Source of the DNA: Squalus acanthias
Taxonomy: Eukaryota
Direction of reading: 5' to 3'
Length of the DNA stretch: 64,000 nt
Assembly: GCA_030390025.1 (NCBI GenBank)
Contig: CM059432.1
Location: 87,794,001 to 87,858,000 of the forward strand
The translations under genes and the position numbers were made by a program. This document shows, in pieces, positions 1 to 64,000 of this stretch. The notes beneath the pieces are model-generated. The model was not told the origin of the DNA, made no database searches, and saw nothing but the letters and a program-made list of their open reading frames with translations. Position 1 is the first letter of the stretch. Every line of letters starts with the position of its first letter.

Positions 1-835
1 CTCAGCATCCTAGGATGCATCCTATCTGGTCCTGGTGACTTATCTAATTTCAGTACAGACAGCCTTTCTATTACCTCCTCTTTATCAATTTTTATCCCAC
101 CCAGTATCTCCTCTACCTCCTTCTTCACTCACTTCTAGCACCTCAACCATACCCTGTGCCTCTATGCGTAGGTCTCCTTTTTGGTCCCCAATCGGCCTCC
201 TCTTACTACCCGTTTATTATTTATATGTCTATAGAAGACTTTTGGATTACCTTTTATGTTAGCTGCCATTCTATTCTCATACCCTCTCTTTTGCCCCTCT
301 TATTTTCTTTTTCACTTCTCCTCTGAACTTTCTATATTTAGCCTGATTCTCACATGTATTCTCGACCTGACATCTGTCATACACGTTCTATTTCTGCTTC
401 ATCTTACTCTCTATCTCTTTTGTCATCCAGGGAGCTCTGACTTTAGTTGTCCTACCTTTCCCCCTAGTGGGAATGTACCTTGACTGTACCTGAACTATTT
501 CCTCTTTAAAGGCAGCCCATTGTTCCATTACAGTTTTGCCCGCCAATCTTTGATTCCAATTTACCTGGGCCAGATCTGTTCTCATCCCACTGAAATTGGC
601 CTTCCTCCAATTAAGTATTTTTTACTCTAAATTGCTCCCTGTCCTTTTCCTTAACTAATCTAAACCTTATGATACTATGATCACTGTTCCCTAAATGTTC
701 AACTACTGACACTTGCTCCACTTGACCTACCTCATTCCCCAGAACCAGATCCAGCACTGCTTTCTTCCTCGTTGGGCTGGAAACATGATGATCATGAAAG
801 TTCTCCTGAACACACTTCAGAAATTCTTCCCCCTC
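1..835 (-). mobile_element. CR1-type LINE ORF2 fragment (endonuclease-RT linker), decayed
   Basis: ORF 388-585 (LAQVNWNQRLAGKTVMEQWAAFKEEI...APWMTKEI) resembles the same region of the CR1 copy at 39.7-40.1 kb. Confidence 0.85.
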
Positions 836-1334
836 TTTTGGGATGGGAGGTGGTGGATGGTAAAATTGTGTGTGACATTGAACGGAGCCACCAGAGGCAG
901 CAGGCTAAATTTGGGATGGGTGTTGTGGGGTAAATGTGGCTCTCAGTTTCTTATTCCTTCTCCTAAATAGTTATGCTTCCAAAACTCCATCACTCCCCTA
1001 GGGATCCCTACTCATTCCCATTCTTATCATCCCTTCACTCCTATCACTACCCCTATCTCTTCCTTTTTGAAAAACCCATTCAACCCTTTATCTGTTCCTC
1101 CCCCTTGCTCTACTGTCACTCACCTCATCCTTAACTCTCAATCTACTCCCACTCATTACCTTTAAGGGTGGGTAGTGAGAGGCTGGTAGACCCCACACCA
1201 TGAACGAATATCCCTCATCCCTTCTCCCCCTCATGCTTCCTACCTATCTATTTCTTTTAAAGAACCTTTGTTTGCTTTCAAAATTTAAAAAAAATGTGGA
1301 ACAAAATTTCATATTTGAATGAGGAAAGATACTA

Positions 1335-1428
1335 AACAAAAAGCAAAGAGTGCAGATGCTGGAAATCTGAAATAAAATCAGAAACTGTTGGAAACACTCT
1401 GCAGGTCAGTCAGCATGTGTGGAGTGAA
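1335..1428 (-). mobile_element. Penelope-like terminal-repeat fragment
   Basis: gcagatgctggaaatctgaaataaaa...cagcatgtgtggag matches the reverse complement of 5105-5198 and the repeat at 30361-30450. Confidence 0.7.
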
Positions 1429-1429
1429 T

Positions 1430-3750
1430 GGAGTGATTTCTGTTTCACTGCCGCCCAGTTTGTGCCTAAAGCAAGGCAGGAGCAGAACCAAAATCATGCG
1501 GGAAACAGAATTGCTGACTGAGAGCTGGATATCCTCCTATTACAATGTTCAGCTGGACCTCAATTAAGGCGGCCAGAGCTACTGCTGGAATCACACGGGC
1601 CTAATGAATATATGCTAATCAAGGTCAGATGACAACATTTTCATCACTGCCTGCATTGCTACCGCCAGTTCTTGATCCGCTGACAACACATGGGCAGTAC
1701 AAGTTGGGAGGCAGCCATTTCCAGTGCTATTTAAAAGGATCCTCCACTGCTTTCAGGTAAAATGCTTTACTTATATTACATTATGGCTTTTCGCTACGTG
1801 GATAATCTGAAAGTGCTTGTATTGGCTGTAGAGCATTCTGAACTCTTAAGAAGCTTCTGGCAATGCACTTCATGGGATTCCTTCTGGCAATTCCACTCTG
1901 GCAAGAGGGAGAGGAGGAGCAGCAGCAGGAGGAAGGAGGAATTTGCAAACAGAGCTGCAGTTGCTGGGAGAGCAAACAAAAGGAGACATACCTGCAGGAT
2001 TCCTTACCCTCCCAACAGTGTTCCTAGGCCTAGGACAACATACCTACAGTTCTCTAGGAGCAGTGTGTAACGAGGCTGTAGTTTTCTAGGGAGGCTGTCA
2101 CAGAGTTGTGTTGTCTCCTGCAAAGAAACTTACAACCAACTGCTACAACTAACACAGGCTGTTGCTGTCAAGGTTACTGCAGCCCTGAACTTCTTTGCCT
2201 CCGGCTCTTTCCAGGCTGTCACAGGGTATAAAATCAGTGAGTCTGCAGTCCATGCTTACATTAAACAGATGAATGGTGCCATGTTCACTACTAGAGTAAA
2301 CAGTTTCATCACTTTCTTCTATGACGAATGGAAGCAGTAGGGTTGGGCTCTGCGGTTTGCACAGACTGCAAGCTCGTCCCAGGTCCACGGCACCATTGAC
2401 TACACCCATGTTGCTCTGTGGGCTCCTTCACATGACCCCACTGCCTTCATCAATCAAAAGGACTTCTACTCAATTCAAGTGCAACTGGTGTGTGATCACC
2501 AGCAGTGCATCATGCAGGTTCGTGCCTGCCTTCCTGGCCGTTGCCATGATACTTTTATATTGCAGCAATCCTCCACCTGCCAGCCCCCCCCCCCCCACCA
2601 CCCTTTGTTACTGCACAGTAAGTGAGCAGCTGGCTGTTTGGGGACCAGAGTTATCCCCTGCATACTTGGCCCATGACTCCTCTCCGGAACTCATGTTTGG
2701 TGGTTGAAATGCACTACAATCAGATCAATGGGTCAACTGGAGCCCTCATTGAGCAGACCATTGGAGCCCTCAAGCAATGATTCAGATGTCTAGACAGGTC
2801 TGGTGGCTTCCTGCAATGCTCCCCACAAAGAGTGTCCCATATGAAAGTGTTTTGCTGTATGCTGCTTAACTTTGGTCTGCAACTGGAACAATGCGCACTA
2901 TTGGACAAGGAACTTCAGTCTGATGAGTGACTGGACACTGATGATATAGAGAATGGTGAAGAAGCCGGAGTGTTCCAATAGTTGCCTGCAGAAGAAGCTC
3001 AGTGAACAGTAGTTCATCTGAATAATCTCTGCATTAACAGTCACGTCAAACATTTCTCTCAGTCCTTCCACCCTCAACCAAACTGGAAATGCCCAAAGAC
3101 CAGCATTGATATTTATGCCAACTAACAGTGCAAGAACACTCACTGCACACAAAGATTTTAAAAAATATTATAATTTCACTACATTATACAAATTATCTAA
3201 TTACCACACAGATATGAGCGCCTGGTGCCTGGTCTAAGTGCTCTCTTACCTATTCGAGTGATCATACAAGGTGCTCCCCCAGTGGCCGCAGCGGAAGGCT
3301 GCGGTGGCTCAGGCCAGGGTCAGGAGATGCTCATGGTCATCGATCTTTAGGAGCTCGGGCCTGGAAGGGCTCAGCTGCACTCTGCAGCAACACAAATCCA
3401 GCTTACTTTCTGGGAGCTGCGAGGGTGCAGATGTTTTGTCATCCTGAGAGAAAGTAATATATTCCATTCCCGTTGTATGACTGCCCCTGCTAATGCGCCG
3501 CGGCTCAACTCTCACTGATCTGCGGGAGAGCAAACTGTAGCGGATCCATGATCGCACCTGATCTCCTAACCATTCAGTCTCCCTACCTTCCAAGGCAGAG
3601 GAGATGGTTGTGCTGAGAGTCTGTATGACTCTAGTATGAGCATCCCTGAGAGATGCTATTAATAGTGTCACAGACTTCTGCAGCTGCAACGGTAATTGAG
3701 ATGACAACACGCTCCATCGTAGACTGCAGAGTGTTGATGCTATGCGCCAG
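1430..3750. mobile_element. PIF/Harbinger remnant H1 (transposase on +, Myb-gene last exon on -)
   Basis: Broken HARBI1-like motifs on + (IDYTHV ~2395; IEQTIGALKQ*FRCLDRSGG ~2748-2806); minus ORF 3309-3710 has the FSQDD motif shared with the other Myb-gene last exons. No clear TIR, boundaries approximate. Confidence 0.8.
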
Positions 3751-4838
3751 AAATTTCAGTTACTAGGAAAAAATGCACCTGAAAGAAACTTCTGAAAGCA
3801 TTTTGCTTGATTTTTGGGAACCAGATGGCCGTACTAAGTAATCAAAGTGACAAGTTTACATAAGCAAAACTCAATATAAATATGGAAATAGGATTTTTAA
3901 TATAAAAAAAGACATAAAACTATAACAAAAATGTGACAACAGGAAGGCAAGTTGTGCAGACAGGGCCAGGAGAATAACCATTTCAGGAAATGTGCTGAAC
4001 CCACAGAATCATTCCCAAAGGAGAGAGCCCTGACAGGAAATTACTTCGTAAATGCCAGAAACAAAAGGATATGTACAAACAATTTATCCATGTTAAAAAA
4101 TCCACCAAGGAGGAGATTGTTTTCAACTGCCAAGCAAGTGGAGCAGCAAGAAAAAGACTCCAGGATGAAAAATAGCAGCAGTAGGGAGATGTAACTAAGG
4201 CGGGCTCCTCCTCATATGAGTTTGCTTAATGTTTTCCAAGATATGTGTCTCTTTGTAGAGCATATGTTGTGAACTCGTAAAATAAAGGTGCTATAATACA
4301 GAGGAGAGTGCTTTAATTTCTTGATACAATCGCATGGTTAGTGTGAATACAAAGGCCCAATTCTGGGTGGGGTTCTGCTGATCTCCTGCCATAACTCTGG
4401 TGGAATCCCCTGGATAGCGATGGAGAACCAGTTGCACTGGATGTCCACTGTTTCCAGGAGTTTCCGGCATGCCTTGCAAGGGGTAGAACCTGTGATGGGG
4501 ACTTCAAGGGTTCTCACCTAACTGGCTCAGTCGGGATTAGGTGTATCTGTGGAGGCCAGTATGAGTTGAGGCCAAATAGGCCAAGAAAGCAGCCTGGACT
4601 CCCAAAGGAAGTGGATTTAATAAAAGTGTCAAAATCGACCCCAGAGGGTTGAGAAGAACATGGTTAGTGTTGGGACATCACATTTTCTGGTCGCATGGTG
4701 CAGGTGGACCTGTAATGGTGATTGTCCCCATCTACCCCATGCAAATTAGGTGCCCTCTTACTGACCCCATAAATTACTGTGGGTCATAGAGCAAAGCTGG
4801 AATTGCGTCCTGAGGAATTCTGACTGCACGTTGTCTTT

Positions 4839-6867
4839 GGGCTAGAAATTTGTTATAGCCAAGGAATGGGCAGTGTTTAGACTAAAAATGGTTAAGTAGT
4901 GCCAGGTGAAAAATCATCTAGACTGCACGCAAAATTCATCCTCACTCCTCATTAAAATGATTGCAGTCATGATTCTCGTCTAAAAACCCAAGCTCATTGG
5001 CGTTACACTGAAAAGATGGAACAATATTGGGTGTAGTCTAAACTCAAGCAATGATTGCCACATCTGACGAAGGGTCATCAACCTGAAATGTTAACTCTGT
5101 TTCTCTCTCTACAGATGCTGCCTGACCTGCTGAGTATTTCCAGCATTTTCTGTTTTTATTTCAGATTTCCAGCATCTTCAGTATTTTGCTTTTGTTTGAA
5201 TGATTACCGCAGGCTTTTTTCACTGCTTAAAGGGGAGGTTCATTGATGCTGCAAGCACCTCATTCTCAGCATTGTTGGGTGTGCAGTTGCCTCAACAACC
5301 ATAAGACGGACAAGGAGAAGGAGCACTTACTTACAAATCCTGATGGCAGATCGCCACCTCAGGGAGAGAGCCCAGAGGTTTTCCGACGAAGCTTTGGAGA
5401 CATTGGTTTTAGCGGTTGAGAGATGGCGGGCGGTCCTGTACCAACTGGCAGGAAGCCCTCGCCACAAGTTTGATGGTCTATGTGGAGGGAGGTGGCACAC
5501 CACGTCACGGGCAGCACTGTGGTCCCCAGGTCCCACACCCAGTGAAGGAGGAAGTTTAACAAGCTCACACGGGTGGTCAGGATGAGTGAAGGCTTCAACA
5601 AATGCTATATACCACCATCTATACCACAAGCTTCACACACTGCTCAATGCACCACACCCCTAGCACTCACCCACCAACAATCTCTACCTAGCAACACTCA
5701 CACCCTAATCTCACACCTTGCACACAATGATAGCTATTCAAATGTGGCATGCACAAGGGTTATTAGTTCTTAAAATTCATGTAATATGTGTGATATGTTT
5801 ATAGATAAATTTATTCATGGAGTTTGCAATATTTTGTGGTCTCTCTCTTTTCAACTTTGCGCCTAGGAGGACGCTGTGATATGGTGTGAGACAGCGATGT
5901 TATGATGGGGATGTGGTGAGCAACAGGGATCAGGGGTTTCATTCATTCAAATCGCAGTCTGAGGAGCCAGTCATGGGCAGCCCGTTTGGAAGGCCGATTG
6001 TCTCGCTGCCTCCTCCTCCTTGTCCTCCTCCTCCTCGTCCTCTTCCTTCTCGTCCTCCTCCTCATCCTCATCCTCCTCGGCCCTGTCCTCCTCCTGAGAT
6101 GGTCCCGCAATCCCTGGTGGCAAGGGCTACGCCTCGTGATGGCCAAGTTGTGGAGCATGCAGCAGATCACCATGAAATGGGACTCCCGCTCTGGCGAGTA
6201 CTGGAGGGCTCCTCCCGAGCGGTCAAGCCAGTAGAACTGTTGCTTCAATAAGCCGATGAACTGCTCGATGATGTTCCTGGTGGCAGCATGGCTTTCATTA
6301 TATGAGTGCTAGGCACGAGTGTTAAGGTTGCAGAGGGGAGTTATGAGCAAGATGGAGAACGGATAGCCCTTGTCTCCGAGCAGCCTTGAGCTTGATGTGG
6401 TGGCTGAAAGAGTGCTGGCACACCGGTCTGGCGCAGGATGAAGGCATCGTGGCTGCTGCCAGGATAGTGGGCATTCACATTGAGGATTCGCTGTGTGTGG
6501 TCGCACACCAACTACCAACTGCACATTAAGTGAGTGTTGGCCTTTGTGGTTACGGAAGGTGTCAGGATTGTTATGCGGTGCCCGCAAAGCCACGTGGGTG
6601 CAGTCAATGGCGCCCTGCACCATCGGGAAGCCCACTATCCGGCAAAGCCACATGCACATTTGTCTTGCTTCTCTCTGGTGATGGGAAAGCCAATGTAGTC
6701 CCTTCTCCTGGTGGAGAGAGTCGCAGTGACTTCCCGGATGCAGCGATGGACGGTGAACTGCGAGATGTTAGCTATGCTGCAGACCGGAAGGATCCGCTGG
6801 TGAAGAAACTAAGGGCCACGGTGACCTTGACTGCCACTGACAGAGCCGTGGTTGCCTTGGTCTGAGG
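4839..6867. mobile_element. PIF/Harbinger remnant H2 (same family as H5/H7): TIR, Myb exon 1 (+), transposase 3' part (-)
   Basis: Starts gggctagaaatttgttatagccaaggaatggg, similar to 36087 and the reverse complement of 25776-25808; MADRHLRERAQRFSDEALETLV at 5343; minus strand [31 protein letters not shown] at 5945-6866. Confidence 0.9.
5063..5198 (+). mobile_element. Short Penelope-like terminal-repeat insertion with degenerate hammerhead motif
   Basis: Absent from the homologous H7 position (~36300); flanked by an imperfect 13-bp duplication aatgattgccaca/aatgattaccgca; begins tctgacgaagggtcatcaacctgaaatgttaact. Confidence 0.8.
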
Positions 6868-9480
6868 CTTTTTAAAAATTTGCTTATGGGATCTGGGCAT
6901 CGCTGCAAGGCCAGCATTTATTGCCCATCCCTAGTTGCTGTTGCGAAGGTGGTGGTGAGCCAGCTTCTTGAACCGCTACAGTCCGTGTGGTGAAGGTACT
7001 CCCACAGTGCTGTTAGGGAGTTCCAGGATTTTGACCCAGCAACGATGAAGGATCGGCGATATATTTCCAAGTCAGGATGGTGACTCGGAGGGGAACTTGG
7101 AGTTGGTGGTGTTCCCATGCGCCTGCTGCCCTTGTCCTTCTAGGTGGTAGAGGTCGCGGGTTTGGGAGGTTCTTTCGAAGAAGCCTTGGCGAGTTGCTGC
7201 AGTGCATCTTGTGGATGGTACGCACTGCAGCCACGGTGTGCCGGTGGTGGAGGGAGTGAATGTTTAGGTGGTCGATGGGGTGCTTTGTCCTGGATGGTGT
7301 TGAGCTTCTTGAGGTGAGACACTCACCGCAGAATACCCAGCCTCTGACCTGCTCTTGTAGCCACAGTATTTATGTGGCTGGTCCAGTTAAGGTTCTGGTC
7401 AATGGAGACCCCAAGTGACCCGTGGGGGATTCGGCGATGGTAATGCCATTGAATGTCAAGGAGCGGTGGTTAGACGTTCTATTTTTGGAGATAGTCATTG
7501 CCTGGCACTTGTGTGGCGCGAATGTTACTTGCCACTTATCAGCCCAAGCCTGAATGTCATCTAGGTCTTGCTGCATGCGGGCACGGACTGCATTATTATC
7601 TGAGGAGTTGCGAGTGGAACTGAACACTGCAATCATCAGCGAACATCCCCACTTCTGGCCTTATGATGGAGGGAAGGTCATTGATGAAGCAGCTGAAGAT
7701 GGTTGGGCCTAGGACACTGCTCTGAGGAACTCCTGGGGCTGAGATGATTGGCCTCCAACAACTACAACTATCTTCCTTTGTGCTAGGTGTGACTCCATCC
7801 AGTTGAGAGTTTTCCCCCTGATTCCCATTGACTTCAATTTTGCTAGGGCTCCTTGATGCCACACTTGGTCAAATGCTGCCTTGATGTCAAGGGCAGTCAC
7901 TTTCACATCATCTTTGGAATTCAGCTCTTTTGTCCATGTATGGACCAAGGCTGTAATGTGGTCTGGAGCTGAGTGGTCCTGCTGGAACCCAAACTGAGCA
8001 TCGGTGAGCAGGTATTGGTGAGCACTGTCGACAACCCCTTCCATCACCTTCTGATAATTGAGAGTAGATTGATGGGGCGGTACTTGGCCGGATTGCATTT
8101 GTCCTGCTTTTTGTGGAGAGGACATCCCTGGGCAGTTTTCGGGTCGATGCCAGTGTTGTAGCTGTACTGGAACAGCTTGGTTAGCAGCACGGCTATTTCT
8201 GGAGCACAAGTCTTCAGCACAACAGCCGGGATGTTGTCGGTGCCCATAGCCTTTGCTGTATCCAGTGCGCTCAGCCATTTCTTGATATCACATGGAGTGA
8301 ATCAAATTGGCTGAAGACTGGCTACTATGATGGTGGAGACCTCAGGATGAGGCCGAGATGGATCATCCACTCAGCACTTCTGGTCAAAGGGATTTACAAA
8401 CACTTCAGCCTTGGATTTTTCACTCACGTGCTGGGCTCTGCCATAATTGAGGATGGGGATATTCATGGAGCCTCCTCCTCCCGTTAGTTGTTTAATGGTC
8501 CACCACCATTCACGACTGGATGTGGCAGGACTGCAGAGCTTTGAAATGATCCGTTGATTGTGGGATCGCTTAGCTCTGTCTATAGCATGCTGATTCCACT
8601 GTTTAGCATGTATGTAGTCCTGTTTTGTAGCTTCACCAGGTTGGCACTTCATTTTTAGGTACACCTGGTGCTGCACCTGGCATGTTCTTCTACACTCCTC
8701 ATTGAGCCAGGTTTGGTCCCCTGGCTTGATGGTAATGGTAGAGTGAGGGATATGCTGGGCCATAAGGTTACAGATTGTGGTGGAATAAAATTCTGCAGCT
8801 GCTAATGGCCCACAGCGCCTCATGGATGCCCAGTTTTGAGCTGCTAGATCTGTTCTAAATCTATCCCGTTTAGCACGGTGGTAGTGCCACACAACACGAT
8901 GGAGGGTGTCCTCAGTGTGAAGATGGGGCTTCATCTCCACAAGAACTGTGCGGTGGTCACTCCTACCAATACTGTCATTGACAGATGCATCTGCGACAGA
9001 TAGATTGGTGAGGACGAGGTCAAGTATGTTTTTCCCTCGTGTTGGTTTTCTCACCTCCTGCCACAGGCCCAGTCTGGCAGCTATGTCCTTCAGGACTGGG
9101 CCAGCTTGGTCAGTGGTGGTGCTACTCTTGCTGATGGACATTAAAGTACCCCTACCCAGAGTATATTCTGTGTACTCTACGTACTTTGACCCTCATTGCA
9201 TCATTGCAAGTGGTATTCAACATGGAGGAGTACTGATTCATCAGCTGAGGGAGGGTGGGAGGTGGTAATCAGCAGGAGGTTTTCTTGCCCATGTTTGACC
9301 TGATGCCATGAGTGGCATCTCCCAGGGTTGAGGACTCCCAGGGCCACTCCCTCCCAACTGTATACCACTGTGCCACCACCTCTGGTGGGTCTGTCCTGCT
9401 GGTGGGACAGGACAAACCCAGGGATGGCAATGGAGGGGTCTGGGCATTGGCTGAACGGTCTGATTCTGCGAGTATGACGA
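6868..9480 (-). mobile_element. LINE (AP-endonuclease + reverse transcriptase), CR1-group but distinct from the HER1-like CR1s; frameshifted
   Basis: PTRGKNILDLVLTN/GRSDH (EN), DIKAAFDQVWH, GVPQSSVLGP, MFADD (RT) spread over ORFs 7370-9141; 3' end at ~6870 shared with 14565-14664 and 62045-62160. Confidence 0.9.
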
Positions 9481-11153
9481 TATCTGGTCTACACCTGGCT
9501 AATGACTCCCCTTTGCAACCTCACCACTCGTGGCCAGCAATCATATAATGACAGCCATGCTGCCACGAGGAACCTCATCGAGCAGACCAATGGTTCCACT
9601 GCCTTGACCGCTCGGGAGGCGCTCTCCAGTACTCACCTGCTGCATGCTCCACAACTTGGCCAACATGAAGGCGCAGCCCTTGCCACCACGGGTTCCGCGA
9701 CCATCTCAGGAGGAGGAGAAGCAGGAAGTGGAAGAGGAGGAAGAGGGAGAGGAGGAGGAGGAGGAGGAGGAGGAGGAAGGAAGGAGGCAGTCTGCAAATG
9801 CCAGTTCCAGACCGGCTGTTCGTGATTGCATCATCAGACTCCTGTTCTCCTGAAAGAAACCCCAGATCCCCGTTGCTCAACACATACCCACCTTACCATC
9901 CCTCTGTCACAGAACATTACAGTATCCTCTTAGACACAATGCTGAAATGAAAGCCACCACAACACAAATCATTCCAAACATAATTTATAAATGATTAATT
10001 CCAATTTTACGTTACAAAGTCAACTATTCACCCTTGTGCATTCCTTTAGTGTCTGTCTTTCGTGAGCCTGTGGCTATTCTAGTGCTTCTATGAAGTGCTA
10101 CCCCAGTGGCTGCAGCATTGCTGGTGGAAGGCTGCTGATTTTCAGTGGGGGAGACTTCAGATGGCCTTGCAGGATGACCTTGAGCAGCTCTGAGCTTCGA
10201 AGGCCCGGCTGTATTCTGCACCACCTCAGCATGGGTGGCAGCAGTCTGGGGTGGCTGGCTGACAGGTAAGGGCAATGGCACTGGCGGAGTTGCAGTGGTG
10301 GGAGTATGAATGCTGTCATCCTGAGAGAGGACAGCAGGTTAGAGCTCCATGAAACCACTGCCACTTCGTCGGGACGCCACTTTAGCATCCCAAGCCATCT
10401 GTTGGAGGACAGATTGCTGCACTGCTCTGACACCTGCAAGCCCCTTTCCACACTGCTAAACCCAGCCACGATGGCAGCAGTCTGAGCTTGCATGACAGAA
10501 GTTTGAGCTTCCACTGCAGCACTTGCTTGTGCTGCAATGGAAGCTGCGACATCACCCATCACACCCAGCAGCATGGATGGGTCCACAAGTGCTCCTTGAA
10601 ATCATGGGCTCCAAGCTCTGCACAAAGCCCTGTGCAAGGTTGGAGCCGAACTCCTCCATGCTCCTTAACAGTGACAAGAGGCTCTCTGGCAGGCCTGCCA
10701 TTGCACCAAGTATTTCTGTGTGCGTGCCCATCACTCTTCTTCTGAAGGCCGCACCATCGAAGTCCTCATCTGAGTTCCCTGAAGCAGAACTCGTGCGCGA
10801 CCTCACCCTCTGGGGAGCTGGCACCTGCGCTACCCTTTCCCCTGCCCTGGCTGCTGGCCACTCGCGCCCAGTAATTCAAAGCGTGCAGATCCTCCCTCTA
10901 TACTACCCTCTAAGGTTTGCACAGTGCCATTTTCTGAGCTGATGCCTGGGAGTGTCAGATCTCTTCTCTACTTTTTCCTGCACATGCTGGGCTGGTGGCA
11001 GTTCTTGGGTATCTGAAAGGAGAATGGCATAAGGCTCGGGTTGTGGTGAGGGGAGTAGGGGGCAGGTAAGCAAGATGTGCATGCTTACAAGTGAGAAGAG
11101 ATTGTGGGATGAGGGGGGAGTGGAATATGAGAAGAAGGATTAGGTATGAGCAT

Positions 11154-11780
11154 TGGGGAGACCAAACGCAGATTGGGTGACCGCTTTGCGGAACACCTCC
11201 GTTCAGTCCGTAAGGGGGACCCCGAGCTCCCGGTGGCCTGTCACTTTAATTCACCGCTTCACTCCCACTCTGACCTCACCGTCCTCGGCCTATTACACTG
11301 TTCCACGGAAGCTCAGCGTAAGCTTGAGGAACAGCACCTCATCTTTCGTTTAGGCACGCTACAGCCCTCTGGACTCAATATCGAGTTCAACAATTTTAGA
11401 TCATAACCTCAGCTCCAATCACATTTATATTTTATTTTATCCACCCTTTTATTTGTCCCCCCCACCTTTTTTTTCCTCCTAGAAGCTGGCAGCTGTCCTT
11501 CATTCTGCCAGTGGATTTCACACTTCATTCAGCCTTAATCTGTCACATTAACACCACCTCTAGCCTTGCATATCTCTTAATGTCTCTTAATGTCTCTTCA
11601 TCTCCCCCTTTGTTCCTTTATCCCCTCCCCCTTTTCCCAGCTTTACCCTGGCCTTAAATCTATTTGATTTCCGGCTCTTCCCAGTTCTGATGAAAGGTCA
11701 TCGACCTGAAACGTTAACTCTCTTTCTCTCTCCACGGATGCTGCCTGGCCTGCTGAGTTTTTCCAGCGTTTTCTGTTGTT
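11154..11780 (+). mobile_element. Penelope-like element 3' fragment (GIY-YIG endonuclease + terminal repeat)
   Basis: IGETKRRLGDRFAEH...VACHFN...RKLEEQHLIFRLGTLQPSGLNIEF is a typical Penelope GIY-YIG C-terminus; TSD attaggtatgagcat (11139-11153, right copy split by a SINE). Confidence 0.9.
11683..11719 (+). ncRNA. Minimal type-I hammerhead ribozyme motif in a Penelope terminal repeat
   Basis: agtt-CTGATGA-a-aggtc-atc-gacct-GAAAC-GTT-aact: catalytic core, paired stem II, stem I agtt/aact, loop-less palindromic ACGT stem III. Confidence 0.75.
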
Positions 11781-11789
11781 ATTAGGTAT

Positions 11790-12225
11790 ACATGGTGGCA
11801 TAGTGGTTAGCACTGGTGCTTCACAGCGCCAGGGACCCGGGTTCGAATCTGACCTCGGGTGACTGTCTGTGTGGAGTTTGCACATTCTCCCCGTGTCTGC
11901 GTGGGTTTCCTCCGGGTGCTCCGGTTTCCTCCCACAGTCCAAAAATGTGCGGGTTAGGTTGATTTGGCTATGATAAATTGACCCTTAGTGTTAGGGGGGG
12001 ATTAAATATGTGGGGTTATGGGGATAGGATGGGATATGTTAGGGGGAATTAAATACGTGGGGTTACGGGAATAGGGTGGGATAGGTGCAGGCTCGATGTG
12101 GGGATTCGGTGTGAGAAAGCAGGGACAGGGTACTGGATTTGGATGATCAGCCATGATCGTATTGAATGGTGGAGCAGGCTCGACGGGCCGAATGGCCTAC
12201 TCCTGCTCCTAGTTTCTATGTTTCT
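11790..12225 (+). mobile_element. tRNA-derived V-SINE (HE1-like) with CR1-derived 3' tail
   Basis: A box tggcatagtgg, B box ggttcgaatc, V-domain-like core gtggagtttgcacattctccccgtgtctgcgtgggtttcctccggg..ctcccacagtcc, tail (tttctatg)n. Confidence 0.9.
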
Positions 12226-12395
12226 ATGAGCATACTGTTATCAGCAATGCTTTCAGCCTTGCCATTCTCCAGCACTGTCTCCTCCAGCTGGATCAGGTTC
12301 TGCAGCCGTGCTTGCCCCCCGCCTGTTAGCTCCTGCTGGCACTGGTTATGTGCCACCTTGGCCTGCAAGAGAAAGGGAAGTGTGTGTGGTACAAT

Positions 12396-13160
12396 GGCCC
12401 AGAAATTGGAGTTCGATGGTTGCCGCAGGGGTAAGGATCCCCCGCGATATCGCACTCCGCGCCTACCTTTATGGTTTTGGCCGACACGAACTTCAGTTCC
12501 TGGGCCTCTCCCTGGTGCCGGCGCGCAGTGTGTGCGTGTCCCAGAGGCGCAGTTAGTGCGATGCGACCTCTGGGATCACGTGGGCCAGTTAGAGCCAATG
12601 GCAGCACACCATCTTTCATTCATAGTTTTGACAGCAAGAGCTGTCAAAACTATGAATACAACAAGCCCCCAAAAGAACAGCTAATCCTCAATTAAATTTT
12701 AAAAAAAAGCCATCACATTAATAAAATAACTATAGTTAAATAAATTAACCACTTTAAACAAAAATTTTAATTTTTGAAAAAATTTAAATTCTTTTTAAAA
12801 GTTATAATTTAAACTTACCTTTCTTTAAAGTCTCTAAAAAAGATAAACCTGTTGAAAAAAATTAAAAATAATACTTAATTAACTACTTACCTTGTTAAAA
12901 GGGGGTCTTACGCCTGCTTTCTTCATGTGTAAAATCTTCAACACTTACCTGCGCGTTCAAACCTGAAAAAAAAACTAAGTGCGCTGTGTGCGCACAACCT
13001 GTAGCGCACACGCGGTTCACTTAGGAACCGCCCCCTTTGCAATACCCGAAGTGCCGGTTTCCCACGCATGAGCAATGCATGCAGGAAACCGGCACTTCGG
13101 GACCTAATACGCGAGAGTACATAGTGCGTAATCTCCCGTATTAGGTCTAATTTTCGGGCC
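12396..13160. mobile_element. Non-autonomous Harbinger element in intron 1 of the H3 Myb gene
   Basis: TIRs ggcccagaaattgg / ctaattttcgggcc (11/14); flanks aat/att; homologous empty site caat-gtgtttg seen at ~14875 and ~22720. Confidence 0.8.
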
Positions 13161-13815
13161 ATTGTGTTTGAGTGATGGGCCTGTCATGGTTAAGTAGCTG
13201 GCATTGTGTGCAAGGTGAGAGATGTGGGTGTAAATCTTGCAACGGTGGTAAGTGTGTGAGGGTGATGTAAAGCTATGATTGTGAGGTATTAGTCATGATT
13301 GGTAGAGATTGTTGGTAGGTGAGTGATGGGGGTATGGTGCATTGAGCAGTGTGTGAGGCTAGTGGTGCAGTTGGTGGTATGTGGCATTTGAATATGTATT
13401 CACTGACCTTGACCACTCGTGTGAGGTCATTAAACTTCTTTTGGCACTGGATCCAGGTCCTGGGGGAAAGACTGGTAACATTGACTGCTTCAGCTATCTG
13501 CTCCCACTGCCTTCGTACAGTCTATCTAGAAGGCCTCCTGGCCCCCTGCGGGTAGAGGACCCGTCTCCTCCTGTCGACCCCCTGCACCAAGGCTGCGTCC
13601 AAGAACTGAGGTGCCCTTTCTCTGTCCTGTTGTGACATTACTATCTTTCCTTTTGCTTAGCTCTACTCAGAATGAGATACTTCTTTCACAAAGCAACTCC
13701 CCTTTAAGAAGTGCAGACAGCATTTAACTCTGCAAGCAACCTTTAAATATAGATCAGTGCAACACCCTGCAAGCCCCTTTTGACACTCGTGAACCCAGCC
13801 ATGATGGCAGCATTC

Positions 13816-13983
13816 TGAGTTTGCGTGGCAGCAAGCTGAGTCTGCAGGAGAGCAGTATGAGTTTGCGTGGCAGCAAGCTGAGTCTGCAGGAGAGCAGTAT
13901 GAGTTTGCGTGGCAGCAAGCTGAGTCTGCAGGAGAGCAGTATGAGTTTGCGTGGCAGCAAGCTGAGTCTCCAGGAGAGCAGTC
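13816..13983. repeat. 4 x 42-bp tandem repeat
   Basis: Unit tgagtttgcgtggcagcaagctgagtctgcaggagagcagta at 13816, 13858, 13900, 13942. Confidence 0.95.
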
Positions 13984-14409
13984 TGCACTTCCACTGCAGC
14001 ACTGAGACTTCGGGTCACTTCCGCTCATGCTGCAATGGAAGCAGTGACTTCGCCAATCACACACATCATCATGGCTGGGTCGAAAAGGTCTCTCCTGGAG
14101 TTGTCCTTCATTTCCAACCTGGAAATCATGGCTCCAAGCTCCACACAAAGCCCTTGCAATGTTGGAGCCGGACTCCTCCATGCTCCTTGACACTGACAAG
14201 AGGCTCTCTGGCAGGCTTGCCAATGCACCAAGCATTTCGGTGTGCATGGCCATCACCCTTCTTCTGAAGGCCGCCCCATTGAGGTCATCATCTGAGTTGT
14301 GTGCAGCAGAACTCGTGCATGAACTCACCCTCCAGGGAGCTGAACCCCTTTCCCCCTGGCCTTGCTGCAACCCACTCATACCTCCACTTAAGCAAGAAGC
14401 AGTGTAATT

Positions 14410-14664
14410 GTCGTAAAAACCATCTGGTTCACTAATGTACTTTAGGGAAGGAAATCTGCCGTCCTTACCTTGTATGGCCTATATGTGACTCCAGACCAAA
14501 ACAATGTGGTTCACTCTTAACTGCCCCTCTGAAATGGCCTAGCAAGTCACTCAGCTGTATTCAAGAAGGTGGCTCACCACCACCTTCTCGAAGGCAATTA
14601 AGGATGGACAATAAATGCTGGCCTTGCCAGCGGCACCCACATCCTGTGAATGAATTAGAAAAAA
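14410..14664 (+). mobile_element. SINE-like fragment sharing its 3' tail with the 6868-9480 LINE family
   Basis: Non-coding core ctggttcactaatg..agggaaggaaatctgcc followed by caccaccaccttctc..caataaatgctggccttgc..A-tail, the reverse complement of ~6875-6970. Confidence 0.7.
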
Positions 14665-15599
14665 ATACCGTCATTATCAGCATCGGCTTCAACTTCTCCC
14701 TTTGCCACGGCGTCCGTCACTGCCCCTCCAATGATGTCGAGCACCGATTATTCCAGGTTGCTGAGGTTCTGTATTGCAGCTTGGCTGCCTCTCATCTACC
14801 GCTGCTCCCTCCTGTTATGTGCTACCTTTGCCTGCAAGAAGAAAAGGAAGTGTGTCAGTGAGTGTAGTGTAGTGCAATGTGTTTGGGTGATGTGTCTGCC
14901 ATAGTTGAATAGCTGTCAGTGCGTGCAAGGTGTGAGTACGAATTTTGTGTGCTGCCTGGACCACTTTCAACGGGCACAGGCAAATAGCGCTGGCCCTTGA
15001 CACCATCCGTTTTTGGGCCTAATCCAGTTTCCAGGCCACTAATTCATAAAATCTACCCCAAATCTCTTTCTACGAACATTAGCATTTCTCAGCACCGATA
15101 AGGGCAAAACACATGTTCTAAGTGTTATCATCAACACTTATAAAGTAGTTTTATACTTACAAGGTTCAAGCAACAAAGGAAAGTATTACATAGTAATCAG
15201 ACTAATTTAGAAACTCCTCAGTGACCTCTGACTGTGCTATGAATGCCAGGTTCATGTGCACCTATTTGAAAATCACTTTAGTGTTTAGTGGAGGGCTGGT
15301 AGCTAATACAACAACAATTTGCCTATGTATAGTGCTTTCTCATTTATAAGAACATCTGAGTATTTTACAAAGTAGAGAGTCACCAAGCAGGAAAAGGAGA
15401 AATTAATAGGTCCAATGGGGTGGGGAAGAACAAAAGGTATGGGTCAAGGAAATGAGTTTTTTGGATACTTTTGAAGGCAGGGATAAACATAGCAAGCCAG
15501 AATGGTTTTGGATGAGAATTTCAGCTGTCAGAAGTGTACGGCCAAACTCAAGGAACAGCCCATTATCTTTCTACTTGGCTCTTTACAACCCTCTGGCCT

Positions 15600-16047
15600 T
15601 AACAAGAATGAAACCAGAACTGAGAATTTATAACTATCAGGAAAGACTGAACAAGCTGGGGCTTTTTTCTTTAGAAAAGAGAAGGCTGAGGGGTGATCTA
15701 ATTGAGGTCTTTAAAATTATGAAGGGGTTTGATAGGGTAGACCTAGAGAAGATGTTTCTACTTGTTTCTAAATATGAGTTAGTCACTAATAAATCCAATA
15801 AGGAATTTGGGAGATACTTCTTTACCCAGGGAATAGTTAGAATGTGGAACTCGCTGCCAAAAGGAGTAGTTGAGGCAAATAGCATAGAGGCATTTAAGTG
15901 CATGAGGGAGAAAGAAATAGAAGGATAGCTGATAGGGTTAGATGGAGCAAGGTGGGAGGAGGCTCATGTGGAGCATAAACACTGGCACAGACCAGTTGGG
16001 CCGAATGGCCTATTTCAGTACTGTACATTCTATGTAATTCTATGTAA
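15600..16047 (+). mobile_element. CR1 LINE 3' fragment
   Basis: YQERLNKLGLFSLEKRRLRGDLIEVFKIMKG; ends (ttctatgtaa)n. Confidence 0.9.
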
Positions 16048-16679
16048 TACAAACTTCGCTCTTCTGTTTTTGAGTTGTTGGCGGCCTGCATTATGATGTA
16101 TTGAAACCTAAAGTCTAAAGGGCATCTGATGTGCACTGAGCTTGATAAAGATCCCCAGAAGCACTGTAACCCTCTAAGCCTGCACACGATTTGTCCACTA
16201 GGCTCATTCAGCCCCCAAAAATATTTAGATTAAGGCTGTGCTTCGTAATGCGGCTGGAGCAGCTGAAGAGAGTTCCAGTTACTCAGGACCCATTTAAAAC
16301 AGGCACTGGAAAGCAGGTCCCTTTCCTCATGGTTGGGTCTTTGATCTTTAAGCGGCCACAGTCATTAGCACTTACTACCAGTACCCATTATAGTTTTCCC
16401 ACCAGTTCTATTGTGTTATTTAGCTGCTTTGCCAGAAAGGAAACTGTAGTTTCTTAAAGCTGTACTCCAACTGCTAGATCAGCCTGTTTCATACTGTACA
16501 CAGGTATCCCTGTGGGCATTTGAGGAGGAGCAGGATCACAGGGAACATGGTGGACACCTTAAATTCTCAGTTAGGGCCTGACCATATGCTGCTGATTGTG
16601 GGCCAAGAAGCTCAGCTCAGGATGAACAGGGCACTGCAGTTGCATACTAACAGATTCAACCTGAGACAGAAGCTGGGAA

Positions 16680-17450
16680 TGTTGATAGAATCAGAGCCAG
16701 AGACTCATATGTGCTGGCAGAGCTATAAAGGAAGGCTTTGGTTTTGTCGATGTTGAGCTGAAGGAAATTGCGAGCCATCCAGGATTTAATGTCAGACAGG
16801 TAATTGGAGTGAATGGTAGTGGAGAAGTAGAGTTCATATTGTCAGCATATGTGCGGAAGCTGATCTTATGGTTGTGCATGATGTACAACAACTTGCAGGT
16901 ATATAGCACTCCTCAGGTTGGTTGGACAAGCAGTAATCCAGAAATAGAGGGATGAAGAGTGTTGGCTAGGGCTAATTGCGGGAGCAGATTTTTCAAATAG
17001 GGCAGGACAAGGCTGTGGAAGGGCTTGAAAATGATGAGATTCTTGAAGCTGACCTCCTGGGACATGCAGCTAATAGATTTGGACAACAATGGTGGTGATG
17101 AGTGTGTGGAACTTAGTGCAGGAAAAGACTTAGGCTACAGAGTTTTGGATTATCTAAAAATTTATGAAAGGTTCAGGTGGAGGACAGCATTTGAGAAAAT
17201 GATCACTGAGGTGATTAATACATAGAAAGGCGAGACTAGGAGAGGACCAAGGTTGGAGTCCTGGGGCATATTGGAAGTGAGCGTGAGGGCATGGGAGGAG
17301 AAGCTGAAGAGATGTAATGACTGTGTTCGGATAAATAGAGATAAAATCATGAAAGGGCAGTACTGTAATGATCGACCATACCATTCCAGGTAGGGGAGGA
17401 AAATTGAGTGATCAACTGTGTCAAAGGCAGCAGAGATGTCAAGACAACAA
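16680..17450 (-). mobile_element. Old L2-like LINE RT fragment
   Basis: Degenerate LDISAAFDTVDH (ORF 17162-17461), PQDSNLGP and YAD motifs. Confidence 0.65.
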
Positions 17451-17462
17451 GTCACAATCACA

Positions 17463-17553
17463 AATAAAAACAGAAAATGCTGGAAATACTCAGCAGATCA
17501 GGCAGCATCTGTGGAGAGAGAAACAGAGTTAACGTTTCAGGTCGATGACCCTT
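17463..17553 (-). mobile_element. Short Penelope-like terminal-repeat insertion
   Basis: Perfect 12-bp TSD gtcacaatcaca (17451-17462, 17554-17565); same sequence family as 11694-11780. Confidence 0.85.
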
Positions 17554-19204
17554 GTCACAATCACAGTTGCACAGGATTTTGTTCATAACTTTACACAAGG
17601 TAATGTTGTGGTTTTGATAAGTTCAGAATAGAGCATCTTTAGATTGATAATGGTGAGAAAGATGACCAAATAGTTGACTGTCAATATTACATTCAAGAAC
17701 CTTGAAGATTGGCAATAGGGCACTTGTTTCAGAAACAGGAAATATTTTTTAAAATTTGTTTCAAAGGGGAACAAAATGATTTTATTCCCAAGTGTTGTGC
17801 TTTGGGAAGTTTCTTTAAAAAACAGTAGTAATTTGAAATATGTTTTTAATTGCCACTAGATACAATGTCACACTAATTAATAATCATACAGTTAGGTTGT
17901 GTAAACAGGCAATAACTTGAAAACTATACACATCAGTGCACATCTGTACAAAATAAAGTATATTCCTGTGTAGAAATGCAGACCATAAAGTACTTTTAAT
18001 GTGGTAGATAATGATTTTCATTTTAATAGTCTGGAATAAATGGGATATTCAAATAATGATTGTTCTGTCTTTTAGTCTGGCGGTGTGGCAGATTACTTAA
18101 AGAATACAGTTGAGAGCATGTGAGGTTGATATAATCTGTAGCGGCTAGACTAATTTACTGTGACAACACTCTGCATTTGCTGTGGCTGATTTGTATTCCT
18201 TTGTAAGGCAGCCAGTGACAAGTATTTACAAGGAGCTTCTCATTGCCTTCTGACTGGAGAGAATCAGAGAAATTCAGCATGGAGGCATTTGGATCTCAGT
18301 CATGCACAATTAAATTTACAACGGTATTAACTCTTCTAACATAAATACTTTAAAAATTCTGATATATTGAATTAAAAACATATAAATTCAACGCTTTCAA
18401 ACTGAATGCCCAGCAGTTTATGTTTGATGGATGTTATATGTGCAGAAGATTAATAACCCATGTTTTAAATGGGGTTTGGCATTGGACTTTCTGTATAACC
18501 ACCAATGTAATATGTTACAATACATAAAATGTGAGGCATGTGTGGCATTTTATTATGTAAAGTTGGTCTATCTGTTGCACAGATGACTATTGTGCAATAG
18601 ACAGCTCTTGCTATATTGTTTTTGCATTAACGTTGCTGCCATGCATGGCCAATGAGTCAAGCAAAAAAATACATTTCCAGTAACCATTACTTTAAACAGT
18701 TCTAACTCAACAGTACTATAATAGTTCTGTATCTTGCAACACAAAATACTTTGCACTATGTTGTGGAGCAGACGCCAGTGACATAGGAGGGCCAATCAAA
18801 ACTTCAAATTGTTGCATTTCCGGGGTCTTCCAAGCCCTGAGCTCATCTTGGAAATCCCAGTGGAGCCCACTTCATCCCTTGGCTGACCTGTATGCTGGAA
18901 TATAGGGAGGTCGGGGAAACATGGGAATCCTCCTCCATGGTCTGTCTCTTCCAATGTAATGGGCCATTTTTGGGGCAGACAGAGGTTCTGCCCGCCCCAG
19001 GTCCTGTTGGGAACTGGCTACATGGGGTGCGACACGGTGGCCTAGAAATTTGACCACACCGCACCCGTTTATCAGGCACAAAACGGGCGCCTAAGCATCC
19101 AATATAGCGCTGGTCTGGCTGCATTCAAGAAAACATTGTCTATGTACGGCCTAACGACCAACACAAAAAAGGTACCTTTTTAAAGAATACTTACCTGAAT
19201 GTGG

Positions 19205-19436
19205 AGCCCTCCCCATTTCTGTAATCTCCTCCAGTCCTACAACTCCCCCGGGAACTTTCCGTTCCTCTAACTCTGGCTTTATCGGCATCTCCCCTTCCTC
19301 CTGAACATCCATCTCTTTGATCACCCTCCTAATAGATCCTTCTTTGGCTAGCATCCATTTATTTTTGATTAGACTTCTGTGAAGGGCCTTGGATGTTTTC
19401 TATGTTGAAGACGCTATATAAATGCAAGTTGTTGTA
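19205..19436 (+). mobile_element. L2-type LINE/SINE 3' end
   Basis: Ends ctgtgaagggcctt..gacgctatataaatgcaagttgttg; a related tail lies on the minus strand at ~15308-15345. Confidence 0.55.
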
Positions 19437-19963
19437 AAATCCAGTGAAATGTGCTTATTCTATATGGGGGAGAAATTCGGTACCTTAGTGCCTCCAGTTA
19501 GTGCCTGGCGGGGGCGCTAACGGGGCGCTGAGGCAGTAACGCCGCGGCGAGGCGAATCCAACGATGCACGTCAAATCCACACTCCCGTAGTGCCGCCGCT
19601 ACGAGTTAGCGCCGGGGACCTCAGCGCCAGGCAGATCCTGATGCAGTGAGTGTGCAATGCTCACTGGGTGCCCGATCTGCAAAATTGATTATCGCCCCCT
19701 GCCTTAGCGCCTCGCCCCGACAGCAACAGGGAGAGGAGGTGTGAAGCAGTCGGTAGCTGGCTCCAGGGGCGTTACGTAATGGGAGCATTAGTAATGAGTC
19801 ACAGCTCTCAGATTATTGCTGTTTCTCTGCTTCCTTGTCAGTTTGACATTGTGCAGTTTAAATCATCATTTAAAGGTTGTTTAGTCTCTGGAGTGTTGTG
19901 GCTACTAAAAATTAGTTACATTTATTCTCATAACATATCAAAGTGCTACACTTTATTACATTA

Positions 19964-21109
19964 ACGGGGGCTGTACCGACAGTCGACCTCGCCCTCCAGG
20001 ATCTGCGGCGGAGGGAGCGAGAAAGATTGGAACATGTGGCCAGAGGGAGGAGGAGGGCCTGAAGGCTCTCAACAGGAGACCTCACCCTCCGAGGGTATTC
20101 CGACAGCACTTCTCCTACTTTTAATTAAGTGAGGAGCAGTGTATTAGGAGGCTCCACTTCACCAAGGTGGTGGTCACAGAACTCTGCCACCTCCTGCAAC
20201 CAGACCTCGAGCCTCAGATCAGGGTGACCACGGCTCTCTCAGTGCCAGTCAAGGTCACCGACACCCTCAATTTCTTCGCCAGCGTATCCTTCCAGTCTGT
20301 AACAGGAGACATAGCTAACATCTCGCAGTTCGCCATTCATTGCTGCATCCGGGAGGTGACAGAGGCTCTCTACAGAAGGAGAAGGGATTACGTTTCCTTC
20401 CCCATCACCAGAGAGAAGCAGGACGAGTGTGCATGCGGCTTTGCCAGGATAGCGGGATTCCCCATGGTGCAGGGCGCCATCGATTGCACCCATGTGGCTT
20501 TGTGGGCACCGCATAACAATCCTGACATCTTCCATAACTGCAAAGGCTACCACTCACTTAATGTGCAGTTGGTGTGCGACCACACACAACGAATTCTCAA
20601 TGTGAATGCCTGGCAGCAACCACAATGCCTTCATCCTGTGCCAGACCGGTGTGCCAGCACTCTTCCAGCCACCACATGAAGCTCGCAGCTAGCTGGTCGG
20701 AGACAAGAGCTATCCGCTCTCCAACTGTCTCATGACTCCCCTCCGCAACCCTAACACTCCTGCACAGCACTCATATAATGAGAGCCATGCTGCCACCCGG
20801 AACATCATCGAGCAGACCATCGGGGTGCTCAAGCAATGGTTCCACTGCCTTGACCGCTCGGGAGGAGCCCTCCAGTACTCGGCTGAGCGGGTGTCCCATT
20901 TCGTCGTCGTCTGCTGCATGCTCCACAATTTGGCCATCATGAGGGCCCAGCCCTTGCCACCAGGGATTGCAGGACCACCTCAGGAGGAGGAACAGGGAGA
21001 GGAGGAGGAGGAGGATGAGGAAGAACAGGAGCGAGGGAGGAGGCAGCCACTCTATCGGCCTTCCGGAAGAGCAGTCCATGATCGCCTCATCAGACTGCAG
21101 TTCCAATAA
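19964..21109 (+). pseudogene. Harbinger DDE transposase (HARBI1-like), disrupted
   Basis: [45 protein letters not shown]; split across ORFs 20167-20679 and 20732-21109. Confidence 0.92.
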
Positions 21110-22989
21110 ATTAAACCCCAGATCCCCGTTGCTCACCACATCCCCATCATTCCATCCCTGTCGCAGACCACATCACAGTGCGAAGCTGAAATGAGACACA
21201 ACACAAAATAATCCAAACTGAATTAATAAATGTGTCAATAATCAGTTAACACATATGTACAACAACAATATTTACTATTCACCCTTGTGCAATCCCTTAG
21301 TGCCTCTCATTACTGTGCCTTTGCCTACTCTAGCGCACCTAGTGTTGGCCCAATGGCTGCAGCAGGGCTGGAGGAAGGCAGCTGAGTGTCCATGCGGGAG
21401 TTTTCAGATGGCCTTGCAGGGCGCCCTCGACCAGCTCTGGGCCTGGAAGGCCCGGCTGTAGATGGCACCACCTCAGCATGGGTGGCAGCAGTCTGGGCTG
21501 GCTGGATGACAGGCAGTGACAAGGGCAATGGTGGTGTGGCAGTGGTGGAAGCAGGAATGCTGTCATCCTGAGAGAGGACAGCAGCTTCCTGCTCCACTGA
21601 CCCACTGCCACTCCCCCGGGGCAGCACCTCAGCATCCCTAGCAATCTGTTGGAGCACAGATTGCTGGCCTGCTGCAACAACGTGAAAGCCCCGGCCAATG
21701 GTGGTAGACGCAGCCACGATGGCAGCAGTCAGAGCTTGCGTGGCATCAAGCTGAGACTGCATGAGAGCAGTCTGAGATTGGATGGCACCAACCATAGACT
21801 GCATTACAGCACTAAGACATTGCGTCACTTCCGCCTGTGCTGCAATGGAAGCTGCCAGATCACCCATCACACACGCAGCATCAGGTCTGGGTCACCACAG
21901 TCTCGCTGGGAGTCTACCATCCTTTACAGACTGGAAATGATGGGCTCCATGGTGTGCGCAGAGCTCTGTGCAATGTTGGAGGCGGACTCCTCCACGCTCC
22001 TTACCATTGCCCAGAGGCTCTCGGGCACCCTTGCCATTGCACCTATCATCTCCATGTGCATCACCCTTCCTCTAAAGGCCTCCTTTTCGAGGTCCTCATT
22101 TGAGTCCTGTGCAGCAGAACTCATGCACGAACTCGCCCTCCAGGGAGCTGGCCCCCAAGCTACCCTTTCCCCCTGGCCTTGCTGCAGCCCGCTTGTCCCT
22201 GGTGCATCATCCTGTGCAGATCCCGCTACTATACTAGCCTCTAAAGAACACATAGTGCCAGTATCTGAACTGGTGCCTGCAGGTGAGATATGCAGTGACG
22301 CGGTGTGTTCTTTCTCCTCCTCTTCTCCCTCCTCGCTCTCAACAATACCCTCGGGGACATTATCTGAAAGCATAAAGGCACAAGAGTCGGGTTAAGGTGA
22401 GGGGAGGGGGGCAGGAAGGGAGAAATGCATGCATACAGCATGATTAGCTGGAAAGTGCGAAAGGCTTGTGGGGTGAGGGGGAAGTGGGATGTGAGAAGAA
22501 GGAGTAGGGATGAACATACCGTTGTTGTCTCCCAAGGGGGTCAACGTCGCCAGTGGCCACAGTGCCCACCACCTGGCGCCCAATAATCTGCAGCACTCTA
22601 TTTTCCAGCGCAGACAGTGGTTGGGTGTTGGCTTGTCCCCTGCCTGTGTGCTCCTGCTCCCTCCTGTTGTGAGCCACCTTAGCCTGCAAGAGAAAGGAAA
22701 GTGTGTGAGTGAGTGTGGAGCAATGTGTTTGGGTGATGTGTCTGCCATAGTTCAATAGCTGTCAAGGTGTGAGATGTGGGCGTGAGTGTTGGTAGGTAGA
22801 GATTGTTGGTGGGTGAGTGCTGGGGGTGTGGTGCTTTGGGCAGTGTGTGCAGACTGTGGTTCAGACGGTGGTATGTAGCATTTGTTGAAGCATTGACTCA
22901 CCCTGCCCACCTGAGTGAGGTCATTAAATTTCTTCCTGCACTGTGTGTGGGTCCTGGGGACCACAGGGCTGGGCATCCTCCCTCCACAT

Positions 22990-25318
22990 ATAAAAACAGA
23001 TAGTAAGAGTTTTTATAGTTATATAAAAAGAAAAAGGGTGGCTAAAGTAAATGTTGGTCCCTTAGAGGATGAGACCGGGAAATTAATGGTGGGAAATATG
23101 GAGATGGCAAATACACTGAATGAATATTTTGTATCAGTCTTTACAGTAGAGGACACTAAGAATATCCCAACACTGGACAAACAGGGGGCTATAGGGGGGG
23201 AGGAGCTAAACACGATCAAAATCACTAAGGAAGTGGTACTCGGTAAAATACTGGGACTCAAGGCGGATAAATCACCTGGACCTGATGGCTTACATCCTAG
23301 GGTCTTGAGGGAAGTGGCGGTAGGGATTGTGGATGCATTGGTAATAATTTTCCAAAACTCCCTGGACTCAGCAAAGATCCCGGCAGACTGGAAAACTGCT
23401 AATGTAACACCCTTATTTAAAAAGGGCAGTAGACAGAAGGCTGGAAACTATAGACCGGTTAGCCTAACATCTGTGGTAGGTAAAATTTTGGAGTCCATTA
23501 TTAAGGAGACAGTAACGGGACATTTGGATAATCATAATTTAATAGGACAAAGTCAGCATGGTTTTATGAAGGGGAAGTCATGTTTGCCAAATTTGCTGGA
23601 GTTCTTTGAGGAAGTAACACACAGGGTGGATAAAGGGGAACCAGTGGATGTGGTGTATTTAGACTTCCAAAAGACATTTGACAAGGTGCCACACAAAAGA
23701 TTATTGCTTAAGATAAAAAATCACGGGATTGGGGGTAATATTCTGGCATGGATAGAGGATTGGCTATCTAACAGAAGGCAGAGAGTTGGGATAAATAGTT
23801 CATTCTCAGACTGGCAATCAGTAACTAGTGGTGTTCCGCAGGGGTCAGTGCTGGGTCCCCAACTCTTTACAATCTATATTAACGATTTGGAGGAGGGGAC
23901 CGAGTGTAACATATCAAAGTTTGCAGATGATACTAAGATGGGAGGGAAAGTAGTGAGTGAGGAGGACATAAAAAATCTGCAAGGGGACATAGACAGGCTA
24001 AGTAAGTGGGCAGAGATTTGGCAGATGGAATACAATACTGGAAAGTGTGAGGTTATGCACTTTGGCAGGAAAAATAGTAGAGCAAGTTATTATCTTAATG
24101 GCAAGAAACTGGAAAGTACTGAAGTACAAAGGGATCTGGGGATCCTGGTGCACGAAACTCAAAAGGTTAGTATGCAGGTGCAGCAAGTGATTAAGAAGGC
24201 CAATGGAATGTTGGCTTTCATTGCTAGGGGGATAGAATATAAAAATAGGGAGGTATTGCTTCAGTTGTACAAGGTATTGGTGAGACCGCACCTGGAATAC
24301 TGCATACAGTTTTGGTGTCCATACTGAAGAAAAGACATAATTGATCTCGAGTCAGTACAAAGAAGGTTCACTCGGTTAATCCCGGGAAGAATTGCTGCCC
24401 CAGGAAGCTGTGGAAGCTACATCATTAAATAAATTTAAAACAGAAATAGACAGTTTCCTAGAAGTAAAGGGAATTAGGGGTTACGGGGAGCAGGCAGGAA
24501 ATTGGACATGAGGCTGAGTTCGGATTGGTCGAGGCCCTGTGGGTGGCGTAGCGGGTCAAGGGGCTGAGTGGCCGGGTCCTGCTCCTACTTCTTGTGTTCT
24601 TTAGATTTGAGGTGAGGATCAGATCAGCCATGATCTTATTGAATGGCGGAGCAGGCTCGAAGGGCCGATTGGCCTACTCCTGCTCCTATTTCTTATGTTC
24701 TTATGTTCTTATGAGGGGATGGACATATGAGGAGAGGTTGGGTAGATTGGGACTCTACTCATTGGAGTTCAGAAGAATGAGAGGCGATCTTATTGAAACA
24801 TATAAGATTGTGAAGGGGTTGGATCGGGTGGATGCGGGGAGGATGTTCCCGATGATGGGTGAAACTAGAACTAGGGGACATAGTCTTAGAATAAGGGGCT
24901 GCTCTTTCAAAACTGAGATGAGAAGGAACTACTTCACTCAGAGGGTGGTAGGTCCATGGAATATGCTGCCCCAAAAAGCTGTAGAAGCTACATCATTACA
25001 TAAATTTAAAACAGAAATAGACAGTTTCCTAGAAGTAAAGGGAATTAAGGGTTACGGGGAGCGGGCAGGAATTTGGACATGAGTCTAGGTTCGGATCGGT
25101 CATGGCCCTGTGGGTAGCGTAGCGGGCCCAGGGGCCGTGTAGCCTGATCCTGCTCCTATTTCGTGTGTCCAATTCTGTTAGGTTCAGGAGATGGTTCTGT
25201 GATAGTAGATTGGCGGTTAGGATCAGATCAGCCATGATCTTATTGAATGGCGGAGCAGGCTCGAGGGGCCAATTGGCCTACTCCTGCTCTATTTCTTATG
25301 TTCTTATGTTCTTATGTT
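22990..25318 (+). mobile_element. 5'-truncated CR1 (HER1-like) LINE with a long open RT reading frame
   Basis: ORF 22915-24327 with YLDFQKTFDKVPH, GVPQGSVLGP, KFADD; (ttcttatg)n tail; TSD cacat (22985-22989, 25319-25323). Confidence 0.95.
24388..24710 (+). mobile_element. Nested short CR1 3' end inside the CR1 above
   Basis: Interrupts ..aatcccggga|tgaggggatgg..; closely resembles 24964-25318; has its own (ttcttatg)n tail. Confidence 0.85.
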
Positions 25319-28057
25319 CACATGACACGGAAGACTTGCGGTGAGAACCTCCTGCCACTTGCCAGGTAGAACTCTCTGCACAGCGGACACCAACTCCTCC
25401 AATGCTTGGTCCAAAAATCTGTGGGCTCTCTCCCTGGGGCGTGGATCTGCCATCATGACACTTGCTTGAGTCATCCGGCTCCTTGGGCTTGGCCTGCTCC
25501 TGCTTGCTGACACAGGTTCATAGCCAGCAATGCTGAGAATGAGGTTCTGCAGCATCAATGGACCTCCCCTTTAAGAACTGGAAAGAGCCTGTGGCAATGA
25601 TGACTTGCGATTAAACTGCATCTGATATTAGCGCTTTGAGTATGGCGTCACTGAACAAGGCCATTAACACTTGATTTAGCGCTCCAATCCTTTCTTTGAG
25701 CGATGATACTTAATTTTGCATGCAGCGTAATTCATTAACGCCTGGCACTAAATCTCAAACTTTTCTGAAGTTACTGCCCATTCCTGGGCTATAATGAATT
25801 TCTCCACCTATAAGTTTTAAACTAATTTCCACAGACAGTACACACGTCTAAATGTTCCAAATTAGATGTAGTGTAATTCTGTGTAATTGATACATGAATA
25901 TGCTAAATGTGTATGGAGCTCACATCTCTTTGTAATCATATGTGGCCCGCTCACTGGTTTTGCCAAGTATATCGGCCCCATGCTCCAAAAGGTTGGACAT
26001 CCTTGCTCTAAATAATGAGGTTCTAGCTAAAAGAAATATGAAAAAGAAACAGATGATAGGATACATAATAATGAAGTAAATAGGAGAACAAATGAGACTG
26101 AAGGAAAATAATTAATAGGGGGAAAATATATGTTATGAACTCTGACATATAACAGCCATTTAGTGAGATAACTTGCTGTTCTTTATACTTTATTTATACT
26201 TTTCTTTCCCATTTTTGTACCCAAGATCAAAGCTTGATAAACGCAGACTTCTGATGGGGTGGGAAAGTCTGGTTGTAAACTTCTCTAATGCTGCCATCTA
26301 TGCCACTCGATAATCGGCCAGTATTTGTGTTTGGCCAGCCAGTGTCTCCCATGCACAGAAACCCATCACCATGTTTAAGAGTCTTTGAATCAAACTACTG
26401 AAAATTTTTAAAACTATTTGTGCTTGCCCGAGATGGAGTGCATACTCTCTCGCTACATACCTAAATCCAGAGACTTTTGGCACAAGCTGGCAGCGCTAAG
26501 TCTTACGGGCTCCCAAGTGTGTACACGGGTACTGCTGGAGTTTAACCAACTAAAGTCACACAGCTTTCTAGTACATAACACTAAGCCTCCTGCTGCTTGT
26601 TGAGCTAGGGCACCGTACCATTACAAGGTTATCTGGAGCTGAGTGACTGGTCTATCCCTCCAGCTGCCAATAGTGAGCCAGGCTGCTTAATCACCAACAG
26701 TGCACTGGCGTACTGAGGACTTGCCTGGCTCAGTTATCAGATTACCGAATCTGCCTTAGACGGTTGACTTCCATCAGCAGTCTTGTCAACTCGAAGCTAA
26801 CTTGACCCGAAAGTGATCTACTTACCATTCCCGAGAAGGATAATAACTGGTTGGTCAATAATGATCCACTGTGAGATACAATATAGCACAAGGACTTAGT
26901 CAGTGGAAAGCACCAGCTTTTTCCGAGTGAAATACATTACTTCCATGTGGCGCTCATATAAATTGAAAATTAAGAATATGGGGATGAAAAGATAGATTCT
27001 TGCATTTCACCCTATTGTTTAGGGCTTGATATGAAATGCACCCAAATCTTTTTGAATTTTGTATGTAAGCAGAAAGACACCACTTTTCAACCAACCCTTT
27101 CATACCTCTTCTCCTCTCGTATTTCTTTTTTTTTAACCAATATTCATTCAGCTGGTCAGAGGATTTGTAATTGTAGTTTATGTCGGGGCCAAAAGAATTA
27201 CTGTTGATGATATTAGTGGACAAATGCTTAAAGTAACAGTATGAAATTCCTCTTTCTGCTGTTTTAATAGAAATGTTAAATATCTGCCAATACAACAGAC
27301 AGGAATTTCCAGGCTAAGGGCTGGTTTTATTTGATCTTTTTTGTGCTCCATAGCTTAAGCAACAACAAAAATAAATGAACCTGGTGCTGTCTGTTCAGAA
27401 ACAACTTCACGGGTTATGGCATAGTGAGTAGATTGTGACGTGTTCCAGTAACTCAAGAAAAGATTGATAGAAATATTTTGAATATATTTGTACTTCTGCA
27501 AAGATTGCTTTACACCAAACAGAGAACAAACTCTCCAGCCTTACTTTCAAAACAGAATATGAACAACTCGACTGTACTTTACACCATGTTACAACTTCCT
27601 GCTGTATAAATTGAAGCTCGTTATCTGAGACGATCGATAAGAAACAAACAAGGTTTTAGCACATCCATATTTCTAGTATTGGAAGACAAAGACGTAAAAA
27701 CTTTTTGCTGTTTGAAATAAGCATCAGCACTCATGTAGAACTGTCTTTGCTCAACAACTTTAATGTGAACGCTAAGCCATACTGTATGAAACAACAGCAG
27801 GAGCATTTCTGTTTGACCAACATATTTACAGCCGTTTACACAGTCTTGAATATCCTCACCTAGACTTGGCTATCAAAAGTATTTCCAGCTAATATTTTAA
27901 TCTTTCCAATGTCAGAGTGTTCTCACACAGCTCAGATAACAATCTGAGGAACTATGCTAAGTGCTACACAATCCATTTCAGCAAACAGTTCTAGCTATTT
28001 GTTAAAGCATGGCTTTCAGTCATCGTTATGGATGTTTTTACTTCAGTGAGATATAAT

Positions 28058-28773
28058 GGCCTTGAATTCCCTGAAAACTTGCATTAAAACAACAGTGGAA
28101 GTATGGCGTAATGCTGATTTTCGGTGCAAAACATTGAGGAAATTCAGGTGTATGTGGCTTATGCCTGTTTTAATGCTACGACAGAATTTCCTCAATTTTT
28201 TGCGGCAATTCAGTGAAACCTCTGCCAAAACCCTCCACCAGTCATTAACATAGCCCATGCAAAAGATCAGCGAAGGCAAGTTTCCTACATTTACACCAGT
28301 TCTGAACAGGTGTAAATTTACACCTAAGATTTTAGGCGATGCAGGACCCAAAGTCATATTTCTGTTTTTTATCACAATTTTTAAACAATTTTTAAAATTT
28401 CTCCTCACTGAGACCTACACTGTATTTATTGTATCTTTGAAAGCATTTTTACAGCAACAGAATGAGTTACATTAAAAACTGAAGCACTTCCATGATTGCC
28501 TTTCTTAAAAAATGCTGTGCCTAATGAGCAGAACGGATGGTTTAATGGCTTCATTTTCTTACGTAAAGGAAGACATATGATGCAAGTTTTGCATTTTCCT
28601 CAGGCTCCGATTGTTTATGCTGATTTATGCTTGTTTTACATCAGTCTTTACGTTTCGGTGTATGATTACAAGATTATCAGGAACTTTTGGCATAAATTGG
28701 CAACAACAAGTGTAAATTTCGGTGTAAAATTTAGTGTCATTTGCTAGTTACGTTGTTGAGGAGATTCCGGGCC
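28058..28773. mobile_element. Non-autonomous Harbinger element
   Basis: Imperfect TIRs ggccttgaattccct / aggagattccgggcc; AAT on both flanks; no coding remnant recognised. Confidence 0.75.
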
Positions 28774-30360
28774 AATATTCTGTCACCTTTAACAACACTG
28801 ATTGCAGATCCAGTATCTGGCAGGTTCTGTATAGATAACTCTTAATATGGTGTGTGGGTTCTACCTTCAGATTCTATAGGTATCACTGGAATAATGTTTC
28901 GATGCTTGCATGCTTCACTTTCTGCTTCACATGATGCAGAAACCAGACAGCAACATAAAGTGACTGCATCTTGGCTGCCACAAAGAAGGGATACTCGTTT
29001 CTGGACTCGAAGAGAAAAGTAAGGATTAACTTGCTCTCAGTGGCGAACGAACGGCACTAGCCATTCGTTACACTTACACTTGCGCATAGACTTTTTGTAA
29101 ATTAGAGAGCCAAAAAGTGCAGCACCCGCTACAAAGCAATTAGCAACTGTGTATCTCCTTAACCAATCAGATTGAAGAATCGTTAATGAGCAGCGCAGAG
29201 TCCAAAGGAAGTATAAGTTGGAATATTGGGCCTGAATTTGCGGTCGGAGGCTTCCCATGGGCAAACGCCTCTGACCGCCAAAATAAATCCACGCCTACCT
29301 GAAATCTGTCCTCACACGGAGAGTTGCACTTTCAGTCTGCAGAGTCCTGGGCAGCATATGACGTCACGCTGCCCAGGAGCACAGCATGCGCGGAGCCTAG
29401 GGCTTCATTCGTAAGTGAGACCCGCCCACAAGACCTGTCACAATTTACATTTGCATAGACCACACCCCCATTTTTTTTTAACTGTGCAGAGCCTTCAGCA
29501 TTGAAAGCAGCTGTGCTTCTCAATGGTAAGCTTTTTTTTTATAGTTTTAAAAACCTTTGTAAACTTTTAAAGACTTTCACATGGATTAGAAGAATTTTAA
29601 ATAGTTTTAAAGACTTTTAAAGAGATTTAAAGCATTTTAAAGAGTTTTAAAAACCTTGAAATAATTTTCAATAATTTTAATTAAACAGCAACGTTAAATG
29701 GAAGGAGCAAACAAAGCTGTGATGATGAAGAGAGCTCAGAATTTTAATGATGATGACATCAGCACACTCGTCAATGAGGTTGAGGCGAAGTGCCTGCGGC
29801 TCATTGGGACCGCGAAGTCCAGAGCGCCTGCGCAAAGGACAAATAATAGCTTGGACAAAGGTTGTGCAGGCCGTTAGCGCTAACTCCACCATCCCATGGA
29901 CAGTGGAACAATGCCGTAAAAAATGTAATGACTTAATGCAATTTGCCAACGTTTGTACAGTTATTAGAAATGTCAAATGTAAAATTTTGTGAAATTTAAC
30001 TTTACTATTTTAAAACTTGTTTGGTTGCATAGTTGTTGTAAAGTGCCTTGATTATGCAGGCATCTTTCTGAGCTAGTCATAAAACTCATGGCTTTGGAGC
30101 TGGTCAGGGACACCTATTGTGCTTGTAAACATCTTATCTGTACTCCACAGATTTGAGGTGTGAAATTTCAATTAGTGAACAATACCCTGTCTCCAAAGCA
30201 GGTAGGTGGTCTCTGCAGCAAAAACTGAACTTTAATTTTCAATTCTGTTTTCAATTTAGAGTAAAATGGCACATAACGCCAGGGAGCGTGCCATGACAGG
30301 TGGTGGTGTTGCCACTCTGAGGGAGTTATCGGAGCAAGAGGAAAGGGTCACGCACTCAAT

Positions 30361-30497
30361 ACAATAGCAAATTACTGCGGATGCTGGAAATCTGAAATAA
30401 CAACAGAAAATGCTGGAAACACTCAGCAGATCAGGCAGCATCTGTGGAGAGAGAAACAGAGTTAACGTTTCAGGTCTGTGACTCTTCGTCAGAACTG
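30361..30497 (-). mobile_element. Short Penelope-like terminal-repeat insertion with hammerhead motif (30460-30496)
   Basis: Reverse complement reads agtt-CTGACGA-agagtc-aca-gacct-GAAAC-GTT-aact followed by the same terminal repeat as 5097-5198. Confidence 0.8.
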
Positions 30498-30903
30498 GTA
30501 GTTCAGTGTCTGGTACCCAATCAGACATTGGTGTAAGGAAAGGTGAGTTGCTCTGTCCAGCTGTATGTTTAAAACTGTAAGGTGTGCGCAGAATATCAGC
30601 TTCTGTTATGTGGCAGATCGTGCTTCACCATTGTAAATGTTTACTGTTTCCTTCCCAAAGGTGGACAGCTGTCTGCGCACACATGGGATGAACAGTGCGG
30701 CGACTCTGCGGCTGCAGAGGGCATTGGGGAAGGGGTTACAGATGCAGTGCGAATAGTAAGTGAGGAGGAGGAGGAGGAATTTGTGGAGTGTCAGCTAGTG
30801 GAAGGGGAGGGTATAGACCCTGGGTGGGCGGCTGAGCGAAGTGGAAAAGGTGACCATGATGAAAGGCTGCACACTACCTCTCCATATCCTGGTCCCTCTG
30901 GCT

Positions 30904-32790
30904 CTGTGTGAGGCACTGAAAGAAATTAGTATTAGTAAAAAAGTAGTACTGGAGAAATTAATGGGACTGAAAGCTGAAAAATCCCCTGGACCTGATGGCC
31001 TATATCCTAGGGTTTTGAAAGAGGTGGCTATAGAGATAGTGGATGCATTGGTTGTCATCTTCCAAAATTCCATAGATTCTAGAATGGTTCCCGCGGATTG
31101 GAAGGTAGCAAATGTAACCCCACTATTTAAGAAAGGAGGGAGAGAGAAAATGGGGAACTACAGACTAGTTAGCCTGACATTAGTAGCAGGGAAAATGCTA
31201 GAATCTATTATTAAAGATGTGGTAACAGGGCACTTAGAAAATAATGATAGGATTGGGCAGAGTCAACACGGATTTATGAAAGGGAAATTGTGTTTGACAA
31301 ATCTGTTAGAGTTTTTTGAGGTTGTAACTAGCAGAATAGATAAGGGAGAACCAGTGGATGTGGTGTATTTGGATTTTCAGAAGGCATTCGATAAGGTGCC
31401 ACACAAGAGGTTATGAAACAAAATTAGGGCTCATGGGATTGGGGGTAATATACTAGCATGGATTGAGGATTGGTTAACGGACAGAAAACAGAGAGTGGGA
31501 ATAAACAGGACATTTTCAGGTTGGCAGGTTGTAACTAGTGGGGTACCGCAAGGATCAGTGCTTGGGCCTCAGCTATTCCCAATCTACATCAATGATTTGG
31601 ATGAGGGGACCAAATGTAATATATCCAAGTTTGCTGATGATACAAAGCTGGGTGGGAATGTAATTTGTGAGGAGGATGCAAGGAGGCTTCAAGAGGATAT
31701 AGACAGGCTAAGTGAGTGGGCAAAAACATGGCAAATGGAATATAATGTGGAGAAATGTGAAGTTATCCACCTTGGTAGGAAAAATAGAAAAGCAGAGTAT
31801 TTTTTAAATAGTGAGAGATTGGGAAATGTTGGTGTCCAGAGGGACCTGGGTGTTCTGGTACACAAATCACTGAAAGTTAACATGCAGGTACAGCAAGCAA
31901 TTAGGAAAGCAAATGGTATGTTGGCCTATATTACAAGAGGATTTGTGTATAAGAGTAAAGACATCTTACTTCAATTATATAGGGCCCTGGTGAGACCACA
32001 CCTGGAGTATTGTGTACAGTTTTGGTTTCCTTAGCTATGGAAGGATATACTTGCCATAGAGGGAGTGCAACAAAGGTTCATCAGACTGGTTCCTGGGATG
32101 GGGAGATTGTCCTATGAGGAGAGATGGAGTAGACTAGGCCTATATTCTCTGGAGTTTAGAAGAATGAGAGGTGATCTCATTGAAACATACAAAATTCTTA
32201 CAAGGCTTGACAGGGTATATGCAGGGAGGATGTTTCCCCTGGCTGGGAAGTCTAGAACCAGGGGTCACAGTCTCAAAATAAAGGGTCGGCCATTTAGGAC
32301 TGAGCTGAGGAGAAATTTCTTCACTCAGAGAATGGCAAATCTTTGGAATTCTCTACCCCAGAGGGCTGTGGAGGCTCAGTCGTTGAGTATATTCAAGACA
32401 GAGATCGATAGATTTTTGAATATTAAGGGAATCAAGGGATATAGGGATAGTGCAGGAAAGTGGAGATGAGGTAGAAGATCAGCCATGATCTTATTGAGAA
32501 GTCGCACAACACCAGGTTATAGTCCAACAGTTTTATTTAAAATTACGAGCTTTCGGAGCGCTGCTCCTTCGTCAGGTATGTACCTCTACCTGACGAAGGG
32601 GCAGCAGCTCCGAAAGCTCGTAATTTTAAATAAAACTTGGACTATAACCTGGTGTTGTGCGACTTCTCATTTTTGTCCACCCCAGTCCAACACCGGCATC
32701 TCCGCATCATGATCTTATTGAATGGCGGAGCAGGCTCGAAGGGCCAAACGGCCTACTCCTGCTCCTATTTCTTACGTTCTTATATTCTTA
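30904..32790 (+). mobile_element. 5'-truncated CR1 LINE
   Basis: RT motifs in ORFs 30841-31416, 31495-32034, 32065-32469; ttcttatg-like tail; possible TSD tggct. Confidence 0.95.
32498..32707. mobile_element. Palindromic Penelope-like insertion (second family) with two hammerhead motifs
   Basis: ~80-bp inverted arms (about 32496-32578 and 32587-32668); perfect 14-bp TSD catgatcttattga (32484-32497, 32708-32721). Confidence 0.85.
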
Positions 32791-33949
32791 TGGCTGTTGT
32801 TCCACAGCCAGCCACCAACCTGATACTACAGAGCAGGTGGGAGAAGCTGCAAGACGTTTAGCGTGGTAGAATGACATAGAAACTCAGTTGCAACAGACTG
32901 AAGGGTTGAGCTGAGAAATGCTTACTGTTCATGGGAAGAAACTTGACTCTCCTGCCTCTATCAGGCAGAGGATTGATGTTCTTGGGAGAAATATATACAA
33001 TAAGTTGGACATAGGTCTACAGACCATCAATCAGTTCGGGACAACTGCACAGACAGTTGTTAATGAGCTCGTCATGGCTTCACACAGCTTTTCTGATGTG
33101 ATGGGCCATGTTCATCTGGTGCTTAATCAGGTTCATGAGTCTCTCATTCAGCTATTGCAGTTGAGGACAGCAGGTTCGGCTGCCATTCAATTGACCACCG
33201 CTGAACCTCCCTTGCCTGCTCCCAGTGCAGACACAGTGCAGGCCCATGAGACAGCAGCTCCACCAATTATGTTGGAAGCAAATGTTGCCTTTCAGCAGCA
33301 GCAGCAGCAACCCTGTGGCGAGCCAACTGTTGAAGGGCAAGAGATGGTACACAGGGGCCTTTCACTTGGCATGAGAGAGAACTCCGGTCACGGGGAAGGG
33401 GAAAGTGCAGGAGACAGTAGGGTGCCACCTTTTGCACAATACACCTCCTTCGATCCTCAGGCACAGATGCGAGGGGCCATCTCTGTTATTTCTTTAATGT
33501 TTGCTGTTATGTAAATGTTGGTGTTGTGTTATTTCTTGAAATTTATATTTGTGACTGATAGAGTATTTAACCATTTCGTTTCATATGTATAGCCTGTAGT
33601 CACTTTAAAGTTTTTTCAACTTTTTTATTAACAACCGATTTAACATTACAACTGTTTAAAAAGTAGAAAACAGCTAGTTTACATCCTGAATGTAAAGTCT
33701 TTATTGCACTAAGAAACCCAAAAAGTCACTTTAAACTGTTTGCATTTTTTTATCAACCAATTTATCTTTGCAAATGTTTACAAAGTAGAAAATAGCCAGC
33801 TAACAATTTGTATTTAAAGACTAAGAACATCAAAAAAGTACATCAGAAGTCTTTGATGCTGCAATAATAGTTCACTGTTTCACTTTAAATCGTGTGCGTT
33901 CTTTTCTGTGCCTTGCTGGGGGAGGGGGAGGTAGGAGGCGACACTATCA

Positions 33950-35100
33950 TTACCTCGTAAACGTGTTGGCTACTAGCTGTTCCCTTGCAGCTTTGCTTTC
34001 GGCAGCACTTGGCTCCTCCCCACCAGGCCTGGCCACAGGGACATTGGCATCCTCCATGTCCTCCATTTCAGCAGGGAGCTCCTCTGCAGGGTTAAGGGTC
34101 AGTCCTTCCCGCAGGGCAAAGTTGTGCAAAGCGCAACAGGCCACCACAATCCTTGACACTTTCAGAGGAGAGGACTGCAAGGTCCCCCCTGACCTGTCCA
34201 GGCACCAGAAGCGTGATTTCAGAAGCCCGATTGTCCTCTCCACCACTTGCCGTGTGGACATGTGTGCCCGGTTGTATCTCTCCTGTGCTTCATTATTGGT
34301 CCTGCGGTATGGTGTCATCAGCCACGGTTTTAGCGGGTAGCCCTTGTCGCCCAATATCCATGCGGATCCTGGAGGCAATGTGCTGAGGGTGCCATGTAAG
34401 TCCGAGAGACGGAGGACGAAGGAGTCATGAGCACTTCACCAGTGATCTGCATTCACATTCAGAATCCTCAGTTGCGCATCACAGACGATCATTATATTTA
34501 AGGAATGAAAACCCTTCCTGTTGATGTGTCACAGGTGCATCAGTTGGTGCCTTCAATGCAACATGGGTTCCATCGATCTCACCAATCACTTTGGGGAAGC
34601 CAGCAATCCTGTAAATTGCAAGGGCCCTCTCCTTTTGCTGCCGAGTGAACAAGTCGAAGTCTATGAACTCAGAAGCCCTACGGAATATGGCATCTGTGAC
34701 CTGGTGAATGCAGGCCCTCGCAACACTCTGGGTAATGTTTGAAATGTTACTGGTGCCTGACTGAAATGACCCGCATTCAAAGAAGTTCAGTGTTGTGGTT
34801 ACCTTCATGGACACTAACAAGGCAGTGCGGGTCTTCGAGCGTGTTTGAAGTTCGTCCTTTAACATGTCACATAGTTAATTGGCCGATTGCCTCTTTGATA
34901 AAGTGCAGCCTCCTCACACACAACTCCTCCGACCTCATTTCAAAAGCCAGCCTCTCCCTGTACACGCTCTGGGGTGGGTAGTAGTTCCTCCTGATCAGGC
35001 GACAGTCATGGTTCCTCAGTCTTCTTCGTTGTTCCCTGGCACATTTAATTCTATGTGCCAGAATCACACAAAAGATCAGGGCAAAATCGTCAAGAGGCAT
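33950..35100 (-). pseudogene. H6 Harbinger DDE transposase, disrupted
   Basis: FPKVIGEIDGTHV, WILGDKGYP, RQVVERTIGLLKSRFWCLD, CCALHN across three ORFs. Confidence 0.92.
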
Positions 35101-36086
35101 GTTTCTCCCTCAGAGGCTTCCTCTTTAAATAGATGCAGTACATGTAGGGAAAAAAATGGAAAGAGTTGTAAAAGTCATCTTAATAAAGTGAGTAGGCAGA
35201 AATTCACATTGGGCGGTGGTGCGGAACGGGCGGTATCAGATGAGCCGCCCGCCACACCTGATAAATATCATCGCCAGAGACTAATTTCTGGGACTTTAAA
35301 ATTTTTTACAAATTCATACATAAAAATTTTAAACAGCATAAAAAAAGTTAACATTTAAAACATTCATATATTCTGGCATAATTATTTTAAACATTAACTT
35401 GAAAAAAATCATTTTTAAACAGTCATTTTCAAGTTTAAAAAAATGAAATCTAATTGAATAGAATGCTTACCTTGTCCACAGTAAAAGTTCCTCTTTAAAT
35501 TACCTACACTCCTCAGAACACCACAATTCCTCTCTTTTGAGATCCAAAACCAATAAAATATTTAACAAATTAAAGCTGTTAAAAACTTAAATCAGGCTTT
35601 GTACCAAAAACTTTGTTAAATTACAGAGCTAAAAGAGTCCCGTTTCCCAGCCCCCTGACTTCCACGTCCTCTTCCTGCTGCTTCTTCAGATAGAATGCAG
35701 GCTGTACGCCTGCTTTTATCTACCGCAGCAGTTTCGTGCGTAACTGCTGGCCAGTAGTTGGGCAAATAGCCCAACTATTCACCAGCAGTGTTACTTTTCC
35801 CGGGGATGCGGTAGATCTGTCAAGCCAGATCGCAAGTTCCGGGTTTTAGCGCATGCGCAGCGCATGCCTAAACCAGGAACTTGCGAGGCCCCTACGGCCG
35901 TGTAGGGGCCGCAAAATATGGGCCATTGAATTCAGTGCCAAATCAGGTACATAAAGTGAAGTAAAGAGAGGGAAAGAAAGATTCGATTAAGAAAGAGAGA
36001 TAAAAGAGACAGAAAGAAGAAGTTAACAAATATTAATTAAAAAAAATCTCCAACAATAATTAAAATCTGAAGGAATGAGACTCCAT

Positions 36087-38940
36087 GGGCTAGAAATTCA
36101 TTATAGCCAAGGAATAGGCGGTATCAGTAGAAAAGTTGGAGAATTAACGCCAGGCGCTAATGCTTTAGACTGCACGCAAAATTCGTACTCACTGCTCAAA
36201 AAAATGATTGGAGTCCTAATTCAAGTCCTAAAGCTCAAGCTCATTGGCGTTACACTCAAAGGGTGGACCAATATCAGGTGCAGTCTAATCGCAAGTCATG
36301 AATGCCATAGGCTTTTATCAGTACTTAAAGGGGAGATTCATTGATGCTGCAGAACCTCATTCTCAGCATTGCTGGCTGTGCAGCTGTCTCAGCAAGCAGA
36401 AGCAGAATCAGGACAAGGAAAAGGAAATGGAGGACTGAACCAGGTATACTCATGGCAGATCCCCGCCCCAGGGAGAGAGCCTGCAGATTCTGCAATCAAG
36501 CATTAGAGGTGTCGGTTTTTGCTGTGGAGAGACAGAGGGCGGTGCTGTACCCGGCAAGTGGCAGGAGGCCCTAGCCGCAAGTCTTCCGCACCATGTAGAG
36601 GGAGGAAGTGCAGCACGTCTCGGGCAGCACTGTGGTCCCCAGGACCCACACACAGTGCAGGAAGAAATTTAAAGCCCTCACTTGGGTGGTCAGGGTGAGT
36701 GAATGTTTCAATAAATGCTACATACCACCATCTGAAGAATAGTCTTCACACACTGCCCAAAGCACCACACCCCCAGCACTCACCCACCAACAATCTCTAC
36801 CTACCAACACTCACACCCAGATCTCACACCTTGCATACAATCACAGCTATTCAACTATGGGAGGCACATCACCCAAACACATTGCTCCACACTCACTCAC
36901 ACACTTTCCTTTCTCTTGCAGGCCAAGGTAGCTCACAACAGGAGGGAGCAGGAGTGCACAGGCGGGTGACAAGCCGACACCCAACCACTGTCTGCGCTGG
37001 AGAATAGAGTGCTGCAGATTATTGGGCGCCAGGTGGTGTGCGCCGTGGCCACCAGCGATGTTGACCCCCTTGGGGACAACAACAGTATGTTCATCCCTAC
37101 TCCTTCTTCTCACATGCCACTTCCCCCTCACCCCACAAGCGTTTTGCACTTTCCAGCTAATCATACTGTATGCATGCCTTTCTGCCTTCCTGCCCCCCTC
37201 CCCTCACCTTAACCCGACTCTTGTGCCTTTATACTTTCAGATAATGAGCAAGCACCTGAGCAGTCTATCGCTGAGGGCACCATAGAGAGCGAGGAGGGAG
37301 AAGAGGAGGAGGAAGAACACACCGCGTCACTGCATGTCTCACCTGCAGGCACCAGCTCAGATACTGGCACTACGCATTCTTTAGAAGTTAGTATAGTAGC
37401 AGGATCTGCACAGGGTGAGGCACCGGGGATGAGTTGGCTGCAGCAAAGCCAGGGGGAAAGGATAGCTCGGGAGCCAGCTCCCCAGAGAGTGAGTTCGTGT
37501 GTGAGTTCTGCTGCACAGGACTCAGATGAGGACCTTAATGGGGAGGCATTTAGAAGAAGTGTGATGGGCATGCACACGGAGATAATAGGTGCAATGGCAA
37601 GGGTGCCCCAGAGCTTCTCGACAATGGTGAGGAGCATGGAGGAGTCCGCCTCCAACATTGTACAGAGCTCTGTGCACACCATGGAGCCCATCACTTCCAG
37701 TCTGCAAAGGATGGTGGACTCCCAGGGAGACCGTGGTGACCCAAAGCTGATGCCGTGTGTGATGGGCGATCTAGCAGCTTCCAATGCAGCACAGGCGGAA
37801 GCGACGCAACGTCTTAGTGCTGTAATGCAGTCTATGCTTGGTGGCATCCAATCTCCGACTGCTCTCATGCAGTCTCAGCTTGATGCCACGCAAGCTCTGA
37901 CTGCTGCCATCGTGGCTGGGTCTACCACCGTCGACCGGGGCTTTCATGGTGTCTCAGCAGGCCAGCAATCTCTGCTCCAACAGATTGCTAGGGATGCTGA
38001 GGTGCTGCCCCAGGGGAGTGACAGTGGGTCAGTGGAGCAGGAAGCTGCTGTCCTCTCTCAGGATGATAGCATTCCTGCTCCCACCACTGCCACTCCGTCA
38101 TTGCCCTTGTCGCTGCCTGTCATCCAGCCATCCCAGACTGCCGCAGCCCCTGCTGAGGTGGTGCAGTCTACAGCCCAGCCTTCCAGGCCAGAGCTGGTCG
38201 AGGGCATCCTGCAAGACCATCTGAAGTCTCCCGCACGAACACTCAGCAGTCTTCCACCAGCCCTGCTGCAGCCACTGGGCCAACACTTCATAGGAGCACT
38301 AGAGTAGGCAAAGGCACAGCAACAAGAGGCACTAAGGGATTGCACAAGGGTGAATAGTTAATATTGTTGTTGTACATATGTGTTCACTGATTATTGATAC
38401 ATTTATTCATTCACTTACCATTCATTTGTGGTGTCTGTCATTTCAGCTTTGCGGTGTGAAAGGGCCTGCGATAGGATAGTATGATGGAGATGTGGTGAGC
38501 AAAGGGGATATGGGCTTTAAGTCATCCTGGTGTGAGGCTGGAGATCTGTTTGGAGGAGGTGGCAAAGTTCTGTGACCACCTCCTTGGTGAGGCGGAGCCA
38601 TCTAATACACTGCTTCTCGTTTCATTGCAGGTTGAAGAAGTGGTTTCGGAATACCCTCGGAGGGTAAGGCCTCCTGGTGAGAGCCCTGATGTCCCTCCTC
38701 ATCTCTCTGCGCACATGTTCCCATCTTTCTCGCTGCCTACGCTCCCTCTGCCGTAGATCCTGGAGGACGAGGTGGCACGCCAGTACAGTCCCCACTAATG
38801 TTACCAAGTGTAGCAGTTTGATTTTTTGTAGAAATGTAGCTACTTTTTAGTTGCCCCAACACTCCTGATACAAAAGAACCTTCAAATTACTGAATGAAAC
38901 TGTTGGAGGTTGTGAAACTGACAAGAAACCACTGAAACTG
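36087..38940. mobile_element. PIF/Harbinger remnant H7 (H5 family, opposite orientation; transposase largely deleted)
   Basis: TIR gggctagaaattc at 36087; Myb gene on +; only the transposase N-terminus (RRPYPPRVFR) remains on - at ~38530-38810. Confidence 0.9.
36452..38355 (+). pseudogene. H7 Myb/SANT gene, exons 36452-36694, 36922-37084, 37241-38355
   Basis: Donors gtgagt (36695) and gtatgt (37085), acceptors cttgcag (36921) and tttcag (37240); exon 2/3 phase joins in frame to ORF 37429-38307; premature stops in exons 1-2. Confidence 0.9.
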
Positions 38941-40775
38941 CACTCCTCAAAAAATTCAATCAACTTAGTCAGACACAACCTTCCCTTAACAAATCCATGC
39001 TGACTGTCCTTGATTAACCTGTGTCTTTCTAAATGAAGATTTATCCTGTCCCTCAGAACTTTTTCCAATAATCTTCCCACCACTGAAGTTAGGCTGACTG
39101 GCCTATAATTACTCGGTCTACCCCTTTCTCCCTTTTTAAACAAAGGTACAACATTAGTAGTCCTCCAGTCCTCCGGCACCACACCTGTAGCCAGAGAGGA
39201 TTGGAAAATGATGGCCAGAGCCTCTGCTATTTTCTCTTTTGCTTCTCTTAACAGCCTGGGATACATTTCATCCAGGCCTGGGGATTTATCCACTTTCAAA
39301 GCTGCTAAGCCCCTTAATACTTACTCTTTCACTATGTTTATTTCATCTAATATTTCACACTCCTCCTCCCTGATTGCAATCAATGTCTGCATTGCCCCTC
39401 TCTTTTGTGAAAACAGACGCAAAGTATTCATTAAGAACCATACCCACGTCTTCCGCCTCCACACACAGATTAACTTTATGGTCTCTAATAAGCCCTAATC
39501 TTTCTTTAGTTCTTAATGTATTTATAAACCATCTTTGGGTTTTCCTTGATTTTACTTGCCAACATTTTTTCATGCTCTCTCTTTGCTTTCCTAATTTCCT
39601 TTTTAATTGCACCCCTACACTTTCTATACTCCTCTAGAGTTTCCGTAGTATTGAGCCCTCGGTATCTGTCATAAGCCTCCCTTTTTTTCTTTATCCTACC
39701 CTCCTACCCTGTATGTCCCTTGACATCCAGGGGGCTCTAGATTTGTTAGTCCCACCCTTTTTCTTTAAGGGAACATACTTGCTCTGAACCCTCAGGATCT
39801 CCTCCTTGAATGCCTCCCACTGCTCTGACACTGATTTACCTTCAAGTGGCTGCTTCCAGTCTACTTTGGCTAAATCCCATCTCAGCTTAGCAAAATTGGC
39901 TTTTCCCCAATTGAGAACTTTTATTCCTGGCCTATCTTTGTCCTTTTCCATAACTACCCTAAATCTAATTGAATTAAGATCACTACCGCCAAAATGCTCT
40001 CCCACTGATACCCCTTCCACCTGCCCAGCTTCATTCCCTAAAACTAAGTCCAGAACTGTCCCCATCCTTGTTGGGCTTGTTACATACTGGCTAAAAAAGT
40101 TCTCCTGAATGCATTTTAGGAATTCTGCACACTCTATACCTTTCATACTAATTTTATCCCAGTTTATATTAGGGTAGTTGAAATCCCCTACTATTACTGC
40201 CCTATAGTTTTTGCACTTCTCAGAAATTTGCCTACATATTTGCTCTTCTAGCTCGCTCTGACTATTTGGGGGTCTGTAGTACTCTCCCAGCTGTGTGATT
40301 GCCCTTCTTTGATCTTCAATTCAACCCATAGGGCCTGATTTGATGATCTTTCGAACATATCATCCCTCCTCACAGCTGTAATTGTTTCTTTAACCAATAC
40401 TGCGACTCCCCCCCCTTTTTCACCCACCTCTCTATCCCGTCTGAAAACCCTGTAACCAGGAATGTTGAGCTGCCATACCTGCCCTTCTTTCAGCCATGTC
40501 TCAGTAATAGCTATAATATCATACTTCCAAGTGTCTATCTGTGCTCTCAGCTCATCTGCCTTATTCTCTATACTCCTTGCACTGAAGTATATACCATTTA
40601 GCACTGCCAAACTCCCTTGTTGTCTTTTTTCTAGCCCTTGCTTCCACTGTCTTCCAAATTCACTTTCTACTTTGCTGCTTTCTAAATTCAGCTTTGTTTC
40701 TCTCCCTTCTGAATCTATTCTCAGGTTCCCATCCCCCTGCCAAGCTAGTTTAAACCCTCCCAACAGCACTAGCAA
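38941..40775 (-). mobile_element. CR1 LINE fragment (ORF2 endonuclease to start of RT)
   Basis: YDIIAITETWL, PTRMGTVLDLVL, GGSD, KSPGLD, YRPVSLTS, QHGFVKG. Confidence 0.92.
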
Positions 40776-40924
40776 ACTATTCCAGATTTATTTAATTAAC
40801 TGAAATTTAAATTTCGCAGCTGCCGTTGGTGGGCATTTGAATTCTTTTCACCGGATCATTAGTCCAGGCCTCTGAATTACTTGTCCAGGAGCATTACCAC
40901 TATGCTACTATTCCCGAGGGTAGC

Positions 40925-42570
40925 TTAGAGGTGGTAACTGCATGTGGTGAGTCACCGGGCACAAGTGGCCTGCAGCCAGGGCAGGGGGAAAGTGTAGTGC
41001 AGGTGTCAGCTCCCTGGAGGACGAGGTCGCACACGAGGTCTGCAGCACAGAACTCAGATGAGGATTTCGATTGGGTGGCCTACAGAACAAAGCCTAAGGG
41101 TATGCAGAACAAAATGCTTGGTGCATTGGCAGGCCTGCCAGAAAGCCTGAATGCAATGTCAAGGAGCATGGAGGAGTCCAACTCCAACCTTCCACAGGGA
41201 TTTTCTCAGAGCGTGATGCCCATCCTTTCCAGCATAAAAAGGGTGGGCAGATCCATTAGCGCACTTGTGGACCCAACCATGATGCAGCATTTGATGGCCT
41301 TTGTCTCAGCTTCCATTGCAGCACAAGCAGAAGCCACCCAACGTCTGAATGCTGCAATGGAAGCTCAGATTGAAGTCATGCAAGCTCAGCTTGCAGCCAG
41401 ACAAGCACAGACTGCTGCCATCCTGGCTGGGTTTACCAGTGTTGAAAGGAGATTCCAGGGTCTTAAATCAGTCCAGCAATCTATCCTCCAGCAGATTACT
41501 AGGATTGTCCCGGTTGAGTGGCTGTGGCTCCCTGGAGGATGAACCTGCTGTCCTCTCTGTGGGATATGAATGAATTCATATCCCACCACTACCACTCCGC
41601 CAGAGATGCACTCTGGCGAGTACTGCAGGCACCTCTAGAGCGGTCCAGGGAGCGGAAGTGTTGTTTAAGGGCGCCAATGGTCTGCTCTATCAGATTCCGT
41701 GTGGCAGCATGGCTTTTGTTGTATGCATGTGGCCCATGTGTGCGTGGGTTACGCAACAGAGTCATGAGCCACGTGGTCAGTGGATAGCCCTCGTCGCTCA
41801 GTAGCTACCCTTTGGTTTGTCATTGTGACTCAAATGCTATGGTACAGCGGACTACCGCAGAATGAAGGCATCATGACTGCTGCCAGGATACCGAGCATTG
41901 ACCTGCATGATGAGCTGAGTATGGTCACACACCAGCTGGACATTGAGGGAGTGGAATCCAGTTGTGGTACACCTCCAAATTAAGATGCGGCGCCCGAAAA
42001 GCGATGTGCATGCAGTCAATAGCACCCTGCACCATGGGAAGCCTGCTATCCTGGCGAAGCCGCGTGCTCACTTCACCTGCTAATGTATTCAGCTCTCTTT
42101 GCATACAGAGCCTCGCTCACCTCCTTTATACCGGAGTGGACGGTGAACTGGGAGATGTTACAGATGCCGCCTGCTCCAGCCTGGAGGAGCCCAACACGAA
42201 GAAGTTCAAGGCCACGGGCACCTTTACAGCCTCCGGCAATGCCGTCCTCACCCTGCTCTGAGGCTGCAGGTCTGCCTACAGCAGGTGGCAGATTTCAGTG
42301 AGCATCTCCTTAGTGAAGCAGAGACGTCACACATACTGTTCCTCGCTGAGGTGAGGTAGGGGGAATTGCTCCCTGAAGACTCTGGATTTATATGGCCTCC
42401 TGCTGAGAGCCCTTCTCCCCCTCCTCCTCCTCCCTCTTCTAGCAGCTTGTCCTGCTCTGTGTCATCTCTGCTCATTCTCCCTGTCATGCTGCAGGCCAAG
42501 GGGGATACAAACTACTGCACCCATGTCTGGGAGCAACTGGTCTGAGCAGATCGCTTGCAAGTCAGTACCA
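40925..42570. mobile_element. PIF/Harbinger remnant H8 (Myb last exon on +, transposase on -)
   Basis: ORF 40931-41542 parallels 37429-38307; minus strand ~41605-42524 has [13 protein letters not shown] and HAATRNLIEQTIG. Confidence 0.88.
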
Positions 42571-42571
42571 A

Positions 42572-43660
42572 GTCTTCCAAAATTCCCTAGATTCTAGAAT
42601 GGTCCCAGCGGATTGGAAGGTAGCAAAAGTAACCCTGCTATTCAAGAAAGGAGGGAGAGAGAAAACAGGGAACTACAAGCCAGTTAGCCTGACATCGGTC
42701 ATCAGGAAAATGCAGGAATCCATTATTAAGGAAGTGGTAACAGGGCATTTAGAAAATCATAATATGATTAGGCAAAGTCAACATGGTTTTATGAAAGGGA
42801 AATAATGTTTAACAAATTTATTAGAGTTTTTTGAGGATGTAATGAGCAGGGTAGATAAAAGGGAACCAGTGGATGTAGTATATTTGGATTTCCAAAAGGC
42901 ATTCAATAAGGTGCCACGTAAAGGGTTGTTACGCAAGATAAGTGCTCATGGGGTTGGGGGTAATATATTAGCATGGATAGAGGATTGGTTAATGGACAGA
43001 AAACAGTATAGGGATAAACAGGTCATTTTCACGTTGGCAGGCTGTAACTAGTGGGGTGCCGCAAGTGATCAGTGTTTGGGCCTCAGCTATTTAATTTGTA
43101 TTAATGACTTAGATGAAGGGACCGAGTGTAATGTATCCAAGTTTGCTGATGATACAAAGCTAGGTGGGAAAGTAAGCTGTGAGGAGGACACAAAGAGCTT
43201 GCAAAGGGATATAGACAGGTTAAGTGAGTGGGAAAGAACATGGCAGATGGAATATAATGTGGGGAAATGTGAGGTTATTCACTTTGGTAGGAAGAATAGA
43301 AAAACTGAATATTTTTTAAATGGTGACAACTATTAAATGTTGGTGTTCAGAGAGATTTAGGTGTTAGCATGCAGGTACAGCAAGCAATTAGGAAGGCAAA
43401 TGTTGGCCTTTATTGCAAGGGGGTTGGAGTACAAGAGTAAGGAAGTCTTGCTACAATTGTACAGGGCTGTGGTGAGACCACACCTGGAGTACTGTGCACA
43501 GTTTTGGTTTCCTTATCTGAGGAAGGATATACTTGCCTCAGAGGTGGTTCAACGAAGGTTCACTAGATTTATTCCTGGGATGAGAGGGTTGTCCTATAGG
43601 AGAGATTGAGTAGATTGGGCCTATGCTCTTTGGAGTTTTGAAGAATAAGAGGTGATTTTT
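42572..43660 (+). mobile_element. CR1 LINE RT fragment
   Basis: YKPVSLTS, YLDFQKAFNKVP, KFADD, RPHLEYC in frameshifted ORFs. Confidence 0.92.
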
Positions 43661-43949
43661 TTTTAGGTCATGTCTATTTGCAACACCAAATTTCTGATTG
43701 GTCCCCTTGCAGGACAAGACCAGATTTCTGATTGGTCCCCTTGGAGCACAAGACACACCCAACAGTTTGTCTGGAATGTGAAATATGATCTTGTCTGCTG
43801 GAGCAATCAAGATCTTTGCAACGTGTAATTTGATCCATTCATTGTGACAGCCAGGCTCCAGAGCTCACAGTGCTAACACTACTGCTTTCAGATAACAGAC
43901 AGGGCTCACCTTCCCAGGTTAGGAGCAGTCATAGCGCTCACACTGCCAA

Positions 43950-44320
43950 GTTCAGATAGGAAGGGTGAGGCCATGGAGGGATTTTAACATGGGGATGAGA
44001 ATTTTAAAATGAAGGTGTTGGTGGACAACGTTCCCCTTAATATTCTTTTGGGTGCGCGGTCCCTTTAATGGGCTGCACGGCCCATTCAAAGTTTTGCACG
44101 TGCGCAAAATCTCCCATTCAAAAGCCGGTAAACGACCTGCGCAGTTTAGCGGGAACGTTGTTGGTAGACCATGAGCCAATGTAGGTCAACAAGCACAGGG
44201 GTGATGGGTGAATGGGACTTGCTGCGTGTTAGGATACAGGCAGCAGAGATTTGGATGAGCTCAAGTTCATTGAGGGTGAAAGATGGGAGGCCGGCCAGGA
44301 GAGCATTGGAATAGTTGAGT
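43950..44320 (-). mobile_element. L2-like LINE fragment
   Basis: HQHLHFKILIPMLKSLHGLTLP resembles an L2 ORF2 C-terminus. Confidence 0.6.
44026..44160. mobile_element. 135-bp hAT-type MITE
   Basis: TIRs caacgttccccttaa / ttagcgggaacgttg (13/15); 8-bp TSD ttggtgga/ttggtaga. Confidence 0.85.
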
Positions 44321-44759
44321 AAATGTAATGTTATGCATGTTGTAGAACCAACACAGAATACGCTCTCATTTTTAAAAATTAATTTACTTGTTTCCCATCC
44401 CTAGTTGCCCTTGAGAGGGTGGTAGTGAGCTGCCTTCTTGAACCACTGTGGTCTGGGGGCAGGGAGGAGAGGGAGAACGTGGTACAGATATAAAGGGGGT
44501 GGGGGTGGAAGAACATGATTCAGACCTAACAGAGGGTGGGAGAATGTGATCTATCTTCCCATCTGGATCTTGTTCTTGTTCTCACCCCCCACCTCCCCCC
44601 CTCCTTTAGACCTGGATCATGTTCTTCTCCCTCCCACTATTCTCACTGTGCTCCCTTACCAACAAGTTCCTGACCTTCTCCCCTCGAGTTCCTGACCTTC
44701 TCCCCCCGTGTTCCTGACCTTCTCCCCCTCTCCGAGCTACTCCCTCTCCGAGTTCTTCT

Positions 44760-46265
44760 CTCTCCGAGCTCCTCTCCCCCCACTTCGATCTCCTCTCCTC
44801 CCCCTTCGATCCTCTCTCCTCCCCCTTCGATCCCTCTCCACCCCCTTCGATCCCCTCTCCCCCCACTTTGATTCCGCCCTCCTCCCCCTTTGATTCCCCC
44901 CTCCTCCCTTCGATCCCTTCTCCTCCCCCCTCGATCCTCTCTCCTCCCCCTTCGATCTCCTCTCCTCCCCCTTTGATCCCTTCTCCTCCCCCCCTCTTCC
45001 CCTCTCCACCCCCTTCGATCCCCTCTCCCCCCCCTTTGATTCCCCCCTCCTCCCCCTTCGATCCCTTCTCCTCCCCCCCTCGATCCTCTCTCCTCCCCCT
45101 TCGATCTCCTCTCCTCCCCCTTCGATCCTCTCTCTTCCCCCTTCGATCCCCTCTCCTCCCCCTTCGATCCCCTCTCCCCCCCCTTCGATCCCCTCTCCCC
45201 CCACTTTGATCCCCTCTCCTCCCCCTTCGATCCCCTCTCCTCCCCCTTCGATCCTCTCTCTTCCCCCTTCGATCCCCTCTCCTCCCCCTTCGATCCCCTC
45301 TCCCCCCCTTCGATCCCCTCTCCCCCCACTTTGATCCCCTCTCCTCCCCCTTCGATCCTCTCTCCTCCCCCTTCGATCCTCTCTCCTCCCCCTTCGATCC
45401 TCTCTCCTCCCCCTTCGATCCTCTCTCCTCCCCCTTCAATCTCCTCTCCTCCCCCTTCGATCCTCTCTCCTCTCCCTTCGATCTCCTCTCCTCCCCCTTC
45501 GATCCCCTCTCCTCCCCCTTTGATCCCCTCTCCTCCCCCTTCGATCCCCTCTCCTCCCCCTTCGATCCCCTCTCCCCCCCCCTTCGATCCCCTCTCCCCC
45601 CACTTTGATCCCCTCTCCTCCCCCTTCGATCCTCTCTCCTCCCCCTTCAATCTCCTCTCCTCCCCCTTCGATCCTCTCTCCTCTCCCTTCGATCTCCTCT
45701 CCTCCCCCTTCGATCCCCTCTCCTCCCCCTTTGATCCCCTCTCCTCCCCCTTCGATCCCCTCTCCTCCCCCTTCGATCTCCTCTCCTCCCCCTTTGATCC
45801 CCTCTCCTCCCCCTTCGATCCTCTCTCCTCCCCCTTCGATCTCCTCTCCTCCCCCTTCGATCCTCTCTCCTCTCCCTTCGATCTCCTCTCCTCCCCCTTC
45901 GATCCCCTCTCCTCCCCCTTTGATCCCCTCTCCTCCCCCTTCGATCCCCTCTCCTCCCCCTTCGATCCTCTCTCCTCCCCCTTCAATCCTCTCTCCTCCC
46001 CCTTCGATCCTCTCTCCTCCCCCTTCGATCTCCTCTCCTCCCCCTTCGATCCCCTCTCCTCCCCCTTTGATCCCCTCTCCTCCCCCTTCGATCCCCTCTC
46101 CTCCCCCTTCGATCTCCTCTCCTCCCCCTTCGATCCCCTCTCCTCCCCCTTCGATCCCTCTCCTCCCCCTTCGATCCTCTCTCCTCCCCCTTCGATCCTC
46201 TCTCCTCCCCCTTCGATCCTCTCTCTTCCCCCTTCGATCCCTTCTCCTCCCCCTTCAATCCCCTC
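44760..46265. repeat. 21-bp minisatellite (ttcgatcccctctcctccccc)n
   Basis: About 70 tandem units read directly; pyrimidine-rich + strand. Confidence 0.97.
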
Positions 46266-46274
46266 AAATCTCCT

Positions 46275-49211
46275 CCTGCTCTCGCGGACCTGAGCGGGAG
46301 CGGCGGCAGGGGATGCAGCGGCATAAAGGGAGCTGAGCGGGTGACTTAAAAACAAAAAAATACCAAGGAGTGACGTCACAGGACAGCAGGTAGGTGATTG
46401 GTTGGTGAGTATTACAGCTCTTTTGCTCTGTAGGTTAGGTAAGTGGATTAAATTCAGAACTGGGAGACTACTTACTATAACTTTATTGAATTAATAACTG
46501 AAACTAAATTAACTCATTAAAACTAAATATTAAAACTAAAAATAATCGTTTGAATAAAAACTGTAACTAATTACATAAATAAAATAAGGTTGATAGAGAT
46601 GGCAGGGCAGGTGGTGTGTCGTTACTGCAGCATGTGGGATTTGGTGAAGACCAACGAGATCCTGAACAATCACATCTGCAGTAAGTGTCTGCAGCTCGAG
46701 GAACTTCAGCTCAGAGTTGTTGAGCTGGAGTCCGAGCTGCAGACATTGCAATGCATCAGGGAAGGGGAGAGTTACCTGGATACTTTGTTCCAGGAGGCAG
46801 TCACACCCCTTAGGTTAAGTAGTACTTTAGAGTTAGTCAATGGTCAGGGACAGGAGGGTGTGACTGCGAGTCAGGGAGGTATGGGGACCCAGGATATAGT
46901 GATGGAGGAACCTCAGCCCTTGACCAACAGGTACGAGGTATTTGCTACCTGTATGGATGAGAACAAGGACTGCAGGATGGATGGGAAAACTGACCACGGC
47001 ACCATGGTACAGGAGGCCATTCAAGTGGGGGGAGTAAAATGGAATGTGGTAGTGGTAGGTGACGGTAGGTGACAGTATAGTCAAGGGGATAGATACTGTT
47101 CTCTGCAGCCATGACAGGGAGTACCGAAGGCTGTGTTGCCAGGGTTAAGGACATCTCCTCGCGGCTGGAGACAAACTTGGAGTGGGAACGGGAGGATCCA
47201 GTTGTCGTGAGCCACGTAGGAACCAACAACATAGGTAGTACTAGGAATGAGGTTCTGCTGAGAGAGTTTGAGGAGTTGGGGTCCAAATTAAAAAGCAGAA
47301 CCTCAAAGGTAATAATCTCTGGAGTTTTACCTGAGCCACGCACCAATTGGCACAGGGATAAGCAGATTAGAAGGTTAAATGCATGGCTGAAAGAGTGGTG
47401 TGGGAGGCAGGGCTTTTGCTTCATGGGCCACTGACACCAGTACTGGGGAAAGTGGGAGCTGTTTCATTGGGACAGGCTCCACTTAAACCAGGCTGGAACC
47501 AGTGTCCTGGAAAATCGAATAACGTGGGCAGTAGACAGGGCTTTAAACTAATGAAGGGGAGGTGGGAGGATTCAGGAAAGAGTAAATTTAAAAGCAGCAA
47601 GAGAAACGTCAAGGCTCTAGAGCAGAGCAGAGTTTGGGGTAAAAATAAGCCGAGTGGATCAGAAGCGATAGAGAGAGTAACAAAGCTAATAGGGCATCAG
47701 TGACTAAAGTGACATCAGGGAAAAATAGAAAAAAGTCAAAACTAAAGGCACTATATCTGAATGTGCGGAGCATTCACAACAAAATAGATGATTTAATAGC
47801 GCAGATAGAAATTAACAGGTTTGATCTAATAGCCATAACGGAGACGTGGTTGCAAAGTGACCAAGGTTGGGAACTAAATATTCCAGGATACTTAACTTTT
47901 AGAAGAGATAGGCAAAATGAAAAAAGAGGAGGGGTAGCCCTGATAATAAAAGATGGGATAAAGACAGTAGAGAGAAAGGATCTTGGCTCCAAAAATCAAG
48001 AAGTAGAATCAGTTTGGGTGGAGCTAAGAAACAGCAAGGGACAGAAAACATTGGTGGGAGTTGTTTATAGGCCCCCAAACAATAGTTGTAATGTAGGGCA
48101 GAGTATAAATCAGGCGCATGTAACAAGGGTAATACAGTAATCATAGGGGAATTTAATCTACATATAGACTGGGCAAATCAAATTTGCAGTAATAATGTGG
48201 AGGACGAGTTCATGGAATGTATACAAGATAGTTTTCTCGATCAGTATGTTGAGGAACCAACTCGGGAACAGGTTATTTTAGATCTAGTATTATGCAATAG
48301 AAAGGGTTAATTAATAATCTTGTAGTAAAGGGGCCTTTAGGGAAGAGTGACCATAACATGGAAGAATTTTATATTGAGTTTGAAAGTGATTTATTTAAGT
48401 CCGAAACTAGGGTCTTAAATCTGAACAAAGCAAACTACGTAGGTATGAGGGATGAGTTGGCTAAGGTAGATTGGGAAACTACATTAAAAGGTATGATGGT
48501 AGACAAGCAATGGCTAGAATTTAAAGAATTAATACATAATTTACAACAATATACATTCCTTTAAGGCACAAAAACACCACAGGAAAGTGGTCCAACCTTT
48601 AGATCAAAGGAAGAGGCTTATAATGTTGCCAAAAAGAGTAGTAAGCCTGAAGATTGGGAGGATTTTAGAATTCAGCAAAGGAGGACCAAGAAATTGATAA
48701 GGAAAGAGAAAAAAGAATATGAGAGTAAATTAGCAAGAGACATAAAAACAGATTGTAAGCGTTTCTATAGGTATGTAAATAGGAAGAGATTAGTGAAAGT
48801 AAACGTGGGCCTATTAGGGGCAGAGAGAGGAGAAATTATAATGGGCAATAAGGAAATGGCAGAGACATTAAACAAATACTTTGTATCTGTCCTCATGGAA
48901 GAAGACACAAAAAAATTCCAGAAATAATGGGGAACCAAAGGTCTAGAGAGAATGAGGAATATAAAGAAATCAGTATAAATAAAAACATAGCGCTGGAGAA
49001 ATTAATGGGACAAAGTGGCAACAAATCCCCTGGACCTGATGACCTGCATCCTAGGGTTTTAAAAGAGGTAGCTGCAGAAATAGTAGATGCACTGGTATTA
49101 ATCTTCCAGAATTCCCGAGATTCTAGAACAGTCCCCAAGGATTGGAAGGTAGCAAACATAACCCCGCTATTTAAGAAAGGAGACCTCCTGCTCCTATTTC
49201 TTATGTTCTTA
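46275..49211 (+). mobile_element. CR1 LINE with 5' UTR, ORF1 (zinc finger, leucine zipper, SGNH esterase) and ORF2 5' half, internally deleted
   Basis: CRYCSMW..HICSKC..LQLRVVELESEL, VVVGD(S), HVGTNNIG, DRLHL; then LIAITETWL..KSPGPDDLHPRVLKE; jumps at ~49182 to ctcctgctcctatttcttatgttcttatg. 5' boundary approximate. Confidence 0.92.
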
Positions 49212-49400
49212 TGATCCCCTCTCCTCCCCCCTTCAATACCCTCTCCCCTCTTCGATCACTTCTCCTCACTCCTTTGAACCCCTCTCCTCCCTTCGATCCC
49301 CTCACCTCTCACCTTCGATCCCCTCACCTCTCCCCTTCGATCCCCTCTCCTCTCCCCCCTTTGATCCCCCTCCTTTCGCCCCAACCCATCTGATCCCCTG
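49212..49400. repeat. Degenerate continuation of the 21-bp minisatellite
   Basis: gatcccctctcctccccc and ttcgatcccctc units resume right after the CR1 tail. Confidence 0.9.
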
Positions 49401-49443
49401 AACTTCTCCGCACGGAGCTGAGGCCGCCGCACCATTTGGTACT

Positions 49444-52400
49444 GTGCATACATGACTGGAACGAGTGCACATGTACAAATGGATCGAGTGCGCATGTACA
49501 AATGGATCGAGTGCGTATGTGCAAATGGATCGAGTGCGCATACATGACTGGATCGAGTGCGCATGTACAAATGGATCGAGTGCGCATGTACAAATGGATC
49601 GAGTGCGTATGTGCAAATGGATCGAGTGCGCATACATGACTGGATCGAGTGTGCATGTACAAATGGATCGAGTGCGCATGTACAAATGGATCGAGTGCGC
49701 ATGTGCAAATGGATCGAGTGAGCATGTACAAATGGATCGAGTGCGTATGTACAAATGGATCGAGTGCGCATACATGACTGGATCGAGTGCACATGTACAA
49801 ATGGATCGAGTGCGTATGTACAAATGGATCGAGTGCGTATGTGCAAATGGATCGAGTGCGCATACATGACTGGATCGAGTGCGCATGTACAAATGGATCA
49901 AGTGCGCATGTACAAATGGATCGAGTGCGCATGTACAAATGGATCGAGTGCGCATGTACAAATGGATCGAGTGCACATGTACAAATGGATCGAGTGCGCA
50001 TGTACAAATGCATCGAGTGCGCATGTACAAATGGATCGAGTGCGCATACATGACTGGATCGAGTGCGCATGTACAAATGGATCGAGTGCGCATGTACAAA
50101 TGGATCGAGTGCGCATGTACAAATGGATCGAGTGCGCATGTGCAAATGGATCGAGTGCGCATACATGACTGGATCGAGTGCGCATGTACAAATGGATCGA
50201 GTGCGCATGTACAAATGGATCGAGTGCGCATGTACAAATGGATCGAGTGCGCATGTGCAAATGGATCGAGTGCGCATGTGCAAATGGATCGAGTGCACAT
50301 GTACAAATGGATCGAGTGCGCATGTGCAAATGGATTGAGTGCGCATGTGCAAACGGATCGAGTGCGCATGTGCAAATGGATCGAGTGCGCATACATGACT
50401 GGATCGAGTGCGCATACATGACTGGATCGAGTGCGCATGTGCAAATGGATCGAGTGCGCATGTACAAATGGATCGAGTGCGCATACATGACTGGATCGAG
50501 TGCACATGTACAAATGGATCGAGTGCGTATGTGCAAATGGATCGAGTGCGCATACATGACTGGATCGAGTGCGCATGTACAAATGGATCAAGTGCGCATG
50601 TACAAATGGATCGAGTGCGCATGTACAAATGGATCGAGTGCGCATGTGCAAATGGATCGAGTGAGCATGTACAAATGGATCGAGTGCGCATGTGCAAATG
50701 GATCGAGTGCGCATGTGCAAATGGATCGAGTGCACATGTACAAATGGATCGAGTGCGCATGTGCAAATGGATCGAGTGCACATGTACAAATGGATCGAGT
50801 GCGCATGTGCAAATGGATTGAGTGCGCATGTGCAAACGGATCGAGTGCGCATGTGCAAATGGATCGAGTGCGCATACATGACTGGATCGAGTGCGCATAC
50901 ATGACTGGATCGAGTGCGCATGTGCAAATGGATCGAGTGCGCATGTACAAATGGATCGAGTGCGCATGTGCAAATGGATCGAGTGCGCATGTGCAAATGG
51001 ATCGAGTGCGCATGTGCAAATGGATCGAGTGCGCATGTACAAATGGATCGAGTGCGCATGTGCAAATGGATCGAGTGCGCATGTGCAAACGGATCGAGTG
51101 CACATGTACAAATGGATCGAGTGCGCATGTGCAAATGGATCGAGTGCGCATGTGCAAATGGATTGAGTGCGCATGTGCAAACGGATCGAGTGCGCATGTG
51201 CAAATGGATCGAGTGCGCATACATGACAGGATCGAGTGCGCATACATGACTGGATCGAGTGCGCATACATGACTGGATCGAGTGCGCATACATGACTGGA
51301 TCGAGTGCGCATACATGACTGGATCGAGTGCGCTTGTGCAAATGGATCGAGTGCGCATGTACAAATGGATCGAGTGCGCATACATGACTGGATCGAGTGC
51401 ACATGTACAAATGGATCGAGTGCGTATGTGTAAATGGATCGAGTGCGCATACATGACTGGATCGAGTGCGCATGTACAAATGGATCGAGTGCGCATGTAC
51501 AAATGGATCGAGTGCGCATGTGCAAATGGATCGAGTGCGCATGTACAAATGGATCGAGTGCGCATACATGACTGGATCGAGTGCACATGTACAAATGGAT
51601 CGAATGCGCATGTACAAATGGATCGAGTGCGCATATACAAATGGATCGAGTGCGCATACATGACTGGATCGAGTGCGCATGTGCAAATGGATCGAGTGCG
51701 CATGTACAAATGGATTGAGTGCGCATGTGCAAATGGATCGAGTGCGCATGTGCAAATGGATCGAGTGCGCATGTGCAAATGGATCGAGTGCGCATGTACA
51801 AATGGATCGAGTGCGCATGTGCAAATGGATCGAGTGCGCATGTGCAAATGGATCGAGTGCGCATGTGCAAATGGATCGAGTGCGCATGTGCAAATGGATC
51901 GAGTGCGCATGTACAAATGGATTGAGTGCGCATACATGACTGGATCGAGTGCGCATACATGACTGGATCGAGTGCGCATGTACAAATGGATCGAGTGCGC
52001 ATGTACAAATGGATCGAGTGCGCATGTGCAAATGTATCGAGTGCGCATGTGCAAATGGATCGAGTGCGCATGTACAAATGGATCGAGTGCGCATGTACAA
52101 ATGGATCGAGTGTGCATGTACAAATGGATTGAGTGCGCATGTGCAAATGGATTGAGTGCGCATGTGCAAACGGATCGAGTGCGCATGTGCAAATGGATCG
52201 AGTGCGCATACATGACTGGATCGAGTGCGCATACATGACTGGATCGAGTGCGCATGTGCAAATGGATCGAGTGCGCATGTACAAATGGATCGAGTGCGCA
52301 TACATGACTGGATCGAGTGCACATGTACAAATGGATCGAGTGCGTATGTGCAAATGGATCGAGTGCGCATACATGACTGGATCGAGTGCGCATGTACAAA

Positions 52401-55400
52401 TGGATCAAGTGCGCATGTACAAATGGATCGAGTGCGCATGTACAAATGGATCGAGTGCGCATGTGCAAATGGATCGAGTGAGCATGTACAAATGGATCGA
52501 GTGCGCATGTGCAAATGGATCGAGTGCGCATGTGCAAATGGATCGAGTGCGCATGTACAAATGGATCGAGTGCGCATGTGCAAATGGATCGAGTGCGCAT
52601 GTACAAATGGATCGAGTGCGCATGTGCAAATGGATCGAGTGCGCATGTGCAAATGGATCGAGTGCGCATGTGCAAATGGATCGAGTGCGCATGTACAAAT
52701 GGATCGAGTGCGCATGTGCAAATGGATCGAGTGCGCATGTGCAAACGGATCGAGTGCACATGTACAAATGGATCGAGTGCGCATGTGCAAATGGATCGAG
52801 TGCGCATGTGCAAACGGATCGAGTGCACATGTACAAATGGATCGAGTGCGCATGTGCAAATGGATCGAGTGCGCATGTGCAAATGGATCGAGTGCGCATG
52901 TGCAAATGGATCGAGTGCGCATGTGCAAACGGATCGAGTGCACATGTACAAATGGATCGAGTGCGCATGTGCAAATGGATCGAGTGCGCATGTGCAAATG
53001 GATCGAGTGCGCATGTGCAAATGGATTGAGTGCGCATGTGCAAACGGATCGAGTGCGCATGTGCAAATGGATCGAGTGCGCATACATGACAGGATCGAGT
53101 GCGCATACATGACTGGATCGAGTGCGCATACATGACTGGATCGAGTGCGCATACATGACTGGATCGAGTGCGCATACATGACTGGATCGAGTGCGCTTGT
53201 GCAAATGGATCGAGTGCGCATGTACAAATGGATCGAGTGCGCATACATGACTGGATCGAGTGCACATGTACAAATGGATCGAGTGCGCATGTGCAAATGG
53301 ATCGAGTGCGCATGTGCAAATGGATTGAGTGCGCATGTGCAAACGGATCGAGTGCGCATGTGCAAATGGATCGAGTGCGCATACATGACAGGATCGAGTG
53401 CGCATACATGACTGGATCGAGTGCGCATACATGACTGGATCGAGTGCGCATACATGACTGGATCGAGTGCGCATACATGACTGGATCGAGTGCGCTTGTG
53501 CAAATGGATCGAGTGCGCATGTACAAATGGATCGAGTGCGCATACATGACTGGATCGAGTGCACATGTACAAATGGATCGAGTGCGTATGTGTAAATGGA
53601 TCGAGTGCGCATACATGACTGGATCGAGTGCGCATGTACAAATGGATCGAGTGCGCATGTACAAATGGATCGAGTGCGCATACATGACAGGATCGAGTGC
53701 GCATACATGACTGGATCGAGTGCGCATACATGACTGGATCGAGTGCGCATACATGACTGGATCGAGTGCGCATACATGACTGGATCGAGTGCGCATGTGC
53801 AAATGGATCGAGTGCGCATGTACAAATGGATCGAGTGCGCATACATGACTGGATCGAGTGCACATGTACAAATGGATCGAATGCGCATGTACAAATGGAT
53901 CGAGTGCGCATATACAAATGGATCGAGTGCGCATACATGACTGGATCGAGTGCGCATGTGCAAATGGATCGAGTGCGCATGTACAAATGGATTGAGTGCG
54001 CATGTGCAAATGGATCGAGTGCGCATGTGCAAATGGATCGAGTGCGCATGTGCAAATGGATCGAGTGAGCATGTACAAATGGATCGAGTGCGCATGTGCA
54101 AATGGATCGAGTGCGCATGTGCAAATGGATCGAGTGCGCATGTACAAATGGATCGAGTGCGCATGTGCAAATGGATCGAGTGCGCATGTACAAATGGATC
54201 GAGTGCGCATGTGCAAATGGATCGAGTGCGCATGTGCAAATGGATCGAGTGCGCATGTGCAAATGGATCGAGTGCGCATGTACAAATGGATCGAGTGCGC
54301 ATGTGCAAATGGATCGAGTGCGCATGTGCAAACGGATCGAGTGCACATGTACAAATGGATCGAGTGCGCATGTGCAAATGGATCGAGTGCGCATGTGCAA
54401 ATGGATTGAGTGCGCATGTGCAAACGGATCGAGTGCGCATGTGCAAATGGATCGAGTGCGCATAATGACAGGATCGAGTGCGCATACATGACTGGATCGA
54501 GTGCGCATACATGACTGGATCGAGTGCGCATACATGACTGGATCGAGTGCGCATACATGACTGGATCGAGTGCGCTTGTGCAAATGGATCGAGTGCGCAT
54601 GTACAAATGGATCGAGTGCGCATACATGACTGGATCGAGTGCACATGTACAAATGGATCGAGTGCGTATGTGTAAATGGATCGAGTGCGCATACATGACT
54701 GGATCGAGTGCGCATGTACAAATGGATCGAGTGCGCATGTACAAATGGATCGAGTGCGCATGTGCAAATGGATCGAGTGCGCATGTACAAATGGATCGAG
54801 TGCGCATACATGACTGGATCGAGTGCACATGTACAAATGGATCGAATGCGCATGTACAAATGGATCGAGTGCGCATATACAAATGGATCGAGTGCGCATA
54901 CATGACTGGATCGAGTGCGCATGTGCAAATGGATCGAGTGCGCATGTACAAATGGATTGAGTGCGCATGTGCAAATGGATCGAGTGCGCATGTGCAAATG
55001 GATCGAGTGCGCATGTGCAAATGGATCGAGTGCGCATGTACAAATGGATCGAGTGCGCATGTGCAAATGGATCGAGTGCGCATGTGCAAATGGATCGAGT
55101 GCGCATGTGCAAATGGATCGAGTGCGCATGTGCAAATGGATCGAGTGCGCATGTACAAATGGATTGAGTGCGCATACATGACTGGATCGAGTGCGCATAC
55201 ATGACTGGATCGAGTGCGCATGTACAAATGGATCGAGTGCGCATGTACAAATGGATCGAGTGCGCATGTGCAAATGTATCGAGTGCGCATGTGCAAATGG
55301 ATCGAGTGCGCATGTACAAATGGATCGAGTGCGCATGTACAAATGGATCGAGTGTGCATGTACAAATGGATTGAGTGCGCATGTGCAAATGGATTGAGTG

Positions 55401-58400
55401 CGCATGTGCAAACGGATCGAGTGCGCATGTGCAAATGGATCGAGTGCGCATACATGACTGGATCGAGTGCGCATACATGACTGGATCGAGTGCGCATGTG
55501 CAAATGGATCGAGTGCGCATGTACAAATGGATCGAGTGCGCATACATGACTGGATCGAGTGCACATGTACAAATGGATCGAGTGCGTATGTGCAAATGGA
55601 TCGAGTGCGCATACATGACTGGATCGAGTGCGCATGTACAAATGGATCAAGTGCGCATGTACAAATGGATCGAGTGCGCATGTACAAATGGATCGAGTGC
55701 GCATGTGCAAATGGATCGAGTGAGCATGTACAAATGGATCGAGTGCGCATGTGCAAATGGATCGAGTGCGCATGTGCAAATGGATCGAGTGCGCATGTAC
55801 AAATGGATCGAGTGCGCATGTGCAAATGGATCGAGTGCGCATGTACAAATGGATCGAGTGCGCATGTGCAAATGGATCGAGTGCGCATGTGCAAATGGAT
55901 CGAGTGCGCATGTGCAAATGGATCGAGTGCGCATGTACAAATGGATCGAGTGCGCATGTGCAAATGGATCGAGTGCGCATGTGCAAACGGATCGAGTGCA
56001 CATGTACAAATGGATCGAGTGCGCATGTGCAAATGGATCGAGTGCGCATGTGCAAACGGATCGAGTGCACATGTACAAATGGATCGAGTGCGCATGTGCA
56101 AATGGATCGAGTGCGCATGTGCAAATGGATCGAGTGCGCATGTGCAAATGGATCGAGTGCGCATGTGCAAACGGATCGAGTGCACATGTCCAAATGGATC
56201 GAGTGCGCATGTGCAAATGGATCGAGTGCGCATGTGCAAATGGATCGAGTGCGCATGTGCAAATGGATTGAGTGCGCATGTGCAAACGGATCGAGTGCGC
56301 ATGTGCAAATGGATCGAGTGCGCATACATGACAGGATCGAGTGCGCATACATGACTGGATCGAGTGCGCATACATGACTGGATCGAGTGCGCATACATGA
56401 CTGGATCGAGTGCGCATACATGACTGGATCGAGTGCGCTTGTGCAAATGGATCGAGTGCGCATGTACAAATGGATCGAGTGCGCATACATGACTGGATCG
56501 AGTGCACATGTACAAATGGATCGAGTGCGCATGTGCAAATGGATCGAGTGCGCATGTGCAAATGGATTGAGTGCGCATGTGCAAACGGATCGAGTGCGCA
56601 TGTGCAAATGGATCGAGTGCGCATACATGACAGGATCGAGTGCGCATACATGACTGGATCGAGTGCGCATACATGACTGGATCGAGTGCGCATACATGAC
56701 TGGATCGAGTGCGCATACATGACTGGATCGAGTGCGCTTGTGCAAATGGATCGAGTGCGCATGTACAAATGGATCGAGTGCGCATACATGACTGGATCGA
56801 GTGCACATGTACAAATGGATCGAGTGCGTATGTGTAAATGGATCGAGTGCGCATACATGACTGGATCGAGTGCGCATGTACAAATGGATCGAGTGCGCAT
56901 GTACAAATGGATCGAGTGCGCATACATGACAGGATCGAGTGCGCATACATGACTGGATCGAGTGCGCATACATGACTGGATCGAGTGCGCATACATGACT
57001 GGATCGAGTGCGCATACATGACTGGATCGAGTGCGCATGTGCAAATGGATCGAGTGCGCATGTACAAATGGATCGAGTGCGCATACATGACTGGATCGAG
57101 TGCACATGTACAAATGGATCGAATGCGCATGTACAAATGGATCGAGTGCGCATATACAAATGGATCGAGTGCGCATACATGACTGGATCGAGTGCGCATG
57201 TGCAAATGGATCGAGTGCGCATGTACAAATGGATTGAGTGCGCATGTGCAAATGGATCGAGTGCGCATGTGCAAATGGATCGAGTGCGCATGTGCAAATG
57301 GATCGAGTGAGCATGTACAAATGGATCGAGTGCGCATGTGCAAATGGATCGAGTGCGCATGTGCAAATGGATCGAGTGCGCATGTACAAATGGATCGAGT
57401 GCGCATGTGCAAATGGATCGAGTGCGCATGTACAAATGGATCGAGTGCGCATGTGCAAATGGATCGAGTGCGCATGTGCAAATGGATCGAGTGCGCATGT
57501 GCAAATGGATCGAGTGCGCATGTACAAATGGATCGAGTGCGCATGTGCAAATGGATCGAGTGCGCATGTGCAAACGGATCGAGTGCACATGTACAAATGG
57601 ATCGAGTGCGCATGTGCAAATGGATCGAGTGCGCATGTGCAAATGGATTGAGTGCGCATGTGCAAACGGATCGAGTGCGCATGTGCAAATGGATCGAGTG
57701 CGCATACATGACAGGATCGAGTGCGCATACATGACTGGATCGAGTGCGCATACATGACTGGATCGAGTGCGCATACATGACTGGATCGAGTGCGCATACA
57801 TGACTGGATCGAGTGCGCTTGTGCAAATGGATCGAGTGCGCATGTACAAATGGATCGAGTGCGCATACATGACTGGATCGAGTGCACATGTACAAATGGA
57901 TCGAGTGCGCATGTGCAAATGGATCGAGTGCGCATGTGCAAATGGATTGAGTGCGCATGTGCAAACGGATCGAGTGCGCATGTGCAAATGGATCGAGTGC
58001 GCATACATGACAGGATCGAGTGCGCATACATGACTGGATCGAGTGCGCATACATGACTGGATCGAGTGCGCATACATGACTGGATCGAGTGCGCATACAT
58101 GACTGGATCGAGTGCGCTTGTGCAAATGGATCGAGTGCGCATGTACAAATGGATCGAGTGCGCATACATGACTGGATCGAGTGCACATGTACAAATGGAT
58201 CGAGTGCGTATGTGTAAATGGATCGAGTGCGCATACATGACTGGATCGAGTGCGCATGTACAAATGGATCGAGTGCGCATGTACAAATGGATCGAGTGCG
58301 CATGTGCAAATGGATCGAGTGCGCATGTACAAATGGATCGAGTGCGCATACATGACTGGATCGAGTGCACATGTACAAATGGATCGAATGCGCATGTACA

Positions 58401-61400
58401 AATGGATCGAGTGCGCATATACAAATGGATCGAGTGCGCATACATGACTGGATCGAGTGCGCATGTGCAAATGGATCGAGTGCGCATGTACAAATGGATT
58501 GAGTGCGCATGTGCAAATGGATCGAGTGCGCATGTGCAAATGGATCGAGTGCGCATGTGCAAATGGATCGAGTGCGCATGTGCAAATGGATCGAGTGCGC
58601 ATGTGCAAATGGATCGAGTGCGCATGTGCAAATGGATCGAGTGCGCATGTGCAAATGGATCGAGTGCGCATGTGCAAATGGATCGAGTGCGCATGTACAA
58701 ATGGATTGAGTGCGCATACATGACTGGATCGAGTGCGCATACATGACTGGATCGAGTGCGCATGTACAAATGGATCGAGTGCGCATGTACAAATGGATCG
58801 AGTGCGCATGTGCAAATGTATCGAGTGCGCATGTGCAAATGGATCGAGTGCGCATGTACAAATGGATCGAGTGCGCATGTACAAATGGATCGAGTGTGCA
58901 TGTACAAATGGATTGAGTGCGCATGTGCAAATGGATTGAGTGCGCATGTGCAAACGGATCGAGTGCGCATGTGCAAATGGATCGAGTGCGCATACATGAC
59001 TGGATCGAGTGCGCATACATGACTGGATCGAGTGCGCATGTGCAAATGGATCGAGTGCGCATGTACAAATGGATCGAGTGCGCATACATGACTGGATCGA
59101 GTGCACATGTACAAATGGATCGAGTGCGTATGTGCAAATGGATCGAGTGCGCATACATGACTGGATCGAGTGCGCATGTACAAATGGATCAAGTGCGCAT
59201 GTACAAATGGATCGAGTGCGCATGTACAAATGGATCGAGTGCGCATGTGCAAATGGATCGAGTGAGCATGTACAAATGGATCGAGTGCGCATGTGCAAAT
59301 GGATCGAGTGCGCATGTGCAAATGGATCGAGTGCGCATGTACAAATGGATCGAGTGCGCATGTGCAAATGGATCGAGTGCGCATGTACAAATGGATCGAG
59401 TGCGCATGTGCAAATGGATCGAGTGCGCATGTGCAAATGGATCGAGTGCGCATGTGCAAATGGATCGAGTGCGCATGTACAAATGGATCGAGTGCGCATG
59501 TGCAAATGGATCGAGTGCGCATGTGCAAACGGATCGAGTGCACATGTACAAATGGATCGAGTGCGCATGTGCAAATGGATCGAGTGCGCATGTGCAAATG
59601 GATTGAGTGCGCATGTGCAAACGGATCGAGTGCGCATGTGCAAATGGATCGAGTGCGCATACATGACAGGATCGAGTGCGCATACATGACTGGATCGAGT
59701 GCGCATACATGACTGGATCGAGTGCGCATACATGACTGGATCGAGTGCGCATACATGACTGGATCGAGTGCGCTTGTGCAAATGGATCGAGTGCGCATGT
59801 ACAAATGGATCGAGTGCGCATACATGACTGGATCGAGTGCACATGTACAAATGGATCGAGTGCGTATGTGTAAATGGATCGAGTGCGCATACATGACTGG
59901 ATCGAGTGCGCATGTACAAATGGATCGAGTGCGCATGTACAAATGGATCGAGTGCGCATGTGCAAATGGATCGAGTGCGCATGTACAAATGGATCGAGTG
60001 CGCATACATGACTGGATCGAGTGCACATGTACAAATGGATCGAATGCGCATGTACAAATGGATCGAGTGCGCATATACAAATGGATCGAGTGCGCATACA
60101 TGACTGGATCGAGTGCGCATGTGCAAATGGATCGAGTGCGCATGTACAAATGGATTGAGTGCGCATGTGCAAATGGATCGAGTGCGCATGTGCAAATGGA
60201 TCGAGTGCGCATGTGCAAATGGATCGAGTGCGCATGTACAAATGGATCGAGTGCGCATGTGCAAATGGATCGAGTGCGCATGTGCAAATGGATCGAGTGC
60301 GCATGTGCAAATGGATCGAGTGCGCATGTGCAAATGGATCGAGTGCGCATGTACAAATGGATTGAGTGCGCATACATGACTGGATCGAGTGCGCATACAT
60401 GACTGGATCGAGTGCGCATGTACAAATGGATCGAGTGCGCATGTGCAAATGTATCGAGTGCGCATGTGCAAATGGATCGAGTGCGCCTGTACAAATGGAT
60501 CGAGTGCGCATGTACAAATGGATCGAGTGTGCATGTACAAATGGATTGAGTGCGCATGTACAAATGGATGGAGTGCGCATGTGCAAATGGATCGAGTGCG
60601 CATGTACAAATGGATCGAGTGCGCATGTACAAATGGATTGAGTGCGCATGTACAAATGGATCGAGTGCGCATGTGCAAATGGATCGAGTGCGCATGTGCA
60701 AATGGATCGAGTGCGCATGTGCAAATGGATCGAGTGCGCATGTGCAAATGGATCGAGTGCGCATGTACAAATGGATTGAGTGCGCATACATGACTGGATC
60801 GAGTGCGCATACATGACTGGATCGAGTGCGCATGTACAAATGGATCGAGTGCGGATGTACAAATGGATCGAGTGCGCATGTACAAATGGATCGAGTGCGC
60901 ATGTACAAATGGATCGAGTGCGCATGTGCAAATGGATCGAGTGCGCATGTACAAATGGATCGAGTGCGCATGTACAAATGGATCGAGTGCGCATGTGCAA
61001 ATGGATCGAGTGCACATGTACAAATGGATCGAGTGCGCATGTGCAAATGTATCGAGTGCGCATGTGCAAATGGATCGAGTGCGCATGTACAAATGGATCG
61101 AGTGCGCATGTACAAATGGATCGAGTGTGCATGTACAAATGGATTGAGTGCGCATGTACAAATGGATCGAGTGTGCATGTACAAATGGATCGAGTGCGCA
61201 TGTACAAATGGATCGAGTGCGCATGTGCAAATGGTTCGAGTGCGCATGTACAAATGGATCGAGTGCGCATGTACAAATGGATCGAGTGTGCATGTACAAA
61301 TGGATCGAGTGCGCATGTACAAATGGATGGAGTGCGCATGTGCAAATGGATCGAGTGCGCATGTACAAATGGATCGAGTGTGCATGTACAAATGGATTGA

Positions 61401-61987
61401 GTGCGCATGTAAAAATGGATCGAGTGCGCATGTACAAATGGATCGAGTGCGCATGTGCAAATGGATTGAGTGCGCATGTGCAAACGGATCGAGTGCGCAT
61501 GTGCAAATGGATCGAGTGCACATGTACAAATGGATCGAGTGCGCATGTGCAAATGGATCGAGTGCGCATGTGCAAATGGATTGAGTGCGCATGTGCAAAT
61601 GGATCGAGTGCGCATGTGCAAATGGATCGAGTGCGCATGTGCAAATGGATCGATTGCGCATGTGCAAATGGATCGAGTGCGCATACATGACTGGATTGAG
61701 TGCGCATACATGACTGGATCGAGTGCGCATACATGACTGGATCGAATGCGCATGTGCAAATGGATCGAGTGCGCATGTGCAAATGGATCGAGTGTGCATG
61801 TGCAAATGGATCGAGTGCGCATACATGACTGGATCGAGTGCGCATACATGACTGGATCGAGTGCGCATGTACAAATGGATCGAGTGCGCATGTACAAATG
61901 GATCGAGTGCGCATGTACAAATGGATCGAGTGCGCATGTACAAATGGATCGAGTGCGCATGTACAAATGGATCGAGTGCGCATGTAC
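49444..61987. repeat. 23-bp satellite array, ~545 units, with higher-order structure
   Basis: Main units tggatcgagtgcgcatgtacaaa, tggatcgagtgcgcatgtgcaaa and tggatcgagtgcgcatacatgac; copy number estimated as length/23. Confidence 0.99.
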
Positions 61988-62044
61988 AGTACCAAACGGG
62001 CACGCATGCACAGAGGGAGTCAAAAAGCCGTGCAAATAATCACT

Positions 62045-62465
62045 CCGTTTTTTTTATTCGTTCATGGGATATAGGCATCGCTGGCAAGGCCAGCATTTAT
62101 TATCCATTCCTAATTGCCCTTGAGAAGGTGGTGGTGAGCCACCTTCTTGAACCGCTGCAGTCCGTGTGGTAAAGATACTCCCACAGTGCTGTTAGGGATG
62201 GAGTTCCAGGATTTTGACCCAACGACGCTGAAGGAACGGCGATATATTTCCAAGTCAGGATGGTGTGTGACTTGGAGGGGAACTTGGAGGTGATGGTGTT
62301 CCCATGAGCCTGCTGCGCTTGTCCTTCTAGGTGGTAGAGGTTGCGGGTTTGGGAGGTGCCGTTGAAGAAGCTTTGACGAGTTGCTGCAGTGCATCTTGTA
62401 GATGGTACACAGCTACGGTGTCTCGGTGGTGCAGGGAGAGAATGTTTAAGGTGGTAGATGGTGGT
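62045..62465 (-). mobile_element. 3' end of the same LINE family as 6868-9480
   Basis: Closely parallels 6875-7270 (HTILTWKYIAVP..GSKSWNS); T-run at ~62048. Confidence 0.9.
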
Positions 62466-62853
62466 CATTGAAACATTTCAGATTCTATGAACGATTGACA
62501 GGGTAGATGCTGAGAGGTTGTTTCCCCTGGCTGGAGAATCCAGAACTAGGGGGCATAGTCTCAGGATAAGGAGTCAGCCATGTAAGACTGAGATGAGGAG
62601 GAATTTCTTCACTCAGAGAGTTGTGAATCTTTGGAATTATCTAGCCCAAAGGGTTGGAGATGCTGAATCTTTGAGAATATTCAAGGCTGAGATAGATAGA
62701 TTTTTGGACTCTAGGGGAATCAAGGGATATGAAGATCGGGCGGGAAAGTGGATTGAGGTCGTAGATCAACCATGATCTTATTGAATGATGGAGCAGGCTC
62801 GAGGGGCCATATGACCTACTCCTGCTCTTAATTCTTATGTTCTTATGTTCTTA
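62466..62853 (+). mobile_element. CR1 LINE 3' fragment
   Basis: FPLAGESRTRGHSLRI..RRNFFTQRVVNLWN; (ttcttatg)n tail. Confidence 0.92.
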
Positions 62854-63049
62854 TTAGTCCTTAAGCACATGCCACGCCACTCCTGTAGACTTCAGGCAAT
62901 TTTAAAGAAGTCTAGAAAGCACCAAACTTCTACAACTCAGCAACAGATATTAGAAATCAATCAGAAATGAACCTGTAAGTAGGTGATGATCCCTTTAAAA
63001 TAGCACTGATGGGGTCCTTCCTGATACTGAATGCATGTTCAGCTGTGCG

Positions 63050-63280
63050 AGGTTAAGAGAGAGCGTTAGCTCCAGTGTTGAGGTCAAAAATGGAGTGCTG
63101 GCCTCAAGATCTGCCTCCTCTGAATACATACGGCCCATGCTCCCAGCGTGGACGCTAACACCCTCACCAAAATGGTGCCTGGCACGGCCCGCACCAGAAG
63201 TGTGCGTGCACTGCTCGGATGCCATTTTCAGCATCCATAGCACCCAAACAACTGACACTGCTCAATCGATTTTCTAGCCC
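63050..63280. mobile_element. Probable non-autonomous Harbinger remnant
   Basis: Right end gatttctagccc is the reverse complement of the gggctagaaat TIR seen at 4839 and 36087; left end not resolved. Confidence 0.45.
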
Positions 63281-64000
63281 TTTAACTCTGACATGTTTTT
63301 AGGTTGGGAGTTTGTAGTGTTGCATCCAGCTTTTCAGAAGTAGGTTCTTTGGCACCTTCACAGTAGCCCAGACGTTTTGACTGGTTCTGAAAAATATTAC
63401 ACATAACATTCTGTGACCTCGTAAGTGGTGCTGCACCCTTTCCAGCTGCCACAGATGTTCCTCTTCAATCTTTCCAGTTATCAAACTATAGTCAAAAGCT
63501 GACAGATTCCCTTTTTCAGCCATTGTACTATTCAATATATTATTCTTTGGCTGATGGCATAGGTGCAGCCCATTCCATACTGGAGTGAATTATAACAATT
63601 ATGCATAATAATATAGTTAAGGCTCGTATCTATCATCTTATAGGATTTGTTGAAAGGTGTGCAAGAGCAACAACCTAATGGACTTTTGTCATCCTGCAGG
63701 TTTGGCAGCCAGGGTCAGACTTGGATACTGGCCCACTTCTAAGTATGGTAAGTGTATAAACGTCGATTTTAACCTGAAGCAGACAATGGGCAGTCGGAGT
63801 GCACCCGTTGTGGGTGTGAAGCCTGAGCCATTTGAGGCCCAGGCCTCAGTTACCTGCCGCTGGGGAGTTGTGGGCACATGCTGCAGCTTGCTGCTTGTGG
63901 GTGGACAGGAAACCATCAGACTCCCACACTGAGCTGGCTGACAGTCAGACCCGGGGGTTGGGAGTCAATCCCGGGGGCCTCAGATGGGGTGGTAGCAGGA

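What the first reader, a model, noticed from the sequence alone, without database searches (positions are those of the whole stretch)
49435..61996. The 12.5-kb satellite is bracketed by a 15-bp inverted repeat
Seen: tttggtactgtgcat (49435-49449) and atgtacagtaccaaa (61982-61996) are reverse complements at 14/15 and sit exactly at the array edges. No convincing TSD. Inference: the array grew from the centre of a small palindrome such as GTACTG-CGCATGCG-CAGTAC, either a MITE interior or a palindromic regulatory element, capturing satellite birth at its seed.
Basis: partly seen in the sequence, partly recalled or inferred. Interest (0 to 1): 0.75.

Follow-up and report, generated by a model that had tools for sequence, protein, structure and literature searches.

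The report
Satellite born inside a transposon hairpin
A 12.5-kb run of 23-base repeats grew out of the loop of a small DNA hairpin inside an old dispersed repeat whose other copies still carry the unexpanded hairpin, which makes it a clear example of an already known way for repeat DNA to arise.

Summary
The inverted repeat is real: 14/15 as stated, and 3 of 200,000 random flank pairs score as well. It is not a transposon end. Public contigs from four organisms laid on the right edge show that both flanks belong to an old dispersed repeat that runs on beyond the inverted repeat on both sides and stops at about 62,047. Its other copies join the window's left flank to its right flank across a single spacer. 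That unexpanded allele is a hairpin with 22-bp arms. Each arm holds the palindrome GCGCATGCGC, so the arms are also direct repeats, exactly 23 bp apart, which is the array's period. A slip between them, CpG decay and later block duplications explain 545 units in two fully linked classes. A contig from a related organism appears to carry the same locus with at least two units. The host element's class is unresolved. Birth of tandem arrays between short direct repeats inside mobile elements is known, and earlier unchecked notes report other transposon-derived arrays in this genome.

The parts
49443..61988 (+). Tandem array, 545 units of 23 bp (one of 22 bp) plus a final arm; two classes, A (423) and B (121 plus the 22-bp unit)
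49432..49453 (+). Left arm of the ancestral hairpin; its inner 10 bp (49444-49453) is a decayed copy of the palindrome GCGCATGCGC (4 differences) and starts the first, B-class unit
   Evidence: loose ends match 49428-49457 at 25 of 30 (my alignment by eye, all 5 differences transitions)
61978..61999 (+). Right arm of the ancestral hairpin; its inner 10 bp is a decayed palindrome (2 differences), same letters as 133 A-class units
   Evidence: letters at 61985 and 61986 in dispersed copies restore the palindrome (table 3)
62002..62011 (+). Third decayed copy of the palindrome, 24 bp after the right-arm copy
   Evidence: A>G at 62002 and 62010 are the commonest other letters in all four runs
62000..62047 (+). 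Right end segment of the dispersed host repeat; family similarity stops at 62044-62050
   Evidence: 25 of the 32 listed pieces end at 62044-62050; loose ends behind 62043-62047 are long and heterogeneous (agreement 0.45-0.58)
49375..49431 (+). Left flank; at least 49422-49431 is shared with dispersed copies, further left not tested
   Evidence: loose ends before 61954, 61969 and 61970 (30 letters only)
62048..62460 (-). 3' fragment of a LINE (T-run tail at 62048) inserted at or beside the element's right end; serves as a locus marker
   Evidence: 87% match to 6878-7278, which lies beside an RT frame; X19 record 9 spans the junction
44771..49374 (+). Neighbouring 21-bp tandem array (44771-46265 and 49213-49374) split by an internally deleted CR1-type LINE (about 46268-49212); possibly part of the same host element, not shown

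Best explanation
The array is a locus-specific tandem expansion of the interior of a hairpin in an old, dispersed, non-coding repeat. (1, shown) Ordinary copies carry one hairpin: two 22-bp inverted arms around a 13-nt spacer. (2, shown) The inner 10 bp of each arm is the palindrome GCGCATGCGC, so the two arms are also an 11-bp direct repeat exactly 23 bp apart; one arm core plus the spacer is the monomer. (3, inferred) Replication slippage or unequal exchange between these direct repeats, perhaps helped by the hairpin stalling the polymerase, duplicated core+spacer; this leaves the outer arm halves at the two edges, which is the 'bracketing' inverted repeat. (4, inferred from shown differences) While the array was short, CpG decay made two unit classes, B (like the left arm) and A (like the right arm). 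(5, shown pattern, inferred process) Unequal crossing-over then copied blocks of up to 74 units to reach 545 units, mainly in the lineage of organism A. The array has most likely no function of its own; it no longer folds consistently and holds no intact palindrome.
For:: listed loose ends read the window's left flank and one arm straight into the right-edge sequence in 29 of 144 contigs laid (X1, organism A), 16 of 74 (X19, F), 21 of 100 (X23, G) and 21 of 72 (X6, B); only 24 of 193 loose-end rows were shown, so these are lower bounds. The joint maps 49458 onto 61969, an offset of 12,511 = 543x23+22. T61985C is carried by 354/445, 439/572 and 318/367 of summed depth in F, G and B; A61986G by 170/445, 310/572 and 253/367. 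Loose ends give C-G at the spacer site (before 61969) and C-A (before 61970) where the window has T-G: three states of one CpG. Left and right edge joined by coordinate fold into one hairpin, -12.5 kcal/mol vs -5.9 +/- 1.8 in 300 shuffles, z -3.6. Arm type and spacer type are fully linked, 121 B vs 423 A, 0 recombinants in 544. Longest identical block 74 units at a 141-unit offset vs at most 9 in 30 shuffles; 1.5% mean difference from the nearest of three master units. Rare units sit at the edges: 5 of the first 50, 2 of the middle 430, 12 of the last 65. X19 record 9 is colinear over 61945-62070, including the LINE junction and a second spacer, at depth 10.8.
Against: Only 128 bp of the right edge were laid, once; the unexpanded allele is read from 30-letter consensus loose ends (agreement 0.56-0.86) and no full copy was fetched. 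X19's consensus before 61969 matches only in its last ~19 letters. Record 9 has 14 differences, the same number an unexpanded orthologue would give (14-15); I read it as two-spacer only because it aligns without a deletion to 61945 while other unexpanded contigs stop at 61954. Whether class A was copied from the right arm or converted the right arm later cannot be told: the shared letters are also cheap CpG changes. The slip itself is not observed. The left end, target site and class of the host repeat are unknown (one search found no inverted partner of the right end in 1-49430).
Confidence: 0.85

Rival explanations
1. A pre-existing, genome-wide 23-bp satellite was inserted or converted into the hairpin, rather than growing from it (the route proposed for Xenopus miDNA4).
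For: Other arrays in this genome turned out to be members of abundant families according to earlier unchecked notes (e1-7790172, e1-7790274). I had no whole genome to count arrays.
Against: The monomer is the hairpin's own core+spacer, in exact register at both edges. Summed depth over the monomer in X1 (about 1,900-4,800, single contigs about 5-21) is of the order expected from this one array; the tool warns that depth is no copy number, so this is a hint only.
Confidence: 0.07
2. The 15-bp inverted repeat is the pair of terminal inverted repeats of a MITE whose interior expanded.
For: The inverted repeat is real and dispersed copies exist.
Against: Shared sequence continues past the inverted repeat on both sides in all four organisms; similarity ends 48 bp further right, at 62044-62050. 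No TSD at the arms.
Confidence: 0.02
3. A short real array whose length was inflated by the assembler.
For: Identical blocks of up to 1.7 kb inside the array; short-read contigs cannot span it.
Against: X1 depth over the second-last unit is 1,913-3,860 against 22-220 in the other three runs, so the monomer is truly abundant in organism A; 33 unit variants form an ordered pattern with diverged edges.
Confidence: 0.04
4. The expansion was favoured because the units bind NRF1 and the block acts as a regulatory element or decoy.
For: The ancestral palindrome equals the NRF1 consensus decamer (PMC10810270, passages); 203 units are one base from the 12-mer, a change whose mirror-image cut binding only about 2-fold in that paper.
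Against: No unit keeps the intact decamer (0 in the array); three or four ancestral CpG sites decayed, which points to a methylated history; no host gene was seen in the window (LINE and Harbinger remnants only); no binding or expression data.
Confidence: 0.06

Closest known systems
Minisatellite birth between short direct repeats (Haber and Louis 1998; seen only as described in passages of PMC6947457 and PMC2820488)
   Same: First duplication between very short direct repeats that flank the future unit; unit length equals their distance; later growth by slippage, conversion or unequal crossing-over.
   Different: Here the direct repeats exist because each arm of an inverted repeat contains a palindrome, so the array ends up bracketed by an inverted repeat; the array is 12.5 kb; unexpanded sister copies survive in four organisms.
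Tandem repeats inside MITEs and related elements: Xenopus Xstir/Xmix and miDNA4, clam DTC84 (passages of PMC12628747, PMC9659126, PMC3879986; primary Xenopus papers not seen)
   Same: A non-coding dispersed element whose interior exists as one unit or as an array; DTC84 units carry a palindrome at the unit junction and ordered variant types.
   Different: Units there are 86-160 bp (Xstir length recalled) and arrays inside elements are short (DTC84 and DINE-1-like usually up to about 6); miDNA4 is thought to have captured an existing repeat. Here the unit is made from the element's own hairpin, and the element is not shown to be a MITE.
Helentron-associated HINE / DINE-1 elements with central tandem repeats (PMC4067079, passages)
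   Same: No TSD seen, AT-rich flanks, palindromic motifs within 60 bp of one end, internal tandem repeats.
   Different: No subterminal inverted partner found, no clear 3' stem-loop, flanks not clearly T-runs; membership not shown.
Sugar-beet minisatellite BvMSat05 (PMC2820488, passages)
   Same: Array adjoining a conserved motif with nested palindromes; slippage at secondary structure proposed.
   Different: There the motif flanks one side and the arrays meet head to head; here the array sits inside the hairpin and the progenitor allele is in hand.

Membership tests
Direct-repeat-seeded minisatellite (Haber-Louis type) | Short direct repeats flank the unit in the unexpanded allele, their distance equal to the period | tested here: met
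   Arm cores 23 bp apart in the collapsed allele and in loose ends of four runs; period 23
Direct-repeat-seeded minisatellite (Haber-Louis type) | Unexpanded or short alleles exist at homologous sites | tested here: met
   One-spacer alleles in 29/144, 16/74, 21/100, 21/72 contigs laid (listed rows only); these are paralogous copies, the orthologue (X19 record 9) appears to have two or more spacers
MITE with the 15-bp repeat as termini | Similarity between copies stops at the inverted repeats | tested here: not met
   It continues on both sides; right end at 62044-62050
MITE / TIR element (whole host repeat) | Terminal inverted repeat matching the right end | tested here: inconclusive
   No partner in window 1-49430, best 12 of 18; the left end may be lost or not yet located
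MITE / TIR element (whole host repeat) | Target-site duplication | not testable with these tools
   Left end unknown; a LINE sits at the right end; no genome held
Helentron HINE / DINE-1 | Subterminal inverted repeats at both ends and a short 3' stem-loop | tested here: inconclusive
   Palindromes lie 36-69 bp from the right end, but the end segment folds weakly (-4.5 kcal/mol) and no partner end was found
Helentron HINE / DINE-1 | T-rich target, T-runs at both ends, no TSD | tested here: inconclusive
   4 of 32 listed pieces run on along the T-run to 62054-62055; listed loose ends behind the end begin mostly with A
SINE / LINE end | A-rich or simple-repeat tail, tRNA-type head or RT frame | tested here: inconclusive
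   Loose-end consensus is A-rich but of low agreement; no Rfam match at gathering score in 43500-50000, 9 weak matches
Multi-locus satellite DNA family | Long arrays of the monomer at several loci | tested here: inconclusive
   No genome to count in; X1 depth is of the order of one such array (not a copy number)
NRF1 binding site | Intact GCGCATGCGC decamer | tested here: not met
   0 in the array; 203 units one base off the 12-mer; intact in the family consensus
NRF1 binding site | Binding in vivo | not testable with these tools
   needs chromatin data

The most novel reading that the evidence does not exclude
The host family is a pre-loaded satellite seed: three NRF1-type palindromes at 23- and 24-bp spacing make every copy prone to in-register slips, so independent arrays of predictable period arise at many loci across sharks; and this array, with 203 near-consensus NRF1 sites in 12.5 kb, acts as a methylation-gated NRF1 sink or enhancer. 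Hints only: two-spacer contigs in organisms F and G, and six X23 contigs whose loose end at 62005 reads arm+spacer straight into the third palindrome, as a 24-bp slip would.
Probability: 0.12. Interest if true: 0.65.

Novelty: new member of a known kind. Interest (0 to 1): 0.4.

Why it matters
Reviews note that the first duplication that starts a tandem array is the least documented step (PMC3879986 and PMC6947457, passages). This locus gives the progenitor, a sequence reason for the unit length, a probable short intermediate in a relative, and the expanded end state. It offers a simple rule that can be searched for: an inverted repeat whose arms contain a palindrome is also a direct repeat, so arrays born this way are bracketed by an inverted repeat that can be mistaken for transposon ends. 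It does not point to a new kind of element or a function.

Tried and rejected
No whole genome is held, so copies could not be counted. No second copy of either flank in the window. Earlier findings by sequence and place: nothing for this locus. Metagenome scans: 0 hits; 3 hits that are chance, with 14, 14 and 20 of 57 upstream bases matching. No inverted partner of the right end. Rfam over 43500-50000: 9 matches, all far below gathering score. Array interior folding: z -0.02, -0.79, -3.02, 0.80, -1.41 at five places, so no consistent structure. Long open frames through the array are by-products of a stop-free repeat; not treated as genes. Low depth over the second-last unit in organisms F, G and B (22-31 at 61945-61949) is not proof that they lack an array: contigs are filtered and diverged units would be missed. 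One search had a one-base phase error; its unit table and divergence figures were discarded and redone. 18 of the 20 runs that I did not lay are not used; small word shares there are not evidence. Literal search for three 15-17-nt motifs of the element in PMC and bioRxiv full text: 0 papers; repeat libraries (Repbase, Dfam, species libraries) and supplements were not searchable, so the family may already be catalogued.
Full report
Observation. The array between them has period 23 and about 545 copies. Part of each 15-mer lies in the first or last unit, so I held the inner bases fixed and replaced the outer ten by random window flanks: 3 of 200,000 pairs reached 14. The inverted repeat is not chance.

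Setting. The window is made of LINE remnants (RT and endonuclease domains) and Harbinger-type DDE_Tnp_4 remnants (7 frames scanned, 6 with a Pfam match). No host gene was noticed among the frames of 120 aa or more in 1-49400. That the organism is a shark rests on my recall of the LINE tails and on earlier unchecked notes for this genome; I did not test it. No genome was held.

The array. Cut in register it has 545 units and a final arm. Each unit is a 12-bp arm-like part and an 11-bp spacer. There are two classes, B (121, plus the one 22-bp unit) and A (423); arm type and spacer type never recombine (0 of 544). The first unit is B, the last arm is A. Units differ from the nearest of three masters by 1.5% per base; identical blocks reach 74 units at an offset of 141 units, against at most 9 in 30 shuffles of unit order. 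Rare units cluster at the edges (5 of 50, 2 of 430, 12 of 65), as expected when unequal exchange homogenises the middle (established pattern, my knowledge).

One search found 24 runs in 8 studies holding part of 61900-64000. I laid 4 of them, one each from organisms A, F, G and B, on 61945-62072 at 80% likeness. All are assembled contigs. 144, 74, 100 and 72 contigs were laid, most under 90% alike, with many CpG-type changes. So the right flank is part of an old dispersed repeat shared by all four organisms. Of the 32 pieces listed (391 in all; the longest are kept), 25 end at 62044-62050, and the loose ends behind that point are long and disagree with each other (0.45-0.58): this is the element's right end, 48 bp beyond the inverted repeat. 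On the other side the loose ends agree and read the window's left flank followed by one arm: 29 of 144, 16 of 74, 21 of 100 and 21 of 72 contigs in the 24 rows shown of 193. The best X1 consensus matches 49428-49457 at 25 of 30 by my alignment; all five differences are transitions, four at CpG. The joint equates 49458 with 61969, exactly 544 units apart. These copies are the unexpanded allele.

What the seed is. With the letters of the dispersed copies (loose ends, and T61985C and A61986G in table 3), the allele is a hairpin with 22-bp arms and a 13-nt spacer. The inner ten bases of each arm are GCGCATGCGC. A palindrome reads the same in both arms, so the arms share an 11-bp direct repeat whose two copies are 23 bp apart. 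That is the period. Even with this locus's decayed letters the two edges, joined by coordinate, fold into one hairpin (z -3.6), whereas the array interior does not fold consistently (1 of 5 places below z -2). A third palindrome lies 24 bp further right. The spacer shows C-G, C-A and T-G at one site in different copies, which marks an ancestral CpG; the A and B masters differ from the ancestral unit at 4-5 positions, 3-4 of them CpG changes (my comparison).

Mechanism. Shown: the progenitor, the register, the two classes, the block duplications. Inferred: a slip or unequal exchange between the two palindromes duplicated core+spacer and pushed the outer arm halves apart; the short array decayed at CpG sites into A and B; later unequal crossing-over multiplied blocks. 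Whether A came from the right arm or overwrote it cannot be told. On timing, X19 record 9 (organism F) is colinear over the whole stretch, across the LINE junction and through a second spacer, at single-contig depth; X23 record 17 (organism G) also reaches 61945 without a gap. This suggests two or more units before A and F split. The caution is that record 9's 14 differences equal what an unexpanded orthologue would give; I favour the two-spacer reading because other unexpanded contigs stop aligning at 61954. Summed depth at 61945-61949 is 1,913 in X1 and 22-31 in the others, a hint that the large expansion is confined to A and could come from this one array; the tool states that depth is no copy number.

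What is not settled. The host element's left end, target site and class. No inverted partner of the right end lies in 1-49430. MITE termini at the 15-bp repeat are excluded; TIR element, Helentron-type and retroelement readings all remain open. The 21-bp array to the left carries the reverse complement of a hexamer in the 23-bp spacer and may belong to the same element.

Comparison with what is known. Birth of minisatellites between short direct repeats, often inside transposons, is described (PMC6947457 and PMC2820488, passages; the primary paper was not seen). Arrays inside MITEs and Helentrons are reviewed in PMC9659126 and PMC12628747 and described in PMC3879986 and PMC4067079 (passages). 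The Squalomix preprint 10.1101/2025.06.08.657570 (passages; supplements closed) reports shark and ray regions rich in simple tandem repeats. Paper searches did not show this family or the palindrome-in-arm route, but they cover open-licence text only and no repeat library. Earlier notes for this genome list several other arrays grown inside transposons, so the event is common here.

Function. The ancestral decamer is the NRF1 consensus (PMC10810270, passages). The array has no intact copy, but 203 units are one base off, a change whose mirror image cost about 2-fold in that study. That NRF1 is blocked by CpG methylation is recalled, not looked up. With decayed CpGs and no gene nearby, a regulatory role is unlikely and untested.

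Verdict. Real, well explained, and a clean case of a known process: interest 0.4.

Noticed in passing
window 44771-46265 and 49213-49374: A 21-bp tandem array split by an internally deleted CR1-type LINE (about 46268-49212). Its unit carries CGATCC (47 copies), the reverse complement of GGATCG in the 23-bp spacer (495 copies); 5 in the other 44 kb. The two arrays may be expansions within one element.
   Followed up: partly
window 44499-44542 and 44593-44637: Imperfect inverted repeat with 45-bp arms (80%), followed by three 22-bp repeats at 44665-44728; could be the centre or left part of the host element. Rfam gives only weak hairpin matches.
   Followed up: partly
window 44026-44160: 135-bp element with short terminal inverted repeats starting CAACGTT and an 8-bp duplication matching at 7 of 8, inserted in a LINE; looks like a hAT-type MITE (class from recall).
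   Followed up: no
window 5400-42500: At least six remnants of one Harbinger-type family in both orientations (80-94% alike), with DDE_Tnp_4 frames and 42-bp internal repeats.
   Followed up: no
window 62002-62011; run X23 loose end before 62005: Six contigs of organism G read arm+spacer directly into the third palindrome, as a 24-bp deletion between palindromes 2 and 3 would give (agreement 0.55; could be misalignment).
   Followed up: no
window 62048-62853: Two LINE 3' fragments of different families lie head to head (minus strand 62048-62460, plus strand about 62462-62853), so the element's original right flank may be lost.
   Followed up: no
window 29541-29680: AT-rich 10/20-bp periodic repeat, not examined.
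   Followed up: no
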